64,000 nt of DNA from Pseudomonadota bacterium (GTDB lineage: Bacteria; Pseudomonadota; Alphaproteobacteria; UBA11222): contig JBMOMX010000035.1 of NCBI GenBank assembly GCA_049323435.1, positions 10,357-74,356 of the forward strand, in the 5' to 3' direction. The number at the start of each line of letters is the position of its first letter. Position 1 is the stretch's first letter. Below the pieces are notes generated by a model. The model worked only from the letters and a program-made list of their open reading frames with translations, had not been told where the DNA came from and searched no databases. Made by a program: the position numbers and the translations under genes. Positions 1-64,000 of this stretch are shown one piece after another.

Positions 1-1803
1 CCGTGCTGACGCCAACAATCAATTCGGCGGCGCCTTTGCCGCTGATCATCGGCTGCACGGTGAAGCCGTCAATCTGCGCCTCTGGCCGGGTTCGCGCCAT
101 CCGCGCCAGCATTGACGCGGCCGCCGCGCGCACCATATCGGCGCCTTCAAGGCCAAGGGCAACGCCGCCCGCATCCGATTTATGGGTAATGTCGCGCGAC
201 ATGATTTTCAAAGCAACGGGGCCTCCAAAACCACCGGCGATTTCGCCCGCCTCAACCGGATTTTGCGCCACGCGGGTTTCCACCACCGGAATGCCATAAG
301 CCGCCAGAACGCATTTCGCCTCCGCTTCGCTCAGCCATTCGCGCCGCTCGCTGAGCGCCCTGTCTATGATCTCGCGCACCTCGCCGCAATTGGTTGCCTG
401 CAAAACCTCGCCTCCGCTGGCGGGGGTTTGCATCAGCAGATCCTGATTGCGGCGGTAGCGCAGCAGATGACCGAACGCCCGCACCGCATGGGTGGGCGTA
501 TCATAGCTCGGCACGCCCGCCGCGCGAAACAGCGCCCGCGCCGGGCCGGTGCTTGCGCCGCCCAGCCAGCTGGTCAGCACCGGCTTGCGCGTATCATGCA
601 GATTATCCAGCACCGCGCGGGCGGCTTCGCTGCTATTGGCGATGGCCGTCGGGCAATTCAGCACCAGCAGCGCGTCGACATTTTCATCCTCCAGCAATGC
701 GCGGGTGGCCTCGGCATAGCGCGCGCCGGGCGCGTCACCGATAATGTCAACCGGATTGCCATGCGACCAGGTGACCGGCAGCGCCATGTTCAGGCGCGCC
801 AGCGTCGCTTCGGACAGCGCCGCCAGCACGCCGCCATCATCGATAAGTTCGTCCGTTGCCAGCACGCCAATGCCCCCGCCATTGGTAAGAATCGCCAGGC
901 GTTCGCCAATGGGGCGTATCCCGGCGGACAGCGTTTCCACCGCCTCGAACAGTTCATCCAGCACCTTCACCCGCAACATGCCGGCGCGCCGGAACGCCGC
1001 CTCATAGACATCATCCGCTCCGGCCAGCGCGCCGGTGTGCGAGCTTGCCGCTTTCGCGCCTTCCGCATGGCGGCCCGCCTTGATGACGATGACGGGCTTG
1101 ATGCGGGCGCAGGCGCGCGCCGCCGACATGAATTTGCGGGCATGGGTGATGGATTCGACATATAGCAGCACGGCGCTGACATCCGTATCATTGGCGAGAT
1201 AATCCAGCATGTCGCCAAAATCCACATCCGCCATGCCGCCCAGCGACACCATGTGCGAAAAACCAATATTGCGCGATCCCGCCCAGTCCAGCACCGAGGT
1301 CAGCACCGCGCCTGATTGCGTAACAAAGGCCAGCTTGCCGCACAGGGCATTTACCGGAGCGAAACTGGCGTTCAGATTGACGCCGGGAACCAGTATGCCG
1401 ACGCAGTTTGGCCCGATAATGCGCAGCAGATGCGGCTTGGCCGCTTGCAGCACTTGCTGTTGCAGGGCGCGTCCCGCATCGCCCAGTTCGGCAAATCCGG
1501 CGGTGATGACAATGGCGGCTTTGACGCCGCGCCGCCCCAGCGCATCGATCAGCCCGGGCACGGTGGCGGGCGGCGTGCAGATCACCGCCAGGTCCGGCGT
1601 GACGGGCAGGCTTGCCACATCCTTATAGGCGGGGAGTGAGGCAATCATCGTTTCATTGGGATTCACCGGCAGCACCGGCCCGGCAAATCCCTGGCCGAGC
1701 AGATTTTGCATCAGCACCTGACCCACCGAACCTGGCCGCTGGCTGGCCCCGATCAGGGCGATGCTTTTAGGCGCAAACAGAAATTGCAAATTACGCACGG
1801 ACA
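1..1803 (-). CDS. NDP-forming acyl-CoA synthetase / Pat-type protein acetyltransferase family protein. The N-terminal ~600 aa lie in the window; the 3' end runs past the window start.
   Basis: I translated the reverse strand myself. The ORF track omits it because it has no in-window stop. The translation opens MSVRNLQFLFAPKSIALIGAS..., with ATG at 1803. It shows a CoA-binding Rossmann segment, then succinyl-CoA-ligase-like and ATP-grasp-like segments (GPNCVGI, KPVIVIKAGR, HTGALAG). Plus-strand ORFs 182-1165 and 394-744 are Arg/Ala-rich antisense artefacts. Confidence 0.78.
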
Positions 1804-1840
1804 TCGGTACTTGCTCCCATATGCAGGCGCCCGCCCGTGC

Positions 1841-3607
1841 TCACCGCTCCAGCACATACAGGCCCGGCGCATCGCCCAGAGGCGCATAACCCTTTTGCGG
1901 CGCGCCCATTTGCGGCGAACTTACTCTATACCCGGAATGCCGGATCAGCCAGTCCTGCCAGCATAGCCACCAGGAGCCTTCCTGGCGCGGTGTCGCCTGC
2001 TGCCAGCGATCCGGATTTACATAGTTTTCGTCATCTTTTTGCGTCGATATCTGATAATGCTGCCCTGGCTGGCCCGGCGGGTTGACGATGCCCGCATTAT
2101 GGCCGCCATTCGACAGCACAAAGGTTACATCAGAACCAGTGAGCATCTGGATTTTGTAAACAGAACGCCAGGGCGCAACCTGATCCCCGATCGTACTCAC
2201 CGCGAAGATCGGAACCCGTATATCGCGCAGCGATACGGGCCGTCCGTCACACTCATAACGGCCCTCAACCAGATCATTGTCAAGAAACAGATGCCGCAGA
2301 TAGCCCGAATGCATATGAAAAGGCAGGCGCGTTGCATCGGCATTCCAGGCCATAAGATCGTTCATCGGCCGCCGCTGGCCCATCAGATAGGTTTTCACCA
2401 GCGCGGACCAGATCAGATCGTTCGAGCGCAAAAGCTGAAACGCGCCCGCCATCTGGCGCGTGTCGAGATACCCCTGTTCGGCCATCATATCCTCCAGAAA
2501 GCTGACCTGCGCATCGTCAATGAACAGCATCAGCTCTCCGGCCTCGGTGAAATCCGTCTGTGCGGCGAACAGCGTCAGGCTCTGAAGGCGGTCATCCGCA
2601 TCCCTGGCCATGGCGGCGGCGGTAATGGCGAGCAGCGTGCCGCCAATGCAATATCCGGCGGCGTGTATCTTCTGGCCGGGAACGATAGCCGAGATGGCGT
2701 CCAGCGCGGCCATGACGCCAAGCCTGCGGTAATCAACCATGCCCAGATCGCGGTCAGCGCCGGTGGGGTTCTTCCAGGAAATCATAAAAACCGTATGGCC
2801 TTTTTCCGTCAGATATTTTACCAGCGAATTTTCCGGAGAAAGATCGAGGATATAATATTTCATGATCCAGGCGGGGGTGATGAGAATCGGCTCCGCATGC
2901 ACGGTGTCCGCCGCCGGGGCATATTGAATCAGTTCGATCAGCCGGTTGCGGAGCACCACCTTGCCGGGCGTGACCGCCACATTGCGGCCAACCTGAAAGG
3001 CTTCCGCGCCAGCCGGCGGTGCGCCATTCACGGCCCGGCGCCAGTCTTCCCACAAATTGCGTGCGCCAATGACAAAATTCATTCCGCCCTGCCGGATGGT
3101 TTCCTCCAGTATTTCCGGATTTGTCAGCGGGAAATTCATTGGGGAAAGCATGTCAAGCAACTGACGCGCGGTAAAGGCGGTCACATCTTCATGGTGCCGG
3201 GAAACCCCGTCAACCCCTATGGTGGCGTTGTGCCACCATTGCTGCGTCAGCAGAAACCCCTGAGATATGGCGGCGAAGGGCTGTTTGCGCCACGCCTCGC
3301 CGGTGAAGCGGTTGTCAAATGGCAGCGGTTCAATGCATGGTGCGCAGGCAGGATCCGAACTGGCGCGCAGGCAATAGTCGGCGAAGCGCATCGATTTGCG
3401 CAAGGCCTTTATGGCAAGCAGGGCCTGCTTGTCAGGCGATAACAGCAGATGCTGCGCCCAGTCCGTATAGGCCTGCGCCAATGCGGCGGGCGAAATCCCG
3501 GCCGTAAATAACGCCGTGGCGGCGTGCAGCGGACGGTCGAAGGAAAAGGGCAGCCGCTCCGGCGGCTCTTTCCCCAACTGGTTTAATGACGGTGCTCGTT
3601 TTGCCAT
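1841..3607 (-). CDS. phaC: Class I poly(3-hydroxyalkanoate) synthase
   Basis: 588 aa, a typical class I length. Lipase-box GYCIGG is present and the alpha/beta-hydrolase core is conserved. It ends only 37 nt from the start of the acyl-CoA synthetase gene. Confidence 0.93.
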   Translation of the reverse strand: MAKRAPSLNQLGKEPPERLPFSFDRPLHAATALFTAGISPAALAQAYTDWAQHLLLSPDKQALLAIKALRKSMRFADYCLRASSDPACAPCIEPLPFDNRFTGEAWRKQPFAAISQGFLLTQQWWHNATIGVDGVSRHHEDVTAFTARQLLDMLSPMNFPLTNPEILEETIRQGGMNFVIGARNLWEDWRRAVNGAPPAGAEAFQVGRNVAVTPGKVVLRNRLIELIQYAPAADTVHAEPILITPAWIMKYYILDLSPENSLVKYLTEKGHTVFMISWKNPTGADRDLGMVDYRRLGVMAALDAISAIVPGQKIHAAGYCIGGTLLAITAAAMARDADDRLQSLTLFAAQTDFTEAGELMLFIDDAQVSFLEDMMAEQGYLDTRQMAGAFQLLRSNDLIWSALVKTYLMGQRRPMNDLMAWNADATRLPFHMHSGYLRHLFLDNDLVEGRYECDGRPVSLRDIRVPIFAVSTIGDQVAPWRSVYKIQMLTGSDVTFVLSNGGHNAGIVNPPGQPGQHYQISTQKDDENYVNPDRWQQATPRQEGSWWLCWQDWLIRHSGYRVSSPQMGAPQKGYAPLGDAPGLYVLER

Positions 3608-3694
3608 GTCTGATTATAATGTCTAACTTAGCTACGCTTGCAAACGCGGGGACGCAACGGCTGCCCGTAAATACACTGCGCGATCATTTGCGGG

Positions 3695-4285
3695 TCAGCG
3701 CTTTCTGCCACGCGCAGCAGATTTGGAAACAGTGGATGTGCGTTTACCAGCGCCCGTTTTAAGCAATGCCCGGACCTTTTTATTTTTCACCGGCGCGTCA
3801 TCATCATCATCATCATCATCCGTTTCCTCATCGGATGACGCCACATGTAATGTGAACTCTTTCGTTGCATCCGCTATGGCCGTCTCAGCCGCAGTATCGG
3901 CTCTCGCGGCCATATCGCGGACCATGGCCTGGCCACGCTCTTGCAGCCTTTGCGTCAGCTCCAGCCAGCTCCGGGTTTGCCCGGAGAAGCTCTCCATTAT
4001 GTCCGATACAATATTGGATTGGACGTCGATCAGATCCTGCGGCTTGCGCGCGCTGAACAGATCCTGAAAGTAACGCACGCTCCGTTCGCTGGCGGCTTTC
4101 AGCGCCTCGGTCTGGCGGGCCGATGCGTCCTGAACAAGCTTGCTCATATCCGCATTGTGCGCCTGAAATTTTCCGAAAAGGGATTCCATTTCGGATGTAT
4201 TGAAAATGCCGGACTGACCCCAGAAGGCACGCAAGCCGTTAAAGGGATTCATTGCCGCCGGGATGATTTCTGATGGTGCAGTCAT
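3695..4285 (-). CDS. Phasin (PHA granule-associated protein) with a poly-Asp and Lys-rich C-terminal tail
   Basis: The ORF runs to 4339, but AGGGAG sits 7 nt before the ATG at 4285 (MTAPSEIIPAAMNPF...). The body is a helical phasin-type sequence. It ends DDDDDDDD...KNKKVRALLKTGAGKRTSTVSKSAARGRKR. It lies next to phaC. Confidence 0.78.
   Translation of the reverse strand: MTAPSEIIPAAMNPFNGLRAFWGQSGIFNTSEMESLFGKFQAHNADMSKLVQDASARQTEALKAASERSVRYFQDLFSARKPQDLIDVQSNIVSDIMESFSGQTRSWLELTQRLQERGQAMVRDMAARADTAAETAIADATKEFTLHVASSDEETDDDDDDDDAPVKNKKVRALLKTGAGKRTSTVSKSAARGRKR
3798..3820. repeat. (TCA/ATC)7-8 trinucleotide microsatellite encoding the poly-Asp run of the phasin
   Basis: Plus strand reads gtcatcatcatcatcatcatcatcc. 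On the coding (minus) strand this is GAT repeats that give D8. Confidence 0.9.
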
Positions 4286-4425
4286 GATTCGTGCTCCCTG
4301 GTTATAGTTTACGCTTTGTAAGCTTAATGATCCGATCACGGAGCAATAATTTCATTGCCCCTGAATGATGCGAAAATCCTACCGCGCCATCGTGACGTAT
4401 TCGTGACAGGCGCGAATTTTTTCCG

Positions 4426-5436
4426 CTAAAGCAGCAGACTTGCAGTGATAATAAAACTCATTATTGAGAACGTGTCCTGAAGCACGGTGGCGACAGGACC
4501 AGAGCCAAGCGCGGGATCATATCCAAGCCGCGCGAACAGCCACGGCAGCAGAAAACCAATGGAGGTGGCGACGCTGCATGCAATAACCAGTGCTATCGCA
4601 ACAGACGCGCCCAGCGCCAGGCTGCCAAAACCCAGCCAGACCAGCGGCAAAGCCAGCGCCCCTAATGTTACGCCAATCACAATGCCGGTTCCGATCTCGC
4701 CCAGCAATAACTGCCCCATCCGGGCTTGTGTCAGTGACAGGCTTCGCACCGCAACCGATTCCGTCTGTGTTCCGACGGCGTCAGCGAGATAGACAATTGC
4801 GGGAATGAAGAAGGTAATTGCGATATGCGCCGCAAGCAGCGTCTCGAATTGCGATATCATGAGTGTCGCCAGGGCGCTGCCCGCCATACCGGCAAGCAGC
4901 CATGGCAATCTGTACCAGGCGCGCCGGAACGGCGGCGCCGTCAACGCCGCCTGCGCCGCCTCGGATTTTCCCATGATGCCAACAATATGATGCAGATCCT
5001 CAAGATGCTCATCACGCAGGATCAGCATCAGCGCCGCAGCCGGCACGGCGCCAATAAGGCGGCCATTCGCGTCGCAAACCGCCAGCGATGTGGCGTCTGC
5101 GCGGATCGCCAGGCTGGCGGCCAGTTCGCGATCCGTCTGAGGCGAAACGACATGGCTATTGGCAGGGAACATCAGCGCACTGATTATCTTGCTGGAAGGC
5201 GCCGCCAGAAGATCCGTAAGCTTGGCGACGCCCAGCAGCTTTTGGTCTTTATCGATGACAAAAACATGCGATGCATCGGCATAGCGCTGGCCCATAAGCC
5301 GCCCGCGCGCATCGGCGGCGCTTTCATCAGGCCCCGAAATGGGAATATCACGCACAATATAGCGCGCAACGGTTTGAGGATGCGGTGTTTCGTCCGGGGA
5401 GACAATGTCCACCATATTTTCAGACGCTGCTGTCAT
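4426..5436 (-). CDS. MgtE-family Mg2+/divalent-cation transporter, short form (CBS pair plus MgtE membrane domain, no MgtE_N)
   Basis: 336 aa. A CBS-pair region (VFVIDKDQKLLGV..., AVCDANGRLIGAV) is followed by five hydrophobic helices typical of the MgtE transmembrane domain. Confidence 0.82.
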   Translation of the reverse strand: MTAASENMVDIVSPDETPHPQTVARYIVRDIPISGPDESAADARGRLMGQRYADASHVFVIDKDQKLLGVAKLTDLLAAPSSKIISALMFPANSHVVSPQTDRELAASLAIRADATSLAVCDANGRLIGAVPAAALMLILRDEHLEDLHHIVGIMGKSEAAQAALTAPPFRRAWYRLPWLLAGMAGSALATLMISQFETLLAAHIAITFFIPAIVYLADAVGTQTESVAVRSLSLTQARMGQLLLGEIGTGIVIGVTLGALALPLVWLGFGSLALGASVAIALVIACSVATSIGFLLPWLFARLGYDPALGSGPVATVLQDTFSIMSFIITASLLL

Positions 5437-5547
5437 GGCTCACGCGCCACCTTTCATAGAGCCAATGGGGTGGCTTCACCACTATTGCGCCGGTTGATAG
5501 CGCGCCTTCAGGCAGGCTGCTTAAGCAAACTGCATCCTCTCGGAAGC

Positions 5548-5640
5548 GTACCCCCTCCCAACCTCCCCCTTTCAGGGGGAGGAGTCATTCGCCGCAGCGT
5601 CCCCTCCCCTTGGAAAGGGGGGGGGACAGGGAGGGGATCA
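5548..5640. repeat. Compound GC-rich palindromic intergenic element, copy 1
   Basis: Hairpin cctccccctttcagggggagg at 5562-5582 has a 9-bp stem. A second G/C hairpin, cccctcccc...ggaggggatc, follows, and the two are nested inside outer inverted arms. The 21-nt core is identical to the one at 31241-31261. Translation gives the artefactual PFQGEG peptide. Confidence 0.8.
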
Positions 5641-5688
5641 ACGGCACACAAGAAAGCAAGCCGTGTATCAAGCTGATCACAAAATGCT

Positions 5689-6054
5689 CTAGGCGATAGC
5701 CCCAATCAATGCCAGCGCCGACCGCTCGATAATCTTCTCGAGAACGAAGCCCCCGACCAGGCGGGTCGCAATCCTGCCTGTCTCCGAGATCACGTCTGTC
5801 TGCGCCTGCGGCACACCGCCTTCTGGCGTAACGATATTGTGGCCACGCAAATGATCCAGCAGGCCATTATGGCAGATCAGGCGCATATCATAGGTAATCT
5901 TAATGCTGCCGGTAACCGTGCTGGCCTCAACCGTTTTAACACCCTGTAATGCGGAGAGGGTTTCGCACACACGGCCCGCCAACCACTCATCGCGCTTGAT
6001 GGCGTCGCTGCGTACCCTCAGCCGGCCCGGAACATGATGCAGATAATGGACCAC
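5689..6054 (-). CDS. Hypothetical protein with an HMA-like fold lacking CxxC (HxVPGRxRxR motif), paralogue A
   Basis: GTG start with AGGAG 7 nt upstream. It opens VHYLHHVPGRLRVRSD...GVKTVEASTVTGSIKITYD. The predicted b-a-b-b-a-b order matches heavy-metal-associated domains, but Arg residues replace the metal-binding cysteines. The same motif occurs in ORF 6906-7427 and at the N-terminus of the ATPase at 12148. Confidence 0.65.
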   Translation of the reverse strand: MVHYLHHVPGRLRVRSDAIKRDEWLAGRVCETLSALQGVKTVEASTVTGSIKITYDMRLICHNGLLDHLRGHNIVTPEGGVPQAQTDVISETGRIATRLVGGFVLEKIIERSALALIGAIA

Positions 6055-6265
6055 GGTTGCTCCTGTGGTGGTTTAAGTCACGATCCCTCTATGTCAAAAA
6101 TATTTCAGTTTCAGTGTTGGTTTTATGAAGAAATGGTGACGGGCAAAGTGCCGTGGATGCAGCGCAAGCAATAATCCGGCCTTCTCCGATCTGACTGAAT
6201 TGCCGGATTCAATCAGATCGGATATTCCGTATTAGCGGCATGCGCCTGTCTGTGCCGGGTCGTTG

Positions 6266-6913
6266 TTACAGCACGCCATCACGTGGAGGTTGCGGTTTAC
6301 CCTCTGGCAGCAATGCGCCTGCTACACGCTTGACACCGCCCAGGACATTGACCAGCACGCTTTCCACTGCTGACACTGCCGTGTTGCTGATGCTTCCCGC
6401 CGCCTCAAGCGCGCCGTTCGCTGCCGATACGGCCAGATTGCCAACATTGCCGCCAATTTCAGCCGCCGCCTCGACCACGCCCTCCACAACGCGCTTGGCG
6501 ACCGTGCCGACATCGCCGCCAACTTCAGCCGTGCCCTTGACCGCAGTTTTAGCGAGTTCCGCAGCCGCGCCAATAAGATCGCCGCCAACATCACTGACGC
6601 CAAGAATGACGCCCTTGGCGACGCTCTTGGTGGACAGGACCAGTCCGGTGCCGACCTGCTCCGTGGCCTGGATGGTTCCATGGATCACGTCGCGGGCAAC
6701 CCCGAGTGTTTCGGATGTCACCGATTTAGCGGCATGCACCGTGTTGGTGACGGTGCTGCGCGCCAGCGCCACGATCTCAGCCTCGATTTGGTCGATACCG
6801 CGCAGGCTGTTCACGATACCGTCTTTGATCTTGAGGCCAGCCTCGCTGGCCGGCTGCGCGGTTTCATGCATTATCTCGGCTGCTGTTTCTTTAACATGTG
6901 GGGTCTTAACCAT
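6266..6913 (-). CDS. Hypothetical Gly/Ala/Val-rich protein with degenerate ~21-aa tandem repeats
   Basis: The ORF runs to 6994, but the ATG at 6913 has AAGGAG 7 nt upstream (MVKTPHVKE...). The repeats are SDVGGDLIGAAAELAKTAVKGT / AEVGGDVGTVAKRVVEGVVEAA / AEIGGNVGNLAVSAANGALEAA / GSISNTAVSAVESVLVNVLG. I see no recognisable family. Confidence 0.6.
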   Translation of the reverse strand: MVKTPHVKETAAEIMHETAQPASEAGLKIKDGIVNSLRGIDQIEAEIVALARSTVTNTVHAAKSVTSETLGVARDVIHGTIQATEQVGTGLVLSTKSVAKGVILGVSDVGGDLIGAAAELAKTAVKGTAEVGGDVGTVAKRVVEGVVEAAAEIGGNVGNLAVSAANGALEAAGSISNTAVSAVESVLVNVLGGVKRVAGALLPEGKPQPPRDGVL

Positions 6914-7427
6914 CTCTGTCTCCTTGCTGCTGATGTTTACGTTGTGCTTTCCTCCCCTCGCTTCCGCTTCTTTTAGGCGTGGCAACCGGGGCAATAGCCT
7001 CGATTTCCAGCGCCGCTTGATCTGTGTCCGCGTTCAACAGGCTGAACGCGTACCAGAAAAATGTTGCAGCCGGCGCAAGGACATTACCCTGCGCCAGCTG
7101 ATAAAGGCCAAGCCCGATCAATAGCGGCGGCAACAGGCTTCGCAGGTCCAGCGCCGCTATGTCCGTAGACGGTGCAGGCGGTTCCCCGCCAAGCCGGAAC
7201 AGGCCGTGTTGTTCGGCATAGCGCGTTATCGCTTCCGGCTCGGTGGTGTGAATGACCAGCACGCTTCCCGTCATAGGGTTTATTTCCACCGTCTGCACCA
7301 TCTCGCATTTCAACAGCTCCGCGCCTATATGGGCATAAAATTCCCGGTCCCCGCGCCGCGCCGCAATCCGGTAGCGCACTCTTCCAGGCACCTCATGCGT
7401 CAGCGCGGCGGCTGCATCGCCATTCAC
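6906..7427 (-). CDS. Hypothetical protein with an HMA-like fold lacking CxxC, paralogue B
   Basis: GTG start whose codon overlaps the upstream stop as GTGA. It opens ...THEVPGRVRYRIAARRGDREFYAHIGAELLKCEMVQTVEINPMTGSVLVIHT. The C-terminal half is hydrophobic and Pro/Leu-rich. Its stop overlaps the next gene's start by 8 nt. Confidence 0.62.
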   Translation of the reverse strand: MNGDAAAALTHEVPGRVRYRIAARRGDREFYAHIGAELLKCEMVQTVEINPMTGSVLVIHTTEPEAITRYAEQHGLFRLGGEPPAPSTDIAALDLRSLLPPLLIGLGLYQLAQGNVLAPAATFFWYAFSLLNADTDQAALEIEAIAPVATPKRSGSEGRKAQRKHQQQGDRDG

Positions 7428-7792
7428 TGGACCGATCCAGGAAAAATATTATCGGGCTCCTCAGCCGCGGGCTTCGCCGGCTGCTGCCGCGCCGCCTGGG
7501 GCGCCGCCGTGGCGGCCGTCGCTGTGGCTGTGGCGGCCGCCGCCGTCTGCCGCTCTTTCGCCAGTTCCGCATGCGCCTCAGCGGCTGTGTCTTCGATGAA
7601 CTCGCCAAGTTCCGCTGCGGCCTCCCGCCCGCGCTCGAACATCTCAATGCCGGTTTTGAGCAAGGTTTTTGCCACCGGCCGGGCAGCCCGCAGAACGACA
7701 GGAACGATCACCGGTCCCAATACCGCGACACCAAGGCCCACCGCCAAACCAACAACAACGTTTCGCTTCAACATCTCATCAATGATCATCAT
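7424..7792 (-). CDS. Hypothetical small membrane-anchored helical protein with an Ala/Thr low-complexity tail
   Basis: ATGATG start. One N-terminal transmembrane helix (VVVGLAVGLGVAVLGPVIVPVVL) is followed by a charged helical region, then AAAATATATAATAAPQAARQQPAKPAAEEP. Confidence 0.55.
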   Translation of the reverse strand: MMIIDEMLKRNVVVGLAVGLGVAVLGPVIVPVVLRAARPVAKTLLKTGIEMFERGREAAAELGEFIEDTAAEAHAELAKERQTAAAATATATAATAAPQAARQQPAKPAAEEPDNIFPGSVQ

Positions 7793-7916
7793 CTGTAACC
7801 GCCATTCCTTCTCTACTCTCTGCGTTTAGCGTTCGGCGGGGCCTAATTCTGGTTCAGTGATGACCGCCTTGCGCTACAAACTCATGTCAATCCGCCTTCC
7901 AGGCGGAGAAAAGTAT

Positions 7917-9116
7917 CTAATCCCGCAGCGCGGGCACCTTGTCGATGCGTTCCCACGGCAGCCCAATATCCATGCGGCCTATATGACCATATGCCGCAAG
8001 GCGGCTGTAGAAGCGGCCGCGAAACAAAGCCGGCAGGCGGCGCAGATTAAATTCCGCGATTATTCCGGCTGGCCGAAACTCGAATGCGGCCTGCAACCTT
8101 TTTGCGATCTCTTCGTCCGCAATACGGCCCGTGCCAAAAGTCTGCACGCGCAGGCTGACAGGTTGCGCCATGCCGATCGTGTAACTGAGTTGCAACTCGC
8201 ACTCCTCCGCAAGCCCGGCGGCAACGACATTCTTCGCCGCGTAGCGGGCGGCATAGGCGCTAATCCGGTCAATGCGCGATGGGTCCTTACCGCTCAGGGC
8301 CGCGCCGCTGTGGCGTGAATATTCGCCATAAGTGTCAATCGCATTTTTGCGGCCGGTAAGCCCCGCATGCATTTCCGGCCCGCCCGTGAATAGCAGGCCG
8401 CCGGGATTGACGAAAATGCGGGTGGCGTTATCGGGGCGGATTAATTCATCTTCAAAGACCGGCTTGACGGCAAGATCGACGAGGTTTGCCTCCAGCTCCT
8501 TTAACGAAGGGGCGTGCCGGGGATCAACCGCGGCTGTAATGGTAAGGCTGTGGATGCGATGCGGGCGCCGGTTGCGATACTCCACCGCAACCTGAATCTT
8601 GCCGTCAGGGGCGAGATAGCCAAGCTGACGGGTGAGGCGGACGGTTGCGATGCGCCGCGCCAGCTTGTGCGCAAGCCAGACCGGCAGGGGCATCAGCGCA
8701 GCGGTCTGGGTGCAGGCATAGCCGAACTGGGTTACCTGGTTATCGGCGGCAATTGCGTCAATGCCCGCATCGTCCAGCATGGTTTCGTCGATCTCGCGGT
8801 AGGCGCCGCCAACTTCGGTAAGACTGGTCATGATGTGGCAGTTCGCGGCCGTGAACCCGTCTTCGTCATCGCCATTGCCATAGCCCGCACGCCTTATTGC
8901 CTGACGGGCAACCATTGGCGCATCAATCGTGGCGCGCGATGCGAAACGCACGGCAAGGAAGAGGATGCCCTTCGCAACGGCGCATTCGGCGTCAAGCCGG
9001 GAAAACGGGTCGGCAAGCAGATAACTGTCGAGGATCGAATCGCTGATCTGGTCGCACAGCTTGTCCGGATGCCCTTCGGTTACGGATTCGGATGTGAAGA
9101 CAAAATCTTCCATCAT
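7917..9116 (-). CDS. metK: S-adenosylmethionine synthetase, a divergent MetK paralogue
   Basis: The ORF extends to 9305, but the MetK N-terminus MMEDFVFTSESVTEGHPDK begins at 9116, giving 399 aa. The conserved blocks are altered: GGGAFSGKD is replaced by HSGAALSGKD, and DQGxMFGYA by DNQVTQFGYA. The ATGATGG start overlaps the ATPase TGA stop. Confidence 0.85.
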   Translation of the reverse strand: MMEDFVFTSESVTEGHPDKLCDQISDSILDSYLLADPFSRLDAECAVAKGILFLAVRFASRATIDAPMVARQAIRRAGYGNGDDEDGFTAANCHIMTSLTEVGGAYREIDETMLDDAGIDAIAADNQVTQFGYACTQTAALMPLPVWLAHKLARRIATVRLTRQLGYLAPDGKIQVAVEYRNRRPHRIHSLTITAAVDPRHAPSLKELEANLVDLAVKPVFEDELIRPDNATRIFVNPGGLLFTGGPEMHAGLTGRKNAIDTYGEYSRHSGAALSGKDPSRIDRISAYAARYAAKNVVAAGLAEECELQLSYTIGMAQPVSLRVQTFGTGRIADEEIAKRLQAAFEFRPAGIIAEFNLRRLPALFRGRFYSRLAAYGHIGRMDIGLPWERIDKVPALRD

Positions 9117-12100
9117 GCGCCTCCATCCGGATTTGCGGCTTGCGCCCGCAGCCGCGCGCCCTTGATGGTCTCGTTGACAAGCAGCGAACCTGCGGCAGCC
9201 GCGCCCGCCACGGCGTAATCCGCCAGTCCAAGCGCATCCAGCCCAAGCAGGCGGCGCGTTACAGGGAATAATGCGGCGAGCCCCTGCAACCCCAGCAGAC
9301 CCCATACCGCCTGGTTGAGACGCGGATTGGGCGGCAGCGCATTACGCTCGAAGATGGTGTGGCGCGGCGATCGGGCGGAGAGGGCATGCAGTAATTGCCC
9401 GGCGGCAAGCGTGATAAAGGCCACACCGCCAGCCGCCGGGCCAGCGCCATAGCGGGCGGCGCCATACAGATAGGCGGCCAGCCCGCCCGCGCTAAGCACC
9501 GCGCCTTCAATGCCGATGCGCCGGAACTCTTCTGCGGTAATCAGGGGTTCCCGCGGATCGCGCGGCGGGTCTTTGAGCACGTCCGGCTCGGGCGGTTCCA
9601 GCCCCAGCGCCAGCGCCGGGAAAATGTCCGAAACCAGATTGATCCACAATAGCTGCACCGGCGTAAGCGGCTGACCGAGACCAAGGCCGACCGCCCCCAG
9701 CATGACAAAGATTTCACTGGAATTGGTGGCGAGCAGGTAATGGATCGCCTTGCGGATGTTAGCGTAAATGGTCCGCCCCTGACCAAGCGCGACCAGCATG
9801 CTTTGAAGCCGGTCGTCCTCAAGGATCACATCGGCTACTTCGCGCGCCACATCGGTGCCGCTCTGGCCCATGGTCACTCCAATATCGGCCGCGCGCAGCG
9901 CAGGCCCGTCATTGATGCCATCACCCGTCATGGCCACAATATTGCCGTTGCGTTGCAGCGCCTGCACGATCTGCAATTTGTTCGCCGGGCTGACACGGGC
10001 GAACACATGCGTGCGCTGCGCCAGCCCCGCCAGCAATCCGGGATCAAGTCTGTCAAGATCAACGCCTTCAAGAATTTCCACAGGCTGGCCCTGAGAGAGA
10101 TCAAGCTCCCTGGCGATAGCGAAGGCCGTCGCACCCTGGTCACCTGTAATGATAATGGTGCGCAGGCCCGCATCATGGAAGTCCCGCATCAGCGCCGCCA
10201 TGCCGGGGCGCGTCGGATCGGCAAGGCCAGCCAGGCCCAGCCAGGAAAATGCGCCGGGATCCTGGGCATCGCCCTGGCGGGTTGCAAAGCCGAGCACCCG
10301 CAGGCCGCGCCCAGCCATTGCCTGGTTCAGTGCCTGGATGCGCAGCACATCCTCTTCGTCAAGCGGCCGCTCCGCGCCGCCATCAAAAAAGGCCGTGCAT
10401 AATTGCAGCACTTCGTCCGGGCTGCCTTTGACGGCCGTGAACGGGCAGCCATCCTCGCCTGCATGGCTGGTCATCATGAAACGATGCTGTTCCGTGCGCC
10501 GGTCCATATTGAGCATCGGGCGCTGTGCGCGCAATTGCCGCACATCGATGCCCGCAGACATGGCAAGTTCTATCAGCGCGGTTTCGGTCGGCGAACCCTT
10601 CAGCGAGACGTCTTCGTCCTCAGCGATCTCGACTTCGCTGCACAAGACGCAGGTTTCCAGCAGCCTGCGCAGTTCATCGTTTGCAGATGCGCTAGCCCCG
10701 GAATGGTTGCGCTGAATCTGACCGTCCGCGATCTCGAAGATTTCGCGGGCATTCGCGACCGCCACGGCGCTCATGCGGTTGAGCGTTAGCGTGCCTGTCT
10801 TGTCGAGGCATACGGTGCTGACGGCGCCAAGGGTTTCAACAGCATCCAGGCGGCGGATGAGAACGTTATGCGTCCGCATGGTGCGGATGCCCAGCGCCAG
10901 CGTCACCGTTGCGACTGTCGGCAGGCCTTCGGGCACCGCAGCAACGGCCAGCGAGACGCTGCTTCGGAGCATTTGCAACATTCCAAAGCCGCGCAGCAGA
11001 CCCAGCGAGAAAACCAGCCCACAGGCGCCCAGGCTGAGCCAGACCAACTGTTTGCCCATGATATCGAGCTGATGCTGCATGGGCGTTTCCGGCGGCCGTG
11101 CATCGCCCACCAGGGATTGAATATGGCCAAGTTCGGTGCGTTCCGCCGTCGCCGTCGCCGCCGCCAGGCCGGAGCCGCCCGTAACCGCGGTTCCCTTGAA
11201 CACCATATTTGCGCGATCGCCCAGCGCTGTCCCGGCGCTGGCGATGGCGGTAGCGCTCTTGACCGAGGGCATGCTTTCACCGGTAAGCGCGGATTCATCA
11301 ATTGTGAGATCCTTTGCCTCAATGACCCGCGCATCGCAGGCGATAAGCGTGCCCGGAACAAGCTTCAGCATATCGCCCGGAACGATGTCACAGGACGCGA
11401 CCTCGCAAACACCGCCGTCGCGCAGCACCAGCGGCGCAGCGGGCACAAGCCGGCCGAGCGCTTCAATGGTGTGCTCCGCCTCGGACTCGGAACGATAGCC
11501 AATGGCGGAATTTAGCGCCACGACCGCGAGAATAACCACTGCGTCCGCAAGCCCCCCGGTCGCAACCGACAGCGCCGCCGATCCGAGCAGCAAAAGCGAG
11601 GGCAAGCTGTTGACCTGGCCAAGCAGAATTTCAAGCGCGCTGCGGCGCGGCATTTGCGGCAGCGCATTCGGCCCGTAGCGCGCCAGCCGCAGCGCGGCCT
11701 CGCTGCTGGAAAGGCCTTGCTCCGGCTGTGTCTCCAGCCGCTGCAACACCTGCTCCCTGCTCAGCGTATGGGGCGGGGCATCCCCCGGGACGGCGTCTGG
11801 CATGCCGCTATCCTCGCGCTTCCTGCCTGCGGGGAAGGGAACGACATTTGGCGCCGGCTTTGGTTCGCCGATGTCCGCCGCGCCGGAATCGAGCATGGCC
11901 GCCACAGCCTGGATTATTGTGTCAACGGATCGCGCAGGATCAAAATGCACCAGCAGATTGCCGGTGCGGATATTTGCGGCGGCGGCGCGAATGCCGCTGC
12001 GCCCCGGAAGCCGATGCTCCAGCATCTGCGCAACCCCGGTATTGCGGTCAAGGCCAACCACTTTCAGGCGTGCGCGGCCGCTGACCGCGACATGCAGCGG

Positions 12101-12148
12101 TACGACGCCTGCAAGCGATGCGGCCATTGACGCCACGCTCATGACCAT
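9113..12148 (-). CDS. Cation-transporting P-type ATPase, P2 (Ca2+-ATPase-like) type, with an extra ~128-aa HMA-like N-terminal domain
   Basis: 1011 aa. It carries DKTGTLT, PEGLP, KGSPDEVL, TGDGINDGPAL and GVTMGQSGTDVAREVADVIL, and a Cation_ATPase_N helix (LSSSEAALRLARYGPNALPQ) at about residues 130-165. Ahead of that helix lies ...PLHVAVSGRARLKVVGL...TGNLLVHFD. Confidence 0.9.
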   Translation of the reverse strand: MVMSVASMAASLAGVVPLHVAVSGRARLKVVGLDRNTGVAQMLEHRLPGRSGIRAAAANIRTGNLLVHFDPARSVDTIIQAVAAMLDSGAADIGEPKPAPNVVPFPAGRKREDSGMPDAVPGDAPPHTLSREQVLQRLETQPEQGLSSSEAALRLARYGPNALPQMPRRSALEILLGQVNSLPSLLLLGSAALSVATGGLADAVVILAVVALNSAIGYRSESEAEHTIEALGRLVPAAPLVLRDGGVCEVASCDIVPGDMLKLVPGTLIACDARVIEAKDLTIDESALTGESMPSVKSATAIASAGTALGDRANMVFKGTAVTGGSGLAAATATAERTELGHIQSLVGDARPPETPMQHQLDIMGKQLVWLSLGACGLVFSLGLLRGFGMLQMLRSSVSLAVAAVPEGLPTVATVTLALGIRTMRTHNVLIRRLDAVETLGAVSTVCLDKTGTLTLNRMSAVAVANAREIFEIADGQIQRNHSGASASANDELRRLLETCVLCSEVEIAEDEDVSLKGSPTETALIELAMSAGIDVRQLRAQRPMLNMDRRTEQHRFMMTSHAGEDGCPFTAVKGSPDEVLQLCTAFFDGGAERPLDEEDVLRIQALNQAMAGRGLRVLGFATRQGDAQDPGAFSWLGLAGLADPTRPGMAALMRDFHDAGLRTIIITGDQGATAFAIARELDLSQGQPVEILEGVDLDRLDPGLLAGLAQRTHVFARVSPANKLQIVQALQRNGNIVAMTGDGINDGPALRAADIGVTMGQSGTDVAREVADVILEDDRLQSMLVALGQGRTIYANIRKAIHYLLATNSSEIFVMLGAVGLGLGQPLTPVQLLWINLVSDIFPALALGLEPPEPDVLKDPPRDPREPLITAEEFRRIGIEGAVLSAGGLAAYLYGAARYGAGPAAGGVAFITLAAGQLLHALSARSPRHTIFERNALPPNPRLNQAVWGLLGLQGLAALFPVTRRLLGLDALGLADYAVAGAAAAGSLLVNETIKGARLRAQAANPDGGA

Positions 12149-12636
12149 CCACCCCAGTCTGCCTTAGCGCGCAGGAAAAGAGGTAAAACCAGGCCGGTAC
12201 AGTAAGGCAGCTGCTCTATCACCGGTAAATCCTGAATTGCACAATATTGCGCTCCACATTTCCCGCGTCCGGCGGGCGGCGAGAATGGCCGCGGGACCAA
12301 ATCGCTCGAACGGGTATTCTCGCTCCCCAGCCAGAATGGTGCGGAAGCTGCCGCAGTTGACTTGATCGAGATCAAATTTGCGATGACATGTTGATTAAGT
12401 TTTTATTACAGCCTGGATCAGCATCACTTTGCCGCGCAGACGGCGCAAAGAAATGGTTCTGGCTTAGGTTTGGAGAATGGCGTCTGCGGGGAGGAGAGAT
12501 GGCTGCTATCTATCGCGGCCTCAAAATAAATATTTCAGGAAAAAACACGCTAAAAATAACGCTGCGAGATGCCAGCCCCGGCGCCGTTTTTCCCCGGTTT
12601 CATCCCATGCGCTGTAACGTCTGGCTGGCGGATTGC

Positions 12637-13947
12637 CTATTCCTTGCTGATCAGAACCGTTTCGACATGATGGTCGCGCATGCCTTCGACAATGAAGCGG
12701 TAGGCGCCATCGGTGATCATGTCCCCTTCCACCGGAATACGTTCCAGCCGGTGCATGAACAGGCCGGACAATGTATTCACATTGACCGGCTCGCCGGGAA
12801 TGTAACCGGTTTCACGCTCGACATCGGCCAGTGACGCCAGGCCATGCGCCTTCCATCCGGCGTCTGTTTCGGTGATCGGAAATTCCGAAATATTTTCGTC
12901 CGTTTCATCGGCGATTTCGCCGACAATTTCTTCCAGCAGATCTTCAATCGTCACCAGGCCGGCAAAAGTGCCATATTCATCCAGAATGCAGGCCATATGC
13001 GCCTTTTTAACCCGCATCATTTCAAACAAGGTGGAAACCTTGAGCGATTCCGTAACCACCAGCGGCTCACGGCAATGGATGCGCAAATCTTTCCAGGGCT
13101 CGGGCCCGCCCGAAAGCAGGGTGTCCACAATATCCTTCATCAGAATCATGCCGATAAGACTGTCGCCGCTGCCATCGACAAGCGGAAAACGCGAATGGCG
13201 CGTGTCTTTCATAATGGCCAGGTTGGACTCCGGCGGCTGATCCAGCCGCAGCAGATCACACTTCATCCGCGGGATCATGACCTGGCCCACTGTGCGTTCG
13301 TTGAACCGGAACAGGTTCTGGATCATCTCCGCGGTGTCAAGGTGCAATTCGCCATGCTCGGCCGATGTCGTCACCAGGCCGCGAAATTCCGTATTGGTCA
13401 GCACATCCATATGGCTGGCCTCCTCGACGCCGAACAGGCCAAGCATGCCCCGTGACGCCCGGTTAAGCCCCCAATGCAAGGGATAGGACAGCAGATAAAA
13501 AATCCGCAATGGAATGGCGCAGAACAATGAAAGCGCCTCGGGCTTGCGGATGGCGAAGGTTTTCGGCACCTGTTCTCCCACGACGATATGCAGCGACGAA
13601 AAGACAGTGAAGCCGATCAGAAACGAAATCGTATGCAATGCCGGCTGGCTCAGTTCGAACGGCGCCAGCAGCGGCTCGATCAGCGCCGCCACCGCTGGTT
13701 CGCCCACCCAGCCCAAACCAAGCGAAGCCATGGTGATGCCAAGCTGACAGGCCGCCAGATAGGCTTCGAGCTCCTCCTGTATTTTAAGGGTCAGTTTAGC
13801 CGAAAAACTGCCCGTGCTGGCCATGCTTTCAATACGAAATCCCCTCGCTTTCACCAGTGCGAATTCCGCCGCCACAAAAAATGCATTGGCGGCCAGCAGC
13901 ACCAGTACGGCGATCAGACTTACCGAAATTTCCTCGCTCGTCAGCAT
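12637..13947 (-). CDS. HlyC/CorC (CNNM) family transporter: DUF21, CBS pair and CorC_HlyC domains
   Basis: 436 aa. It has the N-terminal four-TM DUF21 region, CBS domains and the C-terminal CorC domain. Confidence 0.9.
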   Translation of the reverse strand: MLTSEEISVSLIAVLVLLAANAFFVAAEFALVKARGFRIESMASTGSFSAKLTLKIQEELEAYLAACQLGITMASLGLGWVGEPAVAALIEPLLAPFELSQPALHTISFLIGFTVFSSLHIVVGEQVPKTFAIRKPEALSLFCAIPLRIFYLLSYPLHWGLNRASRGMLGLFGVEEASHMDVLTNTEFRGLVTTSAEHGELHLDTAEMIQNLFRFNERTVGQVMIPRMKCDLLRLDQPPESNLAIMKDTRHSRFPLVDGSGDSLIGMILMKDIVDTLLSGGPEPWKDLRIHCREPLVVTESLKVSTLFEMMRVKKAHMACILDEYGTFAGLVTIEDLLEEIVGEIADETDENISEFPITETDAGWKAHGLASLADVERETGYIPGEPVNVNTLSGLFMHRLERIPVEGDMITDGAYRFIVEGMRDHHVETVLISKE

Positions 13948-13960
13948 TTTGACTGTTTCT

Positions 13961-15151
13961 CTAGGAGTTTTTCTTGCGTTGTTCGCGCATCAGCCGTTCG
14001 GCGATGGCCCAGCGATGCACTTCCGATGGGCCGTCATAGATGCGGAACGGGCGTACATCGCGATAGATGCGCGCAACCACCGTATCATTGGTAATGCCCT
14101 TGCCGCCCAGCACCTGCAGGCTGCGATCCACCACACGCCCGGCGGCCTCGGAACACAGTACTTTGGCAATAGCGGTTTCCTGGCGTCCGTCCGATCCATT
14201 ATCCAGCGCCCAGGCGGCATGCCAGATGGTCAGGCGCGCGGTGTGAATATCCATCTCATTATCGGCCAGTTGAAAGCCCACCCCTTCATGATGGCCGATC
14301 AGTTTGCCAAAGGCTTCACGCCGCGCCGCATAATTCAGCGCCACATCATGGGCGCGCTTCATCGCGCCCAGCCAGCGCATGCAATGGGTCAGCCGCGCGG
14401 GCCCCAGCCGCACCTGGGCATAACGGTAGCCCTCATCAAGCTCGCCCAGAATATCAGCGGCGGGTATGCGCACATTATTGAGCAGCACCTCACTGTGACC
14501 GCCGGTGAAGCCCCGGTCCAGCGTATCCAGATCGCGGATAATTTCGATACCCTTGCGGTCCATAGGGGTCAGAAACATGGTGGCGCCGCGCCCGCGTTCC
14601 ACAGTGGCGCCGGTACGCGCCATGATAATGCCAAGACCCGCGCCGCGCGCGCCGGTGATCAGCCATTTGCGGCCATTGATCACAAAATCCTGCCCGTCGC
14701 GGACTGCCGTGGTGGCCAGCATGCCGGGATCGGACCCCGCCCCGTCAGGTTCCGTCATCAGAAAAGCGGACCGGATATCGCCCGCCGCCAGCGGGCGCAG
14801 CCAGCGTTCCTTGTGCGATTTGCTGGCAACCACTTCGAGCATGTGCATATTGCCCTCATCCGGGGCGAAAATATGCAGCGCGATCGGCCCGAGCGGCGAA
14901 TAGCCGGCCTCCTCAAAAACCACCGCCTTGCCGCGATGATCCAGCCCAAGGCCGCCAAATTCCTTGCTGACATGCGGCACGAACAGGCCCGCTTTTTTAG
15001 CCAGCGCATTCAATTCCAGGCGCAGTTCATCGGATGGCCCGTGTTCGCCCTGACGGCGGTCATTCTCATAGGGAATGATCTGATCGCGGATAAAGGCGCC
15101 GGTTCGTTGCTTGAGCTCTACCAGTTCCTGCGGCAACGAAAAATCAATCAT
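13961..15151 (-). CDS. Acyl-CoA dehydrogenase family protein
   Basis: 396 aa with the typical ACAD N/M/C-domain pattern, including the C-terminal YDGPSEVH-like motif. Confidence 0.88.
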   Translation of the reverse strand: MIDFSLPQELVELKQRTGAFIRDQIIPYENDRRQGEHGPSDELRLELNALAKKAGLFVPHVSKEFGGLGLDHRGKAVVFEEAGYSPLGPIALHIFAPDEGNMHMLEVVASKSHKERWLRPLAAGDIRSAFLMTEPDGAGSDPGMLATTAVRDGQDFVINGRKWLITGARGAGLGIIMARTGATVERGRGATMFLTPMDRKGIEIIRDLDTLDRGFTGGHSEVLLNNVRIPAADILGELDEGYRYAQVRLGPARLTHCMRWLGAMKRAHDVALNYAARREAFGKLIGHHEGVGFQLADNEMDIHTARLTIWHAAWALDNGSDGRQETAIAKVLCSEAAGRVVDRSLQVLGGKGITNDTVVARIYRDVRPFRIYDGPSEVHRWAIAERLMREQRKKNS

Positions 15152-15582
15152 GGTTCACCTGGCCTTCTGATGTGAATATGTGAAAAGGCAAATAACCGCC
15201 CCGCAAAACTGCATAATCGAATCTAAAGCAATTCCATCAAGGTTGGAAAGCCATAGTCGGACAATCAAAATCAAACAGTCAAAGTCAAACAAACAGACAC
15301 AAGCGCCAGTGAAATGGCGCCCGGTACGGAATCACACTATTGGGAAACATGTATATTTATCAATCAACCAATGTACAGCACTGTTCGCAGCCGCCAACAA
15401 TAATAGCAGCACATTATTTATAGAACGGGTTCAGCTCCCGAATAGCTTTTATACACACGCCCAGATATATGATGCTTGTGAAAGCAGTGGCCGCCGGTGC
15501 GTCTCCGGAACCATAGCGTGACGGCATCTTGTTGACCCCGCAGCGCATAGCCCCATCAGGACGAAGCGCGGGGGGCGAAGTG

Positions 15583-15658
<76 letters not shown>

Positions 15659-15753
15659 ATACCCGCTTGTTCCCGCCGCGCGCCTCAGCGCCCGGACGGG
15701 GGTCATGCAGGGGTTTTAGGGGCGGCGGCGTCCCGTGTCAAGCTGTGCCGCCA

Positions 15754-15818
15754 GGCCCTATTTTACGGATCATATGGAACAGCCAAAGGCTGTTCCATAT
15801 GATCCGTAAAATAGGGCC
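15754..15818. repeat. Perfect inverted repeat, 31-bp arms and a 3-nt loop
   Basis: ggccctattttacggatcatatggaacagcc aaa ggctgttccatatgatccgtaaaatagggcc. It is AT-rich and lies between the divergent tRNA-Ala and yggT starts. Confidence 0.9.
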
Positions 15819-15956
15819 GGTCTGAAAATTCAGGGCAATTCCTGTTCGGACTACACCATCTGCTTCAAGTCGTACAGACTCCAGTGTTAGGGCGCTTGCA
15901 TGACGCGCTGGGCGCGGGTACATGTGGTCCAAATAACCGGCGGGATCGGGCGCAGC

Positions 15957-16247
15957 ATGCAGGCAGTTTTCTGGCTTATCAACGAATTACTGAATCTTTA
16001 CTGGTGGGTGATCATCATTGGCGCGGTATTAAGCTGGCTGGTGGCCTTTGAAGTGGTCAATACCCGCAATCGCTTTGTCGCCATGGCGCTGGATTTCACC
16101 CATCGCCTGACCGAGCCGGCCTTGCGCCCGATCCGGCGGTTTCTTCCCGATCTGGGCGGTATTGATATCTCGCCGGTGCTGCTATTGCTTGGCATCATGT
16201 TCTTGCAAAAACTTCTATATGATCTGGCGCGCACCGTGTCCTTCTGA
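15957..16247 (+). CDS. yggT: YggT family membrane protein
   Basis: The protein starts [28 protein letters not shown]... and has two transmembrane segments with the YggT/Ycf19 pattern. The ORF opens at 15900, but the Met at 15957 is the likely start. Confidence 0.7.
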
Positions 16248-16288
16248 GATGGCCAGGCCGGGCCGGGCGCGAACAGCGGAGACACGCC

Positions 16289-17188
16289 ATGGGTAAAGCC
16301 CGCATCATTGATGGCAAGGCGCTGGCGCAGTCACTGCGCGCCGATGTGGCCCGCGAGGCGGCGCGGCTGGCGCGCGATCACGCGCTCACGCCGGGGCTTG
16401 GCGTCATATTGGCTGGCGATGATCCGGCCAGCCAGATTTATGTGCGCAACAAGGGCGTGCAAGCGGTTGAGTCAGGCCTGCGCAGTTTTGAAACCCGGCT
16501 GCCGCAGAACGCCAGTCTTGCGGATGTTTTGGCCGCTGTGCGCGCCTTCAATGAAAATCCATCCGTACACGGGTTTCTGGTGCAGCTGCCGCTGCCCCGG
16601 CATCTGCCCGAAGCCGAAGTGCTGCGGGCTATTGATCCGGAAAAGGACGCCGATGGCATTCATGTGATCAATGCCGGCCTGCTGGCCAGCGGCATCGCGG
16701 GGCCTGCGCCCTGTACGCCGGTTGGCTGCATACTTTTGATCAGGCAGGTGCTGGGGCCCGATCTTTCAGGGCTTGAAGCGGTTATTGTCGGACGCTCCAA
16801 TATTGTCGGCAAACCGGTTGCGCAATTATTGCTGCGGGAAAACTGCACGGTCACGATTGCCCATTCGCGCACCAGGGATCTGGCGGGCATCTGCCGCCGT
16901 GCGGATATTCTGGTCGTTGCGGCCGGGCAGCCCGAACTGGTACGCGGCGATTGGATAAAACCCGGCGCCACTGTCATTGATGTGGGCATGAACCGCCTGC
17001 CTGCGCCGGAAAAAGGCGAGGGCAAAACCCGGCTGACGGGGGATGTCAATTTTGCAGAAGCGGTGGAGGTCGCCGGTGCGATCACGCCGGTGCCGGGCGG
17101 CGTTGGCCCAATGACGATTGCCTGTCTGTTGCGCGCCACCCTGATTGCCGCCTGCCGCCAGAATGGGCTGCCGGTTCCGGAGATTTGA
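16289..17188 (+). CDS. folD: Bifunctional methylenetetrahydrofolate dehydrogenase / methenyl-THF cyclohydrolase
   Basis: 299 aa with a conserved FolD N-terminus and the GRSNIVGKP Rossmann motif. Confidence 0.93.
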
Positions 17189-17224
17189 TGCGCCGCTGAT
17201 TTAACCCGCCTGAGGACTGGAGCC

Positions 17225-18433
17225 ATGCTGATGGGGCGGATCTGGATTCTGATGCTGATTGCTATGCTGGGCGCGTGTGACGCGCCGGTCCCGCTGCGCG
17301 GGGCCTGCATGGGCAGTGATCTGCAAAGCGGGCTGCGTTACGCGGATTGCGGTCCCGATGCGCCGGTCCTGACAGTGCGCACCGGCCAGCGCGGCGCGCC
17401 CCTGCATCAGCGTGCTCTGGTATATGCCGTCAGCAATGATTTTGATGGGCCCATCACCGGCTTTCGTCCGGACTTTCTGTTTTATCCGGTGTCTGCGGAA
17501 GCGCTGATCAACCGGGCCGTGACGCGCATTCGCGCCGGTGCATATCCCGGGGCCATTGAGGATCTGGATTCGGCGCTGAATTTTAATCCGCTGGCCGGGG
17601 ATGCGTTTTATGCGCGTGGCCGTCTCTATGTGCTGACCGGGCAACCGCGCCAGGCCATTCAGGATTTGAACGAGGCCTGGCGTCTGACCGGAGGGCGCAG
17701 CGATATCGCCTATCACCGTGCCAATGCCTATCGTCAGACCGGACGCCTGCGCGAGGCCTTGCGCGATTATGATTATGTTCTGCGTCACGACCCGCAGCAT
17801 GCCGGGGCCACTATCAATCGGGGCGCGGTCCGGGCCCTGCTGGGGGTAATGAACGGCGCGCTAGCGGATGAAAATACTGCCCTGAAATATCAACCCGATA
17901 GCAGCGAGGCTTTGTATAATCGCGCCACTGTCAATGTCTGGCTGGGAAATATTCCGGCGGCGCTGGGCGATCTTGACCGGTTGATTGAACGCTTTCCGAT
18001 GGATCTGGCTCTGTATCGCAGCCGCGCGGCGGCGCTGGTCCTGTCCGGGAATATCACGGCCGCCAAGGGTGATTATCAGCGGATTCTGCATGAAATGCCT
18101 GACGATGCGGATGCGCTGATTGGCCGCGGGCGGCTGCGCGCGCGCGAAGGCGGACATAATCTGGCAGTGCTCGACTTTAACCATGCCTTGCGGGTGCGCC
18201 CCGGCGATGCCGTTGCGGTGCTGGCACGCGGACAGGCCTATAGGGCGCTGGGCCGTCTGCCCGAAGCGTTGGAAAATTTTGACGCCGCCATTAAATGGGC
18301 GCCTGGCCTGGCCGAAGCCTATGCGGCGCGGGCAGCCCTGCTGCGCCAAATGGGCGACACCGCGCGCGCCAGTGCGGACGAGGCCAGCGCCGCCGCACGC
18401 GCCGCGCGCCCGCAATCCACCGGCGCAAGATAA
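17225..18433 (+). CDS. TPR-repeat lipoprotein
   Basis: Lipobox ...MLGAC, then at least eight TPR-like 34-aa repeats (AxxxxAxxxG pattern). Confidence 0.72.
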   Translation: MLMGRIWILMLIAMLGACDAPVPLRGACMGSDLQSGLRYADCGPDAPVLTVRTGQRGAPLHQRALVYAVSNDFDGPITGFRPDFLFYPVSAEALINRAVTRIRAGAYPGAIEDLDSALNFNPLAGDAFYARGRLYVLTGQPRQAIQDLNEAWRLTGGRSDIAYHRANAYRQTGRLREALRDYDYVLRHDPQHAGATINRGAVRALLGVMNGALADENTALKYQPDSSEALYNRATVNVWLGNIPAALGDLDRLIERFPMDLALYRSRAAALVLSGNITAAKGDYQRILHEMPDDADALIGRGRLRAREGGHNLAVLDFNHALRVRPGDAVAVLARGQAYRALGRLPEALENFDAAIKWAPGLAEAYAARAALLRQMGDTARASADEASAAARAARPQSTGAR

Positions 18434-18516
18434 AACCAAGCCTTCACTTGAATTTTGAGACTGACAGGGATAGGTTGCGCGGCGATTGCAGCCGCCGGGC
18501 TCAATCCATTGCTTAT

Positions 18517-18593
18517 GCCGCCGTAGCTCAGTTGGTTAGAGCGCTTGATTGTGGATCAAGAGGCCCCTGGTTCGAATCCAGGCGGTGGTACCA
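18517..18593 (+). tRNA. tRNA-His(GTG), with no genome-encoded G-1
   Basis: GCCGCCGTAGCTCAGTTGGTTAGAGCGCTTGATTGTGGATCAAGAGGCCCCTGGTTCGAATCCAGGCGGTGGTACCA. The anticodon loop is TTGTGGA. Confidence 0.85.
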
Positions 18594-18712
18594 GCCCTCA
18601 CCGCCCCTGCCTCTATTGCGCCCCCTTTCCGCTGCCGGGAGGCGCCGGGCCCTCTTTCTATTTACATTTAGTTATAGTAGAATAATCTGAATACTACATT
18701 CCGGACAGGCAT

Positions 18713-19921
18713 ATGTTATCGGGAAAGCGCATTCTACTCATCATTGGCGGCGGCATCGCGGCCTATAAAAGTCTGGAACTGATTCGCGCCCTGCGCGCCC
18801 AGGGGGCCAGTGTGCGCGGCATTCTGACGGCGGGCGGGGCGCAGTTTGTGACGCCTTTGTCGGTCGCCAGCCTGTCCGGCGACAAGGCCTATACCGAACT
18901 GTTCGATCTGATGAACGAAGCCGAAATGGGGCATATTCAGCTATCTCGTGACGCCGATCTGCTGGTGGTGGCGCCCGCCACCGCCGATCTGATGGCGAAA
19001 ATGGCGCATGGGCTGTGTGATGATCTGGCCACCACGGCGCTGCTGGCCACTGACAAGCCGGTGCTGATTGCGCCCGCCATGAATGTGCGCATGTGGGGCC
19101 ATGCGGCCACAAAGCGCAATCTGGCGGCATTATGTGCCGATGGGGTTATCGTGGTGGGCCCCAATGCGGGCGACATGGCCTGCGGCGAATTCGGGCCGGG
19201 GCGCATGGCGGAAGCAGGCGAAATCGTTGCGGCGGTGGCGGCGCAGCTTGTCCCTGCCGCCCGCCCGCTTAGCGGTTTGCGCGCGCTGGTAACCTCGGGG
19301 CCGACGCATGAGCCGATTGATCCTGTGCGTTATATCGCCAACCGCTCTTCCGGCAAGCAGGGCCACGCCATCGCTGCCGCGCTGGCGGCGCTGGGGGCTG
19401 AAACGATCCTGGTCTCCGGCCCGGTGCAGGAAGCCTTTCCCAAGGGCGTCGCCATCCGCCGGGTGGAAACCGCCTGCGACATGCTGGCCGCCTGCAAGGA
19501 GGCCGGTCAGCTTGATATTGCGGTCTGTGCCGCCGCCGTTGCCGACTGGCGCGTCGCAAGCCAGTCGTCCCGCAAGATTAAAAAACGCGCCGATGGCAGT
19601 ACCCCGGCACTCGCATTGACGGAAAATCCTGACATTTTACACACGCTGAGCACCCCGGGCCCGCAACGCCCCCGTCTGGTGGTGGGCTTTGCGGCGGAAA
19701 CCCATGATCTCGTAAGCCATGCCCGTGAAAAACGCGCCCGCAAAGGCTGCGACTGGATCGTCGCCAATGATGTCTCGCCGCATACCGGTATCATGGGCGG
19801 CGATTTCAATACCGTGCATCTGCTGACCGAAACCAGTGTTGAAGACTGGCCGGCGATGAGCAAGATCGAGGTTGCGCAACGGCTGGCCCAGCGCATCGCA
19901 GAACATTTTGCGAAGCGCTGA
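18713..19921 (+). CDS. coaBC: Bifunctional phosphopantothenoylcysteine decarboxylase / phosphopantothenate-cysteine ligase
   Basis: 402 aa. An N-terminal flavoprotein domain is followed by a C-terminal DFP ligase domain. Confidence 0.92.
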
Positions 19922-20370
19922 TGCTGAAGATTGCTTTTTGCCGCCTGCCGCATAATCCGGATCTGCCGCTGCCGGCCTATGCCACACCGGGCGCTGCCGG
20001 GCTGGATCTGTGCGCCGCAGTGCCTGCCGATGATCCGCTGATTCTGCAGCCGGGCGCGCGCGCGCTGATCCCCACCGGCTTTGCCATGGCCATACCGCCT
20101 GGATATGAGGCGCAGATACGGCCCCGATCCGGTCTGGCGCTAAAACATGGTGTCACCGTGCTGAATGCGCCCGGCACTATCGACGGCGATTATCGCGGCG
20201 AAATTGGCGTCATCCTGATTAATTCGGGCAAGACGCCCTTCACCATTGCGCGCGGCGCGCGTATTGCCCAGATGGTGATCGCCAGCACCACACAGGCGCA
20301 AATCATCGAAACCGCCGAACTGCCTGAGACCGGGCGCGGCGCCGGCGGCTTTGGTTCTACAGGTTTATAG
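19921..20370 (+). CDS. dut: dUTP diphosphatase
   Basis: 149 aa with Dut motifs ([22 protein letters not shown]). The usual coaBC-dut synteny is kept. Confidence 0.93.
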
Positions 20371-20383
20371 GGGTGCAGGACAG

Positions 20384-20836
20384 ATGTTGCGGCTGACGAA
20401 GAAAATGCGTTTTGCGCTTGAGGCGGTGGTGGACATTGCCTATAACGCCCGGCCCGAGCCGGTGCAGTCGCGCGAAATTACCCGGCGTCAGGGCATTCCG
20501 CAACGCTATCTGGAACAGGTGATGCAGCAATTGGTGCATGCCAATATCCTGAAAGGCGTGCGCGGCCCGCGCGGCGGCTATACGCTGGCGCGCGAACGCC
20601 GCCGTATCAGCGTTGGCGAAATCATCCGCGTGATCAGCGAGAATGACGAACCCGATCCCGACAAACAGGAAGTCCATTCCGTTCTCGGCGCAACCGTGAT
20701 CAATCCCTTATGGGATGAAATGCAGGCCGAAATGATGCAGCGCTTTGACCGGGTCAGCATAGAAGATTTATGCAATCGCGCCGACGCCGCAAAGGTCGCG
20801 CCCGAACACCGCAAACAGGCCGACTTCAATATCTGA
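20384..20836 (+). CDS. Rrf2 family transcriptional regulator
   Basis: MLRLTKKMRFALEAVVDIAYN... is an Rrf2 winged-helix N-terminus. The ORF opens at 20351, and the Met at 20384 is the likely start. Confidence 0.8.
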   Translation: MLRLTKKMRFALEAVVDIAYNARPEPVQSREITRRQGIPQRYLEQVMQQLVHANILKGVRGPRGGYTLARERRRISVGEIIRVISENDEPDPDKQEVHSVLGATVINPLWDEMQAEMMQRFDRVSIEDLCNRADAAKVAPEHRKQADFNI

Positions 20837-20848
20837 TCCGGACAGGGC

Positions 20849-22183
20849 CTAGCGGCCCGCTTCCTTGACGCGCATCAGAATCCAGAAACCCAATATAAGA
20901 AACAGCAGGACCACCGCCATGCCGGCGCGTTGCGAAGATAGTGTGGCGGTAATCAGGCCGATTAGCAGGGGCGCCAGAAAGGCTGTGGCCTTGCCCGACA
21001 TGGCATAGAGCCCGAAAAATTCCCCGGACATGTGCCTGGGTGCGAGACGGGCCAGCAGGGTCCGGCTGGCGGCCTGCACCGGTCCGCCGAATATGCCCAT
21101 CAGGATACCGCTCAGCAGATAGGCCTGTTCCGGAACGCTGCTGAATGGCGGCGCGCCCGCAATGGCGGGATCTGCCGCAACACCAAACAGGATCGTGCCC
21201 GGCTGAATGGAAATGGCCAGCAGCGCAGCGGCGATCAGCCCGGAACCCGAAACCAGAATTGTACGGCGCGAGCCAAACTGGTCATCCGCCCAACCGCCTG
21301 CAAATGCGCCAATGGCGGCAAAGATAATCAAAATAATGCCAAACAGGCCGAGCGTGAAAATCTCCCAGCCGAACAGCCCCGCCCCGTAAATGCCGCCAAA
21401 TGCAAACAGCGCCGAAAGCCCGTCGGAATAGATCATATGCGCGATCAAAAACCGCATCACATTACCATGGCGGCGCAGCTGCAACAGTGTTTGACGCAAT
21501 TGCGCCAGACCTTCGCGCACCGCCTGTGTAACGGCCTTGTCCGCCCTGGGCCGGTCCGGCGTGAACAAAAAGAAGGCCGGGCAGAACAGCGCAAACCAGA
21601 TGGCTGTCATCGGGCCAACAAGCTGTCCTGGCGCCTCCTTCAGGCCCGGCGCGGTGATGATGAGCACCAGGCTGATCAGGCCCCCGACATATCCAAGCCC
21701 CCAGCCAAATCCGCTTAATCGTCCCAGGCGCTCCGGCGAAACCAGATCGGGCAGCATCGCATTGCTGAACACAATGATGAATTCCGCGCTGATCGAAGCC
21801 AGCACCAGCGCAGCCATGACCGGCAATAACAGGCCCAGCGCGCCGGGTGCTGCAAACCACAGCATGGTGTTACTCAGTACAAAGATTACAGCCAGCGCCG
21901 CTATCCAGGGCTTGCGCCGCCCCATTCTGTCGGCGGCCGCCCCCAGCACCGGGCTTAACAGCGCAATGAGTGCGCCTGCAAGGGCCTGTGTATAGCCCCA
22001 CAATTCCTGCCCGCGCACCGCGTCTCCAATAAAGGCCGTGGCGAAATAGGGTGCAAAAATGAAAGTCGTGACCAGTGTGAAATAGGGCTGATGCGCCCAA
22101 TCCAGCAGCGCCCAGGAATATTGCCCGCGGCGCCGCCAGAAGGATAACCGCTGCTTATCAGCGCTTGCCTGCGGGTGATTCAT
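20849..22183 (-). CDS. MFS transporter
   Basis: 444 aa, about 12 transmembrane helices, with the MFS GRRKP loop. Confidence 0.8.
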   Translation of the reverse strand: MNHPQASADKQRLSFWRRRGQYSWALLDWAHQPYFTLVTTFIFAPYFATAFIGDAVRGQELWGYTQALAGALIALLSPVLGAAADRMGRRKPWIAALAVIFVLSNTMLWFAAPGALGLLLPVMAALVLASISAEFIIVFSNAMLPDLVSPERLGRLSGFGWGLGYVGGLISLVLIITAPGLKEAPGQLVGPMTAIWFALFCPAFFLFTPDRPRADKAVTQAVREGLAQLRQTLLQLRRHGNVMRFLIAHMIYSDGLSALFAFGGIYGAGLFGWEIFTLGLFGIILIIFAAIGAFAGGWADDQFGSRRTILVSGSGLIAAALLAISIQPGTILFGVAADPAIAGAPPFSSVPEQAYLLSGILMGIFGGPVQAASRTLLARLAPRHMSGEFFGLYAMSGKATAFLAPLLIGLITATLSSQRAGMAVVLLFLILGFWILMRVKEAGR

Positions 22184-22222
22184 GCAGGCAGCATAGCCTG
22201 GCGGAACTGACCGGCGCCAGCC

Positions 22223-25200
22223 TTACTTGTTCAGCAGATCGCGCATCTGGCGGTTGACGAAGGCCAGTTTGGCGACGCTGATGGTTCCGGCCCACATGCC
22301 TTCAATCAGCCGCACCGTGCGGGCCACTGCCTGTGCATGCTGTGTGCACCAAAGCGCCACTGCCTGCTGCGCGTCATGTCCTGCCCCGGCGCTTAACGCC
22401 TGGGCCGTCATCACCCGCTGCTGCCCGTAAAAATCATCAATCATGGCGTTCATCGCCAGGCGTTCCCAATGCCCCTGGGCCGGATTTTTTTCCGCCGCGC
22501 TGCACAGCCAGTCCAGATTCAGTTCCGCCCCTATGCGGTAAAAGGCTGCCGCCACATCGCCAATATCCCGGCCTGTGCTGCGCGCCACCTGCACCATATC
22601 CGCCGCTGCCCCCATCGGCGGCAGCGCCGCCGCCTGCCGGCTGATATCTTCGGGCGTGCCATCGGCCAGCAGGGCCTGCAAGCGTTCGTTGTATGCCTGC
22701 ATTTCCACCGGCGGCAGATGCAGATGGATTTCGCTGCGCAATTGCGCAATGCCCGGCTGATAGGCCGCGATAACCGCACTCATATCCATGGGTTGCGGCA
22801 CATTGCGCAAAAACCAGATGGCCGCGCGCCGGATCAGGTCGCGCCCATAAAGCTGGATGCGCGTCTGCACCCCTGCTGGCAGCCGGTTGTCCAGCGCTTC
22901 CAGCGCATGCCAGAATGCGCGCATATCAAAAGCTGCGCGCGCCACTACAAAGGCGCGTACAATTTCGGCAGTGGAATTTCCGGTTTCCTCGGCGATGGCG
23001 CTGACAAAACTGATGCCCGCCCGGTTGACAATCGAGTTGGCCAGCAGCGAAGCCATGATTTCACGGCGCAACTGATGCCCAAGCAATGCCTGTGGATATT
23101 TTTCGCGCAGCGGTTTGGGAAAATAACCCAGCAGATCGTCCCGCAAATATTCCGAATCGAGCAGGTCGCTGTCCAGCAGCTCCATCCGCATGCCATTTTT
23201 GGCATAGGCGACCAGCACCGCAATCTCCGGCCTTGTAAGGCCGGACCCCGCCTCCGCGCGTTCCGCCAGCGCCGCATCATCGGGCAGAAATTCGATGCTG
23301 CGGTTTAGCAGGCCGGCGCGTTCCTGTTCGCGGATAAAGCCCGCATGGGCGTCCAGCAGGCGATGCGCCTGCGCAGCCTCCAGGCTGATCGCCAGGGTCT
23401 GCTGATAATTATCGCGCAGTACCAGTTCGGCCACCTCATCGGTCATCGAGGCCAGCAGCTGATCGCGCTGCTTGCGCGGCAGATCGCCCGCGCGCACTTC
23501 AGGGCCAAGCGCGATCTTGATATTCACTTCATGATCAGAGCAATCGACGCCCGCCGAATTATCCACGGCGTCGGTATTGATCGCGCCGCCGGATTGCGCA
23601 TATTCAATGCGGCCCAATTGCGTGCAGCCAAGATTTGCGCCTTCGCCAATGACTTTGGCTTTCACCTTGCAGCCGTCAATGCGCACCGCGTCATTGGCCT
23701 TGTCGCCCACATCCAGATGGCTTTCGCGCGAGGATTTGAGATAGGTGCCGATGCCTCCGAAAAACAGCAGATCCGCCTCCGCCCCCAACAGCGCGTGGAT
23801 CAGTTCCTCCGGCGTGACCGCCGCCTGGCTCAGGCCGGTCATCTGCTGTATCTGCGGCGTCAGCGTGATGGATTTACGCGCACGGCTGAACACGCCGCCC
23901 CCGGCGCTGATCAGTTTTGGATCATAATCCGCCCAGGAAGAACGCGGCAGTTCAAACAGCCGCGCGCGTTCCTCAAAACTTTTTGCCGGATCGGGATCGG
24001 GATCAATGAAAATATCACGATGGTCGAACGCCGCCAGCAGCCGCGTCTGGCGCGATCGCAACATGCCATTGCCAAACACATCCCCCGACATATCGCCACA
24101 GCCGATAACGGTGAAGGGTTCGCTCTGAATATCTTTGCCGCGTTCGCGAAAATGGCGCTTCACCGCTTCCCATGCGCCGCGCGCCGTGATCGCCATTTTC
24201 TTATGGTCATAACCAACCGAGCCGCCCGAAGCAAAGGCGTCGTCAAGCCAGAACCCGTAAGATTGCGCCACGCCATTGGCGATGTCCGAAAAGCTGGCCG
24301 TGCCCTTGTCGGCGGCAACCACCAGATAGGGATCATCCCCGTCATAGCGCAGCACATTTTCCGGCGGCACGGCCTGGCCATCAACAATATTATCGGTCAG
24401 ATCCAGCAGTCCCGAGACAAACATCCGATAGGCGGCGATGCCTTCCTGCTGAATGGCGTCGCGCGTGCCGTTTTGGGGCAGCCGTTTGGGGAAAAACCCG
24501 CCTTTTGATCCAACCGGAATGATGACTGCGTTCTTCACCTGTTGCGCCTTGACCAGCCCCAGAATTTCGGTACGGAAATCCTCGCGCCGGTCGGACCAGC
24601 GCAGCCCGCCGCGCGCGACCTTGCCAAAACGCAGATGCACCCCTTCGACACGCGGCGCATAAACGAAAATTTCCACCATGGGGCGCGGCAGCGGTAAATC
24701 ATCCACGTGACGGCTGTCCAGCTTGAAAGAGAAATAGGGCTTGTCCATCCCGTCATGGGCGCGCTGATAAAAATTGGTGCGCAATGTGCTCTCGATCAGA
24801 TTCAGAAATCGCCGCAATATCCGGTCTTCATCAAGGCTTTCAACCGCATCAAGGGCCTGTGCGATCTGTTCGCGCAGTTGCGCGGCCTGAATGCCGCGGT
24901 CAGCCGGATAAGCCACATTAAAACGCGCATGAAACAGATCAATCATCTGGCGCACAATGGCGGGATTGGCGCTTAGCGCGCGCTCCATATAATCATTGCT
25001 GTACAGAATGCCCGCCTGGCGCAGATATTTGCCATAGGCGCGCATGACGGCCGCCTCGCGCCATTTCAGGCCGGCCGCCAGCACCAGCCGGTTATAGCCG
25101 TCACTCTCGGCGGCGCCGCGCCAGATTGCGCTGAACAATTCCTGAAGATTTTCACGCACAAGCCCAAGATCAACCGGACGGCCCTGTGCTTCCTGCATTT

Positions 25201-27058
25201 CAAAATCATGCAGCCAGATGCGCGCCAGGCCCGCGGCGTCAATTTCATAAGGATGTTCGCCCAGCACCTGGAAACCCATGCGTTCCAGCATGGGCATGCA
25301 GTCACTCAGGGGAACGGCTTCACCCCGGCGGAACAGTTTGAAACGCACTGTTGCGTCCGCATCCTCGATGGCGCGGTAAAAGCTGACTTCGACGCCATCT
25401 GAATTTAACAGCATCTCCATATGCTCTATATCGCGCACCGCCAGTTCCGGCGAAAACTGCGCCATATAATCGGGCGGAAAGCCGTTTGAATAGCGTTCCC
25501 ATAATTGCAGCCCGCGCCCGCCGCCCGCATGGGCCAGCACCGCCACCCGCAATTCATCCCGCCAGGTGCGGGCCGCCTGATCAATTTGCGCCTCGATCCT
25601 TGCAATTTCAAATTCAGGCAGCGCGCCGGGGGTGGCCGTGACGATAAAATGCACGCGCGCCAGCGGCGCATCGCCATATTCCGGCGTGATGGCGGTGACT
25701 GTGCCATTAAAACTCTGCGCCAGAATGACGGCGATACGCGCCTGCAAACCGGCGTCATAGCGTTCACGCGGAATGAAGACCAGGCATGAAACATAGCGCT
25801 CAAACGGATCGACACGCACGATCAGCCGGGTGCGCGGGCGTTCCTGGAGGCGCAGAATGGCGATGGCGTTTTCAAACAGATCATCGCGCCGGGTCTGAAA
25901 CAATTCATCTCGCGGATAGGTGTCGAGAATATTCTGAATGGCCTTGCCGTCATGGCTGTCGCGGGCGAATCCGGCACGCGCAATGGTCAGTGCGACTTTG
26001 CGCCGCAGCAGGGGGATATCAGCGGGCGGCAGGCTATAGGCGCCGGATGTGAACAGGCCGGTAAAGCGGCGTTCGCCTATCACCGCGCCATCCGGGCCAT
26101 ACCGCTTGACGCCGATATAATCCATATAGGTATCGCGGTGCACGCTGGAGCGTATATCGGTTTTGGTAATGATCAGCGGCCCCGGACGGTTCAGGCTTTG
26201 CAGAATTTCGGGCGAAATCGCCACCAGCGCATTGCTCCGGGAACGGAACAGTTTGATATCCGGATCCCGCAGCACGCCAAGGCCTGTCCCTGGAACCACC
26301 GATGCGGCAAGCCCGGCGCCATTTCCCGAGAATGCCAGTTCGGCATAGCCCAGCAGCGTGAAGTGATTGTCCCGCAGCCATTGCAGAAACGCCACTGATT
26401 CGTCTATTTCAGCTTCTGCAATCGGCAGGCTGTTCTGGCGAATTTCGGTCACCGCCATATCAATGCGCGCCAGCATTTCACGCCAGTCGGCAACTGCGGC
26501 GCGCACATCCGCCAGAACCGCGGCAATATGATCGCGGATGGCGTTCAGCCCCGCGCCTTCGGGCTGTTCATCAATCATGATATGAATGAAGGATTCCGCT
26601 TTGGCCCCGGAATCGCCGCCTTCCGCCAGGGCGTCCCAGCATCCATCCGGCGTGCGCCGCACGTGCAGCACGGGATGCGCCACCAGATGCACGCCCAGGC
26701 CGCGCCGCGCAATCACCGCGCTGACGGAGTCGAGCAGAAACGGCATATCGTCATTGACGAGTTCAATGACCGTGTGCGGGGTCTGCCAGCCATGCGCTTC
26801 CATGCGCGGGGTGTATACCCGCACCAGCGCCTCGCCGGGCTGGCGTCTGGCCGCCAGTCTGTAATGCGCCAGCGCCGCCCCGTAAATATTCTGCACCGGC
26901 AATTGCAGCAGGTCTTCGGCGATGACGTTTTTGAAATATTGCCCGATAAAGTTTTCCAGTTCTGCTCTGGCCGCCGGGCTTATACGGTCCCCCGCCAGAG
27001 TGGCGGCGCGGGCAAGCAGTGCCGATTTTCTATCATTCGCACTCGCAATCATATGCAA
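22223..27058 (-). CDS. NAD-specific glutamate dehydrogenase, large (~180 kDa) GdhB-type
   Basis: 1611 aa. The central Glu/Leu/Phe/Val dehydrogenase catalytic region is flanked by the long N- and C-terminal extensions typical of large NAD-GDHs. Confidence 0.9.
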   Translation of the reverse strand: MHMIASANDRKSALLARAATLAGDRISPAARAELENFIGQYFKNVIAEDLLQLPVQNIYGAALAHYRLAARRQPGEALVRVYTPRMEAHGWQTPHTVIELVNDDMPFLLDSVSAVIARRGLGVHLVAHPVLHVRRTPDGCWDALAEGGDSGAKAESFIHIMIDEQPEGAGLNAIRDHIAAVLADVRAAVADWREMLARIDMAVTEIRQNSLPIAEAEIDESVAFLQWLRDNHFTLLGYAELAFSGNGAGLAASVVPGTGLGVLRDPDIKLFRSRSNALVAISPEILQSLNRPGPLIITKTDIRSSVHRDTYMDYIGVKRYGPDGAVIGERRFTGLFTSGAYSLPPADIPLLRRKVALTIARAGFARDSHDGKAIQNILDTYPRDELFQTRRDDLFENAIAILRLQERPRTRLIVRVDPFERYVSCLVFIPRERYDAGLQARIAVILAQSFNGTVTAITPEYGDAPLARVHFIVTATPGALPEFEIARIEAQIDQAARTWRDELRVAVLAHAGGGRGLQLWERYSNGFPPDYMAQFSPELAVRDIEHMEMLLNSDGVEVSFYRAIEDADATVRFKLFRRGEAVPLSDCMPMLERMGFQVLGEHPYEIDAAGLARIWLHDFEMQEAQGRPVDLGLVRENLQELFSAIWRGAAESDGYNRLVLAAGLKWREAAVMRAYGKYLRQAGILYSNDYMERALSANPAIVRQMIDLFHARFNVAYPADRGIQAAQLREQIAQALDAVESLDEDRILRRFLNLIESTLRTNFYQRAHDGMDKPYFSFKLDSRHVDDLPLPRPMVEIFVYAPRVEGVHLRFGKVARGGLRWSDRREDFRTEILGLVKAQQVKNAVIIPVGSKGGFFPKRLPQNGTRDAIQQEGIAAYRMFVSGLLDLTDNIVDGQAVPPENVLRYDGDDPYLVVAADKGTASFSDIANGVAQSYGFWLDDAFASGGSVGYDHKKMAITARGAWEAVKRHFRERGKDIQSEPFTVIGCGDMSGDVFGNGMLRSRQTRLLAAFDHRDIFIDPDPDPAKSFEERARLFELPRSSWADYDPKLISAGGGVFSRARKSITLTPQIQQMTGLSQAAVTPEELIHALLGAEADLLFFGGIGTYLKSSRESHLDVGDKANDAVRIDGCKVKAKVIGEGANLGCTQLGRIEYAQSGGAINTDAVDNSAGVDCSDHEVNIKIALGPEVRAGDLPRKQRDQLLASMTDEVAELVLRDNYQQTLAISLEAAQAHRLLDAHAGFIREQERAGLLNRSIEFLPDDAALAERAEAGSGLTRPEIAVLVAYAKNGMRMELLDSDLLDSEYLRDDLLGYFPKPLREKYPQALLGHQLRREIMASLLANSIVNRAGISFVSAIAEETGNSTAEIVRAFVVARAAFDMRAFWHALEALDNRLPAGVQTRIQLYGRDLIRRAAIWFLRNVPQPMDMSAVIAAYQPGIAQLRSEIHLHLPPVEMQAYNERLQALLADGTPEDISRQAAALPPMGAAADMVQVARSTGRDIGDVAAAFYRIGAELNLDWLCSAAEKNPAQGHWERLAMNAMIDDFYGQQRVMTAQALSAGAGHDAQQAVALWCTQHAQAVARTVRLIEGMWAGTISVAKLAFVNRQMRDLLNK

Positions 27059-27218
27059 TACTGCCTTTTGCTGACGCCATTCCCCCAGGTGCGAAAAGTT
27101 ACCACTTGATATCTTTCAATTATCTTTCAAATTTTTGCCATTGTTTTTTATCCGCCAAGGATGGACACTTTGCGTCCGCAAACAGTTTCTGGCATCAAAA
27201 TCAAAAAGGGGTCGATAT

Positions 27219-28568
27219 ATGAACGTCGCAGCGAGCGATCTGGAAGTCTTTATGCAAGGTCTGATCCGCAGAAATCCTGGGGAAACCGAGTTTCATCAGG
27301 CCGTTCAGGAGGTTGCCGGCAGCATCATCCCGTTCATTCAGGACAAGCCCAAATATCTGAAAATGCGCATCCTGGAGCGGCTGGCCGAGCCCGACCGGGT
27401 GGTGATCTTCCGGGTCTGCTGGGAAGATGATCAGGGCAATATCCGTGTCAACCGGGGCTACCGGGTTCAGAACAGCAACGCCATCGGCCCCTATAAAGGC
27501 GGTATCCGCTTTCATCCAACTGTAACATTAAGCGTTCTTAAATTTCTGGCCTTTGAGCAAACCTTCAAAAACAGCCTGACCGGCCTGCCCATGGGCGGCG
27601 GCAAGGGCGGCTCGGACTTCAACCCCAAGGGCAAGTCGGATAATGAGGTGATGCGCTTCTGCCAGTCTTTCATGACCGAACTGCACCGCCATATCGGTGC
27701 GGATGTCGATGTTCCGGCGGGCGATATCGGCGTGGGCGGACGCGAGATCGGTTTCATGTTCGGCCAGTACAAGCGGCTGGAAAATATCTATACCGGCGTG
27801 CTGACCGGCAAGGGGCTGGAATATGGCGGCAGCCTGATCCGCACCGAGGCCACCGGCTATGGCGCGGTCTATATGATGGAAGATATGCTGACCCGCAACA
27901 AAAACGGCTTTGTCGGCAAAAAATGTCTGGTGTCGGGTTCAGGCAATGTTGCGCAATATGCCGCCGAAAAGCTGATCCAGCTGGGCGCGACGGTTTTGAC
28001 CCTGTCGGATTCGGATGGCTTTATTTATGACAAGAACGGCATCACCGCCGAAAAGCTGGCGCAGGTGATGGAAATCAAAAATGTCAAACGCGGCCGCATC
28101 GAGGAGGCCGCCAAAAAGATCGGCTGCGAATATTTTGCGGGCAAGCGGCCCTGGGCCGTGCCGTGCGATCTGGTGTTCCCCTGCGCCACGCAGAACGAAA
28201 TCAGCGGCGATGAAGCCAAACTGCTGCTCACGAACGGCTGTATCGGCGTGGCCGAAGGGGCCAATATGCCGACCGTGCAGGAAGGCATTGATGCGTTCCT
28301 GCATTCCAAAATCCTGTTCGCGCCGTCCAAGGCGGCGAATGCCGGCGGCGTGTCGGTGTCGGGCCTCGAAATGAGCCAGAACAGCGCGCGGCTTTCCTGG
28401 AAGGAAGAAGAGCTGCAAAAACTGCTGCGCGACGTGATGACCGGCATTCACGAACGCTGTGTGCAGTATGGCGAGGAAAAGGATGGCTATGTGAATTACC
28501 TCAAGGGCGCCAATATTGCAGGCTTCGTCAAGGTCGCCGACGCCATGCTCGCCTATGGCGTGGTGTGA
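27219..28568 (+). CDS. gdhA: NADP-specific glutamate dehydrogenase
   Basis: It has the KGGIRFHP and GGGKGG motifs. The Met at 27219 is preceded by AAAAAGGGG. The ORF opens at 27135. It is divergent from the large GDH. Confidence 0.9.
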   Translation: MNVAASDLEVFMQGLIRRNPGETEFHQAVQEVAGSIIPFIQDKPKYLKMRILERLAEPDRVVIFRVCWEDDQGNIRVNRGYRVQNSNAIGPYKGGIRFHPTVTLSVLKFLAFEQTFKNSLTGLPMGGGKGGSDFNPKGKSDNEVMRFCQSFMTELHRHIGADVDVPAGDIGVGGREIGFMFGQYKRLENIYTGVLTGKGLEYGGSLIRTEATGYGAVYMMEDMLTRNKNGFVGKKCLVSGSGNVAQYAAEKLIQLGATVLTLSDSDGFIYDKNGITAEKLAQVMEIKNVKRGRIEEAAKKIGCEYFAGKRPWAVPCDLVFPCATQNEISGDEAKLLLTNGCIGVAEGANMPTVQEGIDAFLHSKILFAPSKAANAGGVSVSGLEMSQNSARLSWKEEELQKLLRDVMTGIHERCVQYGEEKDGYVNYLKGANIAGFVKVADAMLAYGVV

Positions 28569-28711
28569 TCGCAGGCGGACAGGTTTTTCCTGATCCTGTA
28601 TCCGTAAGATGCACACAACATGCATTTTACGGGTAAAGCCGGGGCCATGATTAAAATGGCGCCGGCGGCCGGGTTTGCCAGAAAATTCGGGTATTGGCGC
28701 GATCCGGTCCC

Positions 28712-28744
28712 CGCGTGAAATCCGCGTGAAATCTGCGTGAAATA
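28712..28744. repeat. Three tandem 11-nt direct repeats: cgcgtgaaatc, cgcgtgaaatc, tgcgtgaaata
   Basis: Read directly from the sequence, about 140-170 nt upstream of the acyl-CoA dehydrogenase start at 28883. Confidence 0.85.
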
Positions 28745-28882
28745 ATGGCCCTCTTAATCCGCCGCGCTTTATTTGGCGGGCGCAAAATTCAAGCAATTCT
28801 GCGCCCATTGCACTTGCGGCGTGACTAAAGTAAGACTAAAGCACAGCAATTAACAGCACCCCGCAAAAGGCGAAAGCAGATC

Positions 28883-30124
28883 ATGGATTTTAACGATACC
28901 CCGGAAGAAGCCGCGTTCCGCGCCAAGGTTCGCGCCTGGCTGACCGCCAATGCCCCGCGCCGCATTGAGGGCGAATCCCCCCCGTCCATTCTGGCGATGG
29001 AAGGCGCGGATGCTGAATTGATCGCACGCTCCAAGGCCTGGCAAGCAAAAAAGGCGGCCGAAGGCTATGCCGCCATCAGCTGGCCAAAAGAATATGGCGG
29101 CATGGGCGGCACGCCGATGCAGAATGTTATTTATTCGCAGGAAGAAGCGCATTTTGATGTTTCCAGCGATCTGTTCATTCTCGGCCTGGGCCTGGCCATG
29201 CCTACTTTGATGGTGCTGGGATCGCCTGCGCAGAAAGAACGCTTCATCAAGCCGGCGCTTTATGGCGAAGAAATCTGGTGCCAGCTATTTTCCGAACCGG
29301 GGGCGGGGTCCGATCTGGCCGGGGTGCGCACCCGCGCCGAAAAAGACGGCGATGAATGGGTGGTGAACGGACAGAAAATATGGACCACGCTGGGCCATAT
29401 CGCCGACTGGGGCATTCTGGTCGCGCGCACCGATCCCAACAAGCCCAAGCACAAGGGGCTGAGCTTTTTCCTGCTGGACATGAAAACCCCGGGCATCACC
29501 GTCAAACAGATCAAGCAGATTTCCGGCGCCAGCAGCTTTAATGAAATTTTCTTTGAAAATGTGCGCATTCCCGACGCCAACCGCGTGGGCAAGGAAGGCG
29601 ATGGCTGGAAGGCGGCCTTGACGGTGCTGATGAATGAACGTGTGGTCGTCGGCAATCTGTCGGCAGGTCATGGCGTGGGTGAATTCCTGTCACTGGCGCG
29701 CGACACGCAGCTGGCTGATGGCCCGGCCATCCGCAATGCCGCCGTGCGTGAAAAAATTGCCGACTGGTATATTCAATCTGAAGGCCTGAAATATATTCAC
29801 TACCGCACTTTGACTGCGATCAGCAAAGGCGTGACCCCCGGCGCGGAAAACGCCATCTCCAAGGCTGTGGGCGCGGTCTATGGCCAGGACCTGCCGCATT
29901 TCGCCATGGAACTGATGGATATGGGCGGCATCATCCGCGATGCGGAATTATCCCCGCATGAAGCGGGTTTCCAGGAAGCCTGGATCACCTCGCCCGCTTT
30001 GCGCATTGGCGGCGGCACCGACGAAATCCTGCGCAACATCATCGCCGAACAGGTGCTTGGCCTGCCCGGCGATATCCGCGTGGACAAGGACATGCCCTTT
30101 AACGCTTCGCCGGGGAATAAATAA
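28883..30124 (+). CDS. Acyl-CoA dehydrogenase family protein
   Basis: 413 aa with an ACAD fold (WITSPALRIGGGTDEI near the C-terminus). Confidence 0.85.
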   Translation: MDFNDTPEEAAFRAKVRAWLTANAPRRIEGESPPSILAMEGADAELIARSKAWQAKKAAEGYAAISWPKEYGGMGGTPMQNVIYSQEEAHFDVSSDLFILGLGLAMPTLMVLGSPAQKERFIKPALYGEEIWCQLFSEPGAGSDLAGVRTRAEKDGDEWVVNGQKIWTTLGHIADWGILVARTDPNKPKHKGLSFFLLDMKTPGITVKQIKQISGASSFNEIFFENVRIPDANRVGKEGDGWKAALTVLMNERVVVGNLSAGHGVGEFLSLARDTQLADGPAIRNAAVREKIADWYIQSEGLKYIHYRTLTAISKGVTPGAENAISKAVGAVYGQDLPHFAMELMDMGGIIRDAELSPHEAGFQEAWITSPALRIGGGTDEILRNIIAEQVLGLPGDIRVDKDMPFNASPGNK

Positions 30125-30179
30125 TTCTCCGGCGGCGTGCGTTGTCTTTAACCCGGAAAATCCGCACGCCATATGCTTG

Positions 30180-31202
30180 ATGCTGTACAAAATGAACGCG
30201 AATAGGCCGAAATTTACGCATCGCTTTTGTGTTGCGCCGATGATGGACTGGACGGACCGGTTTGACCGGTACTTTCTGCGCCAGCTGTCGCGTCATGCGC
30301 GGCTCTATACCGAAATGGTCACGGCCAATGCGGTGTTGCATGGCGACCGGCAGCGTTTGCTGGGCTTTGATCAGAGCGAACATCCCGTCGCGTTGCAGCT
30401 TGGCGGGTCGGAACCCGCAGCACTGGCCGAAGCGGCAAAAATCGGCGCGGATTTCGGCTATGACGAGATCAATCTGAATGTCGGCTGTCCCAGCGACAGG
30501 GTGCAGTCCGGGCGTTTCGGCGCCTGTCTGATGGCGGAGCCGGAACTGGTCGCGCACTGCGTGGCCGCCATGCGCGCCGCCGTGCCGCATCTGCCGGTGA
30601 CGGTGAAATGCCGTACCGGCATTGACCGTCAGAACCCGGAGGAAATTCTGCCGCGCTTTATCGCCACTGTGCGCGATGCGGGCTGTGAAACCTTTATCAT
30701 TCATGCGCGCATGGCCTGGCTCGAAGGGCTTAGCCCGAAGCAGAACCGCGACATTCCGCCGCTCGATTATGCGCTGGCGCATCGTATGAAGACTGAATTT
30801 CCGGAACTGACTTTTGTGCTGAATGGCGGCCTGCATTCGCTGGATGACGCCGCGCCGCATCTGGCGCATCTGGACGGGGTGATGCTGGGCCGTGCCGCCT
30901 ATCATAATCCCTATCTGCTGGCGGAGGTTGATGGCCGCCTGTTCGGCGATGACGCGCCGCCGCCCACACGCGCGCGGGTGATCGAACGCCTGCTGCCCTG
31001 GGCCGATGCCCAGGTGGCGCAGGGGGTGCCGCTGCATTGCATTACCCGGCATATTTTTGGTTTGTTTCAGGGCCAGCCGGGCGCGCGATCCTGGCGGCGG
31101 CATCTGAGCGAAAATGCGCATCGCCCCGGCGCGGGCGCGGGTGTGATCCGGGATGCGCTGGTGCATGTACTGGACCCCGATCTGGCGCGGCGGGCGGCCT
31201 AG
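30180..31202 (+). CDS. dusA: tRNA-dihydrouridine synthase A
   Basis: HRFCVAPMMDWTDRFDRYFLRQLSRHARLYTEMV matches the DusA N-terminus. The ORF opens at 29940, overlapping the preceding gene, so 30180 (MLYKM) is the likely start. Confidence 0.85.
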   Translation: MLYKMNANRPKFTHRFCVAPMMDWTDRFDRYFLRQLSRHARLYTEMVTANAVLHGDRQRLLGFDQSEHPVALQLGGSEPAALAEAAKIGADFGYDEINLNVGCPSDRVQSGRFGACLMAEPELVAHCVAAMRAAVPHLPVTVKCRTGIDRQNPEEILPRFIATVRDAGCETFIIHARMAWLEGLSPKQNRDIPPLDYALAHRMKTEFPELTFVLNGGLHSLDDAAPHLAHLDGVMLGRAAYHNPYLLAEVDGRLFGDDAPPPTRARVIERLLPWADAQVAQGVPLHCITRHIFGLFQGQPGARSWRRHLSENAHRPGAGAGVIRDALVHVLDPDLARRAA

Positions 31203-31226
31203 CGGCATGACATTAGATTTGTCCTT

Positions 31227-31320
31227 TGACCCCCTCCCGGCCTCCCCCTTTCAGGGGGAGGAGGGCGATAGCCGCGCATACTCCCTCCCCCTGCAAGGGG
31301 GAGGGCTGGGGTGGGGGTCC
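31227..31320. repeat. Compound GC-rich palindromic intergenic element, copy 2
   Basis: Hairpins cctccccctttcagggggagg (31241-31261) and ccctccccctgcaagggggaggg (31283-31305) sit inside outer inverted arms gaccccctcccggcc / ggctggggtgggggtc. Confidence 0.8.
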
Positions 31321-31380
31321 ACTTTTATAGAGGGCTGGATGGCTTACGGGCCGATTCAACCTGATGTCATGCTGCTCTAG

Positions 31381-32214
31381 ATGGACATCCTCGCCGGTTA
31401 CACGCTTGTCCAACTGGTGCTGTTTGCAGGCGGTTTGGCGCTGACCGGCGCGGTGGCCGGCATATTGGCGGGTCTGCTGGGCGTGGGCGGCGGCATTGTG
31501 ATCGTGCCGGTGCTGTATCATATATTTACCGGCATCGGCATTGATGAGGCGGTGCGGATGCATCTGGCGGTCGGCACCTCGCTCGCCACCATTGTCGCCA
31601 CCTCGACCCGTTCAATGCGTGCGCACCGCGACAGGGGTGCGGTGGATGCGCAACTGCTGAAACAGCTTGCCTTGCCGATAATCGCGGGTGTGCTGCTGGG
31701 CTCGGTTCTTGCGGGTTGGCTGAACAGTGCTGCGTTGATGGCGGTGTTCGCCACAGTGGCGCTGATTGTTTCATGCCATCTGGCGTTCGGGCGCGAGAAA
31801 TGGCGCATCGCCGATCATTTTCCCGGCGGCCTCCTGCGCGCGGCCATTGGCGCATTTATCGGATTGATCAGTGTGCTGATGGGTATTGGCGGCGGCACGG
31901 TGGGGGTACCGATCCTGACGCTGTATAATACACCCATTCACCGGGCAGTCGGCACCGCGACCGGATTCGGGTTGATCATCGCCGTGCCGGGAACGCTCGC
32001 CATGATGGCGAATGGCTGGGGCGCGCCGGGCCTGCCGCCATTCTCGATCGGTTATGTCAATCTGCTGGGTTTTGCGCTGATTGTGCCCACAACCATTCTG
32101 GCAGCGCCCTGGGGCGCGCGCATTGCCCATGCGATCAGCCGCCCCGCATTGCGCGCCGCTTTTGCGGCCTTTCTGGCGCTGACCAGCCTGCGAATGATAC
32201 TCGATCTTATCTAG
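31381..32214 (+). CDS. TauE/SafE (DUF81) family sulfite/anion exporter
   Basis: 277 aa with two repeated four-TM halves carrying the GxGGG motif. Confidence 0.85.
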   Translation: MDILAGYTLVQLVLFAGGLALTGAVAGILAGLLGVGGGIVIVPVLYHIFTGIGIDEAVRMHLAVGTSLATIVATSTRSMRAHRDRGAVDAQLLKQLALPIIAGVLLGSVLAGWLNSAALMAVFATVALIVSCHLAFGREKWRIADHFPGGLLRAAIGAFIGLISVLMGIGGGTVGVPILTLYNTPIHRAVGTATGFGLIIAVPGTLAMMANGWGAPGLPPFSIGYVNLLGFALIVPTTILAAPWGARIAHAISRPALRAAFAAFLALTSLRMILDLI

Positions 32215-32277
32215 CAATTTTTTTAGGGTTTTTTGATTCAGGGGCTTGCAAGGGGCGGAGCTTTCTGATCACATCTA

Positions 32278-32290
32278 TGATCATAGATTG
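32278..32290 (+). promoter_or_regulatory. Putative operator box TGATCATAGATTG upstream of amidohydrolase paralogue 1
   Basis: The same box occurs at 46196-46208 and 47506-47518, 24-26 nt before each paralogue's ATG. In this copy it lies inside a perfect 16-bp palindrome ATCTATGATCATAGAT, next to a second half-site TGATCACA at 32266-32273. Confidence 0.5.
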
Positions 32291-32316
32291 TGAAGCCGCG
32301 TCAACGGAGGAAACCC

Positions 32317-33486
32317 ATGAAGACAGGAATCGGACCAGGAGCCATCTCGGCGGACAGTCATATCGTCGAGCCGCCAAATTGTTATATCGACTATATTGAA
32401 CCGAAATACCGCGATACCGCCCCGCATGTGGCGGCCGGTGAAAATGGCCAGGACATCATCGTCATCAAGGATATGAAGAAAACCGTGCCCATGGGTTTTC
32501 TGGCTGGCGCCGGCATGACACCCAATGACCGCGCCAAATTCGCAGCGACCACCAAATTCGACGGCATCCGCCGCGGCGCCTGGGATCCCAAGGCGCGCGC
32601 CGCCGATCTGGACCAGGATGGTATTGCCGCTGAAATCATATATGCCTCCATTGGCATGATTTTATGCACCCACCCGGATGCGGAATATAAAAATGCCTGT
32701 ATGCAGGCCTATAACCGCTGGCTTCAGGAATTTTGCGGCGGCTTGCCGAACCGGCTGTTCGGGCTGGCGCAAACCGCCGTTCTGTCCGTGGACAGCGCGA
32801 TCGAGGATTTCCGCCGCGCCAAGGAAATGGGTTTTGTCGGCATGATGATGCCGGGCAATCCCATTCAGGGCGATTACGACAAGCCGGAATATGACGCTTT
32901 GTGGGAATGCGCGGTGGATCTCGACCTGCCGCTGGCGTTTCATATTCTTACCTCATCGGAAGGCAGCATCGAAAGCGTATTGGCGCCAAAGCGCGGACAT
33001 CCGCTGGGCGGATTCCTGAATATCATCCGCGCGGTGCAGGACATTGTATGCCTGTTCACCCTGACCGGCATTTTCGAGCGCTTCCCCAAACTGAAACTGG
33101 TTTGCGCGGAAGGCGATGCGGGCTGGATGCCGCATTACATGTACCGGATGGATCATGCGGCGACCTTTAACCTGCAAACCGGCATCATTCCGGGGCTGTC
33201 CAAACTGCCCAGCGAATATCTGCGCAGCAATGTCTGGATGACCTTCCAGGATGACGGGATCGCCTATCAGACCGCGCATCTGATGAATCACAAGCGCCTG
33301 ATCTGGGCCAATGATTTTCCGCATACGGATTCGACCTGGCCGCGCTCGCAGGCATTGATCAGCAAACAAGCCAAAGGACTGACCGCGGCGCAGCATCAGG
33401 ATATTTTCCGCAACAATGTGGCGGAACTGTTCAATCTGCCCGCGGGCAATGAATCCTGGCAGATGCACAAAATGGCGGCGGAATAG
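32317..33486 (+). CDS. Amidohydrolase family protein (PF04909 / Amidohydro_2 type), paralogue 1
   Basis: It has the ISADSHIVEPPNCY...HILT...ANDFPH metal-ligand pattern. GGAGGA precedes the ATG at 32317. It is about 70% identical to the ORFs at 46235 and 47543. Confidence 0.85.
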   Translation: MKTGIGPGAISADSHIVEPPNCYIDYIEPKYRDTAPHVAAGENGQDIIVIKDMKKTVPMGFLAGAGMTPNDRAKFAATTKFDGIRRGAWDPKARAADLDQDGIAAEIIYASIGMILCTHPDAEYKNACMQAYNRWLQEFCGGLPNRLFGLAQTAVLSVDSAIEDFRRAKEMGFVGMMMPGNPIQGDYDKPEYDALWECAVDLDLPLAFHILTSSEGSIESVLAPKRGHPLGGFLNIIRAVQDIVCLFTLTGIFERFPKLKLVCAEGDAGWMPHYMYRMDHAATFNLQTGIIPGLSKLPSEYLRSNVWMTFQDDGIAYQTAHLMNHKRLIWANDFPHTDSTWPRSQALISKQAKGLTAAQHQDIFRNNVAELFNLPAGNESWQMHKMAAE

Positions 33487-33571
33487 CGCCGCCCGCGCCG
33501 GAATGGCCTGATCGGATCAATCGGGGACAGTATAAATGCTGTCCCCGATAAGCCGTGCGCCCCGGCCAGTG

Positions 33572-34840
33572 TTAGGCCGGATCAAACATTATGTGCAGTT
33601 CCTTTAACCCGCGCAGAACGATGCTGGGTTCATGGTGCGGGTCGGGATGACCGGGCGCCAGGCGCAGATTTTTCATCCGTGTCAGGATGGTTCTGAACGC
33701 CAAATTCATTTCCTTGCGCGCCAGCATGGCCCCCAGGCAGTGATGCGTGCCCTGGCCAAACGCCACATGGCGGGCCGCGTTTTCACGGCGCACGTCGAAT
33801 TTTTCCGCCCCCTCGAATTGCGCCTCGTCACGATTGGCGCTGGCGAACATCAGCATCACCGCTGCGCCTTTGGGCATGAAGGTTCCGCCCAGCGTCGTGT
33901 CGCGGGTAGTAACCCGGAAAAGACCCTGCACCGGGCCGTCAAAGCGCAGCACTTCCTCGGTCAGGTTCTCCACCAGCGACATATCATCAAGCACCAGTTG
34001 CATTTGATCCGGGTGCTGAAGCAATAGCATCATTCCCTTGGACAGCGAGTTGGTAGTGGTTTCATTACCCGCCGCCAGCAACTGATTGAGCACGGACAAT
34101 AGTTCCGCTGTGCTCATCGGCTCGCCATTTTCCATACGCGCGCGCACCAGATCGGAAATAATGTCATCGGTGGGATTGGCGCGTTTTTCCTCGATCACCC
34201 TGGCGAAATATAGCTGAAACTCCAGCATCAGTTTCGAGGCTGCAATACGCTGTTCCTTGCTGGACACGCCGCTGATCTGCTGGGTCAGCGCATCCGACCA
34301 TTGCTTGAAAATTCCGATATCGCTGCGCGGCACACCAAGCTGATCGGCAATGATAATCATCGGCAGCGGCACGGTGAATTGCGACACGAACTCGCACTTG
34401 CCGTCTTTGATGAATTTGTCAATCAGCTCGTCGACCAGGTTCTGAATATAGGGTTCCAGCTGATTGACGCGCGCCTGGGAAAACACCTTGTTGATCGGGT
34501 TGCGATAGAATTTATGCTTGGGCGGATCCACCGTGATCAGTGTGGGCACAGAAGGATAGCCGCCATAATCTTCAAACCGGGTGCGCATTTCGGGCGGCGC
34601 CATTAAATCAATGACATCGCTGGAAAAAGTCGCGGTGTCCTTGAGCGCCTTCACAACATCCTCATAGCAGGTGACGGTAAAAAACCCGGCAACCGGGTCT
34701 TTATGAACCGGATCTTCTTCCCGCAGTTTTTTGTAGGTGTGATACGGGCATTCGATCACATCCATATCGACCAGCGTGGTCTGCTCCAGTGGCTTTTGCG
34801 CAGCAATGCGGCCCTTTTCTTCAAGTTCCGTCCGGATCAT
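33572..34840 (-). CDS. Cytochrome P450
   Basis: 422 aa with heme loop FGQGTHHCLGAMLA, an ExxR motif and the AGNETT I-helix. Confidence 0.9.
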   Translation of the reverse strand: MIRTELEEKGRIAAQKPLEQTTLVDMDVIECPYHTYKKLREEDPVHKDPVAGFFTVTCYEDVVKALKDTATFSSDVIDLMAPPEMRTRFEDYGGYPSVPTLITVDPPKHKFYRNPINKVFSQARVNQLEPYIQNLVDELIDKFIKDGKCEFVSQFTVPLPMIIIADQLGVPRSDIGIFKQWSDALTQQISGVSSKEQRIAASKLMLEFQLYFARVIEEKRANPTDDIISDLVRARMENGEPMSTAELLSVLNQLLAAGNETTTNSLSKGMMLLLQHPDQMQLVLDDMSLVENLTEEVLRFDGPVQGLFRVTTRDTTLGGTFMPKGAAVMLMFASANRDEAQFEGAEKFDVRRENAARHVAFGQGTHHCLGAMLARKEMNLAFRTILTRMKNLRLAPGHPDPHHEPSIVLRGLKELHIMFDPA

Positions 34841-35121
34841 GGCAAATTCCTCAGTTGGTTGCGGTCTGCAAATGACAGGCCTATCAGGCCCTCATCTACA
34901 ATATTATCAGTAATATGGTTTATTTTTGGTCAAGAGGCAAATTGCTTGTAAGAGATTTACAAAAAAATGCCGTTGCGTCCCTTGCCTTCTGGCTGCCACG
35001 GCGGCAAGACAGGGGGTGAATGACAGGCGCGATAATTCAGGGCACGCCCTGGAATAACAGGCATCCCGGTCCGTTACATACCCAGATCAACTGGCCGTGT
35101 TTTCTCCGGCCAGCCTGATTG

Positions 35122-35745
35122 TTAGTCCGGTTTTTTTGCCTTTAGCGGCAGCAGCCGGAACAGGCTTTCCTGATCAGGCAGGCCAGTGACATTAATTCCA
35201 TTCTTCTTTTGGAATTCGCTCAGGGCCGCATGCATGGCCTTACTGTAATTGCCATCAATTGATCCCTTGTAAAACCCCTGATCCGACAGGCTCTGTTGCA
35301 CCCTTTGCAATGTTTCACGATAAATGGGAACGCCCTTTTCCTTATTGCCAGCCAGTAATTTGTCACTACGGGCGATAATGCGCTGCGGGTGAAGCGCCTG
35401 GATCATATTATTTACAGCAATTTCAAATCGGTCCTCGGGATAAGATGCGCAGTAACGCTCCAGCAGCGCCAGCAGCAGATCGGTTGTCTGCCAGGGCGTC
35501 AGATCGAAAGTATCCGGGCTATTCTTGTTTGCGGCGGACAAATATCCATCCACCCAGCCGGCGAACAGATCTGCGGCCTTGGCGTTTCCCGCCTTGCGGG
35601 AATCGGTAAAGGCCTTGCATGGCGCACCGCCGCCGCCATCAATGGCATAGGCCCCATTACTATCGGCGGCTTTTGCGCGGTCCACCGGCAATGCAGGGCT
35701 CCATGCCAGGCCAAACACAAGAAGCGCCAATATCCTATGCGCCCG
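35122..35745 (-). CDS. Secreted protein with a C-terminal peptidoglycan-binding (PG_binding_1-like) domain
   Basis: Signal peptide MRAHRILALLVFGLAWSPALP. The C-terminal motif is LSDQGFYKGSIDGNYSKAMHAALSEFQKKNGINVTGL. Confidence 0.62.
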   Translation of the reverse strand, partial: RAHRILALLVFGLAWSPALPVDRAKAADSNGAYAIDGGGGAPCKAFTDSRKAGNAKAADLFAGWVDGYLSAANKNSPDTFDLTPWQTTDLLLALLERYCASYPEDRFEIAVNNMIQALHPQRIIARSDKLLAGNKEKGVPIYRETLQRVQQSLSDQGFYKGSIDGNYSKAMHAALSEFQKKNGINVTGLPDQESLFRLLPLKAKKPD

Positions 35746-35837
35746 CATGGCGAATATTCCTATTTCTGATTTGAATAATAAAAACCACCGGCGCATCATT
35801 ATGGCGCGCCGGCGGTTGCTAACGTAAGTGGTGCGCT

Positions 35838-37316
35838 TTAGCCGGCGCGAACCAGCTGCCCGCGTCCCGTCCTCAGACCAAGGATCCCCGCCAGTCCCGT
35901 GCCCAGAAGCAGCAGCATGCCGGGCTCAGGCACAGCGGCGCCATCATCATCCACAAGGATGGCCGTCATCGTCAGGGACAGGGCGCCGCCAGTGAAGTCG
36001 AGGAAAGTTGGGAACGCCGTGGCGAAGCCCGCATCCGCAACGTCAAGTAGTGGCAATATCCCCATCAGATCAAATGTGGTGACATCATCATCGGGGTCGA
36101 AGGAGTAGGATTCACCCGGTAGAATGGTGGCCACGACAATCCCATCAACAATGATGTCGAAGGGCCCGGTAAAGCCGGTCAAGGGCGCCATCACTTCGAG
36201 GAACTCGGCCCCGGGACCGGTCAGCGCATAGGTGAAGCCTTCCGCAAATGGCGGGTCATACCACAGACGGGGTTGTGGCGCGGGGAACTCAAACTGCCCG
36301 GGTGCGGGAACGAATGGCAGTACAGGATTGTCTTCCGTCTCGCCCGGGGCAACACCACCGACGCCGCCAAAGGCAAAGATAAAGGTCGCGGGCGTGCCGT
36401 CAGGGTTGCCTTCGACAGGATCGCCCACGGCAGCAGATGTAAACCCATCGCCGCCGCCGCCGCCAGGGTTGCTTTGCCCCAATGAATACAGATTGACACC
36501 AAGCCCGGCCAGCGCGGCAAGGGCGCTGGCCTCGCTTTCGCGCGAGCCGTAGAAGATGTTGAAGGTGCGGCTTTCCCCGGAGGCAAGATCACCAAAGGCA
36601 AAATCAAACAGAGAGCCATGGTCGTCCGGCCCCAGGTCGATAAAGTCGACGTTTTCCGACGAGGACCCAAAGTCACCTGTCGTGCTCGGACCCGTGAGCG
36701 GGTCGCCACTGGCGAAGCCATCATTGCTGGCATACAACACATTGCCGCCATTGGCCACCAGATTGTCCTCCACGCCCTGATGGGTGACAAATTCATTGAA
36801 AGCAGTGGGCGGCACATCCCAATCCATTACCCGCCGGTAGATGACATTATTCGCTGTCAGATCGCCAGTATTCCGGATCGTGACATTGACCTGGAAAATA
36901 TCGGCCTGCAGCGAGGGGCCAAACAGATGCGTGACCTCGATCGGGGCGCCGGATAGCCTTACCAGGGAGCTGGCGGTGTTGGCGGTTGCACCGAATGTGC
37001 CGCCGGTCAGGCCGCCAAAACCCGCAGCCTGATTAGCGAAACCTGAGGTGGTAATGCTGTCATAGGTGGTCGCAACACCCCAGCCTTCGCAGAAACAACC
37101 CGGAGAAATGGCATCGCCAATCGGGTTGCGGTAAACACCGTAGGTCATGAACCCGCCCGGACCGTTATCGGAAAAGTTCAGCTCGGCTGTATCGTTCACC
37201 CCTAGCGAAGTCGCGCCATAGGTGATGACCGCGCCAGCATAGGCCGGGCCATTTGCTAGAAATAATGCCATCGGCGCTGTCGCGGCGGTGGCCAATAATG
37301 CTCGTCTTAAGCTCAT
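35838..37316 (-). CDS. PEP-CTERM sorting-domain protein (an exosortase substrate), Gly-rich
   Basis: AGGAGA lies before the ATG at 37316. Signal peptide MSLRRALLATAATAPMALFLANGPAYA. The C-terminus VPEPGMLLLLGTGLAGILGLRTGRGQ is a PEP motif, a TM helix and an Arg cluster. Confidence 0.75.
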   Translation of the reverse strand: MSLRRALLATAATAPMALFLANGPAYAGAVITYGATSLGVNDTAELNFSDNGPGGFMTYGVYRNPIGDAISPGCFCEGWGVATTYDSITTSGFANQAAGFGGLTGGTFGATANTASSLVRLSGAPIEVTHLFGPSLQADIFQVNVTIRNTGDLTANNVIYRRVMDWDVPPTAFNEFVTHQGVEDNLVANGGNVLYASNDGFASGDPLTGPSTTGDFGSSSENVDFIDLGPDDHGSLFDFAFGDLASGESRTFNIFYGSRESEASALAALAGLGVNLYSLGQSNPGGGGGDGFTSAAVGDPVEGNPDGTPATFIFAFGGVGGVAPGETEDNPVLPFVPAPGQFEFPAPQPRLWYDPPFAEGFTYALTGPGAEFLEVMAPLTGFTGPFDIIVDGIVVATILPGESYSFDPDDDVTTFDLMGILPLLDVADAGFATAFPTFLDFTGGALSLTMTAILVDDDGAAVPEPGMLLLLGTGLAGILGLRTGRGQLVRAG

Positions 37317-37477
37317 GATATTTCTCCTATTAATAGTTAAGGACGTCCCAAAATGCGGAAGCCAAAGTTTTGATCTGCTTACTTCACCCAAATGCTTGCG
37401 GGTATATTCAAATACTAAGCAATGCCCATGCTAATTATGGGTTTATTAATGGTCAATAATTTGTCTATTCAAAATTT

Positions 37478-37909
37478 GTGACGGCCATCACAAAGCGGGT
37501 GGATTTTTCCCTGCGTGAGACCGCTCTTGCCTTATGGCGCAACAGACAGCAAGATTACCCCGTGAGCGACACCATACCCATACAGATGGCCCGCGTGCAG
37601 CGGGCCCCCGAAAAGGTCTTTTTCGACCGGCAGGAACTGCTGGTAATTCTGCATCTTTATGGCCGCATGGTGCAGGCGGGCGAATGGCGCGATTATGCGA
37701 TTGACGGGTTAAGGGATCGGGCGATTTTCTCGGCCTTCCGGCGCGCAAGTGAAATGCCGGCCTATTGCATCGTCAAACAGCCCGCGCTGGCCGGGCGTCA
37801 GGGCCAGTACGCCATTACCGGCAGCGGCGGCCAAATTCTGAAGCGCGGCCGTGAATTGCCCCAGGTGCTGCGAGTGCTGGAACGCAAACTGTTGAAGCTG
37901 GTGGAATAA
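37478..37909 (+). CDS. Conserved alphaproteobacterial hypothetical protein, possibly DUF2794-like
   Basis: The core LLVILHLYGRMVQAGEWRDYAIDGL resembles DUF2794 as I remember it. The real start may be the Met at 37586. Confidence 0.5.
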   Translation: MTAITKRVDFSLRETALALWRNRQQDYPVSDTIPIQMARVQRAPEKVFFDRQELLVILHLYGRMVQAGEWRDYAIDGLRDRAIFSAFRRASEMPAYCIVKQPALAGRQGQYAITGSGGQILKRGRELPQVLRVLERKLLKLVE

Positions 37910-37948
37910 AAAACCCCGCAGCTTAAGCAAGCTGCGGGGCTTGATTGT
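37910..37948. terminator. Bidirectional rho-independent terminator
   Basis: aaaaaa CCCCGCAGCTT aagc AAGCTGCGGGG cttgattgt lies between two convergent genes. An A-run sits on one side and T-rich sequence on the other. Confidence 0.7.
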
Positions 37949-37961
37949 CTCAGGCCGCAAC

Positions 37962-38681
37962 CTATTCGCGGTTGCCGCCAAACAGGCGCAGCATCATCAG
38001 GAACAGGTTGAGGAAATCCAGATACAGCGTCAGCGCGCCCATGATCGACTTTTTGCCGGCGATCTCATGGCCATCGTCTTCAAGGTAGATTTCCTTGATT
38101 TTCTGCGTGTCATAGGCGGTCAGGCCGGTGAACACCAGCACGCCGATCACCGAAATGGCGAAGTCCAGCGCCGAAGAAGCCAGGAAAATATTCACCACCG
38201 ATGCGATGATAATACCGATCAGCCCCATAAACAGGAACGAGCCAAAGCCGGTCAAATCCCGCTTGGTGGTATAGCCATACAGGCTGACCGCGCCGAACAT
38301 GCCCGCCGTGATAAAGAATACGCGGGTAATGCTGACCCCGGAATAGACATAGAAAATGCCCGACAGCGACAGGCCAACCAGCCCGGCATAGACCCAGAAC
38401 CAGGTTTGCGCGGAACTGAAGCTCATCGCATGAATGCGGGCGCTGAGATAGAGGACAACGCCCAGCGGCGCCAGCATCACCACCCAGATCAGCGGCGATC
38501 CAGCGATGGCGGAATAGATATCGGTGCGATAACCAAGATAAGCGATGATGCCGGTCAGCGCCAAACCCGACGCCATATAATTATAGACCCGCAGCATATA
38601 TTCGCGCAGGCCCTGATCGATGACCTGCGCACGCGCGCCAGTGCCGCCGAGGGCCGTCATATTCCGATCAAAATCAGCCAT
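37962..38681 (-). CDS. Bax inhibitor-1 / YccA family membrane protein
   Basis: 239 aa with seven transmembrane helices and a conserved BI-1 N-terminus (...REYMLRVYNYMASGLALTG). Confidence 0.85.
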   Translation of the reverse strand: MADFDRNMTALGGTGARAQVIDQGLREYMLRVYNYMASGLALTGIIAYLGYRTDIYSAIAGSPLIWVVMLAPLGVVLYLSARIHAMSFSSAQTWFWVYAGLVGLSLSGIFYVYSGVSITRVFFITAGMFGAVSLYGYTTKRDLTGFGSFLFMGLIGIIIASVVNIFLASSALDFAISVIGVLVFTGLTAYDTQKIKEIYLEDDGHEIAGKKSIMGALTLYLDFLNLFLMMLRLFGGNRE

Positions 38682-38878
38682 GTGAGTCCAGTTCTCCCTG
38701 TAAGAATGCTTGCGCTATATATCGGTCATATATGGGCAAAGTTCAAGCCATAGCCGTTAAACCGCCGCTTGCAGCAATAAAAGTGTCACTGTAGCTGTTG
38801 ATTAGTTGCTTTTTTACTATTGATATATTACATATTAACCCGCACGCACCATCCGCCAAAGATAGATATGAGGGTTAA

Positions 38879-40129
38879 ATGTCAATTCTGGAAGAAAAGG
38901 GCCGCGCCGCCGCCGCCAAGCCGGTTGATCAGATCACACTGGTGGATATGGATGTGATTGGCTGCCCCTATCACGCCTATCAGAAGCTGCGCCAAGAGGC
39001 GCCGGTATTCAAGGATCCGGCGGGTTTTTTCGTCGTGACCCGCTATGACGATATTTATATGGCGCTGAAGGACACGGCGACATTCTCCAGCGATTCGCTG
39101 GTGCCGCGCGAGGAATATGTCCGCCCCGTGCAGTATGGCGGCCTGCCGATGACGGACACCATGATCACCTCCGATCCGCCCCGGCACCGTTTTCTGCGCG
39201 GCCCGCTGAACAAGCTGTTTTCGCTTTCGCGCGTCAATCAGATGGAAGCCTATGTGCAGCAGATTGTGGATGAGCTGATCGACAGCTTCATCGACAAGGG
39301 CGAATGCGATTTCGTCAAAGACTATACCATACCGCTGCCGATGATTGTCATCGCCGATCAGCTGGGCGTGACACGCGATGACCTGCCGAGCTTTTCACGC
39401 TGGTCGGACGCTTTTGCTTCGCTGGTCAGCGGTTTTGCAACCGAGGATGACAAGATTTTTGCGGCGAAACAGATTGTCGAGATGCAGCAATATTTCCTCA
39501 AGGTCATTCCGGTAAAACGCCAGAACCCGACCAATGACGTGATCTCCGATCTGGTACAGGCCAAAATGGAAGATGGCGAACCGATGAAGGATGTGGATAT
39601 TCTTTCCAGCATCCATCTGCTGCTGACGGCGGGGAATGAGACCACGACCAATTCCATGTCGCTGGCCATGCGGGCGCTGATCGAAAATCCGGCGCAGATG
39701 CAGGCGCTGCGCGATGATCCGTCGCTGGTCACCAATTTTGTCGAGGAATCGCTGCGTTTTGACGGGCCGGTACAGGGGCTGATGCGCCGCGCCACCTGCG
39801 ATACCCAAATCGCCGGGGTAAAAATTCCCAAGGATTCGCTAGTGAATCTGCGCTTCGGCAGCGGCAATCGCGACGCAGCCAAATATACCAAACCCGATGA
39901 GCTCAATGTCTGCCGTAAGGACAGCACCGTGCATCTGGCTTTCGGCCAGGGTACGCATACCTGCCTGGGCGCCAGCCTGGCGCGCAAGGAAATTGATCTG
40001 ACCTTCCGCACCATTCTGCGCCGGATGAAAAATATCCGCTTCCGCGATCCGGGGGTGGAAATGGTCTATGAACGCAATATAGCGCTGCGTACCATGAAAA
40101 ATCTGCATATCAAGTTCGACAAGGCGTAA
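38879..40129 (+). CDS. Cytochrome P450, a paralogue of the ORF at 33572-34840
   Basis: 416 aa with heme loop FGQGTHTCLGASLA. The N-terminus (EEKGRAAAAKPVDQITLVDMDVIGCPYH) aligns with the other P450. Confidence 0.9.
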   Translation: MSILEEKGRAAAAKPVDQITLVDMDVIGCPYHAYQKLRQEAPVFKDPAGFFVVTRYDDIYMALKDTATFSSDSLVPREEYVRPVQYGGLPMTDTMITSDPPRHRFLRGPLNKLFSLSRVNQMEAYVQQIVDELIDSFIDKGECDFVKDYTIPLPMIVIADQLGVTRDDLPSFSRWSDAFASLVSGFATEDDKIFAAKQIVEMQQYFLKVIPVKRQNPTNDVISDLVQAKMEDGEPMKDVDILSSIHLLLTAGNETTTNSMSLAMRALIENPAQMQALRDDPSLVTNFVEESLRFDGPVQGLMRRATCDTQIAGVKIPKDSLVNLRFGSGNRDAAKYTKPDELNVCRKDSTVHLAFGQGTHTCLGASLARKEIDLTFRTILRRMKNIRFRDPGVEMVYERNIALRTMKNLHIKFDKA

Positions 40130-40134
40130 TCGGT

Positions 40135-40548
40135 TCACATGCCCAGCAGGGTGACGCCGGCAGCGTCACCCGCCGCGCGCAATTCCTTATCGAGCGACGC
40201 CAGCGGCAGGCGCAGCCGCAGCGCCAGCTCCAGATAGGCGGCATCGTATAGGGTGAGACGGTGCTGTTCGGCGAGGCTTAGGGTCGTTGACCAGGCGAAA
40301 TTATCCGTATCAGGATCAGTTGTAATGTTGAGCAGTGCAAGCCCCCTGAGCGCGGTGTCGCGGGTTGCAGCATCTATGCGCCCACGCCGGACAGACATCT
40401 GCAACCCGTTGGCAATCTCCAGTCGCCAGATGGCTGGCACGAAAGCCTGTTCGTCAATGAGACGGTCCAGGATTTTCTGAACCGGCAAAGTTCTCTCCTC
40501 AGTAAAAATCCAGGCAAGAGTAACCGATGCGTCCACGACAAGCGTCAC
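40135..40548 (-). CDS. vapC: Type II toxin VapC (PIN domain)
   Basis: 137 aa with PIN acidic residues (VVDASV..., ...YDAAYLELA). It overlaps the upstream antitoxin by 4 nt. Confidence 0.82.
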   Translation of the reverse strand: MTLVVDASVTLAWIFTEERTLPVQKILDRLIDEQAFVPAIWRLEIANGLQMSVRRGRIDAATRDTALRGLALLNITTDPDTDNFAWSTTLSLAEQHRLTLYDAAYLELALRLRLPLASLDKELRAAGDAAGVTLLGM

Positions 40549-40820
40549 TTACGCCCCTCGTCGCGATAGGCTTTCCACTCTTCCCAGTTAAAGCCACCCT
40601 CTAGCTTGACGGCATTCCTGCGCAATCCTTCTACTGCGGCGCGCGCGCGGACACGGTCGGCGGCCTGCCGCGCTTTTTCCCGGTCGAACACCGACTCCGC
40701 CGACACCAGCCGTGCCACCGGCTTGCCGCGCCTTGTGATCAGGACTTCCTCGCCCGCCTCAACCCAATCCAGCAATGTGCCAAGCTTGTTCTTGGCCTCA
40801 AAGGCCCCAACTTCCCGCAT
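40545..40820 (-). CDS. Phd/YefM-family antitoxin
   Basis: 91 aa. MREVGAFEAKNKLGTLLDWVEAGEEVLITRRGKPVARLV is the Phd/YefM signature. Confidence 0.78.
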   Translation of the reverse strand: MREVGAFEAKNKLGTLLDWVEAGEEVLITRRGKPVARLVSAESVFDREKARQAADRVRARAAVEGLRRNAVKLEGGFNWEEWKAYRDEGRK

Positions 40821-40886
40821 GAACCCATCTCCTCTAATAAGCTAGCTTACAGTCTAGCTTATTTAATCCAATGGAAAAAGTCAAAC

Positions 40887-43412
40887 TCAACCGGTGCGCA
40901 GTACACCCGCCGCTTTTTGTCCCAGCACCCGCCAGGTCATGGCCAGCCCTAGAAAGATGGTCACAGACACCGTGGCCAGCAGGGTAATCACCAGCGTGCC
41001 GGGCAAAAACTCAAAATCCGCATGCATCAGAAAGGTGACGGTCATATAGGCAGCGGCCGTGCCGATCAGGCCGGCAAGGCCTGCGGCGCACAGACCCAGC
41101 AGGGCATATTCCGCGCCATAGGCCAGCACCACCCGGGCCCGTGACGCACCCATGACTTTAAGCAGCACCGCGTCATAGACGCGCTGCCCATGCCCCGCCG
41201 CCAGCGCGCCTGCCAGAACCAGCATGCCGGTCACCAGCGTAACAGCGCCGGCCGCGCGCACGGCCATTGCCAGATTGTTCAGCAATCCGCTTACCGTTTC
41301 CAGGGTTTCGCGCACCCGCACCACGGACACGCCGGGGAAACGATCCGTCACTGCAATATGCAAGGGCGTTTCAGCCTTTTCAGTAGCGCGCGCGGTCGCC
41401 AGATAACTGTGCGGGGCGCTGGAAATCAGACCCGGCGAAAATATGAGCGCAAAATTCACCCCCATGGTGGACCAGTCGATGCTGCGCAGATTGGCGATAC
41501 GCGCCTCAATATCACGGCCCAGCACGTTGACCGTCATCGTGTCGCCAATCGCCAACCCCATATCCGCGGCCAGCCGCGCATCGAGCGATAAAAGCGGCGG
41601 CCCGTCATATCCAGGCGGCCACCATTCGCCTGTTGCAATGACGCTGTCTTCGGGCGGCATTGCTGCAAAGCTCAGATTGCGGTCCCCGCGCAGCGCCCAG
41701 CGCGCTTCGGGCGGAACGGAATCGACGGTGGCGGGCCTTTCCTTGATGCGCACAATCCGGCCGCGAAGGGTTGGCATGCTCTCCACATCCCAAACGCCGC
41801 CCACCCCATAGGCCAGTTTGCGAAACGCCTCAATATCCGTAGACTGAATATCCAGAAAGAAAAATGCGGGCGCGTCATTTGCCGTCCGCTGCGTCACCTG
41901 GCGGTTGATATTTCCCTCCACCATTGCAATCGTCACCAGCAGCGAAAGCCCAAGCCCCAGCGACAATAACACTGCCGGCGCGGGACTGCCCGGGCGGTGC
42001 AGATTGGCCAGCGCCAGACGCAGTTCCGGCCGCGGCGGCGCGGGCATGCGGCGCGCCAGCGCCATGACCGCAGCCCCAAGCACGCGCAACAAGGCAAAGC
42101 TCGCGCCAATGCCGGTGACGAACCAGAATGCAAATCGCGCATCGCCGGCAATCAGAAAGGCCAACCCCGCCAGCAGGCCAAGCAGCAGCGCAATCCCTGC
42201 AACATAGATGGGCCGCGGCCAGCGGCGGGCGGGCGCCACAATATCGCGGAACAGCCCGGCCGCCGAAATTTCCCGCGCCCGCGCCAGCGGCCAGATGGCG
42301 AACAGCACGGCCGTGATCATCCCGAAGGTGCTGGCATAGAGCAGCGGCAGCGGATAGACCGCAAAATGCGCAGGCACAGGCAGCATATCCGCCAATATCG
42401 TCCCCAGTAAAAACGGGATTGCCGCACCGAAGCCCAACCCGATGGCGATCCCGAGACAGGCGAGCAGAATAATCTGGATCAGATAGATGCGAAAAATCAG
42501 GCCGCCTTCCGCGCCAAGGCATTTCAGCGTGGCGATAGCCGCGCGCTTGCGCTGTAAATATCCGTGCACGGCATTGCCCGCGCCAACACCGCCCACCACC
42601 AGCGCCGTCAATCCGGTCAGGGTTAAAAACATCGCCATCTGATCCAGAAACTGCCGGGTGCTGGGCGCGCTATTGTCACGGTCACGCACCCGCCAGGCGG
42701 CGTCCGGAAATTGCGCGCTCAACCGCTCCAGCCAGATTTTAAGCTCCGTTTCCGGATGCAGCTTGATGCGGTAATGGCGCACTTGCAGGCTGCCGGGCTG
42801 CACAAGCCGTGTAACGTCCAGGGCGCCGGATGCGATCATGACCCGGGGCCCAAGCGCCAATCCGCCGGATGCGCGGTCCGGCTCACGCACAATAATGCCG
42901 CGCACCTGAAAATCATGCGCGCCAATACGCAGCAATGTGCCGGTGCGGGCATTCAGCCGTTCCGCCAGCGGGGCTTCGATGACCGCGCCCCAGACTCCAT
43001 CCCGCTGTGACAGCGCGCCATGCAGTTCCACATTCTCACGCAGGACCATCGCGCCAAACAGCGGATAGGCGGCGTCCACCGCCTTCAACTCGATCAGGGT
43101 GCGCACATTATTGGCGTGGCTTTTCACCATGGCGCGCATATCGCGGCTTAATGACACCGCGCCGCTGGCCTGCATATGCGCAAGTTCTGCGGCATTGGCG
43201 TCACGATAATTCAGTTCCAGCGCCACATCGCCGCCCAGAATGGCCTGCCCCTCGGCTTGCATACCCCCCATTATCGCCGCACCCAGCGACCCCGCCCCCG
43301 CAATCGCCGCCACCCCGACAGCCAGACAGGCCAGAAATATATAAAATCCATGCAGCCCCCCGCGCAGCTCACGCAGCGCAAAACGCAGGGATAGAGGTAA
43401 GGCCAGACTCAA
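40887..43412 (-). CDS. ybbP: ABC transporter permease with two FtsX domains, YbbP/MacB-like
   Basis: About 840 aa with two four-TM FtsX repeats and large periplasmic loops. The ORF extends to 43493, but a TTG at 43412 overlaps the ybbA stop as TTGA and aligns with the E. coli YbbP N-terminus. Confidence 0.78.
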   Translation of the reverse strand: MSLALPLSLRFALRELRGGLHGFYIFLACLAVGVAAIAGAGSLGAAIMGGMQAEGQAILGGDVALELNYRDANAAELAHMQASGAVSLSRDMRAMVKSHANNVRTLIELKAVDAAYPLFGAMVLRENVELHGALSQRDGVWGAVIEAPLAERLNARTGTLLRIGAHDFQVRGIIVREPDRASGGLALGPRVMIASGALDVTRLVQPGSLQVRHYRIKLHPETELKIWLERLSAQFPDAAWRVRDRDNSAPSTRQFLDQMAMFLTLTGLTALVVGGVGAGNAVHGYLQRKRAAIATLKCLGAEGGLIFRIYLIQIILLACLGIAIGLGFGAAIPFLLGTILADMLPVPAHFAVYPLPLLYASTFGMITAVLFAIWPLARAREISAAGLFRDIVAPARRWPRPIYVAGIALLLGLLAGLAFLIAGDARFAFWFVTGIGASFALLRVLGAAVMALARRMPAPPRPELRLALANLHRPGSPAPAVLLSLGLGLSLLVTIAMVEGNINRQVTQRTANDAPAFFFLDIQSTDIEAFRKLAYGVGGVWDVESMPTLRGRIVRIKERPATVDSVPPEARWALRGDRNLSFAAMPPEDSVIATGEWWPPGYDGPPLLSLDARLAADMGLAIGDTMTVNVLGRDIEARIANLRSIDWSTMGVNFALIFSPGLISSAPHSYLATARATEKAETPLHIAVTDRFPGVSVVRVRETLETVSGLLNNLAMAVRAAGAVTLVTGMLVLAGALAAGHGQRVYDAVLLKVMGASRARVVLAYGAEYALLGLCAAGLAGLIGTAAAYMTVTFLMHADFEFLPGTLVITLLATVSVTIFLGLAMTWRVLGQKAAGVLRTG

Positions 43413-44128
43413 TTTTGCGCTGCCGCCAGCGGCGCGCCGCCATTTGTCACACGTGCGATTTTCCCGTCCGCCAGATGCACCACACGGCCGCAACGCGCAG
43501 CCAGGGCCGCGTCATGCGTGATCAGCAGCAATGTGGCGCCGGTATCGGCCTGCAGGGCAAACATCAATTGAATGATCTGCTCGCCGGTAGCAGTGTCCAG
43601 ATTTCCGGTGGGTTCATCCGCCAGCAGTATGCGCGGCCGGGCGGCAACGGCGCGGGCCAGCGCCACCCGTTGCTGTTCACCCCCCGACAATTGCCCCGGA
43701 TAGTGGCCGGTGCGATGGGAAAGGCCGACAGACGCCAGCGCCTCCTGCGCGCGCGCAAATGCATCGCGCCGTCCCGCCAGTTCCAGCGGCACCGCGGCAT
43801 TTTCCAGCGCCGTCATCGTGGCGATCAGATGAAATGACTGAAACACAATTCCGGTATTATCGCGCCGGAACGCCGCCAGCTGATCCTCGCTCATGGCGCC
43901 CAGATCATGCCCGGCGACACGCACCACGCCGGAGCTGGCCCGCTCCAGCCCGGCCATCACCATCAGCATTGTGGATTTGCCCGAACCGCTGGGGCCGATC
44001 AGACCTACCGCTTCGCCTTCGCTTACGCTAAGATCAATGCCATGCAGAATATCAACTCTGCCTGCGCCGCTGTTCAGTGATAAATGCACATTGTCGAAGT
44101 GAATGACCGGATTACTCAAACATACCAC
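43409..44128 (-). CDS. ybbA: ABC transporter ATP-binding protein, YbbA-like
   Basis: Walker [10 protein letters not shown], the [14 protein letters not shown] signature and Walker B LLADEPT. Confidence 0.85.
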
Positions 44129-44147
44129 CTATGACCGTGTGAAGCAC

Positions 44148-44798
44148 ATGTCTGAACATAGCGTGATAAAGGCCATGATCAATAGCGCATTTCAACTTCT
44201 CATATTTGCAATGCTGCTTGCCGTCTCACCCTTGCAGGCAAAAGAGACGCCGGTGCTGGTTGTGCTGGGCGACAGCCTGACTGCGGGCGCGGGTTTGGCC
44301 GCCGGGGATGCGTTTCCGGCCAGGCTGCAAGCGCATCTGGCGTCGCTGGGAATAATGGTGAAAGTGGAAAATGCCGGCGTCTCCGGCGACACCAGCGCGG
44401 ATGGCCTGGCGCGGCTGGACTGGTCGATCGGCGCAGATGCGGACGCCGTGATTGTTGAACTGGGCGCCAATGACGCGCTGCGCGGGATCGCGCCGGAACA
44501 GGCTTATGCCAATCTTGAAAAAATCATACAGCGTTTGCAGCAGCGCAAACTGCCGGTCATGCTGGCGGGCATGAAGGCGATGCGCAATCTGGGGGAAGAC
44601 TATATCGCCGCCTTTGACGCGATTTACCCCCGGCTGGCTGAAAAATATCAGGTGCCGCTATACCCATTTTTTCTGGAAGGCGTTGCGGCGGACCCCAAAC
44701 TCAATCAGCCCGATATGCTGCACCCGAATGCGGCGGGCGTTGACGTGATCGTCAGGAATATTGCGCCGCAGGTGATAGAATTTCTCAAGGGCATATAA
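44148..44798 (+). CDS. tesA: SGNH/GDSL hydrolase, TesA-like (arylesterase / thioesterase I / lysophospholipase L1)
   Basis: Signal peptide, then VVLGDSLTAGAG (GDSL block), and DGLHP near the C-terminus. It is divergent from ybbA, as in E. coli. Possible starts are 44103, 44148 and 44175. Confidence 0.78.
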   Translation: MSEHSVIKAMINSAFQLLIFAMLLAVSPLQAKETPVLVVLGDSLTAGAGLAAGDAFPARLQAHLASLGIMVKVENAGVSGDTSADGLARLDWSIGADADAVIVELGANDALRGIAPEQAYANLEKIIQRLQQRKLPVMLAGMKAMRNLGEDYIAAFDAIYPRLAEKYQVPLYPFFLEGVAADPKLNQPDMLHPNAAGVDVIVRNIAPQVIEFLKGI

Positions 44799-44808
44799 GG
44801 TTTAATCC

Positions 44809-45342
44809 GTGTTTAGACTATTTTCAGCCCTCACGCTGCCGGCTGATATTGTGCGGCGCCTGGAATGGATGGGCGGCGGCATTCCCGGCGCGCGCTGGGT
44901 TGCTGCGGAAAATATGCATGTGACCCTGCGTTTTATCGGCGATGTCGATATGCACGCCGCCGGACTGGCCCATACGGCGCTTCAGGAAGTTTCCTTCTCG
45001 CCCTTTGATCTGCAATTGCGCGGGGTTGCGGTATTTGGCGAACGCAAGCCGCGTCTGTTATATGTGGGCGTTGAACCGGCTGAAGAATTGCTGGCGCTCT
45101 ATGCGCGGACCAATGCGGCGCTGGCCCGCGCCGGACTGCCGCCGCCGGCTGGGCGGCGATATGTGCCCCATGTCACGCTGGCGCGGCTGAACAATCCGCC
45201 GCGCGACCGCATCGGGGCCTTTATTGCGGCGCATAATATTCTGGCGCTGCCGGCAATCAGGGTGGAAAATTTCGTGCTGATGTCCAGCCACCGGTCCGAA
45301 AATGGCGCCAGCTATCAGATCGAGGCGCGCTATCCCGTCTAA
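44809..45342 (+). CDS. thpR: RNA 2',3'-cyclic phosphodiesterase (2H family, ThpR/LigT)
   Basis: Two HxTx motifs (HVTLRF and HVTLAR) in a 177-aa protein. Confidence 0.85.
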   Translation: MFRLFSALTLPADIVRRLEWMGGGIPGARWVAAENMHVTLRFIGDVDMHAAGLAHTALQEVSFSPFDLQLRGVAVFGERKPRLLYVGVEPAEELLALYARTNAALARAGLPPPAGRRYVPHVTLARLNNPPRDRIGAFIAAHNILALPAIRVENFVLMSSHRSENGASYQIEARYPV

Positions 45343-45773
45343 TTCAGCATATTGGGCTGCGCCAGGGCGGCATCTTCGAGCATTTCCATCGCCTCATCCG
45401 ACAGGCCGAAATGATGGCCGATCTCATGCACCAGTACATGGGTGACGATGTCCGCCAGACTGTCATCGCCCTCGCACCAGCAGTCCAGGATCGGGCGGCG
45501 GTACAGAAAAATAATGTCCGGGCCGGATGGCTGATCAAGAATATTTTTGCTGGTCAGATCAACCCCCGAATATAATCCCATTATCTCGAACGGGTTTTCG
45601 ATACCCAGTTCGCGGCAGGTGTCTTCATCGGGAAAATCCACCACCTGAATAATGATTTCAGTAATATTTTCGAGAAATTGCTGCGGCAGGCGCGCCAGTG
45701 CGGCACTGCCGATTTCGGCAATATCGTCAAGGCTCGGCGCTAACATGTGGGCGGACCAGTTGCTATATGTCAT
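45339..45773 (-). CDS. Small zinc metallopeptidase-like protein (zincin HExxH)
   Basis: 144 aa with HEIGHHFG near the C-terminus. Confidence 0.65.
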
Positions 45774-45863
45774 GTACGCAGTCTAGCCGATCTTGCCGGT
45801 CATGCAAAGCGGGCGCATACTGCGCGGCCTCAGATGGAAGGGAAATTTCGAAAGGAAGCAGCA

Positions 45864-46160
45864 ATGATTGAAAAACTAAGCGGCGAAGCCCGGCATGCGG
45901 CCCTGGCGGAACTTGCGGGCTGGCAGGAAGTGCCGGGACGTGACGCCATTGCAAAACAATTCAAATTCGCCAATTTCAATGCCGCCTTTGGCTGGATGAC
46001 GCGGGTTGCACTGCTTGCCGAAAAAATGGACCACCATCCAGAATGGTCCAATATATACAATACAATAGATGTTACCCTGGCGACCCATGAGGCAAATGGG
46101 GTGACCCTGCGCGATCATAAAATGGCCCTGGCCATGAATGCCTATGCGGCGGGCAAATAA
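45864..46160 (+). CDS. Pterin-4a-carbinolamine dehydratase
   Basis: [10 protein letters not shown]...[22 protein letters not shown] with the conserved DHHPEW motif. AAGGAAG precedes the ATG at 45864. Confidence 0.85.
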
Positions 46161-46195
46161 TGCTTCTGCCGCAGCGCGCCTTGCGCCTATAATTA

Positions 46196-46208
46196 TGATC
46201 ACAGATTG
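46196..46208 (+). promoter_or_regulatory. Putative operator box TGATCACAGATTG upstream of amidohydrolase paralogue 2
   Basis: 26 nt before the ATG at 46235. The same box precedes the other two paralogues. Confidence 0.5.
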
Positions 46209-46234
46209 AAAAGCCAGCATAGGGAGCGCCACCA

Positions 46235-47389
46235 ATGTTTTTCAAAGGCATCATCTCCGCAGACAGCCATATTGTTGAGCCGCCAAACTGCTATGTCGAT
46301 TTCATCGAACCCAAATATCGCGAAGACGCGCCGCGCGTGGTGCGCCAGCCTAATGGCAAGGACATTTATGTCATCAAGGATCTGAAGCAAAGCGTGCCTT
46401 TGGGGCTGCTGGACAGCGCCGGCATGAAGCCGAAAGAGCGCAAACATCACGCCGACACCACCAAGTTCGAGGAAACCCGTCCCGGCGGCTATGACGCCAA
46501 GGCACGCCTGCTGGACATGGACCTTGAAGGCACGGCGGCGGAAATCATCTATGCCTCGGTCGGCATGGTGCTTTGCACGCATCCGGACCCGCACTATAAA
46601 GACGCGGCGATGCAGGCCTATAACCGCTGGCTGCAAACTTTTTGCGCAGAAGCGCCGAACCGTCTGTTTGGCCTGGCGCAGACTGCAATTCTGTCCGTTG
46701 ACAGCGCCATCGCGGATTTCCGCCGCGCCAAGGAAATGGGCATGGTCGGGATGATGATGCCCGGCAATCCGGTTGAGGGCGAATATGACCGCCCGGAATA
46801 TGACGCGCTGTGGGAATGCGCCACCGATCTGGGCCTGCCGATCTGTTTTCATATTCTGACCGCCAAGGAAGGCGATTTATCTTCGGTGTTCGACGGCGGG
46901 CGCGGGCACAGACTGAATGGCGGCATGAAAATCATTCGCGCCATACAGGATATTGCCGGAATGATGGTGCTGGGCGGCGTGTTTGAACGCCACCCGAAAC
47001 TGAAACTGGTGACCGCCGAGGGCGATGCCGGCTGGATGCCGCATTATATGCGCCGCATGGACCACACCGCGTTCCGCGAGGCCGAGGATGGCATCATCAA
47101 GGGTCTGAGCAAACTGCCCAGCGAATATATCAAATCCAATGTCTTCATGACGTTCCAGGATGATTACATGGCCTGGCGGAATATCGAGCATATGAATTAC
47201 AAACAGCTTTTATGGGCCAATGATTATCCGCATTCGGATTCGACCTGGCCCAATTCCCAGGCCCTGCTGGCCAGACACGCCGCCGGCGTCGCCCCTGACA
47301 GGCTGCGCGCCATTCTGCGCGAAAATACCGCCAGCCTGTTCAACCTGCCGCTCGAAAAAATTCCCACCATGCAGATGGCGGCGGAATAG
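46235..47389 (+). CDS. Amidohydrolase family protein (PF04909 type), paralogue 2
   Basis: MFFKGIISADSHIVEPPNCYVDFIEPKYRED.... AGGGAG RBS. Confidence 0.85.
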   Translation: MFFKGIISADSHIVEPPNCYVDFIEPKYREDAPRVVRQPNGKDIYVIKDLKQSVPLGLLDSAGMKPKERKHHADTTKFEETRPGGYDAKARLLDMDLEGTAAEIIYASVGMVLCTHPDPHYKDAAMQAYNRWLQTFCAEAPNRLFGLAQTAILSVDSAIADFRRAKEMGMVGMMMPGNPVEGEYDRPEYDALWECATDLGLPICFHILTAKEGDLSSVFDGGRGHRLNGGMKIIRAIQDIAGMMVLGGVFERHPKLKLVTAEGDAGWMPHYMRRMDHTAFREAEDGIIKGLSKLPSEYIKSNVFMTFQDDYMAWRNIEHMNYKQLLWANDYPHSDSTWPNSQALLARHAAGVAPDRLRAILRENTASLFNLPLEKIPTMQMAAE

Positions 47390-47505
47390 GGCTAAACGCT
47401 CCGGCAGGGGGTCCGGCCAGTGGCTGGGCCCCTTTCCTTATAACGGCCGTGATCAGCGCCACACAAAAATCCCTTCTTTTCCCGCTATGTATGTGTCTAT
47501 AATTC

Positions 47506-47518
47506 TGATCACAGATTC
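47506..47518 (+). promoter_or_regulatory. Putative operator box TGATCACAGATTC upstream of amidohydrolase paralogue 3
   Basis: 24 nt before the ATG at 47543. Confidence 0.5.
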
Positions 47519-47542
47519 AAAACCGGAACAATGGAGCCTATC

Positions 47543-48697
47543 ATGTTCTTCAAGGGAGTCATCTCCGCCGACAGCCATATTGTCGAGCCGCCAAATTGTT
47601 ATGTGGACTTTATTGACCCGAAATTCCGGGCCGATGCGCCGCGCGTGGAACGTCTGCCCAATGGCACCGACACCTATGTCATCCGGGATATGAAACGCAC
47701 CATTCCGATGGGCTTTCTTGACGGCGCCGGCATGAAGGTGGCCGAGCGCAAGAAACATGCCGAAAATATCAGGTTTGAAGATATCCGCGTTGGCGGTTAT
47801 GACGCCAAGGCGCGCCTGGTGGATATGGACCGCGAAGGCACCGCAGCGGAAATCATCTATGCCTCGGTGGGCATGGTGCTGTGCACGCATCCTGATCCGG
47901 TTTACAAGGATGCGTCGTTCAAAGCCTATAATCGCTGGCTGCAAAGTTTCTGCGAAGGCGCGCCCAACCGTTTGTTCGGCCTTGCGCAAACCGCCATCCT
48001 GTCGGTGGACAGCGCGATCGAGGATTTCCGCCGCGCCAAGGAAATGGGCTTTGTCGGCATTATGATGCCGGGCAATCCCGTGAATGGCGAATATGACCAG
48101 CCGCAATATGATGCATTGTGGGAATGCGCGGTCGATCTGGATCTGCCCATTTGCTTTCACATTCTGACCGCCAAGGGCGATGGCGTTGACGAAGCGCTTC
48201 GCGGCAAGCGCGGCCATCCGCTGAACGGCTTTATGGGCATTATCCGCGCTGTGCAGGATGTCATGGGCATGATGGTGCTGGGCGGCGTGTTCGAACGCCA
48301 TCCCAAGCTGAAGCTGGTCACCGCCGAGGGTGATGCGGGCTGGATGCCGCATTATATGTATCGCATGGACCATGCGGCGCACACGGCGGCGGATGACGGC
48401 ATTATCAAAGGGCTGAGCAAACTGCCCAGCGAATATATTAAATCCAATGTCTATATGACGTTCCAGGATGATTATACCGCATTCCGCAATGCCGATCAGA
48501 GCAACTATAAGCAGTTGCTATGGGCGAATGATTATCCGCATACGGATTCAACCTGGCCGAATTCGCAGGCGCTGCTGGCCAAGCATGCCAGCAATCTTGC
48601 GCCGGATCTGGTGCGCGCCATCGTCAGGGAAAACACCGCCAATCTGTTCAATCTGCCGCTTGATAAAATCCCCGCCATGCAGATGGCGGCTGAATAG
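47543..48697 (+). CDS. Amidohydrolase family protein (PF04909 type), paralogue 3
   Basis: MFFKGVISADSHIVEPPNCYVDFIDPKFRAD.... GGAG lies 8 nt upstream. Another in-frame ATG exists at 47531. Confidence 0.85.
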   Translation: MFFKGVISADSHIVEPPNCYVDFIDPKFRADAPRVERLPNGTDTYVIRDMKRTIPMGFLDGAGMKVAERKKHAENIRFEDIRVGGYDAKARLVDMDREGTAAEIIYASVGMVLCTHPDPVYKDASFKAYNRWLQSFCEGAPNRLFGLAQTAILSVDSAIEDFRRAKEMGFVGIMMPGNPVNGEYDQPQYDALWECAVDLDLPICFHILTAKGDGVDEALRGKRGHPLNGFMGIIRAVQDVMGMMVLGGVFERHPKLKLVTAEGDAGWMPHYMYRMDHAAHTAADDGIIKGLSKLPSEYIKSNVYMTFQDDYTAFRNADQSNYKQLLWANDYPHTDSTWPNSQALLAKHASNLAPDLVRAIVRENTANLFNLPLDKIPAMQMAAE

Positions 48698-48704
48698 ACC
48701 GCGC

Positions 48705-49324
48705 TTGTTGCCGGATTTTTCCCGCGAACATGCGTTTTACGCCCTTCACCCCGGCGGAATTGCCGCCGGGGTTGATGAGGCCGGGCGCGGGCCCTGGGCG
48801 GGGCCGGTTGTCGCCGCCGCCGTCATTCTCGATCCGCGCAACATTCCCAGCGGACTGGATGATTCCAAAAAACTTTCCGCTTTGAAACGCGCCGCGCTGT
48901 ATGCGCAACTGCAGCGCTGTGCGCAGATTGGCGTGGGCAGCGCCAGTGTAGCAGAGATTGATGCGCTGAACATACTGCGCGCCAGCCTTCTGGCGATGCA
49001 GCGGGCGGTAGCCTGCCTGCCGGTGGCGCCCACATTTGCGCTGGTGGATGGCAACCGGGCGCCTGGGCTTTCCTGTCCGGTTGAAACCATGATCGCAGGC
49101 GATGCGCGCTGCCTTTCCATCGCCGCGGCGTCCATCATCGCCAAGGTAACGCGCGATGCGATCATGAATGATCTGGATACGGAATTTCCGGGATTTGGAT
49201 GGAAAACCAATCAGGGCTATGGAACCAGAGCGCATCAAAGCGCGCTTAGCCGTCTCGGCGTAACACCACATCATCGGCGCAGCTTCAAGCCGGTACACAA
49301 GATGTTGTGTGCGAACGGCAGCGT

Positions 49325-49334
<10 letters not shown>
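48705..49334 (+). CDS. rnhB: Ribonuclease HII
   Basis: GVDEAGRGPWAGPVVAAAVILDP and DDSKKLS motifs. The ORF as listed opens inside the previous gene. The first plausible starts after its stop are TTG codons at 48705 or 48708, so the start is uncertain. Confidence 0.82.
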
Positions 49335-51310
<1,976 letters not shown>

Positions 51311-51314
<4 letters not shown>

Positions 51315-52372
51315 CTGTCCGGCTCCTTTACGCAGGCATGCACATGCGCCGCAACTTTGCGCATCAGGCTTGGCAGGGCATATTCGCCAAGCCTGGCGGG
51401 CTGCACCCAGATTCCGTCTATGGGTGATGCGCGCGTGCATTCACCCGTATATACGCCAAGCGTCAGTTTGAAATGTGTGAAGGCGTGGCGCACCGTTCCG
51501 GGCAGTGCGCGCCAGGCGCATCCGGCTGGCGCATATGGCGCCAGATCCGGCATTTTATCGCCCCAGGGGGTGCCTGGAAATTCCATCATGCCGCCCAGCA
51601 GACCCTTTTCAGGCCGCCGCCGCAGCAGTACCGCGCCATCCCGGCGGGTCAGCCAGAACACCGCCCCAACATGCGACGGTACCGGCTGCTTGCGCGCTTT
51701 TACGGGCAGTTGTCCCGCAATGCCCTGACTGTGCGCGGCGCAGGCGGCCTGCCAGGGGCAGCGCGGACAATCGGGGCTGCGCGGTGTGCACAGCGTCGCG
51801 CCCAGATCCATCATGGCCTGCGCCATATCGCCCGGCCGCGCGCATGCGATCAGCCCAAGGCTCAGCGTGCGCAGCGCCGGTTTCGCGCCCGGCAGCGGTT
51901 GCGTTATCGCATGGAGGCGCGACAGAACCCGCTCAATATTGCCATCCAGCACCGGGCTTGCGGTGTCAAAGGCAATGGCCGCAATGGCTGCGGCGGTATA
52001 GGGGCCGATCCCCGGCAGTTTTTGCAACAGCGCCGGATCAGCGGGAAATTCGCCTTTCATCTCTGTACTGATAATTTTTGCGCAGCGATGCAGATTGCGG
52101 GCGCGCGCGTAATAGCCAAGGCCCGCCCACGCCGTCAGCACCGCATCCGGTTCCGCCCCGGCCAGGGCCTGCACGTCCGGCCAGCGCGCCGTAAAATTGT
52201 TGAAATAATCAATGACCGCCGCCGTGCCGGTCTGCTGCAACATGATTTCGCTCAGCCACACAGAGTAGGGATCGGCGCTTTCGCCCGGTCCGGCGCGCCA
52301 GGGAAACACTCTGCGATGCCGGTCATACCAGTCCAGCAATAGATCGGAAAGCTGCCGCGCGCTGTGCCGCAC
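51311..52372 (-). CDS. mutY: A/G-specific adenine DNA glycosylase
   Basis: HhH-GPD core, a 4Fe-4S cluster motif (C-x6-C-x2-C-x5-C, CTPRSPDCPRCPWQAAC) and a C-terminal NUDIX-like domain. Confidence 0.88.
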
Positions 52373-52381
52373 CCTCAGACT

Positions 52382-53290
52382 TCACTTTTGCATGGGATGA
52401 AAGATGACATTGATAAATACTTCGTTTACGGGCAGCATATCGGCATGCAGTTGCGGCCCTGTCCTGCCTGCTTCCAGCGCATGACAGCGATAACCTTGAT
52501 CCGCCATCCAGCGCACATAATCGCCCGCGGAAAAACCGGAAATTTTTGGCAGCAGTGAAAAATTCATTTCCGAAAGAATGACCGGGCGTGATTGCGCCAG
52601 CGTAGCGGCCGCGCCGCGCAGCGCCAGGCCTTCGGCGCCTTCAATATCCATCTTGATCACATCCACCTTGCGGCCGGCAACAAGACTGTCCAGCGTTTTC
52701 ACCTCAACTTCCTCGACGCTGAAACCGCTGTCGCGAAATTCCTGCTGCATTTCACTGGTGGGCAGGCTCCAGGTGCCGCCGGGATTGCCCGCATCATTGT
52801 CCCAGCCAATGCTGAATCGTCCGGCTTCAGTCCCCACGGCGCAATGATGCACTTCGGCGCGGTCTGAAAACCCGTTCGCCTCAAACAGCGAGCGCGCGAG
52901 ATAGCGCCCCGTCCGGGCGCGCGGTTCAATAGCAATGACCCGGCCGCCGGGGCCAACCGCGCGCGCGGCCTGCACCGCGAACCAGCCAATATTGGCCCCG
53001 ATATCAACGAATGTGTCCCCTGCCTTCACGCTGTTCAGTATGAAGGCGGTTTCGTCTTTTTCATAATGGCCCGACAGGCAGCCGAGCGAAACGCCGCTAT
53101 CACCCAGATCAATCCATAGCGCCAGCCCGCCGGGCATCTCGAACATCACCCAGCTATCAGGTGCAAAACCCGGCCGCGCCAGGCCCCCCGGAGCGGCCTC
53201 CGGTTGGGATAATGCCCCGCCCAGCCATGAACGGCGCACCAGTTGCGCGTCAAATTTTTTGAGCAGTTTTTCATTCAGCAGCGCAAACAT
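52382..53290 (-). CDS. FkbM family methyltransferase
   Basis: DIGANIGWFAV... is the SAM-binding motif of the FkbM family. The ORF extends to 53434, but 53290 is the likelier start. Confidence 0.72.
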   Translation of the reverse strand: MFALLNEKLLKKFDAQLVRRSWLGGALSQPEAAPGGLARPGFAPDSWVMFEMPGGLALWIDLGDSGVSLGCLSGHYEKDETAFILNSVKAGDTFVDIGANIGWFAVQAARAVGPGGRVIAIEPRARTGRYLARSLFEANGFSDRAEVHHCAVGTEAGRFSIGWDNDAGNPGGTWSLPTSEMQQEFRDSGFSVEEVEVKTLDSLVAGRKVDVIKMDIEGAEGLALRGAAATLAQSRPVILSEMNFSLLPKISGFSAGDYVRWMADQGYRCHALEAGRTGPQLHADMLPVNEVFINVIFHPMQK

Positions 53291-53411
53291 GGAATTAGAC
53301 ACGGGAAATCCTTCTACTAAACCGCCAGGAAAAGAACTGGCCCATCCACCATATAAAGGGCACATTTCAGTGCCGGAATACAGGCTGGCATCGCAACAGA
53401 GAGACCTAATG

Positions 53412-53915
53412 GTTGACAGCCCCAAACGCAACAAGCCAGCGCCGCGCCGCTATGGGCTTCGCCACCTTGCCAGCGCCGCCGACAGTGTGACCCGGCCGGC
53501 ATTTGGACGGCGCGGCTTCGCCCTTGGGGCATTGCTGTCGCAATGGCCGCAGATTGCAGGCGAACGGCTTAGTGAAAATTGTCAGCCCGAAAAACTGCAT
53601 TTCCCGCAGGGCAAGGGCGATGGCGGCACGCTGTGGGTGCGCGCAGATGGCGCCGCCGCATTGGAGTTGCAGCATATGCAGCCCGTTCTGATCGCAAGAA
53701 TCAATACGCTGTGCGGCTTTCGCGCCGTGGCTGCGCTGCGCATTGTGCAGGGGCCCATTCCCGCCCGTATCCGTCAGCCAGACCCGCCCAGACCCCTGCG
53801 TCCAGCGGAAAGCCTGGCCATTGATCAGGAGACCGCCATCATTACGGACCCGGAATTAAAGGCGGCGCTGACCCGGCTTGGGCAGGGTATTTACCGCCGT
53901 AAAAAGCCTTGTTGA
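53412..53915 (+). CDS. dciA: DUF721 / DciA-like protein (replicative helicase loader)
   Basis: The conserved alphaproteobacterial block mutY-DUF721-dsbA-smc is present. The sequence PAFGRRGFALGALLSQWPQIAGERLSENCQPEKL... fits the DUF721 core. Confidence 0.68.
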   Translation, partial: VDSPKRNKPAPRRYGLRHLASAADSVTRPAFGRRGFALGALLSQWPQIAGERLSENCQPEKLHFPQGKGDGGTLWVRADGAAALELQHMQPVLIARINTLCGFRAVAALRIVQGPIPARIRQPDPPRPLRPAESLAIDQETAIITDPELKAALTRLGQGIYRRKKPC

Positions 53916-53967
53916 GTCGGGTCAAAGCACCGTATAGTTCACCAGATATTGTAGTGGGAGGTCCATT

Positions 53968-54621
53968 TTGTTGCAATTAACGCGATATTTTGTAGGTATG
54001 CTCGGCCTTCTGGTGCTGGCGGCAGGGCTTGGCCTTTCCGGCGGCACGCGCCTGATGGCGGCGGAAGAACCGGCGGCAGCAGCGCCGCAAGGCAAGCCCT
54101 TCACCGGTGAAATTGTGCTCGGCAAGGCCGATGCGCCGGTGACGATCATCGAATATGCCTCAATGACCTGCCCGCATTGCGCAGCGTTCCATCTGGAAGT
54201 CCTGCCCGCGTTGAAGGAAAAATATATTGATACCGGCAAGGTCAAGCTGATGTTCCGCGAATTTCCGCTGGATGGGGTGGCGTTGCGGGCCTCCATGATG
54301 GCGCGCTGCGCTGGCGAGGCGAAGGCCTATCCCATGATTGATATATTGTTCAAGCAGCAGAAAATCTGGGCCACTTCTGAAGACCCTATCGGGGCATTAA
54401 GCCGGATCGCAAAACTGGGCGGCATGAGCCAGGGCACTTTTGACGCCTGTCTGGCCGACGAGACACTGATGAAGCAGCTTGTCCAAAGCCGCCAGGAGGG
54501 CGCGGACAAATTCGATATTAAAGGTACGCCCAGCTTTATCATTGATGGCAAGACCTATGACGGGGACACGGAAATCGAAGAGTTTGACGCGATTTTGCAA
54601 CCCTTGCTGAACGGCGCTTAA
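53968..54621 (+). CDS. dsbA: DsbA-family thiol:disulfide oxidoreductase
   Basis: Signal peptide and an active site CPHC in a thioredoxin fold. Confidence 0.82.
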   Translation: MLQLTRYFVGMLGLLVLAAGLGLSGGTRLMAAEEPAAAAPQGKPFTGEIVLGKADAPVTIIEYASMTCPHCAAFHLEVLPALKEKYIDTGKVKLMFREFPLDGVALRASMMARCAGEAKAYPMIDILFKQQKIWATSEDPIGALSRIAKLGGMSQGTFDACLADETLMKQLVQSRQEGADKFDIKGTPSFIIDGKTYDGDTEIEEFDAILQPLLNGA

Positions 54622-54645
54622 CCTAGCAGAGACAGGAACATTCCC

Positions 54646-57600
54646 GTGCGATTTACCCGGCTTCGCCTATCGGGCTTCAAAAGCTTCGTCGAACCAGTGG
54701 AATTGCGAATCGAGCCTGGGCTGACCGGCATTGTCGGCCCCAATGGCTGCGGCAAATCCAATCTGGTAGAGGCGCTGGGCTGGGTCATGGGCGAAGGCTC
54801 GGCCAAGCAGATGCGCGCCAGCGGCATGGATGATGTGATTTTCGCTGGCAGCGCCGGGCGCCCGGCCCGCAATATGGCCGAAGTAGGACTGGTCGTTGAT
54901 AATAGCAGCCGCACCGCCCCGGCCCATCTGAATGACGCTGATCAGCTTGAAATCACCCGGCGCATTGAACGCGAGGCGGGCTCCATCTACCGTATCAATG
55001 GCCGGGATGCGCGCCAGCGCGATGTCGCGCTGCTGTTCGCCGATGCGGCCAGCGGGCCGCGCTCCACCGCGATTGTCCGGCAGGGCCGCGTTGGCGCGCT
55101 GATCAATGCCAAGCCCAAGGAACGCCGCGCCATTCTGGAAGAAGCCGCCGGCATCAGCGGGTTGCATTCACGCCGCCACGAAGCGGAACTGCGTCTGCGC
55201 GCGGCCGAAACCAATTTGACCCGCCTCGATGACATTATGACGCAGCTTGAAACCCAGATCGCCGCGCTGAAACGCCAGGCGCGCCAGGCGTCACGCTATC
55301 GCAATCTGTCGGAACATATCCGCCACGGCGAAGCCCTGCTGTTTCATCTGCGCTGGCAGGAGACCGAACAGGCGGTGTCGCTGGCTGCTGAATTGCTGGA
55401 ACAGGCCGAAGCGCGGGTTGTGGACGCCACCACCGCTGCTGCCGCCGCCGCGACGGCGCAATTGGAGGCCGCCGAAGCCGTGCCGCCGCTGCGCCAGATC
55501 GAAGCCGAGGCCGCCGCTGCGCTGCACCGTCTGTCAGTGGCGCGCGACAGTCTGGAGGCCGAAAGCGCGCGCATCGCGCAACAAACCCAGCGCAGCGAAG
55601 CCAATTTATCGCAGGTCCAGCTCGATCAGTTGCGCGAAGGCGCGCATGTCAGCGACTCGGATCACGCCCTGCAACAGCTTGGTCAGGAACGCCAGGATCT
55701 CGAAGCCGCCGAGGCGGAGCAACATGGCCGGGGCGGCACGCTGCGCGATGAGGTGGCGCACGCCGCTGCCGCGCTGAAAACCAGCGAAGCGGCGCTGGAT
55801 AGTGCCACACGCCGGCTGTCCGATCTGATCGCCCAGCGCGAAAGCCTGAACCGCGAGATAAGCCAGACCCGGCAGCGTTTTGACCGGCTGGTCCAGCAAT
55901 TGACCGCCATCACGCAGGAGCGCACCCGGTTGCAGGCTGAAATGCCCGCTGCTGAATTGACGGCGGAAATGGAACAGCGCACCCTTGAGGCCCGCCAGGC
56001 GGTTGTTGCGGGCCGCGAGGCCGTAAGCCTTGCGGAAATCCGGCGCGAGGAAACCCAGAAGACCGAAGCCGCGCTGCGCGAAATATATCAATCCGCCCGC
56101 ACCGCAACCAGCGGGCTGGCGGCGGAAGAAAAAGCCCTGAGCGAGGTGCTGAATGATCGCGGCGGCGATCTGTGGCCGCCGCTGGTGGATGCGCTGCGTG
56201 TGGCGCCGGGATATGAAACCGCCCTTGGCGCGGCGCTGGGCGATGATCTGGAATATCCCAGCGATGACGCAGCCCCGGTGCATTGGGCGCTGCTGGCGGG
56301 CGATGGCCCATTGCCGCCACTGCCCGCAGGCGCCCAGCCGCTGGACCGCTATGTAACCGGTGCGCCCGCTTTGGCGCGCCGCCTGTCACAGATCGGCGTG
56401 GTGGCTGCATCGGATGGCATTTTTCTGCGTGCGCAGCTTAAACCCGGTCAGCGTCTGGTCAGCCTTGAGGGCGCGCTCTGGCGCTGGGATGGCTTTACCG
56501 CCGCCGCCGATGCGCCCACCGCCGCCGCAAGACGGCTGGAAATGCGCAACCGGCTGGGCGATGTTACGCTGCGCCGTCAACAGGCGGACGCACAATTACA
56601 AAGCGCGCGTGAGGCTTTCGAACAGGCCTCACATGCCGCTGCCACGGCGCGCAGCACTGAGGCGGATAGCCGCCGCTATGTCCGGCAAAAGGAAGAAGCG
56701 CTTTCCCAGATGCTGGATGCGCAGGCGAAAGCCGAACGCGAACTGCTTAACCGCACCGCCCGCCTGGCCGCTCTGGTCGAAGCGCAGGCGCGCATCGAAA
56801 ATGAATGCGCCGAGGCTGACCGGCACAGCCGGGAAACCGCCCAGGCGCGCGATATGCTGGAACCCGAAGAACAGCCCCGTGCCGTGGTGGCGGGCTTGCG
56901 CATCGAGGTTGATCTTGGACGTTCTTTATTGAGCCAGGCGCATGGCGCGCTGGATGCTTTTACGCGCGAGGCCAGTGCGCGTGCGCAGCGCCTTCAGGTC
57001 ATTGCGCGCGATCATGGCGCCTGGGCCACGCGCAAGCAGGCGGCGGCCCAGCAGCTGGAGGTTCTGGCCGCACGCGAAGCCGAGCTGAACACAGAGCTGG
57101 AAAATCTGCGCGCCCAGCCGCATGAAATTGAACAGCGGATGCAATCCCTGCTCAGCGAAATTGCCGGCGCGAGCCAGCGCCGCGATCAGGCGGCAGTCAG
57201 CCTTGCAGAGGCCGAAGCCTTACAGAGTGCACAGGACAAGGCGGCCCGCGCCGCACAAAATCATCTGGGTGAAATGCGCGAGGCGCGGGTGCGGCTCGAA
57301 GCAGCGGCGGGCGCCGCGCTGGAGCGCGCAAAGGATCTGGCGGATCAAATTCAGGAGCGGCTGGAATGCGGGCCGCAAGACTGTCTGCGTCTGGCCAATC
57401 ATGAGGATGGCGCGGCGCTGCCGGACATGGACACGGTCGAGCGCAATCTGGCGCGCTTCAAGCGCGAACGCGAGAATATGGGCGCGGTCAATCTGCGCGC
57501 CGAGGAAGAATCGCGCGAACTGAAGGAACGCCTGGAAGGCATGACCCGTGAACGCGCCGATCTCGAAGCCGCCATCGCGCGCCTGCGCCAGGCGATTGGC

Positions 57601-58104
57601 AGCCTGAACCGCGAAGGCCGCGAACGGCTGCTGAAAGCCTTCACCATCGTCAACGAACATTTCGCGCGCCTGTTCGTGCATTTATTTGGCGGCGGCAATG
57701 CGCGGCTGGAATTGATCGAATCCGACGATCCGCTGGAAGCGGGCCTGGAAATTCTGGCCAGCCCGCCCGGCAAGCGCCTGCAATCCATGGGCCTGATGTC
57801 GGGCGGTGAACAGGCGCTGACGGCGATGGCGCTGATTTTTGCGGTGTTCCTGACCAATCCGTCGCCCTTGTGCGTGCTGGACGAAGTGGACGCGCCGCTC
57901 GATGACGCCAATGTGGAGCGGTTCTGCAATCTGCTTGATGAAATGACCCGCTCGACCGAAACCCGGTTTCTGGTCATCACGCATAATTCCGTCACCATGT
58001 CGCGCATGGACCGCCTGTTCGGCGTCACCATGGCCGAACGCGGCGTCAGCCAGCTTGTCTCCGTCGATCTCGAACGCGCCGAAAAACTCCGCGCCGTGGG
58101 GTGA
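54646..58104 (+). CDS. smc: Chromosome partition protein SMC
   Basis: 1152 aa with an N-terminal Walker A GPNGCGKSN, long coiled coils, a hinge, and the C-terminal signature LSGGEQALTAMAL with Walker B. Confidence 0.93.
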   Translation: MRFTRLRLSGFKSFVEPVELRIEPGLTGIVGPNGCGKSNLVEALGWVMGEGSAKQMRASGMDDVIFAGSAGRPARNMAEVGLVVDNSSRTAPAHLNDADQLEITRRIEREAGSIYRINGRDARQRDVALLFADAASGPRSTAIVRQGRVGALINAKPKERRAILEEAAGISGLHSRRHEAELRLRAAETNLTRLDDIMTQLETQIAALKRQARQASRYRNLSEHIRHGEALLFHLRWQETEQAVSLAAELLEQAEARVVDATTAAAAAATAQLEAAEAVPPLRQIEAEAAAALHRLSVARDSLEAESARIAQQTQRSEANLSQVQLDQLREGAHVSDSDHALQQLGQERQDLEAAEAEQHGRGGTLRDEVAHAAAALKTSEAALDSATRRLSDLIAQRESLNREISQTRQRFDRLVQQLTAITQERTRLQAEMPAAELTAEMEQRTLEARQAVVAGREAVSLAEIRREETQKTEAALREIYQSARTATSGLAAEEKALSEVLNDRGGDLWPPLVDALRVAPGYETALGAALGDDLEYPSDDAAPVHWALLAGDGPLPPLPAGAQPLDRYVTGAPALARRLSQIGVVAASDGIFLRAQLKPGQRLVSLEGALWRWDGFTAAADAPTAAARRLEMRNRLGDVTLRRQQADAQLQSAREAFEQASHAAATARSTEADSRRYVRQKEEALSQMLDAQAKAERELLNRTARLAALVEAQARIENECAEADRHSRETAQARDMLEPEEQPRAVVAGLRIEVDLGRSLLSQAHGALDAFTREASARAQRLQVIARDHGAWATRKQAAAQQLEVLAAREAELNTELENLRAQPHEIEQRMQSLLSEIAGASQRRDQAAVSLAEAEALQSAQDKAARAAQNHLGEMREARVRLEAAAGAALERAKDLADQIQERLECGPQDCLRLANHEDGAALPDMDTVERNLARFKRERENMGAVNLRAEEESRELKERLEGMTRERADLEAAIARLRQAIGSLNREGRERLLKAFTIVNEHFARLFVHLFGGGNARLELIESDDPLEAGLEILASPPGKRLQSMGLMSGGEQALTAMALIFAVFLTNPSPLCVLDEVDAPLDDANVERFCNLLDEMTRSTETRFLVITHNSVTMSRMDRLFGVTMAERGVSQLVSVDLERAEKLRAVG

Positions 58105-58117
58105 GGGTGGGGGAATA

Positions 58118-59482
58118 TTGGCTGATAAATCACAACGCCTGCGTGACCCCATCCATGGCCTGATTATCTTTGATAGAGATAATGAAATTGATATGTTGGC
58201 ATGGCGTCTGATTCAGACACCAGAATTCCAGCGATTGCGCAGGATTAAGCAACTTGGACTTTCGGAGTTCGTCTATCCCGGCGCAACACACACCCGATTC
58301 GCCCATTCCATTGGCGTTTATCACAATGCCCGAAAGCTGATGGGGATTGTGAAGAAATCAAAGGGTGAGGGGTTTGATGAGCGCCGCTCAAAGGTTATTT
58401 TAATTGCGGCTTTGCTACATGATATCGGTCACGGACCATTTAGCCACGCCTTTGAGGTGGCACGTGAAGCAATCGCCAAGATGCGCGGCATCGAGGCTGT
58501 TGAGAGGCATGAAAAATTTACAGCTAAATTGATTCTCGCTGAGGATGGTGATCTTCTCCCAATTTTGAATGCTTTCGATGGGGCTCTTGCCAAAGATATT
58601 GCAAAACTGGTTGTCGCCGATGATCCAACTGATATTTATCATGCGGTAGTTTCAAGCTCTTTTGACGCTGACCGTCTCGACTATCTGGTGCGTGACCGCT
58701 ACATGACAGGTGCGTTAACGGGCTCGGTCGATTATGACTGGTTAATGGATAATCTCGAGACTTACGATTTACATGTCCCACAGGACGACGACCCACCACG
58801 TTTAATGCCTACTTTCGTATTTAAGGCGAAAGGCCGACAGGCGGCAGAGGATTTTCTTCTTGCTCGCTATCGGCTCTATACTCAAGTTTATCTCCATAAA
58901 ACTACCCGTGGTTTCGAAAAATTGATTTCGGCCTTGTTCGAGCATGTCGCCAGCGGCGTGCGTCCCCAAGAGTTAGGTCTTGATCCCACTCACCCACTTG
59001 TGAGATTTTTGTCCCAAGATGGCGAATCACTTCAAGATTATCGTCGGCTTGACGATACAGTGATCTGGGGTGCTGTCGAATGCATGACTCAGTGCCAGGA
59101 TGAGCGCGCTAACAGCCTTGCTAAACGGTTGTGGCATAGACAGAATCTAAAAGTATTAGACCTCTCAGTTGCTTACGGGCATGACGAGGAACAAAGACTC
59201 AATGCTGGAAAGCGGGTTGCTAAGCATGTGAGCAGTCAGCTTGGAAAAACTGTCTTTCAGGACGAACCTCGCTATAACCTTTACTCTCGTTCTGGTGCCG
59301 AGGCTGAAAAGGCTCATAAAATGGTGCGCGTGTTAGAGGGTAGTGGTGGTCAACGTGAGATAACCGAATTTGACGACACGATCATTAGCAAGAGATTAAG
59401 GGAAAACACGACTTTGACCAGATATTACTTCTTTTCTGCGGAAGAATGCCGAGACGCTGAGAAGGCCATGAGGGGGAACTAA
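58118..59482 (+). CDS. HD-domain phosphohydrolase, SAMHD1/COG1078-like (putative dNTP triphosphohydrolase)
   Basis: DPIHGLI...FQRLRRIKQLG...HTRFAHSIGV...LLHDIGHGPFSHAFE, and a C-terminal RYRLYTQVYLHK. Its GC is about 48%, against about 62% in the flanks. TTG at 58118 has GGGGG 6 nt upstream. The ORF reaches back to 58055, inside smc. Confidence 0.8.
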   Translation: MADKSQRLRDPIHGLIIFDRDNEIDMLAWRLIQTPEFQRLRRIKQLGLSEFVYPGATHTRFAHSIGVYHNARKLMGIVKKSKGEGFDERRSKVILIAALLHDIGHGPFSHAFEVAREAIAKMRGIEAVERHEKFTAKLILAEDGDLLPILNAFDGALAKDIAKLVVADDPTDIYHAVVSSSFDADRLDYLVRDRYMTGALTGSVDYDWLMDNLETYDLHVPQDDDPPRLMPTFVFKAKGRQAAEDFLLARYRLYTQVYLHKTTRGFEKLISALFEHVASGVRPQELGLDPTHPLVRFLSQDGESLQDYRRLDDTVIWGAVECMTQCQDERANSLAKRLWHRQNLKVLDLSVAYGHDEEQRLNAGKRVAKHVSSQLGKTVFQDEPRYNLYSRSGAEAEKAHKMVRVLEGSGGQREITEFDDTIISKRLRENTTLTRYYFFSAEECRDAEKAMRGN

Positions 59483-59487
59483 AAGCC

Positions 59488-59997
59488 ATGATAGAGAGCG
59501 AAAAGCTGGTGCACACCGTCCTTCAAGCTGCCGAGGGTGAGATCATTGGACGTATTCGGCTACAGAAGATTTTTTATCTTCTGGAACAGCTTGGTTTGGG
59601 GGGCGGGTTCCGTTTTTCTTACCACAATTTCGGCCCTTACTCCGAGGACCTGACCCATGCGCTTTTACTAGCCCGGATATTGGAAAAGACTATCAAAGAA
59701 GAAAAGGTTTCTAACGGATCGGGTTTTTACAGCATATATTCCGTCGTTAAGAAAGATCTCTCCCTCCCAAAAAAAATCGGCAGTCTTCGGGCGGAGGAAA
59801 TAAAAGAGTATATTAGCCGGATGAAGCAAACATCTTCTGTCGAGATAGAATTAGCTGCCACTATCCATTGGCTACGCAAAAAAGAAAAGGTGGGAGACTG
59901 GCGTTCTGAAATCAAAGCTCGCAAAGCCTCAAAAGCCCAGGACGCGGCAATTAGTAAGGCGGAAGAATTACTCAGGGGGCTTGGCCTGGCTGCATGA
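59488..59997 (+). CDS. Hypothetical protein, possibly Panacea-domain (DUF4065) antitoxin-like
   Basis: 169 aa. The RIRLQKIFYLLEQLGL...FRFSYHNFGPYSEDL pattern resembles Panacea domains (LQKLLYxxQ...GPYSxxL). It lies 5 nt after the HD gene and has the same low GC. Confidence 0.55.
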   Translation: MIESEKLVHTVLQAAEGEIIGRIRLQKIFYLLEQLGLGGGFRFSYHNFGPYSEDLTHALLLARILEKTIKEEKVSNGSGFYSIYSVVKKDLSLPKKIGSLRAEEIKEYISRMKQTSSVEIELAATIHWLRKKEKVGDWRSEIKARKASKAQDAAISKAEELLRGLGLAA

Positions 59998-60149
59998 ACC
60001 TTTCTCCCGTTGATCGCATCAGTACTTGTGGCGATAAAACGAAATCGAGGGAATTAAAAGACTTTACCCTTTAACTCCCTCCAATGAGCGTGCCCGGACG
60101 CGCAGCCTTACCCCAGCGATGTGTAGATCACCCGCAGCAAGGATCGCGC

Positions 60150-60266
60150 GGTCATCGCCGACAGCACCTTCGCCCATGCGGTTCATGACATGGGAAAGGG
60201 TGAGCGCGGTGTCAGCCAGCCTGTCTCGGTTGATCTCGAACGCGCCGGGAAATGCCGTACCGTGAG
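60150..60266 (+). pseudogene. Degenerate duplicate of the smc 3' terminus at the far end of the low-GC insert
   Basis: 60201-60246 matches smc 58036-58081 at 41 of 46 positions. Translated, it gives ...GERGVSQPVSVDLERAGK... against SMC ...AERGVSQLVSVDLERAEK... Confidence 0.6.
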
Positions 60267-60290
60267 ATAAAGCGCGGCATGTATCCGGAT

Positions 60291-60569
60291 TTACAGCGGG
60301 GGGCCTTCAATGCCGGGCGGGGCGGATGGCGGCAGAATGGTTTGGGCGCGCGATTTGCGCTGGCCATTCCAGACGGTAAAACCGCCCAATAATATGCCTG
60401 CAAACATCGCCGCGAAAATCACACCGTAAAGCGGCATGTTGACGCTCAGCCCTTCTGCGGCAGGTGCAATGGGATCAATGCTGAAAACCACCATGCTACG
60501 GTTAGCCACCGCCACCAGACTTGCCAGCAGCAGACAAAAACCAAGCCCGATCATGCGCAGCTGCTTCAT
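60291..60569 (-). CDS. Small two-TM inner-membrane protein, LapA-like (DUF1049)
   Basis: 92 aa with two transmembrane helices. It lies next to ihfB, as in many alphaproteobacteria. Confidence 0.5.
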   Translation of the reverse strand: MKQLRMIGLGFCLLLASLVAVANRSMVVFSIDPIAPAAEGLSVNMPLYGVIFAAMFAGILLGGFTVWNGQRKSRAQTILPPSAPPGIEGPPL

Positions 60570-60728
60570 TATTGGAGCAATTCCCGTTCAGATGCCATCA
60601 TATCCGGTCCGCGCAGTGTCATCACCCGGTTTGTCACTGCCCGCTCTGTCAGGGCAGTCCGGAACCCCGCACACAGCGCGCTGCGCAGGCAGGGATTAAC
60701 CGGACAGACACGAAGGCCGGCACACGGG

Positions 60729-61022
60729 TCAGCTGCCGCTGGCGCCGCCATTAAGCCGCTCGCGCATTTCCTTGCCGGTTTTGAAAAACGGCACGCGCTT
60801 TTCCGCAACCTCGACAGCGCCGCCGGTGCGGGGGTTGCGCCCGGTGCGGGCCGAACGCTGCTTGACCGAAAAAGCGCCAAAGCCGCGCAGCTCCACCCGG
60901 TCACCCCGCGCCAGCGCGCCTGAAATTTCGTCAAAAATCGTATTGACGATGCGCTCGATGTCACGCTGAAACAGATGCGGATTGGCAAGCGACAGTTTCG
61001 CGATCAGTTCGGATTTGATCAT
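60729..61022 (-). CDS. ihfB: Integration host factor subunit beta
   Basis: [11 protein letters not shown]...[12 protein letters not shown]...RTGRNPRTG. The ORF extends to 61070. Confidence 0.9.
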
Positions 61023-61129
61023 GCTGGAGCACCTGTTTTTAGACCATGCATCTTCATGCCTCTCAATCATCCTGACCCGGCGCGCTATCTGACCCGGCGC
61101 GCGACAGCGCGGCTAAAATCCGGCAGGTC

Positions 61130-62047
61130 TCAAGGTTGCCAGAGCGACACCAGCCCGTCAAGGGTAAGTCTTTTCATATCAAGGCTTTTTTCAGTCAATC
61201 CAAAAATCAGACTTTGGACCAGGCGGCCGGCCAGACCTTCCTCCTCGCCATATTCGACGGTTTGCAGCGGCAAGTCCCGGGAAATCCCTTTTTCCTTGTC
61301 CAGCCAGGCCCGCGCCTCCGGCAGGGCGCCGATCTGATCAATCAGTTGCGCTTCCAGCGCCTGACGCCCGCTGAAAACCCGGCCATCGGCCAGTTCACGC
61401 GCCCGCTCAGGCGTCAGCTTGCGCCGTTCCGCCACCAGACCGACAAACCATTGATAGGAATCATCTATGAGTGTTTTGATCGCCGCGCGGCCCTGCGCAT
61501 CCATCGGCTCGAAAGGCGAGGGTTTGCCTTTCAGCGGCCCGCTGGTGATCATTTCAACGCCAACCCCGATCTTGTCCAGCAGCCTGCTGACCTCGGTGGC
61601 CTGCATCAGCACGCCAATGGACCCGGTAATGCTATTGCCGCGGGCAAAAATATGATCGGCCCCAATGGCGGTGATATAGCCGCCGGACGCGGCCACCGTT
61701 CCCATGACGGCGACCACGGGTTTTTTTCTGGCGACTTCGCGCAGCGCCAGATAAAGCCCTTCCGAACCTGATGTGGTGCCCCCCGGACTGTCAATACTGA
61801 CAATCAGCGCCTTGGCGCGGCTGTCTGTGGCCAGTTCCAGCAAGGCCTGATCGCGTTCATTGTCATCGGTGATGACGCCGAATATTTCAAGCTGGGCGAC
61901 ATGATCGCGGCCCGGCGACCAGCCTGTAACCGCCAGCACAAACAGGATCAGCGCACCTGTAATCCCGGTAATGGCGGCAATACGCCACAGGGAAAGATTG
62001 CGCCGCAGGCGGCGCTTTTCAATAATGGCGTCCAGCTCAAATGACAT
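61130..62047 (-). CDS. sppA: Signal peptide peptidase SppA (S49 family, 36K type)
   Basis: An N-terminal TM segment, then the S49 core ...AASGGYITAIGADHIFARGNSITGSIGV. Confidence 0.85.
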   Translation of the reverse strand: MSFELDAIIEKRRLRRNLSLWRIAAITGITGALILFVLAVTGWSPGRDHVAQLEIFGVITDDNERDQALLELATDSRAKALIVSIDSPGGTTSGSEGLYLALREVARKKPVVAVMGTVAASGGYITAIGADHIFARGNSITGSIGVLMQATEVSRLLDKIGVGVEMITSGPLKGKPSPFEPMDAQGRAAIKTLIDDSYQWFVGLVAERRKLTPERARELADGRVFSGRQALEAQLIDQIGALPEARAWLDKEKGISRDLPLQTVEYGEEEGLAGRLVQSLIFGLTEKSLDMKRLTLDGLVSLWQP

Positions 62048-62126
62048 CGTGATGGCGCGGCATTATGATGGGGCCTCATTTCCAGGCCGCCCCGAAAGGG
62101 GCAGCCTGCTGATTAGCGTAAAATGT

Positions 62127-63854
62127 TCAGGACGATTCCTTGTCCTTTGCGCGCAATGCCGCGCCAAGAATGTCGCCCAGCGAAGCGCCGCTATCGGAAG
62201 AACCATATTGCGCGACGGCTTCTTTTTCCTCGTCAATTTCCCGCGCCTTGATCGACAGGCCGATCTTGCGGGTGTTTTTGTCAAGCGTGGTGATTTTGGC
62301 GTCAACCTTGTCGCCCACCGAGAAGCGTTCGGGGCGTTGCTCGGAACGGTCACGGCTCAGATCCGCGCGCCGGATAAAGGCCCGCATCCCGGTATCGGCG
62401 ACCGAAACTTCAATGCCCTGATCCTGAATTTCCTCGACGCGCACCGTCACCACCTGGCCCTTGCGCAGCGGCCCTTCAGCCGAGGCCGAGGCCTTCATGG
62501 GATCGGGGCCCAATTGCTTGATGCCGAGGCTGATACGCTCTTTTTCCATATCGACATCCAGCACCCGGGCCTTGACAATGTCACCCTTGTGAAAATCGGC
62601 AAGCGCGGTTTCGGGCGCACGGTCCCATGACAGGTCGCTCATATGCACCATGCCGTCAATGCCTTCTTCAAGACCAATGAACAGCCCGAACTCGGTGATG
62701 TTCTTGATCTCGCCTTCGACTTCCGAGCCGACGGGGTAGCGCTTGGCAAAGCCTTCCCAGGGATTGTCCATGCATTGTTTGAGGCCAAGCGAAATACGGC
62801 GGCGCTTGGAGTCAACATCCAGCACCATGACCTCGACTTCCTGCGAGGTCGAAACGATCTTGCCGGGATGCACGTTTTTCTTGGTCCAGCTCATTTCCGA
62901 CACATGCACCAGCCCCTCGACGCCCGGCTGCAATTCTACAAAGGCGCCGTAATCGGTGATATTGGTGACACGGCCCCGGAAGCGGCCATGCAGCGGATAT
63001 TTGACGTCGATGCTGTCCCAGGGGTCGGTCTGCAACTGCTTCATGCCGAGGCTGATGCGCTGCGTATCGGGATTGACTTTGACCACCTGCACTTTGATGG
63101 TTTCGCCAATGGTCAGCGCTTCGCTCGGATGATTGATGCGCTGCCAGGCAATGTCCGTGACATGCAGCAATCCGTCCACACCGCCAAGATCAACAAAGGC
63201 GCCGTAATCGGTGATGTTCTTGACCACGCCATCGAGGATCTGGCCTTCCTTGAGATTGACCAGCAATTCGGAGCGCTGTTCGGCGCGGGCTTCTTCCAGT
63301 ACGGCGCGGCGCGACACCACGATATTGCCGCGGCGTTTGTCCATTTTCAAAATCTGGAAAGGCTGTGACTGGCCGAATAGCGGCGTCACATCCCGCACCG
63401 GGCGGATATCCACCTGACTGCCGGGCAGGAACGCCACGGCGCCGTTCAGATCAACCGTAAAGCCGCCCTTGACGCGGCCGAATATGACACCATCAACACG
63501 TTTGGCTTCGGTAAAGCTGCGCTCCAGATCCGTCCAGGCTTCTTCGCGGCGGGCCTTTTCGCGGCTGAGCACCGCTTCGCCCATGGAGTTTTCGATGCGT
63601 TCGAGAAACACTTCAACCGTGTCGCCGACCTTGATCGCGGGGGCCTGTCCGGGCGCCGCAAATTCCTTCAGCGGAATGCGGCCTTCGGTTTTCAGGCCGA
63701 CATCGATCATTGCGAAATCATTTTCGATCGCAATAATCCGGCCAATGATGACGGAACCTTCTACGCTGCGCTGCTCCGAGAAACTCTCGTCGAGCATTGC
63801 GGCAAAATCTTCTTTCAGGGGCATCGCACGCGATGCCAGGTTTGCAGTAGCCAA
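62127..63854 (-). CDS. rpsA: 30S ribosomal protein S1
   Basis: 575 aa with six S1 repeats. Confidence 0.93.
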   Translation of the reverse strand: MATANLASRAMPLKEDFAAMLDESFSEQRSVEGSVIIGRIIAIENDFAMIDVGLKTEGRIPLKEFAAPGQAPAIKVGDTVEVFLERIENSMGEAVLSREKARREEAWTDLERSFTEAKRVDGVIFGRVKGGFTVDLNGAVAFLPGSQVDIRPVRDVTPLFGQSQPFQILKMDKRRGNIVVSRRAVLEEARAEQRSELLVNLKEGQILDGVVKNITDYGAFVDLGGVDGLLHVTDIAWQRINHPSEALTIGETIKVQVVKVNPDTQRISLGMKQLQTDPWDSIDVKYPLHGRFRGRVTNITDYGAFVELQPGVEGLVHVSEMSWTKKNVHPGKIVSTSQEVEVMVLDVDSKRRRISLGLKQCMDNPWEGFAKRYPVGSEVEGEIKNITEFGLFIGLEEGIDGMVHMSDLSWDRAPETALADFHKGDIVKARVLDVDMEKERISLGIKQLGPDPMKASASAEGPLRKGQVVTVRVEEIQDQGIEVSVADTGMRAFIRRADLSRDRSEQRPERFSVGDKVDAKITTLDKNTRKIGLSIKAREIDEEKEAVAQYGSSDSGASLGDILGAALRAKDKESS

Positions 63855-64000
63855 GTCATTCTCCTAAAACGGTAATTTTTCCGGCCTGCCGGTTGGTTCC
63901 GGCGGTCTTGGGGATTCACATCATATTCGGGCGGCGCCAGCCAAGGCCGTTCACCGGGAAAAGTCAGCCGTGAGGGGCAATTTTGCCGGAAACAGCCGCA

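Follow-up and report, generated by a model that had tools for sequence, protein, structure and literature searches.

Ferrosomes store iron phosphate (PMC13307979), and the fez genes are needed for this lipid-bounded iron-phosphate organelle (bioRxiv 10.1101/2020.01.10.902569). FezB, the P-type ATPase, bears at its N-terminus an RxRxR motif termed "R-rich"; FezC shows this motif too and consists of an HMA domain plus two transmembrane helices; FezA-type proteins carry GxxxG and are hydrophobic; and the N-terminus of CtpC has likewise been called R-rich (bioRxiv 10.1101/2020.01.10.902569). A second point of reference is calcyanin, whose N-domain is a CoBaHMA domain. The Microcystis ccyA gene is flanked by genes for a DUF5132 protein and for a CoBaHMA domain plus hairpin, which are co-expressed with ccyA and a Ca2+/H+ exchanger.

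Here, we analyzed a 64,000-nucleotide stretch of the alphaproteobacterial contig JBMOMX010000035.1 (the window), which carries on its minus strand, at 5689-12148, six ORFs for a P-type ATPase, a MetK-like enzyme, a DUF5132 protein, CoBaHMA-B, a repeat protein (REP), and CoBaHMA-A. When likened to fez by way of the published Fez descriptions, the cluster shares a P-type ATPase whose N-terminus has an Arg-rich (RxRxR) segment, at least one small protein in which this motif recurs, among them an HMA protein with a two-helix membrane part, a small hydrophobic GxxxG protein (here the DUF5132 protein), a compact layout of ∼3 to 6 genes distributed patchily over many phyla, and a connection to phosphate. 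It differs from fez in that its pump is P2-type (PEGLP; N..E; N..SD) rather than P1B-6 (D[Y/F]SCA, HNxxT), in having no iron-homeostasis neighbors, and in adding a MetK-fold enzyme and the predicted REP α-solenoid, neither of which is reported for fez; moreover, an organelle has been seen for fez, whereas for the module described here one is only proposed. The CoBaHMA domain, DUF5132, and a CoBaHMA-plus-helical-hairpin gene are also common to the calcyanin neighborhood, but the window module has no evident gene for calcyanin (GlyZip x3), the transporter is a P-type ATPase where the calcyanin neighborhood has a CAX, and the hosts are non-photosynthetic Nitrospirota, Proteobacteria, and others, in contrast to the iACC-forming cyanobacteria.

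RESULTS

Organization of the locus

A first-pass annotation, made from the sequence alone, had described six same-strand ORFs with overlapping junctions. An ORF check bore this out, and the same six genes were called independently by JGI on near-identical contigs; the ATGA overlap of the ATPase and MetK-like genes (9113-9116), the GTGA at 7424-7427, and the 8-nt overlap at 6906-6913 were all found as described. The annotation had also given every ORF its own Shine-Dalgarno sequence, which holds for three of the six starts, namely, those of the MetK-like (GGAGG), REP (AGGAG), and CoBaHMA-A (AGGAG) genes. The other three have no clear one: AGGA lies at 13 nt upstream of the DUF5132 gene, and a strict scan found none for the ATPase or CoBaHMA-B starts. 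Within the cluster, MetK and DUF5132 are separated by 124 nt, and REP and CoBaHMA-A by 211 nt.

None of the promoter and terminator calls on the locus was informative. The 488-nt intergenic region upstream of the ATPase gene (12149-12636, minus strand) is the presumed promoter region, in which no Rfam riboswitch, sigma-70 consensus match, or Pho-box-like repeat was found. Directly 3′ of CoBaHMA-A lies a G/C-run palindromic hairpin element of nested inverted repeats (5552-5640, minus strand; RNA fold z = -4.3), a possible transcript boundary ahead of the MgtE gene. A second copy of this element is located at 31283-31305. The flanking genes were placed correctly in the first reading, and Pfam supports both: CNNM/CorC at 12637-13947, upstream, and the short MgtE at 4426-5436, downstream.

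The pump and its N-terminal domain

The ATPase (9113-12148, minus strand; 1011 aa) contains the Pfam domains Cation_ATPase_N, E1-E2_ATPase, Cation_ATPase, Hydrolase, and Cation_ATPase_C, with intact TGES, DKTGT, and TGDGIND motifs. PEGLP in TM4, N..E in TM5, and N..[S/T]D in TM6 occur without exception in 57 family members. Judged by these domains, motifs, and ligand residues, the pump is a P2-type (Ca2+-type) ATPase with SERCA-like Ca2+ ligands, and we infer that it transports Ca2+, possibly also Mn2+ or Mg2+. Its closest solved relatives are SPCA1 and LMCA1, and it has all the catalytic motifs, the TM4/TM5/TM6 Ca2+ ligands, and the domain set of SERCA, SPCA1, and Listeria LMCA1. It differs from these pumps in reaching no NCBIfam subfamily cut-off (the top matches, of PMR1 and SERCA types, are every one below theirs), in having Gln at the position of SERCA E908 (52 of 57 pump-family members), in having its gene always followed by one for a MetK-like protein, and in bearing an additional N-terminal CoBaHMA-like (HMA_2) domain. 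This domain (aa 12-82; 11903-12115, minus strand) has the motif H..GRxRxK ... TG..LV, with the H present in 51/57 members and G-R-x-R in 56/57. HMA_2 scores 24.2 bits on the whole protein and 28.5 bits on the N-terminus alone (gathering score, 30); PF19991 is among the precomputed annotations of many homologues, and the domain can be aligned to both small CoBaHMA proteins.

The MetK-like enzyme

The MetK-like gene (7917-9116, minus strand; 399 aa) is coupled translationally to the ATPase gene. Its product has all three S-AdoMet_synt Pfam domains, exceeds the TIGR01034 cut-off (358.7 versus 309.4), and shares with canonical MetK the three-domain fold and the ligands for ATP/triphosphate, Mg2+, and K+, retaining H14, D16, K17, E42, D163, K165, R244, K245, K265, and D271. 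The methionine pocket, however, is remodeled. The methionine-binding side chains of E. coli MetK are Q98, D238, and E55′ (PMC1282579), and the window protein carries E55R, Q98V, D118N, R229L, D238H, and K269R. The linked paralogues generally differ from canonical MetK by R, L/V, and H in place of E55, Q98, and D238, by changes of R229, D118, and K269, by an altered GGGAF loop, and by a 7-residue insertion near the C-terminus. D238H and K269R occur in 55/55 of them, Glu is found at position 55 in 0/55, and Q98 is kept in 3/55, whereas four canonical MetKs from four phyla keep the canonical residues at all changed positions. The paralogues form a separate clade; across phyla they are 51 to 63% identical mutually and 39 to 48% identical to canonical MetKs, which are 60 to 67% identical to one another. 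Because all three methionine-binding side chains are replaced, the protein is probably not an ordinary SAM synthetase. The earlier label "divergent MetK" was right as to divergence but understated a pocket that is systematically rebuilt.

DUF5132, the CoBaHMA proteins, and REP

None of the four small proteins had been recognized as a member of a named family; of them, only REP has none, and by Pfam the others belong to DUF5132 (PF17195) and, twice, to HMA_2/CoBaHMA (PF19991). The DUF5132 protein (7424-7792, minus strand; 122 aa; 42.5 bits versus a gathering score of 25) has one N-terminal transmembrane helix with GxxxGxG (residues 12-30, VVVGLAVGLGVAVLGPVIV), followed by a long, charged helix and a tail rich in Ala, Thr, and Pro, and G15, G19, G21, P27, and P31 are invariant among its orthologues. 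CoBaHMA-B (6906-7427, minus strand; 173 aa, GTG start; HMA_2 46.2 bits) consists of a CoBaHMA domain and a C-terminal hydrophobic helical hairpin. Its AF2 model has a pLDDT of 93 to 97 over residues 1-80, the topology b0-b1-a1-b2-b3-a2, and further helices at 95-112 and 117-132; Foldseek matched it to HMA domains, the YajR YAM domain, and KipI-like YbgJK. The CoBaHMA-B family has 476 matches under the NCBI name "HMA2 domain-containing protein." CoBaHMA-A (5689-6054, minus strand; 121 aa, GTG start; HMA_2 38.1 bits) consists of a CoBaHMA domain (HYLHHVPGRLRVR...) and a C-terminal helix conserved among the aligned orthologues. A transmembrane scan at KD >= 1.6 found a strong segment in DUF5132 only and none in CoBaHMA-B, CoBaHMA-A, or REP.

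REP (6266-6913, minus strand; 215 aa from the ATG at 6913) is Val/Ala/Gly-rich and had no match in Pfam or NCBIfam. The 21-aa repeat proposed initially gave no signal at lag 21; the true period is 22 aa (z = 7.7), with a sub-period of 11 aa (z = 5.2). The AF2 model (pLDDT 84, pTM 0.76) has eight helices of ∼20 residues each, and a structure search with it returned designed helical-repeat proteins only. REP is thus predicted from the model to be a new α-solenoid family of structural type, with 929 representative clusters and 225 loci in GTDB species genomes. The 11/22-residue periodic helices resemble those of apolipoprotein/perilipin/phasin-type surface proteins, but REP has no sequence homology to these, and AF2 models it as a compact solenoid, not as extended amphipathic helices. 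At one locus (L006), the positional analogue of REP has a faint Apolipoprotein match. REP is fused in some lineages to a Ros/MucR zinc finger and a Lys-rich tail, a layout (DNA-binding domain plus Lys-rich tail) similar to that of PhaF/PhaM, granule proteins by which inclusions are attached to the nucleoid.

Conservation and genomic context

We examined 80 genome loci selected through the family-less REP alone. The pump was present in 54/80, the MetK paralogue in 52/80 (both together in 50/80), DUF5132 in 64/80, CoBaHMA-B in 51/80, and CoBaHMA-A in 41/80, most commonly in the order DUF5132, CoBaHMA-B, REP, ATPase, MetK. Conversely, among loci selected through the ATPase, which came from Alpha- and Betaproteobacteria, Nitrospirota, and Deltaproteobacteria, the ATPase and MetK genes were neighbors in 7/7. 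In 54/54 loci, the two lie on the same strand, ATPase to MetK; they overlap by 4 nt in 32 of these, and the distance is ≤30 nt in 49. The neighborhoods of these 80 + 7 loci show that the small ORFs are linked to the ATPase/MetK pair elsewhere and not scattered. As this linkage and the ATPase-MetK pairing are strongly conserved, the cluster is a functional module; it is real and conserved across many bacterial phyla. Conservation does not extend to a six-gene operon: DUF5132, CoBaHMA-B, REP, ATPase, and MetK-like make up the core, which CoBaHMA-A usually joins, and in Nitrosospira-type loci the ATPase-MetK pair is convergent with the small-gene set, so that two transcription units must exist there. 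REP and DUF5132 occur also in pump-less loci; a TerC/ParA context was seen at such REP loci in one lineage only.

The short MgtE-type channel (4426-5436, minus strand; 336 aa; Pfam MgtE and CBS) has CBS and transmembrane domains and no N-domain, and TIGR00400 covers only model positions 166-446 (145.9 bits versus a cut-off of 232.75). It is within the accessory set at L001, L002/L003, L006, L008, and L089 but in only 2/80 REP-selected loci. It is a lineage-specific member of the module, belonging to its proteobacterial versions; CNNM appears to lie outside the module. PstS, PstC/A, PstB, and PhoU adjoin the module in 16 to 22 of 61 pump loci; these come from Nitrospirota, Methylomirabilis, Binatia, and Gammaproteobacteria. 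PPK2 lies near the module in Nitrosospira, and alkaline phosphatase and PsiE are found at L005. Within the window itself, neither phosphate-gene linkage nor a Pho box was found.

DISCUSSION

The reading toward which we lean, tentatively, is a ferrosome-like module for Ca/Mg-phosphate sequestration. The pump would remove Ca2+, and perhaps Mn2+ or Mg2+ as well, from the cytosol, the conserved basic H..GRxR surface of the three CoBaHMA domains would bind anionic lipids or partners, and DUF5132 and REP would be membrane-shaping or scaffold parts. The MetK-fold enzyme, produced in a fixed ratio with the pump, would bind ATP/triphosphate and metals; because the canonical methionine pocket is gone, it may perform a different adenosyl/triphosphate chemistry or act as a nucleotide-dependent partner of the pump, a role that is speculative. 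By analogy with fez, the proteins would make or maintain a lipid-associated deposit of Ca/Mg-phosphate (or polyphosphate) inside the cell, with a short MgtE channel added in proteobacteria. What the analysis shows is the gene content with its conservation and linkage, the identities of the domains, the patterns of ligand residues, and the predicted folds; in this scheme, we infer the transported ion, the subcellular location, the compartment and its mineral, and the enzyme activity. The first-pass annotation's "cation-handling or organelle-like module" is reasonable because the architecture parallels fez clusters and calcyanin-neighbor genes, the organelle part being a deduction from these parallels. 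Sequestration is further favored by the conserved linkage, the invariant Ca2+-type ligands of the pump, the structural-type REP with its granule-protein-like fusions, the occurrence of REP and DUF5132 without the pump, and the recurrent phosphate genes nearby. Several observations count against it. We know of no carrier organism that forms Ca-rich inclusions, the pump is not of the P1B-6 type that defines fez clusters, DUF5132 alone has a strong transmembrane segment, no phosphate-gene linkage or Pho box was found in the window, and TerC/ParA surroundings of REP loci lacking the pump were seen in one lineage only. In addition, the known magnetotactic bacteria that form iACC reportedly have no P-type Ca2+ pump (PMC11773610).

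The main rival, only slightly less likely in our view, is that the proteins form a regulated complex for Ca2+ (or Ca2+/Mn2+) efflux across the plasma membrane, with no compartment. On sensing an anionic lipid or other anionic signal, the CoBaHMA domain of the pump and the two small CoBaHMA proteins would gate the pump; for CoBaHMA, a role in regulation and lipid binding has been hypothesized in published work. DUF5132 would regulate the pump as a single-pass subunit, much as phospholamban, sarcolipin, or FXYD does for eukaryotic P2 ATPases, and REP would be a cytoplasmic adaptor, with the whole set serving a stress or ion-homeostasis response, possibly as part of the Pho response. Bacterial P2-type pumps are mostly plasma-membrane exporters, and the nearest solved relatives, LMCA1 and SPCA1, are efflux or secretory-pathway pumps. 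The R-rich N-terminus of CtpC, in what we take to be its sequence, matches HMA_2, which adds to the parallels with fez; a CoBaHMA/R-rich N-terminus occurs also on CtpC-like exporters thought to reside in the plasma membrane and is therefore not organelle-specific. The proteobacterial neighbors (MgtE, CNNM, Na_Ca_ex, an Na/H exchanger, and a second P2 ATPase) likewise fit efflux, and the Pst/PhoU adjacency is compatible with a stress regulon. However, efflux leaves unexplained an α-solenoid REP that in some lineages is fused to a DNA-binding domain, the presence of REP and DUF5132 in pump-less loci, the three separate CoBaHMA copies, and the obligate translational coupling of the pump to a MetK-fold enzyme, and it would make the architectural match to organelle-building fez clusters a coincidence.

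The MetK paralogue might instead be a true SAM synthetase with a variant form of the pocket, co-expressed with the pump for the Mg2+/K+ need of SAM synthesis or for a local SAM need such as methylation or betaine-lipid synthesis under phosphate limitation, the small proteins being unrelated membrane-stress factors. The TIGR01034 equivalog cut-off that it passes, its three MetK domains, and the conserved ATP, triphosphate, Mg, and K ligands agree with this, as do the phosphorus-free lipid genes that adjoin the Nitrospirota module and, in Nitrosospira, a divergently oriented neighbor gene for the methionine synthase MetH, although the latter adjacency is confined to one lineage. We nevertheless consider SAM supply improbable, given that Q98, D238, and E55′ are all replaced and R229 and K269 changed too where canonical MetKs are unchanged, and that the paralogues form their own clade at 39 to 48% identity to canonical MetKs. 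Chance adjacency of unrelated same-strand genes, to which the 124-nt and 211-nt gaps might point, is effectively refuted, as dozens of species, representing at least six phyla/classes, have the same gene set with its order rearranged and its linkage kept.

Our literature search found no paper describing the module, in line with the initial suggestion of an undescribed system, and it apparently is one. Cultured Nitrosospira strains carry it, and it is therefore experimentally testable. Because the cluster resembles the gene clusters of iron-storage organelles, the module may mark an unknown cation-storage compartment.

Gene organization of the cluster

We located six ORFs on the minus strand, exactly where the first-pass annotation had placed them: an ATPase (the pump; 9113-12148), a MetK-like protein (7917-9116), a 122-aa DUF5132 protein (7424-7792), the 173-aa CoBaHMA-B (6906-7427), a 215-aa repeat protein termed REP (6266-6913), and the 121-aa CoBaHMA-A (5689-6054). 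The three junctions it described were also correct, namely, an ATGA at 9113-9116, a GTGA at 7424-7427, and an 8-nt overlap at 6906-6913, and the same six products appear in JGI gene calls on near-identical metagenome contigs. Two plus-strand ORFs opposite the small genes (294 and 207 aa, at 6195-7829) were rejected as shadow ORFs of GC-rich coding DNA, since homology and gene calls back the minus-strand genes only. Other details had to be revised. A Shine-Dalgarno sequence, claimed for every ORF, is clear only for the MetK-like protein, REP, and CoBaHMA-A; the repeat described as 21 aa has a real period of 22 residues (z = 7.7) and a sub-period of 11; and three of the four small proteins reported as unrecognized match Pfam families, DUF5132 (PF17195) once and HMA_2 (PF19991) twice.

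The first-pass annotation treated the six genes as a single operon, which is overstated: the cluster has internal gaps of 124 and 211 nt, and its promoter and terminator signals are uninformative. Counts of sigma-70 promoters and intrinsic terminators were not above those in shuffled sequence, and searches for a riboswitch or other RNA element within or upstream of the cluster returned sub-threshold noise only. Just downstream of CoBaHMA-A, at 5552-5640, is a palindromic hairpin of G/C runs (CCTCCCC...GGGGAGG) with a very stable fold (z = -4.3), a second copy of which lies ~26 kb away at 31283-31305; it is probably a REP-like repeated DNA element, not to be confused with the REP protein, or a transcript boundary. 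Elsewhere in the window, a low-GC3 patch at 57947-59997 (0.48-0.49 versus ~0.68 elsewhere) encodes an HD-domain protein and may have been acquired recently, and three Amidohydro_2 genes and two cytochrome P450 genes at 32287-48697 probably make up a catabolic island unrelated to the module.

Conservation of the cluster across genomes

Homologous loci were sampled with two different seeds. Seven loci found with the pump came from Alpha- and Betaproteobacteria, Nitrospirota, Deltaproteobacteria, and unclassified Pseudomonadota. A MetK paralogue directly followed the pump in all seven homologues (51-83% identity), and five of the seven also had DUF5132, CoBaHMA-B, a 230- to 345-aa protein, and CoBaHMA-A, joined in the proteobacterial members of these five by a short MgtE. 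The full gene set is present in the complete genome of the cultured Nitrosospira sp. Is2 (CP137134.1), and the module is directly testable because cultured Nitrosospira and Nitrosovibrio strains harbor it. A scan of 185,579 species genomes with REP gave 225 loci. In the best 80 of these 225, we found the pump in 54, the MetK paralogue in 52, DUF5132 in 64, CoBaHMA-B in 51, and CoBaHMA-A in 41, with several of the missing genes lost at contig ends. Thus, the small ORFs are not scattered in other genomes, and the linkage to the ATPase and MetK genes proposed in the first-pass annotation holds. The commonest order among REP loci is DUF5132, CoBaHMA-B, REP, ATPase, MetK on a single strand, from which the window differs and of which it is therefore a permutation. 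The ATPase-to-MetK junction was on the same strand in 54 of 54 loci, with a spacing of ≤30 nt in 49 and a 4-nt overlap in 32.

Taken together, these data identify a conserved, horizontally mobile module. Its core is formed by a Ca2+-type pump bearing a CoBaHMA tag, the MetK-fold enzyme produced alongside it, two small CoBaHMA proteins, a membrane protein of the DUF5132 family, and REP, the solenoid protein. The genes bracketing the cluster in the window are more restricted. MgtE is lineage specific, being found in 2 of the 80 REP loci; the window protein consists of CBS and transmembrane domains without the N-domain and, at 145.9 bits over model positions 166-446, does not reach the TIGR00400 cut-off (232.75). 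CNNM was rejected as a core member, as it recurs only in L006, a Pseudomonadota metagenome-assembled locus, and in near-identical contigs. Upstream of the module, L006 (1988-9880) carries CNNM, an Na_Ca_ex exchanger, an Na/H exchanger, and a second P2 ATPase (894 aa, with neither CoBaHMA nor MetK), which form an ion-homeostasis island; in place of REP, this locus encodes a 345-aa protein that is unrelated to it and matches Apolipoprotein faintly. A link to polyhydroxybutyrate (PHB) was likewise discarded: PhaC and phasin adjoin the module only in the window and an 83%-identity relative, not in distant loci, and we regard this adjacency as coincidental.

REP occurs without the pump in about 17 of the loci whose flanks are complete, usually together with DUF5132, and 11 of these 17 belong to a single Syntrophobacteraceae-type lineage. 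In this lineage, DUF5132 and REP occur with a TerC-family membrane protein and a ParA/MinD-like ATPase that replace the pump and MetK (L047, 8009-12311; the same arrangement is seen in L030, L033, L043, L044, L046, L048, L050, L063, L066, and L084). We did not take this context as independent support; the loci are 72-93% identical to one another and, coming from one lineage, count as a single observation.

The pump and its partner proteins

The ATPase is of the P2 (Ca2+) type: its TGES, DKTGT, and TGDGIND motifs are intact, Cation_ATPase_N and Cation_ATPase_C are present, and SPCA1 and Listeria LMCA1 are the nearest relatives for which structures have been solved. It scores below the cut-off of every curated NCBIfam subfamily (PMR1, SERCA, PMCA, and others), the best match being TIGR01522 (576.6 versus 798.3). 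At what we take, by SERCA numbering, to be the Ca2+-site positions, PEGLP (TM4), N..E (TM5), and N..[S/T]D (TM6) are invariant in 57 of 57 family members, and the position of SERCA E908 (TM8) is Gln in 52 of the 57. This ligand pattern is compatible with Ca2+, short of proof. The first ~80 residues of the pump carry the pattern H..GRxRx[K/R] ... TG..LV and score 24.2 to 28.5 bits against HMA_2, under the gathering score of 30; PF19991 is precomputed on many pump homologues.

CoBaHMA, the domain that Pfam calls HMA_2, was originally described at the N-terminus of calcyanin, a marker of intracellular amorphous CaCO3 in cyanobacteria. Its hallmarks are a ferredoxin-like HMA fold to which an N-terminal strand, b0, with a conserved His is added, conserved basic residues in b1/b2, and the absence of CxxC (PMC8890360). 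CoBaHMA-B (46.2 bits) and CoBaHMA-A (38.1 bits) both exceed the HMA_2 gathering score. In alignments, H..GRxR is invariant and CxxC is absent. Residues 1 to 80 of the CoBaHMA-B AF2 model (pLDDT 93-97) are arranged as b0-b1-a1-b2-b3-a2, followed by a two-helix hairpin, and its Foldseek matches are HMA domains, the YajR YAM domain, and KipI-like YbgJK, the same relatives that were used to define CoBaHMA. The DUF5132 protein (42.5 bits; gathering score, 25) has a single strong transmembrane helix at residues 12 to 30 that carries GxxxGxG.

REP has no family in Pfam or NCBIfam. Its AF2 model (pLDDT 84, pTM 0.76) is an alpha-solenoid of eight helices of ~20 residues each, and a search of the PDB for structural relatives matched designed helical-repeat proteins only. 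The family comprises 929 representative clusters among 1.84 billion proteins, with zero matches on plasmids, and from the predicted structure it is a new alpha-solenoid family. Some homologues (P0123, P0125, and P0127-P0130) end in a Ros/MucR zinc finger and a Lys-rich tail, a layout that resembles granule proteins that bind DNA.

The MetK-like enzyme has a rebuilt substrate pocket in alignments

The MetK-like protein contains all three S-AdoMet_synt domains and scores above the TIGR01034 cut-off. We mapped the ligand residues of E. coli MetK onto the paralogues by alignment; the numbering is validated by 19 of 19 literature residue names matching the E. coli sequence used. Ligands of ATP, triphosphate, Mg, and K are kept (H14, D16, K17, E42, D163, K165, R244, K245, K265, and D271). 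The side chains that bind methionine in E. coli MetK are Q98, D238, and E55' (PMC1282579), and all three are replaced in the window protein, which has R, V, and H at E55, Q98, and D238, respectively. The same holds widely among 55 ATPase-linked paralogues: D238 is His and K269 is Arg in every one, E55 is replaced by Arg (48), Val (5), or Gln (2) and never retained, Q98 is Gln in just three, and R229 is Arg in none. Four canonical MetKs (from E. coli and the annotated genes of Mesorhizobium, Anoxybacillus, and Streptomyces) keep every surveyed residue. Across phyla, identity among the paralogues is 51-63%, whereas with canonical MetKs it is only 39-48%; the canonical enzymes share 60-67% identity among themselves; plasmid MetKs are all canonical (≤46% identity).

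Judged by these alignments, the MetK-like genes are a separate MetK-fold clade in which the substrate pocket has been rebuilt from acidic to basic residues. Ordinary SAM synthesis appears unlikely, and we infer that the enzyme either takes another co-substrate or has a role directed purely at ATP/triphosphate. The clade may represent a new activity for the MetK fold. Because its members pass TIGR01034, they are likely named methionine adenosyltransferase in annotations, which is probably an error. In Nitrosospira, a B12-dependent methionine synthase (MetH) is the divergent neighbor of the ATPase-MetK pair (L002, 5673-9407; L003, 113-3847; L089, 18041-20504), a possible hint of a methionine link in this one lineage.

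Phosphate genes and other neighbors of the module

When the ORFs of 61 pump loci were clustered without prior assumptions, the commonest extra neighbors were a PstB-like ATPase (22), PstC/A (21), PstS (20), PhoU (16), and a PAS-HisKA kinase (12). These phosphate-regulon genes, among them one for a PhoR-like kinase, adjoin the module in several Nitrospirota classes, Methylomirabilis, Binatia, and one gammaproteobacterium (for example, L005, 38-5729; L073, 1336-2520; and L022, 3392-4132, with further cases across L012-L078 and others). Alkaline phosphatase and PsiE are also found near the L005 module, and PPK2 near the Nitrosospira Nsp14 locus. The window itself has none of these genes and no Pho-box-like repeat; a search for a Pho box upstream of its genes gave 6 matches versus 3.7 expected, with none in the relevant intergenic regions.

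In Nitrospirota only, genes for an OlsB-like Acetyltransf_5 protein, a PlsC/OlsA-like acyltransferase, and a GT21 glycosyltransferase lie near the module, a set typical of phosphorus-free membrane-lipid synthesis. The OlsB-like gene often directly follows the MetK-like gene, with the other two after it (L012, 14926-15900; L013, 15296-16276; L036, 4210-5511). A double zinc-ribbon protein of ~120 aa is encoded in 26 of 62 pump loci and 13 of 26 pump-less REP loci, usually beside CoBaHMA-A (L005, 14252-14620; L047, 9239-9601), and has no homologue in the window. Often, the gene after the MetK-like one encodes a small DUF3562 protein (11 loci in the clustering, plus L006; L006, 14244-14474; L031, 14896-15207).

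Comparison with known systems and possible function

The module most closely recalls the fez (ferrosome) clusters. These encode a P-type ATPase whose N-terminus carries an R-rich motif (RxRxR); FezC, in which an HMA domain with the same motif is joined to two transmembrane helices; and small hydrophobic GxxxG proteins (bioRxiv 10.1101/2020.01.10.902569). A lipid-bounded organelle of iron phosphate depends on the fez genes (PMC13307979). Compared by published feature descriptions, all three features recur in the module: an R-rich motif on both pump and accessory proteins, an HMA-type protein with two further helices, and a hydrophobic GxxxG protein. The pump, however, lacks the P1B-6 motifs D[Y/F]SCA and HNxxT and is instead P2-type, with PEGLP and Cation_ATPase_N/C, and the module is therefore not a fez cluster. 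CtpC has also been named as an R-rich pump (bioRxiv 10.1101/2020.01.10.902569). Its N-terminus, in an unverified sequence, matches HMA_2 at 25.7 bits, which suggests, as a lead only, that strand b1 of CoBaHMA and the R-rich motif are one and the same.

A second likeness is to the calcyanin gene neighborhood of Microcystis, where ccyA and a Ca2+/H+ exchanger gene have on their flanks two genes for DUF5132 proteins and one for a CoBaHMA domain plus hairpin, one of the DUF5132 genes and the CoBaHMA gene being coexpressed with both (bioRxiv 10.1101/2024.07.07.602159). The DUF5132 protein of the window shares the layout published for its Microcystis counterpart, an N-terminal transmembrane helix and then a long helix. 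No three-fold motif of ~50 aa, such as would fit the triplicated GlyZip C-terminal domain of calcyanin, was present in the module proteins, the REP period being 22 aa. A link to magnetotactic bacteria that form intracellular amorphous CaCO3 was rejected, as P-type Ca2+ pumps are reported absent there (PMC11773610). We found no paper describing the ATPase-MetK pairing or the module; a CoBaHMA survey (Gaschignard 2024, Proteins) may already list P-type ATPase fusions.

By class, this is a fez-like, CoBaHMA-based pump module. The first-pass annotation had suggested a cation-handling or organelle-like module; a real, conserved module is borne out, and the organelle function stands as a proposal. 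By analogy with ferrosomes, we tentatively favor a sequestration system for Ca/Mg with phosphate, in which the pump would export the cation from the cytosol and a lipid-associated Ca/Mg-phosphate store would form. The main rival, only a little less likely, is a regulated efflux complex of the plasma membrane with the small proteins as regulators. Since the pump would export from the cytosol in both cases, the data fit either. Four points favor a structural or compartment role, namely, the nature of REP, its DNA-binding fusions, its presence in loci that lack the pump, and the close match to fez architecture. Three others point the opposite way: inclusions have not been observed, ordinary exporters carry CoBaHMA as well, and CoBaHMA-A, CoBaHMA-B, and REP are without strong transmembrane segments. 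A fuller version of the sequestration proposal, which we consider less likely than not, would make the module the blueprint of an undiscovered organelle: a ferrosome-like, lipid-associated Ca/Mg-phosphate or polyphosphate body built around a Ca2+-type P2 pump, linked to the phosphate regulon and having an obligate MetK-fold partner with new, non-methionine adenosyl/triphosphate chemistry.

If the organelle reading is true, the ferrosome principle, by which a P-type pump acts with small proteins that bear CoBaHMA and with a GxxxG protein to make a metal-phosphate compartment, would extend to calcium and phosphate. The module could then be used as a genetic marker of Ca/P sequestration inside the cells of Nitrospirota, ammonia oxidizers, Methylomirabilis, and many sediment and groundwater bacteria, with a bearing on P and Ca cycling. 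What goes beyond the first-pass annotation is chiefly how widely the module is conserved and how the MetK pocket has been rebuilt. Whatever the reading, CoBaHMA and DUF5132, discussed so far only around cyanobacterial calcyanin, belong to the core of a far wider pump module, which also brings to light a whole clade that passes the MetK cut-off without the methionine-binding residues and, in REP, a new predicted alpha-solenoid family.

Follow-up and report, generated by a model that had tools for sequence, protein, structure and literature searches.

ORF A, ORF B and the N-terminus of a nearby P-type ATPase share one domain, which on sequence grounds is a CoBaHMA domain (Pfam HMA_2, PF19991), a family that already has a name. 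The genes belong to a cassette that is conserved in several phyla. With moderate confidence, and by inference from the genes, we interpret the cluster as a membrane system akin to the ferrosome that would act on Ca2+ or a different divalent cation, and in which the shared basic domain would serve as a membrane-surface or assembly module rather than as a chaperone. The cluster lies in a stretch of 64,000 nucleotides from a Pseudomonadota bacterium, here called the window, and its genes are listed in Table 1. The positions of ORF A and ORF B in the initial annotation were correct, and their sequences (HHVPGRLRVR...GVKTVEASTVTGSIKITYD and HEVPGRVRYR...EMVQTVEINPMTGSVLVIHT, respectively) were confirmed.

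Table 1. Genes of the cluster, with positions counted from the first nucleotide of the window.
Feature	Position	Strand	Length (aa)	Description
Short MgtE-family divalent-cation channel	4426-5436	-	336	Pfam MgtE and CBS; CBS and MgtE transmembrane domain
ORF A	5689-6054	-	121	CoBaHMA residues 1-~75, disordered linker, conserved C-terminal helix
X215	6266-6913	-	215	Between ORF B and ORF A; eight 22-residue Ala/Gly/Val-rich repeats
ORF B	6906-7427	-	173	CoBaHMA ~6-80, linker, hydrophobic helical hairpin 95-145, disordered basic tail
DUF5132 protein	7424-7792	-	122	Pfam DUF5132, 42.5 bits
MetK-like methionine adenosyltransferase paralogue	7917-9113	-	398	TIGR01034, 357.9 bits (cut-off 309)
P2A-type P-type ATPase	9113-12148	-	1009-1011	Pfam, NCBIfam and PDB matches

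Three copies of a CoBaHMA domain

The CoBaHMA domain has an HMA/ferredoxin-like fold with an extra strand, β0, that carries a conserved histidine, and an R-x-R-x-R strand, and it contains no CxxC motif (PMC8890360, Benzerara et al. 2022). It occurs both in monodomain proteins and in fusions to membrane proteins. At the domain level, ORF A and ORF B do not differ from this family: both have the profile score, the β0 strand with its histidine and the basic β1 strand, and both lack CxxC. The HMA_2 model scored 38.1 bits for ORF A and 46.2 bits for ORF B, which is above the gathering score of 30 bits, while residues 12-82 of the pump scored 24.2 bits (E=3.7e-5) and thus fell below it. The model also matched all 61 members of the ORF A family in the alignment and all 64 relatives of ORF B, and ORF A is already annotated by NCBI as “HMA2 domain-containing protein”.

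That the three copies are homologous, as had been proposed from the sequence, was borne out by pairwise comparisons, by these Pfam matches and by a profile search of the whole window. Profiles built from homologs of the cluster proteins and searched against the six-frame translation of the window recovered exactly three copies (E=3e-42, 8e-20 and 3e-14), located in the two ORFs and in the pump (residues ~12-82); the pump copy was found by the cluster-derived CoBaHMA profile at E~1e-14. In BLASTP comparisons, ORF A and ORF B aligned over 85 amino acids with 26% identity (E=9e-7), and ORF A aligned with the pump N-terminus over 49 amino acids (E=1e-3), while ORF B and the pump could only be aligned around the PGR stretch (E=0.02). 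The AF2 models of the two ORFs contain the same elements in the same order, β0-β1-α1-β2-β3-α2, with block-mean pLDDT values of 93-98 in the core. The similarity is therefore not limited to a short Arg-rich stretch. The motif reads PGRLRVR in ORF A, PGRVRYR in ORF B and GRARLK in the pump, and the pattern GRxRxR followed by Lys or Arg is common to the N-termini of ORF A-type, ORF B-type, P2-pump and FezB-type proteins.

In ORF A, the elements of the domain are placed at residues 4-8 (β0), 11-15 (β1), 23-34 (α1), 39-45 (β2), 50-55 (β3) and 62-71 (α2), with block-mean pLDDT values of 93-97 for residues 11-70 and 82 for residues 1-10. The residues H6, G10, R11, R13, G38, T48, G49 and S50 are invariant in the family, and the C-terminal helix carries the conserved motif EKxxERSALALIGAI. 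The gene starts with GTG, with AGGAG located 6 nucleotides upstream. The best Foldseek matches to the ORF A model were the metal-binding domains of CopZ, MerP, ATP7B and ZiaA (probability ~1.0, target TM-score 0.6-0.78). The ORF B model gave weaker matches that pointed in the same direction, to HMA domains.

The hydrophobic Pro/Leu-rich extension noted earlier at the C-terminus of ORF B is real, and it is modeled by AF2 as a helical hairpin with helices at residues 95-113 and 119-145, which suggests that the protein is membrane-anchored. For ORF B, the pLDDT values lie at 95-98 within the domain and at 77-92 across the hairpin; the first ten residues of the two models average 82-85. The conserved motifs in the ORF B family are PGRxRxR, RRGD and LAPAxTLFWYA, the last of which is located in the hairpin, and H11 is kept in at least 90% of the members. 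A classification of the hairpin as DUF454 was rejected, as the Pfam model matched none of the 64 relatives.

The domain had been described as free of cysteines, which is not correct to the letter: ORF A contains C30 and C61, and ORF B contains C41, although the wider families do not conserve these residues. However, the CxxC metal site at the β1-α1 loop is absent from both proteins, and the suggestion that the ligand, if there is one, is not a soft metal agrees with the lack of a soft-metal site. Comparisons with two orthologous loci gave dN/dS values within 0.20-0.25 for both ORF A and ORF B (0.20-0.23 for ORF A), indicative of purifying selection.

The pump and its gene neighborhood

While the pump was initially taken to be of the CopA type, its sequence places it in the P2A class, where it resembles SPCA, LMCA1 and SERCA. 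It consists of the CoBaHMA-like domain at residues ~12-82, a Pro-rich linker of ~40 residues and a SERCA/SPCA-like core at residues 132-997 that contains the Pfam domains Cation_ATPase_N and Cation_ATPase_C. Among solved structures, the pump comes closest to SPCA1 (7e-137), LMCA1 from Listeria (2e-134) and SERCA (~1e-108); the first ~125 residues of the pump had no match among the PDB matches listed. In addition to DKTGTLT, the pump contains the motifs PEGLP, NSSE and NLVSD at the places of the Ca2+ ligands in SERCA, with PEGLP in place of CPx in the transport helix. Most of the SERCA Ca-site residues thus appear to be kept, but, judged by eye, the TM8 Glu of site I appears to be replaced by Gln. 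PEGLP and LWINLx(T/S)D were present in all 42 cluster pumps, and N-x-(S/T)-E was found in variant forms. The best NCBIfam models were those of type IIA Ca2+ pumps, with a score of 576.6 that does not reach the equivalog cut-off of 798.3, so that the assignment is to the class and not to one subfamily or ion. The scores for the P1B models TIGR01525, TIGR01511 and CopA were far under their cut-offs.

The cassette consists of the genes for the DUF5132 protein, ORF B, X215 and ORF A. It is found in several phyla and usually adjoins a CoBaHMA pump and a divergent MetK-like gene. Cultured hosts of the gene set include Nitrosospira, Nitrosovibrio, Paraburkholderia and Trinickia, and the core cassette was also identified in MAGs of Magnetospirillum, Gammaproteobacteria and Nitrococcus. 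An identical order of nine genes was observed in three lineages that differ in their upstream flanks. The start of the MetK-like gene overlaps the stop codon of the pump gene, the GTG start of ORF B overlaps the stop of the DUF5132 gene by 4 nucleotides and the end of ORF B overlaps the start of X215 by 8 nucleotides, which suggests translational coupling within each pair. No known RNA or riboswitch was detected in or around the cluster at the Rfam gathering scores, with two tRNAs located elsewhere in the window, and sigma-70 promoters and intrinsic terminators predicted in the region 3500-12800 were not above those in shuffled controls.

The DUF5132 protein contains a Gly-rich (GxxxG) transmembrane helix at its N-terminal end, followed by a long amphipathic helix, and includes the segment GLAVGLGVAVLG; its dN/dS values were 0.16-0.23. 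X215 is built from amphipathic repeats of 22/11 residues with a hydrophobic periodicity of 11/3, as seen from an autocorrelation z-score of 8.9 at lag 22 and a hydrophobicity power of 264 at period 3.67 versus 9.6 at period 3.6. This type of periodicity is usual in proteins that bind to lipid surfaces, and judging from its sequence X215 looks like one of these. It matched 474 representative clusters at E<=1e-3 but belongs to no Pfam or NCBIfam family, and searches against Pfam, NCBIfam and PDB gave just weak matches, to alpha-synuclein repeats (E~3e-3 for the profile), designed helical bundles, Apolipoprotein, Senescence and CsmC, which are probably compositional. The MetK-like proteins keep the motifs GHPDK and GxTGRKxxxDTYG, while GGGAFSGKD is changed to S(G/E)xALSGKD in all 44 copies and GAGDQG to xxxN(Q/P)xT or a variant thereof in all copies that were readable at this site (25 of the 44). 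The MgtE-family channel is an optional member of the cluster, and a gene of this family is located between X215 and ORF A in loci from Nitrosospira, Nitrosovibrio, Thiobacillaceae and Acidiferrobacteraceae (L017, L020, L040, L041 and L071).

To describe the neighborhood, we surveyed the genes within 10 kb of an ORF A relative in 80 species loci. A PEGL-type pump was present in 37 loci, of which 34 contained a DUF5132 gene, 33 an ORF B-type gene, 30 a MetK-like gene and 26 X215. A reduced variant in the Burkholderiaceae lacks both X215 and the MetK-like gene. Another 17 of the 80 loci instead contained a FezB-type pump of ~715 amino acids with the HNxxT signature (17 loci) and DYSCA (9 loci), several of which start with an N-terminal HELPGRLRLR. 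These loci, where ORF A-family and DUF5132-like genes are found beside pumps with FezB signatures, include members of the Chromatiaceae, Competibacteraceae and Magnetococcales. A DUF5132-like gene adjoined the FezB-type pump in 15 of the 17 loci. It took three profile iterations to bring in the small proteins encoded directly upstream of these pumps, whose relationship to DUF5132 is one of remote homology only (hhalign probability 91.5%, E=8.5e-7).

Beyond the six core families, the most common neighbors in 53 loci were SDR proteins (8), DUF445 (7), a Zn-ribbon protein (6) and mixed ABC ATPases, and the cluster of “PstB” neighbors was heterogeneous. Phosphate-related genes (pst/phoU, phn, ppk/ppx) were observed in ~7 of the 53 loci, which is suggestive at most. 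A weak Phasin_2 match was located ~5 kb from the cassette in locus L095.

Resemblance to the fez and ccyA gene clusters

The fez genes are required for the formation of lipid-bounded iron granules (10.1101/2020.01.10.902569). The pump of this system, FezB, is of the P1B-6 type with the signatures D[Y/F]SCA and HNxxT, and an N-terminal R-rich RxRxR motif is present in FezB, in FezC, which consists of an HMA domain and two transmembrane segments, and in soluble Fez proteins such as FezD, while FezA, FezE and FezG are hydrophobic GxxxG proteins (10.1101/2020.01.10.902569). Compared by these described features of the Fez proteins, which were studied experimentally in D. magneticus, S. putrefaciens and R. 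palustris, the same architecture was found in the window: the R-rich motif is present on the pump, on a protein with a two-helix hydrophobic region (ORF B, similar to FezC) and on a small soluble protein (ORF A), and a GxxxG protein (DUF5132) is encoded near the pump. However, the pump in the window is a P2A pump with PEGLP and SERCA-type Ca ligands that contains neither D[Y/F]SCA nor HNxxT, and strictly speaking the cluster therefore does not count as a fez cluster. It also differs in that the MetK-like gene (30/37) and X215 (26/37) were only found together with the P2-type pump and in none of the 17 loci with a Fez-type pump. No iron-homeostasis genes were identified near the cluster, and many hosts of the cassette, such as Nitrosospira and Paraburkholderia, are aerobes, whereas the fez hosts are mostly anaerobes.

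The second similarity is to the neighborhood of ccyA, the marker gene for intracellular amorphous Ca-carbonate (iACC) in Microcystis; this neighborhood is a candidate gene set for the mineral and contains genes for two DUF5132 proteins, a CoBaHMA-hairpin protein, a CoBaHMA monodomain protein and a Ca2+/H+ exchanger, several of them co-expressed with ccyA (10.1101/2024.07.07.602159). Going by the published description, the parts are those found here, namely DUF5132, ORF B, ORF A and a cation transporter, and their order is almost unchanged, with the difference that the exchanger is replaced by a P2A ATPase and MgtE. No calcyanin or (GlyZip)3 protein was recognisable in the window, where calcyanin was likewise compared by its description, a protein with a triple GlyZip domain at its C-terminus. 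ORF A, ORF B and X215 matched no Pfam or NCBIfam model besides HMA_2, and the repeat units of X215 are 22 residues long compared to ~50 residues in GlyZip.

The presence of CoBaHMA on a P2A Ca-type pump, in a context of DUF5132, X215 and MetK-like genes, may be new. We found no description of this context in the literature examined, while the main paper on CoBaHMA (Gaschignard et al. 2024) may already cover P2-type architectures or the link to ferrosomes.

Possible roles of the shared domain

In all three proteins, the CoBaHMA domain would hang via a flexible linker from a membrane element, which is the 10-TM pump in one case, the predicted helical hairpin in ORF B and, for ORF A, the short helix conserved at the C-terminus, if this helix associates with the membrane as we infer. 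The alternating R-x-R-x-R of β1, together with the histidine in β0 and the following Lys or Arg, would give the open face of the β-sheet a basic patch, which may bind an anionic partner at the membrane surface, such as the head groups of acidic lipids, an acidic stretch of protein, or phosphate or polyphosphate. Such binding could gather the pump and the accessory proteins in a single membrane patch or compartment, or coordinate their regulation at that site. With a CoBaHMA pump, a MetK-like protein, a DUF5132 GxxxG protein, the CoBaHMA-hairpin protein ORF B, an 11-mer repeat protein, ORF A and an MgtE-type channel, the cluster has a Fez-like architecture, with a P2A Ca2+-type pump standing where fez clusters have FezB, an Fe-type P1B-6 pump. 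The most likely role would be the sequestration or handling of Ca2+ (or perhaps of Mn2+ or Mg2+) in or at a dedicated membrane domain or organelle.

A more far-reaching version of this model, which we offer tentatively, is that the cassette encodes a widespread but undescribed sister system to the ferrosome, namely a membrane-bounded store of Ca2+ (or Ca/Mg/Mn) in the form of phosphate or carbonate, served by a variable MgtE, CaCA or TerC transporter and with the 11-mer repeat protein as its coat. The R-rich motif of the Fez proteins and the CoBaHMA domain of calcyanin would then be one targeting or assembly module used by several biomineral organelles, and the MetK-like protein could have a dedicated role, for example in the local supply of SAM or PPi/Pi.

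P-type ATPases often carry regulatory domains at the N-terminus, and the pump could alternatively be an ordinary Ca2+ efflux pump of the plasma membrane, with an autoinhibitory or lipid-sensing CoBaHMA domain of its own and free copies, one soluble (ORF A) and one anchored (ORF B), that compete or cooperate to tune its activity, and with no compartment. We consider this rather unlikely, even though a plain efflux pump with regulatory partners would explain most of the data equally well. The pump and the neighboring proteins carry the same domain, the reduced variant in the Burkholderiaceae manages without X215 and the MetK-like protein, and papers citing the CoBaHMA work report that a regulatory role via anionic lipids has been proposed for this domain. 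However, a tuned efflux pump would leave the 11-mer repeat protein, the GxxxG protein DUF5132, the MetK-like gene and the extra cation channels unexplained, as well as the association of ORF A-type and DUF5132-like proteins with FezB, which belongs to an organelle-building cluster (10.1101/2020.01.10.902569).

The chaperone reading of the initial annotation fares less well. As in CopZ/CopA, a free protein with the HMA fold adjoins a P-type pump with an N-terminal domain of that fold, the nearest solved structures are metallochaperones and the metal-binding domains of pumps, and the histidine in β0 is strictly conserved. The fold does belong to the HMA superfamily. Yet the proteins in the window have a basic patch rather than CxxC, the β1-α1 loop contains no conserved acidic or His cluster, one of the two copies is predicted to be membrane-anchored, and the pump is of the P2A rather than the P1B class. 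The classical HMA model (PF00403) scored 18.4 bits for ORF A and 16.1 bits for ORF B, below the cut-off of 24.8, and together with the absence of CxxC and the class of the pump, this led us to reject the copper-chaperone reading. A role in binding a hard cation instead and passing it on to the N-terminal domain of the pump is improbable, because the conserved His, Arg and Lys residues are placed on the β-sheet face and are not metal ligands, and because of the predicted anchoring of ORF B; moreover, pumps of this class for Ca2+, Mg2+ or Mn2+ are not known to depend on chaperones.

Least probable of all is a role at the surface of PHB granules, where the cassette and the adjacent phasin and PhaC would act together, for example in coating granules or in making PHB/Ca/polyphosphate complexes: these two genes come immediately after the cluster both in the window and in the related loci L007 and L010, although the upstream flanks differ, X215 resembles a lipid-surface protein and the poly-Asp tract of the phasin could meet the basic patch, but the adjacency was only seen in close relatives (80-83% nucleotide identity) and the phasin and PhaC of the window were matched within 10 kb in none of the 80 species loci.

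If the cluster does encode a ferrosome-like system for Ca2+ or another divalent cation, it would add to the few lipid-bounded bacterial organelles for which the genes are known, with magnetosomes and ferrosomes as the main examples; little is known about which genes produce intracellular Ca-carbonate inclusions or acidocalcisome-like granules. The cassette joins the R-rich motif of the ferrosomes, the CoBaHMA domain of calcyanin and the DUF5132 and CoBaHMA neighbors of ccyA, a link that we did not find in the literature examined, and it provides a concrete and testable candidate gene set for cation sequestration. If such compartments turn out to share the basic HMA-like domain as an address tag, the domain would offer a handle with which to find and engineer them.

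Gene run and its CoBaHMA domains

ORF A and ORF B, stand-alone proteins of 121 and 173 amino acids, are encoded with a P-type ATPase, here called the pump, in a minus-strand gene run that spans 1.8-12.2 kb of the window. The genes overlap in three places, pump with MetK-like, DUF5132 with ORF B and ORF B with X215, and this points to coupled translation. The dN/dS values of 0.15-0.25 against two orthologous loci show that ORF A, ORF B, DUF5132 and X215, a repeat protein encoded between the two ORFs, are real genes. The synteny with related loci begins exactly at the pump start (window ~12125-12154) and continues beyond PhaC to an ADP-forming acetyl-CoA synthetase/acetyltransferase gene truncated by the window's start. 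The CNNM/CorC-type gene directly upstream of the pump is not conserved in these loci and thus probably lies outside the cluster. PhaC and phasin come immediately after the cluster; they do so too in L007 and L010, both close relatives, and in 0 of the best 80 of 156 species loci.

Features of the gene run and its surroundings
Feature	Position	Strand	Description
PhaC	1841-3607	-	
Phasin	3695-4339	-	run of eight Asp
MgtE-family channel	4426-5436	-	short
Hairpin pair	5552-5636		ORF A-mgtE intergenic
ORF A	5689-6054	-	HMA_2 domain protein
Inverted repeat	6185-6222		X215-ORF A intergenic
X215	6266-6913	-	215 aa, without family
ORF B	6906-7427	-	HMA_2 domain protein
DUF5132 protein	7424-7792	-	
MetK-like	7917-9113	-	
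P-type ATPase	9113-12148	-	1009-1011 aa
CNNM/CorC-type	12637-13947	-	Mg2+/Co2+ efflux family

The motifs that the initial annotation quoted for ORF A and ORF B are present in the window, and their kinship with the pump N-terminus is borne out by several lines of evidence. Both ORFs score above the Pfam gathering score of 30 bits for HMA_2 (PF19991), with 38.1 bits for ORF A and 46.2 bits for ORF B, while residues 12-82 of the pump reach 24.2 bits. In BLASTP, ORF A matches ORF B (E=9e-7, 26% identity over 85 aa) and the pump N-terminus (E=1e-3), and the alignment of ORF B with the pump is confined to the region around PGR. Exactly three domain copies turned up when the six-frame translated window was searched with profiles built from cluster homologs. 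The AlphaFold2 models of both ORFs have the common order b0-b1-a1-b2-b3-a2 with high confidence. The outcome that the initial annotation had named as refuting, a resemblance limited to a short arginine-rich stretch of differing secondary structure, thus does not hold. Foldseek grouped ORF A with the CopZ, MerP, ATP7B and ZiaA domains (probability ~1, target TM-score 0.6-0.78, 11-20% identity) and placed ORF B similarly.

HMA_2 is the CoBaHMA domain, first defined on calcyanins by an HMA core with an extra b0 strand and a strictly conserved histidine in it, by conserved basic residues and by the absence of cysteines for metal binding (PMC8890360; 10.1101/2024.07.07.602159). All of these features were found here, and the NCBI pipeline labels ORF A "HMA2 domain-containing protein"; the domain itself is therefore already known. 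The initial annotation's statement that the domain has no cysteines holds only for the CxxC motif.

Two intergenic elements were observed. The perfect 10-bp inverted repeat TCCGATCTGA...TCAGATCGGA between X215 and ORF A grows into a 16-bp hairpin with an RNA fold z of -4.8. Four loci with diverged flanks have an identical outer stem, with one compensatory inner pair; the element may act as an RNA hairpin or as an operator. Two neighboring G/C-homopolymer-rich hairpins of the type CCTCCCCC...GGGGGAGG between ORF A and mgtE resemble a REP-like element. Neither the full palindrome nor the hairpin element has a second copy within the window.

Pump class and accessory proteins

The reading of the ORFs as CopZ-like chaperones beside a CopA-type pump stands with regard to fold and arrangement, but not to pump class and function. 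The pump contains Cation_ATPase_N and Cation_ATPase_C, it scores best among NCBIfam models with PMR1-type and SERCA-type Ca2+ ATPases, without reaching the equivalog cut-offs, and the nearest solved structures are SPCA1 (7e-137), Listeria LMCA1 (2e-134) and SERCA. It carries DKTGTLT, and PEGLP (TM4), NSSE (TM5) and NLVSD (TM6) at the positions of the SERCA Ca2+ ligands; all 42 cluster-associated pumps examined retain PEGLP and LWINLx(T/S)D. From homology, the transported ion is inferred to be Ca2+ (or Mn2+). The first ~125 residues, a CoBaHMA-like domain and a Pro-rich linker, match no solved structure.

The start of the MetK-like gene overlaps the stop codon of the pump. Its product scores above the metK equivalog cut-off, but GAGDQG is replaced in all 25 readable copies among 44 cluster copies (AADNQV in the window, xxxN(Q/P)xT or a variant elsewhere), and S(G/E)xALSGKD stands in place of GGGAFSGKD in 44/44. 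X215 is rich in Ala, Gly and Val, lacks aromatic residues and Cys, and has no family assignment, with homologs in 474 representative clusters at E<=1e-3. It contains eight 22-residue repeats, and its hydrophobicity recurs very sharply every 3.67 residues (11/3), a hallmark of lipid-surface helices such as those of synuclein, perilipin and apolipoproteins. There are weak profile matches to such proteins, the period is consistent with a protein coat around a curved membrane, and X215 may be a lipid-surface coat protein.

The short MgtE-family protein has one detected CBS domain and the MgtE membrane domain, its residues 54-335 matching the C-terminal ~280 positions of the 450-position mgtE model. 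Loci of Nitrosospira, Nitrosovibrio, Thiobacillaceae and Acidiferrobacteraceae have a member of this family inserted between X215 and ORF A, and the gene therefore looks like an optional part of the cluster. The variable partners, MgtE, a Na/Ca exchanger family protein and TerC, are all divalent-cation transporters.

Distribution of the cassette

The nine-gene order from pump to PhaC recurs in a groundwater and a JGI metagenome (ORF B 68-70% identity, 80-83% nucleotide identity) with different upstream flanks, and more distant ORF A relatives (40-48% identity) lie in the same core cassette in a Magnetospirillum, a gammaproteobacterial and a Nitrococcus MAG. A scan of one genome per species gave 156 loci that encode an ORF A relative, of which the best 80 were retained; their hosts include Nitrosospira, Nitrosovibrio, Thiobacillaceae, Acidiferrobacteraceae, Rhodospirillales, Chromatiaceae, Competibacteraceae, Nitrospirota, Acidobacteriota, Desulfobacterales, Methylomirabilis and Magnetococcales. 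Among these 80, a PEGL-type (P2-type) pump lies <=10 kb away in 37, accompanied by MetK-like (30/37), DUF5132 (34/37), X215 (26/37) and ORF B-type genes (33/37). TerC and Usp genes are inserted between X215 and ORF A in a Magnetospirillum MAG. Cultured Paraburkholderia diazotrophica (L095) and Trinickia symbiotica (L096) have a reduced cassette without MetK-like and X215, comprising genes for DUF5132 and DUF445, an ORF A-type and an ORF B-type gene, a gene for a longer HMA_2 protein and a convergently oriented P2 pump gene. DUF445 recurs in 7 further loci.

Phosphate-related genes (pstCAB/phoU, phnC-like, ppk, ppx, phoD) occur <=10 kb from the cassette in ~7/53 loci (L012/L016, L014, L026, L055, L065, L010, L019), which by a crude estimate roughly exceeds chance expectation. 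In the gammaproteobacterial MAG (L012/L016), PhoU/pst adjoin a Na/Ca exchanger family gene, pump and MetK-like, and in the Nitrococcus MAG (L014), ppk and ppx adjoin the core cassette.

Relation to ferrosomes

In 17 of the best 80 of 156 loci, a ~715-aa pump replaces the PEGL-type. These contain HNxxT (17/17) and DYSCA (9/17), the pair of signatures by which FezB, the P1B-6 pump of the ferrosome (fez) clusters, is defined (10.1101/2020.01.10.902569), and several start with HELPGRLRLR. FezB has an N-terminal "R-rich" RxRxR motif, also present on FezC (HMA annotation and two TM helices) and soluble proteins; small GxxxG proteins occur in these clusters, which are required for lipid-bounded iron granules (10.1101/2020.01.10.902569). 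Next to the pump, 15/17 FezB-signature loci encode a small protein that combines a GxxxG helix with an amphipathic one. In hhalign, these proteins match the DUF5132 proteins of the cluster (91.5% probability, E=8.5e-7), while the Pfam DUF5132 model did not match the sole FezB-adjacent example tested. The phosphate-related neighbors recall the Fe-phosphate mineral of the ferrosome interior (PMC13307979). The cluster in the window has the same part set as a ferrosome cluster, but centered on a different pump class. MetK-like and X215 are confined to loci of the P2-type pump (0/17 FezB-type loci). In the literature covered, which did not include Gaschignard et al. 2024, we found no connection of the R-rich motif with CoBaHMA and no description of the P2-type cluster.

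From sequence and models, it follows that the three arginines of the R-x-R-x-R strand point to the same side and the hydrophobic residues between them pack against the helices, which leaves the open face of the sheet basic. Disordered linkers connect each of the three CoBaHMA copies to a membrane-associated element, which together with the basic face suggests a membrane-surface module. Such a shared module would bind an anionic partner, and this would gather or co-regulate the pump and its partners. We lean slightly towards a ferrosome-like system for Ca2+ or a similar cation; much of the remaining probability falls to the simpler model in which free CoBaHMA domains regulate a plasma-membrane efflux pump. 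The cluster is a variation on a known theme, built on a known domain. It is worth an experimental look in cultured hosts, of which P. diazotrophica and T. symbiotica may be the more workable.

Follow-up and report, generated by a model that had tools for sequence, protein, structure and literature searches.

No genetic determinant is known for intracellular inclusions of calcium carbonate, or for other calcium-rich inclusions, beyond ccyA, the gene found in cyanobacteria and in a few Methylococcaceae; molecular determinants are reported to be absent, and a non-homologous gene of similar function has been considered (PMC11773610). The product of ccyA, calcyanin, contains GlyZip units of ~50 aa in which a Gly or small residue, together with a hydrophobic one, recurs every four positions to give 12 G-X3-G units (PMC8890360). 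In Microcystis, genes for DUF5132, CoBaHMA proteins and a Ca2+/H+ exchanger flank ccyA, and two of these neighbours, DUF5132 and cax, share its expression pattern (bioRxiv 10.1101/2024.07.07.602159).

The gene considered here lies at 6266..6913, on the minus strand, of a 64,000-nt stretch of alphaproteobacterial DNA ('the window'). Like ccyA it sits beside DUF5132, CoBaHMA (HMA_2) and Ca2+ transporter genes, in the same order as has been described for the Microcystis locus—DUF5132, CoBaHMA, repeat protein, Ca transporter—and the layout of the whole cassette resembles, by analogy, the one linked to carbonate granules inside cyanobacteria. Its product shares with calcyanin a largely apolar character rich in Gly and small residues, repeated helical hairpins that appear to pack via small residues, and the lack of a solved natural homolog. 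The transporter is a different one, however: here it is a P-type ATPase, there a Ca2+/H+ exchanger. The hosts are not cyanobacteria but mostly anaerobic Nitrospirota, Desulfobacterota and Pseudomonadota. On our best reading the protein holds calcyanin's gene position but is not a calcyanin, from which its sequence motifs set it apart. To our knowledge, CoBaHMA and DUF5132 proteins have been met so far mainly in the calcyanin context, with no function disclosed, and in the literature on DUF5132, PF19991, CoBaHMA and calcyanin we found no description of the present family or cassette.

The gene and its 22-residue repeat

The coding sequence begins with an ATG at 6913-6911 and ends with a stop at 6268-6266, and specifies a protein of 215 aa. 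AAGGAG (6925-6920) lies 5' of the ATG with a spacer of 6 nt, and homologs support the frame. A longer ORF can be read from a TTG at 6994, but the extra stretch falls within the upstream gene. The antisense ORF at 6240-7124 (plus strand) is, on homology evidence, a shadow ORF, since the homologs all match the minus-strand frame and none supports its own. A scan for promoters and terminators gave nothing exceeding shuffle expectation. Val (33 residues), Ala (33) and Gly (27) make up 43% of the protein, and Phe, Trp, Tyr and Cys do not occur at all; GRAVY is +0.30 and the net charge –5. A transmembrane segment and a signal peptide were both looked for and neither was found, and searches of Pfam and NCBIfam returned no family at E ≤ 0.1. 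The initial annotation, made from the sequence alone, had placed a Gly/Ala/Val-rich coding sequence at exactly these coordinates and matched it to no known family, correctly in both respects. It had named an adhesin or cell-wall family as the competing identity; this we reject, as the protein lacks both a signal peptide and a transmembrane segment and matches no family of that sort in Pfam or NCBIfam. The gene is genuine, though it had no annotation, and its product is a small protein of the cytoplasm.

The protein is repetitive. BLOSUM62 lag autocorrelation over residues 61–200 gives z = 7.5 at lag 22, 5.8 at lag 44 and 4.7 at lag 11, against a highest z of 4.7 at any lag in 2000 shuffles. 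The repeat period is 22 residues (2 × 11), far beyond chance. Tandem repetition had been proposed from the start, with a unit of ~21 residues; the repetition stands and the length does not, for each of the three units then quoted is itself 22 residues long, and the array extends further, to five clear 22-mers. These five helix–turn units span residues 85–194 (6332..6661, minus strand) and include the conserved core KSVAKGxxxGVSDVGGD. A single 11-residue (hendecad) register, tabulated for this sequence and for the family, runs from about residue 30 to residue 201 (6311..6826, minus strand), the extent of the predicted solenoid discussed below. Across 109 family members, positions 3, 4, 7, 8, 10 and 11 of the register are hydrophobic or small, position 1 is basic, position 2 acidic, and position 6 Gly or acidic, so that a hydrophobic/small side of ~180 degrees faces a polar side of Lys/Arg and Asp/Glu. 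The helices are thus amphipathic, as had been supposed, and their register is conserved. The hydrophobic-moment spectrum has maxima at 65, 160 and 180 degrees, near harmonics of 11, and no peak at 90 degrees (0.16). Turns between units read G-G-D/N; the glycines G88, G101, G105, G110, G132, G145 and G154 are 83–96% conserved, and prolines occur only at positions 5, 21, 203, 207, 209 and 210.

The repetition does not carry over to the DNA. Units share at most 68% identity in nucleotides, no exact match between them exceeds 12 nt, and a 66-nt period is not detected by Tandem Repeats Finder; the suggestion that the repeats might be recombination-prone therefore fails, and we found no DNA repeats of that kind in the gene.

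Several motifs differ from those of calcyanin. Calcyanin has Gly at every fourth position, whereas here the period is 11/22 and spacing by four is not apparent (lag 4, z = 3.5). Calcyanin has three units of ~50 aa, and this protein units of 22/44 aa; calcyanin turns at a conserved Gly-Pro, this protein at G-G-D/N, with no Gly-Pro within residues 22–201. GlyZip3 of calcyanin has a strictly conserved Trp and Glu, whereas this protein has no Trp anywhere. The NCBIfam library, which we assume to include PdsO, a model that matches GlyZip2, gave no family for it at E ≤ 0.1. When the DUF5132 protein was used in a profile search, only close relatives were among the matches listed, and none was from Microcystis.

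A predicted alpha-solenoid

AlphaFold2 (AF2) predicts the structure with a confidence that grows with alignment depth: pLDDT 81.9 and pTM 0.73 from 26 sequences, and 87.2 and 0.78 from 109, with all five models of the latter at 82–87. In 10-residue blocks, mean pLDDT is at least 82 over residues 21–190 and falls to 74 over 191–200. Helices are placed at 91–108, 113–130, 135–153, 157–175 and 177–201, parted by the G-G-D/N turns; lengths are 18–23 residues, although in the second model the first helix extends to as many as 41. The fold so predicted is a compact stack of helical hairpins, an alpha-solenoid of about eight helices, and in its stacked helix-turn-helix arrangement the model conforms to the helical repeat class.

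Among solved structures, Foldseek finds resemblance only to helical repeat proteins designed de novo, which indicates a solenoid fold. One of them, which recurs with the second model, is DHR4 (PDB 5cwb; TM 0.67/0.72, rmsd 3.1 Å over 195 columns). Like the model, DHR4 is a two-layer helix-turn-helix stack with helices of ~20 residues; unlike the natural protein it is artificial, and at 14–15% identity it implies no link in evolution or function. All that can be read from the match is an idealised alpha-solenoid fold, to which we found no counterpart among solved natural proteins. A bias of AF2 towards helical repeats of ideal geometry is possible, and the protein could also have an extended, membrane-bound state.

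The family and its cassette

By sequence similarity the protein belongs to a sizeable unnamed family, with ~930 cluster representatives and homologs at 245 genome loci in Nitrospirota, Desulfobacterota, Pseudomonadota, Methylomirabilis, Binatia and Planctomycetota. Some members carry more than the repeat. A ROS_MUCR domain is fused to the C-terminus of 8/109, a response-regulator receiver is fused in 2/109 and GGDEF in 1/109, and K/R-rich C-terminal tails are present in at least 20 of 108, for example KKAAKKPAKKPAKKSAKK in member P0092. The protein of the window has neither a MucR domain (by Pfam) nor a DNA-binding tail. Two apparent Rosetta-stone fusions, of HMA_2 with the repeat protein (P0050) and of the repeat protein with the ATPase N-terminus (P0041), are probably frameshift or gene-call artefacts, and we discount them because their linkers are garbled or derived from overlaps.

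In the window, the neighbouring genes described next all lie on the same, minus, strand. Immediately upstream is the gene for a 173-aa CoBaHMA protein with a C-terminal hydrophobic hairpin (6906..7427; Pfam HMA_2, E = 6.2e-12), whose stop overlaps the ATG of the repeat gene by 8 nt (ATGGTTAA). Its own GTG start is overlapped (GTGA) by the stop of the gene for a 122-aa DUF5132 protein with an N-terminal TM helix and a long helix (7424..7792; PF17195, E = 6.6e-11). Overlapped in this way, the trio is probably translationally coupled. Further upstream come a MetK-like paralog (7917..9116; TIGR01034, 358 bits) and a 1011-aa P2-type Ca2+(/Mn2+)-like P-type ATPase that begins with a CoBaHMA-like domain (9113..12148; Pfam E1-E2_ATPase, Cation_ATPase_N/C, HMA_2 3.7e-5), the ATG of the former overlapping the stop of the latter (ATGA). 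The best PDB match of the MetK-like protein is a SAM synthase (1.8e-98), but its active-site loops depart from the canonical ones (GAGDQG has become AADNQV, for instance, and Asn stands at the position of Asp118), and the MetK paralogs of other loci deviate in the same ways. In NCBIfam the ATPase is matched best by the PMR1-type Ca ATPase, and in the PDB by SPCA1 (7e-137) and Listeria LMCA1 (1.9e-134); the PEGLP and N..D ion-site motifs are conserved in the alignment.

Downstream of the repeat gene is a second CoBaHMA gene (5689..6054, 121 aa; HMA_2, E = 1.9e-9), homologs of which flank the cassette in many loci. Other neighbours are more local. A short MgtE-like divalent-cation channel with CBS and MgtE TM domains (4426..5436; Pfam MgtE 2.6e-19, CBS) recurs at only two other loci (L036 and L073), and specific to the window is a divalent-cation transporter of the CNNM/CorC type (DUF21-CBS-CorC_HlyC), encoded on the upstream side of the cassette (12637..13947; Pfam CNNM 2.6e-46, CBS, CorC_HlyC). 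Among the ten largest other ORFs, Pfam reveals no magnetosome or other organelle genes; they are ordinary chromosomal genes (GDH, SMC, S1, P450s, FtsX and others), save one 517-aa ORF with no Pfam match.

The arrangement is conserved elsewhere, as far as the contigs allow it to be followed: 64 loci have enough upstream DNA, 48 have full context, and 81 are non-redundant. DUF5132 lies within 3 kb upstream of the repeat gene in 52/64 loci, and an HMA_2-like gene, of either of the types in the window, within 1.5 kb upstream in 42/64; co-occurrence with HMA-like ORFs is what the initial annotation had proposed to look for. The ATPase with adjacent MetK is present in 34 of the 48 full-context loci (MetK adjoins the ATPase in all 34 of those that contain one), and all five cassette genes in 31/48, across several phyla. 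Placing the gene within an ATPase operon was sound. In 22 of the 81 non-redundant loci there is no ATPase in the stretch examined, some of these being on short contigs; in ATPase-less loci of the Syntrophobacteraceae type, a TerC cation transporter is next after the repeat gene. Some genomes have solitary extra copies of the gene. A neighbourhood of pstSCAB-phoU, olsBA and GT21 is frequent at related loci: pstSCAB-phoU adjoins 27/59 cassette loci, although the window has no Pst/PhoU neighbourhood.

Possible roles of the repeat protein

We give about an even chance to the view that the protein serves a CoBaHMA/cation-transport module of the membrane as its soluble scaffold or adaptor, and a scaffold role, already suggested in the initial annotation, is still the best reading. 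In its favour are the conserved register, the predicted solenoid, the lack of a TM segment and signal peptide, the gene overlaps, the synteny (with TerC in place of a missing ATPase), the fusions and tails, the kinship of the ATPase with SPCA1 and LMCA1, and the published ccyA parallel. Against it count the artefactual look of the two Rosetta-stone fusions, the loci that have no ATPase, the solitary extra copies, the missing tail of the window's protein, the possible bias of AF2 and the absence of Pst/PhoU genes from the window. Gly and Ala at fixed positions would allow very tight packing of the helices of a cytoplasmic alpha-solenoid joined by Gly-Gly-Asp/Asn turns. The protein would be made together with two small, putatively membrane-anchored proteins, DUF5132 and the CoBaHMA protein with its TM hairpin, in a module genetically linked to the CoBaHMA-fused Ca2+(/Mn2+)-type ATPase and its coupled MetK paralog. 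It might dock on these anchors in a physical complex at the cytoplasmic face of the pump-bearing membrane, and there organise or regulate the recipient of the pumped cation, presumably Ca2+ or Mn2+. Where a lineage adds a MucR domain or Lys/Arg-rich tail, the protein may also tie the site to DNA or another polyanion. PhaF and PhaM, which tether PHA granules, have an N-terminal part of amphipathic helices followed by a DNA-binding tail that is histone-H1-like and rich in Lys/Ala/Pro, and members of the present family that end in a tail of this sort or in a MucR domain resemble them; the protein of the window, unlike them, has no phasin similarity and no tail, and its family has no PHA linkage outside the window.

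Alternatively, the protein might be an exchangeable lipid-surface or coat protein, whose 11-residue helices, bundled while in solution, unfold from one another to spread over a membrane or monolayer (of a granule, droplet or vesicle), and for which apolipoproteins, perilipins, alpha-synuclein, phasins and chlorosome envelope proteins would be the models. We consider this unlikely, although the strict 11/22 periodicity, the segregated polar face of Lys/Arg then Asp/Glu, and the Val/Ala/Gly/Thr/Lys/Glu-rich composition are all shared with apolipoprotein A-I, alpha-synuclein and perilipins. The helices of those proteins are long and uninterrupted; here they are short, with a conserved Gly turn after each stretch of 22 residues, and confidently predicted to fold on themselves as a compact hairpin solenoid, and the conserved mid-helix glycines suit helix–helix packing better than a lipid-facing surface. 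Sequence relationship is lacking, too: composition resembles the NAC region of alpha-synuclein, but that protein is listed in a PDB profile search at a non-significant E = 3, and hhalign gives a probability of 2.7%, on which we reject homology. Single family members have weak matches to Chlorosome_CsmC (5e-5), Senescence (spartin lipid-droplet; 1.8e-4) and, in one distant relative, Phasin_2 (0.0095), but the protein itself matches no phasin family at E ≤ 0.1. For the CoBaHMA partners, binding of anionic lipids has been proposed (Gaschignard 2024, cited by 10.64898/2025.12.07.689555). Phasin and PhaC genes do lie 2–3 kb from the repeat gene, but this adjacency is peculiar to the window (PhaC/phasin queries matched at 0/85 other loci), and for that reason we reject a phasin or PHB-granule role. 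Nor is the protein LEA-like, because it is hydrophobic and its fold is predicted with confidence, whereas LEA group 3 proteins are highly hydrophilic, disordered 11-mers with which it shares periodicity alone. The initial comparison with apolipoproteins, phasins and LEA proteins is borne out in part: the helices are amphipathic, and their 11-residue period is one that apolipoproteins have as well.

Two further explanations look beyond lipids. The rows of acidic residues that border the Gly-rich turns, one at each end of the solenoid, might serve as a low-affinity Ca2+/Mn2+ buffer, or as a metallochaperone that passes ions to or from the ATPase. These residues are highly conserved as acidic (D108 93%, D112 89%, D134 88%, E152 83%), the net charge is negative, and cation transporters are always near the gene (the Ca-type ATPase or TerC and, in the window, MgtE and CNNM as well); but D112, D134 and N156 occupy helix N-cap positions in the model and alignment and so may be purely structural, the acidity of the protein is slight, neither a known Ca-binding motif nor a Pfam match is present, and fusions to MucR and K/R-rich tails are not what one expects of a metallochaperone. 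We think such a function very unlikely. The same fusions, with those to receiver and GGDEF domains, could instead speak for a mainly regulatory protein, a sensor or anti-activator for cassette or Pho-linked transcription in which the repeat binds a ligand or partner. An InsA/IS1595-type zinc-ribbon protein is a neighbour at 28/59 cassette loci and 11/22 others, hybrid histidine kinases are nearby at some loci, and the Pst–PhoU genes would fit as well. Most members, however, the window's included, have no DNA-binding or signalling domain, the Lys-rich tails look more like non-specific polyanion tethers than sequence-specific regulators, and the tight overlap with genes for structural membrane proteins makes stoichiometric co-production likelier. 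A regulator of this kind seems to us most improbable.

Returning to the scaffold, a bolder version of that reading, which we regard as distinctly unlikely, would have the cassette be the machinery by which bacteria other than cyanobacteria, most of them anaerobic, store phosphate or carbonate of Ca (or Mn) in an unrecognised intracellular inclusion or compartment. The repeat protein would be calcyanin's functional counterpart, a scaffold of Gly-rich hairpin repeats where the mineral or the membrane meets its surroundings. In certain lineages a MucR domain or Lys-rich tail might tie it to the nucleoid, with a ParA-like ATPase to partition it, and the pstSCAB-phoU/olsBA/GT21 neighbourhood would link the cassette to the phosphate economy of the cell.

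A family of hundreds of members merits a Pfam entry, and this one offers a natural protein with a high-confidence AlphaFold prediction of a fold otherwise seen only in de novo designs. The repeat gene is the core of a conserved, probably translationally coupled cassette that unites CoBaHMA, DUF5132 and a Ca-type pump in at least six phyla. The cassette provides a testable handle on the roles of CoBaHMA and DUF5132 proteins, on how cation pumping may be coupled with phosphate acquisition, and on whether a calcyanin-like role exists outside cyanobacteria.

A cytoplasmic helical-repeat protein

The 215-aa coding sequence lies exactly where the initial annotation had placed it, at 6913–6266 on the minus strand (ATG 6913–6911, stop 6268–6266), with AAGGAG six bases ahead of the ATG. 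Read mechanically, the frame extends to a TTG at 6994; the extra stretch falls within the upstream gene. The long plus-strand ORF at 6240–7124 is merely the shadow of this gene. The protein comprises 33 Val, 33 Ala and 27 Gly (43% together) and has no Phe, Trp, Tyr or Cys. Its net charge is –5, and neither a membrane-spanning hydrophobic stretch (maximum 19-residue Kyte-Doolittle mean 1.34) nor a signal peptide was found. It is hydrophobic overall (GRAVY +0.30) and so not LEA-like, contrary to the kinship once suggested for it. This is a real, conserved, cytoplasmic helical-repeat protein.

The tandem repeats are genuine, but their period is 22 residues—two elements of 11—rather than the approximately 21 proposed at the outset. 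Autocorrelation of residues 61–200 (BLOSUM62) gives z-scores of 7.5 at lag 22, 5.8 at lag 44 and 4.7 at lag 11, against a maximum of 4.7 over all lags among 2000 shuffles. A single 11-residue register spans residues ~30 to 201, and 109 aligned family members keep it: hydrophobic or small residues fill positions 3, 4, 7, 8, 10 and 11, basic ones position 1 (40% K/R), acidic ones position 2 (40% D/E), and Gly or an acidic residue position 6. Alternate hendecads carry turns (G88-x-G90, G110-G111-D112, G132-x-D134, G154-G155-N156 and, in most relatives, G176). In the remaining hendecads a Gly sits mid-helix: its conservation is 81–96% at G79, G101, G145 and G167, and at the fifth such position, residue 189, 48% of relatives have Gly while this protein has Asn. 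One relative has extra units, so unit number varies across the family. At the DNA level the units share at most 68% nucleotide identity, with a longest exact run of 12 nt, and Tandem Repeats Finder detects no 66-nt period; given this divergence, the idea that the repeats are recombination-prone fails.

AlphaFold2 models reach a mean pLDDT of 81.9 and pTM of 0.73 with 26 sequences, and 87.2 and 0.78 with 109 (all five models 82–87). Helices are predicted at 22–62 (or 24–35 and 40–62), 66–87, 91–108, 113–130, 135–153, 157–175 and 177–201, with the Gly turns between them, in keeping with the amphipathic helical repeats first envisaged. In the PDB, Foldseek matches the model only to helical repeat proteins designed de novo, DHR4 (5cwb) among them with TM 0.67/0.72 and an rmsd of 3.1 Å, and no natural protein scores better than E = 0.1. 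The sole finding of a PDB sequence-profile search is a designed helical bundle (7.3e-5). Alpha-synuclein appears there at a non-significant E = 3, and kinship with it was rejected (hhalign probability 2.7%). On this evidence the protein is predicted to be a compact alpha-solenoid of helical hairpins with small-residue packing; it may also adopt an extended, surface-bound state.

Family, distribution and fusions

As initially supposed, the protein belongs to no known family: neither Pfam nor NCBIfam contains a match. Searching 5.8 billion proteins by word index yields 39 relatives, the closest 56% identical, all nameless or called ‘MucR family’ owing to a fused domain. An exhaustive profile search over 1.84 billion cluster representatives finds 930 at E <= 1e-3, of which 397 pass E <= 1e-10. 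With each GTDB species represented by one genome, 245 loci encode a member. The nearest are in a Pseudomonadota MAG (88%) and a Rhodospirillaceae MAG (70%). Nitrospirota/Thermodesulfovibrionales, Syntrophobacteraceae and other Desulfobacterota account for most of the others, with further hosts among Methylomirabilis, Binatia, Planctomycetota, Geobacteraceae and Gammaproteobacteria. Two or three copies are present in some genomes.

In some lineages the family is fused to DNA- or polyanion-binding modules. A C-terminal ROS/MucR domain occurs in 8 of 109 members, a receiver domain in two and a GGDEF domain in one. At least 20 of 108 members have Lys/Arg-rich C-terminal tails, among them tails of the histone-H1/AlgP type such as KKAAKKPAKKPAKKSAKK in the relative P0092. 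Two apparent fusions, one with the CoBaHMA protein and one with the N-terminus of the ATPase, were dismissed as likely frameshift artefacts.

The cassette and its neighbors

The gene lies within an ATPase operon, as had been reported, whose members are all on the minus strand. A P-type ATPase of 1011 aa whose N-terminus carries an HMA_2 (CoBaHMA)-like domain (12148–9113) is followed by a MetK-like gene (9116–7917) whose own ATG overlaps the ATPase stop (ATGA), a DUF5132 gene (7792–7424) whose stop overlaps the start of an HMA_2 gene (GTGA), and that gene itself (7427–6906). The product of this last gene is 173 aa long and has a hydrophobic hairpin at its C-terminus; the gene's stop overlaps the repeat-protein ATG by 8 nt. 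The repeat protein is co-encoded, through these overlaps, with two small membrane-anchored proteins, DUF5132 and the CoBaHMA protein. A second HMA_2 protein (121 aa) follows at 6054–5689. Both HMA_2 N-termini place His before basic residues (HHVPGRLRVR, HEVPGRVRYR), which, judged from the sequence, fits the published CoBaHMA signature. The nearest solved structures to the ATPase are human SPCA1 (7e-137) and Listeria LMCA1 (1.9e-134), with SERCA behind both; the ATPase retains the PEGLP motif along with Asn/Asp in TM6.

The MetK-like protein scores above the metK equivalog cutoff. Its loop reads AADNQV for GAGDQG, with Asn at the position of E. coli Asp118, and its second motif SGAALSGKD for GGGAFSGKD. 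The latter change recurs in ~50 cassette-linked MetKs from other loci, and, among the 14 whose loop could be read, most have the Asn; by these motifs, the cassette-linked proteins therefore form a distinct subfamily.

Two extra divalent-cation transporters bracket the cassette: a short MgtE-like channel without the usual N-domain (5436–4426, –), which recurs in L036 and L073 only, and an upstream CNNM/CorC transporter (12637–13947, –). Beyond the channel lie genes for a phasin (Phasin_2; 4339–3695, –) and PhaC (3607–1841, –). The phasin ends in eight Asp in a row and then a Lys/Arg-rich tail (KNKKVRALLKTGAGKRTSTVSKSAARGRKR) reminiscent of the DNA-binding tails of granule-tethering phasins. Elsewhere in the window, a 517-aa ORF (35838–37391, –) flanked by a P450 gene and other unremarkable genes has no Pfam match at E <= 1e-5.

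Co-occurrence with HMA-like genes extends to other genomes. When the window proteins were compared by phmmer with 85 related loci, 64 of which have at least 2.5 kb upstream and 48 full context, DUF5132 lay within 3 kb upstream of the repeat protein in 52 of 64 and a CoBaHMA gene directly upstream in 42. The ATPase is present in 34 of the 48, adjoined by the MetK paralog every time, and 31 have all five gene types. Loci of a Syntrophobacteraceae type (L046 4680–12311 and ~10 similar) are without the P-type ATPase; in them a hybrid histidine kinase is followed by DUF5132, a 183-aa membrane protein without a Pfam match, an InsA/IS1595-type zinc-ribbon protein, the repeat protein (often MucR-fused at its C-terminus), a TerC transporter and a ParA/MinD-like ATPase. 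The repeat protein is tightly linked either to a Ca-type pump or to TerC.

OlsB, OlsA and GT21 enzymes serve phosphorus-free lipid synthesis during phosphate starvation. An unsupervised census of 59 cassette loci found pstS, pstC/A, pstB or phoU adjoining the cassette in 27 and OlsB-like, OlsA-like or GT21 genes in 13, which suggests that the cassette is tied to phosphate starvation or acquisition. These neighbors span several phyla (loci including L010, L017, L018, L020, L022, L023, L026, L029, L033–L037, L053, L056, L073 and L079). An InsA/IS1595-type zinc-ribbon protein of 120–137 aa occurs in 28 of the 59, and in 11 of 22 loci without the ATPase (examples are L046 9239–9601, +, and L053 18396–18806, –); the family may have in it a regulator or partner of its own. 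DUF3562 occurs in 18. None of these census neighbors—Pst/PhoU, OlsB/OlsA/GT21, zinc ribbon or DUF3562—lies within the window.

What the repeat protein might do

The initial annotation envisaged a scaffold, coat or granule protein. Scaffolding probably stands; kinship to phasins does not, there being no Pfam match and neither PhaC nor phasin in any of the 85 related loci. In our preferred reading, to which we give an even chance, the protein would be a soluble scaffold or adaptor for the CoBaHMA/DUF5132 membrane module; the module would organize or regulate where the pumped cation goes, and the protein could tether the site to the nucleoid or a polyanion. That it instead coats a lipid surface, perhaps in its extended state, is rather unlikely. 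A part as cation buffer or chaperone beside the pump seems quite improbable, and one as regulator slightly more so.

Calcyanin, the ccyA product linked to intracellular amorphous Ca-carbonate in cyanobacteria, invites comparison. Microcystis ccyA is flanked by DUF5132 genes, CoBaHMA genes and a Ca2+/H+ exchanger, and DUF5132, cax and a CoBaHMA-DUF454 gene are co-expressed with it (10.1101/2024.07.07.602159), the only locus for which DUF5132 is mentioned in the literature searched. Like calcyanin, our protein occupies the equivalent gene position and has a Gly-rich hairpin repeat. At its C-terminus calcyanin has a domain of three Gly-rich helical hairpins, its fold unknown, that is recognized by a Gly at every fourth residue, a Gly-Pro at the center and, in the third hairpin, a conserved Trp/Glu (PMC8890360; 10.64898/2025.12.07.689555); the repeat protein, in contrast, fails every one of these sequence criteria. 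We therefore treat it as analogous to calcyanin in position and architecture rather than as a calcyanin. In work on magnetotactic bacteria that form carbonate, the determinant is described as unknown outside cyanobacteria, and the genomes of the Pseudomonadota among them as without P-type Ca pumps (PMC11773610); thus the cassette is not their missing determinant. A calcyanin-like role in an unrecognized, Pho-regulon-linked inclusion of Ca/Mn phosphate or carbonate strikes us as improbable. Because the pump is SPCA-like (Ca2+/Mn2+) and TerC belongs to a Mn-linked exporter family, the relevant cation could be Mn2+ rather than Ca2+. DUF5132 proteins of the same subfamily (P0223, P0240) occur in the Mn-oxidizing Nitrospirota Candidatus Manganitrophus.

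The family and its cassette appear to be undescribed in the curated libraries and literature searched, where we found no account of either. The original observation is confirmed, and the finding is richer than first described: a Gly-rich helical-repeat partner in a CoBaHMA/DUF5132/Ca-transport neighborhood.
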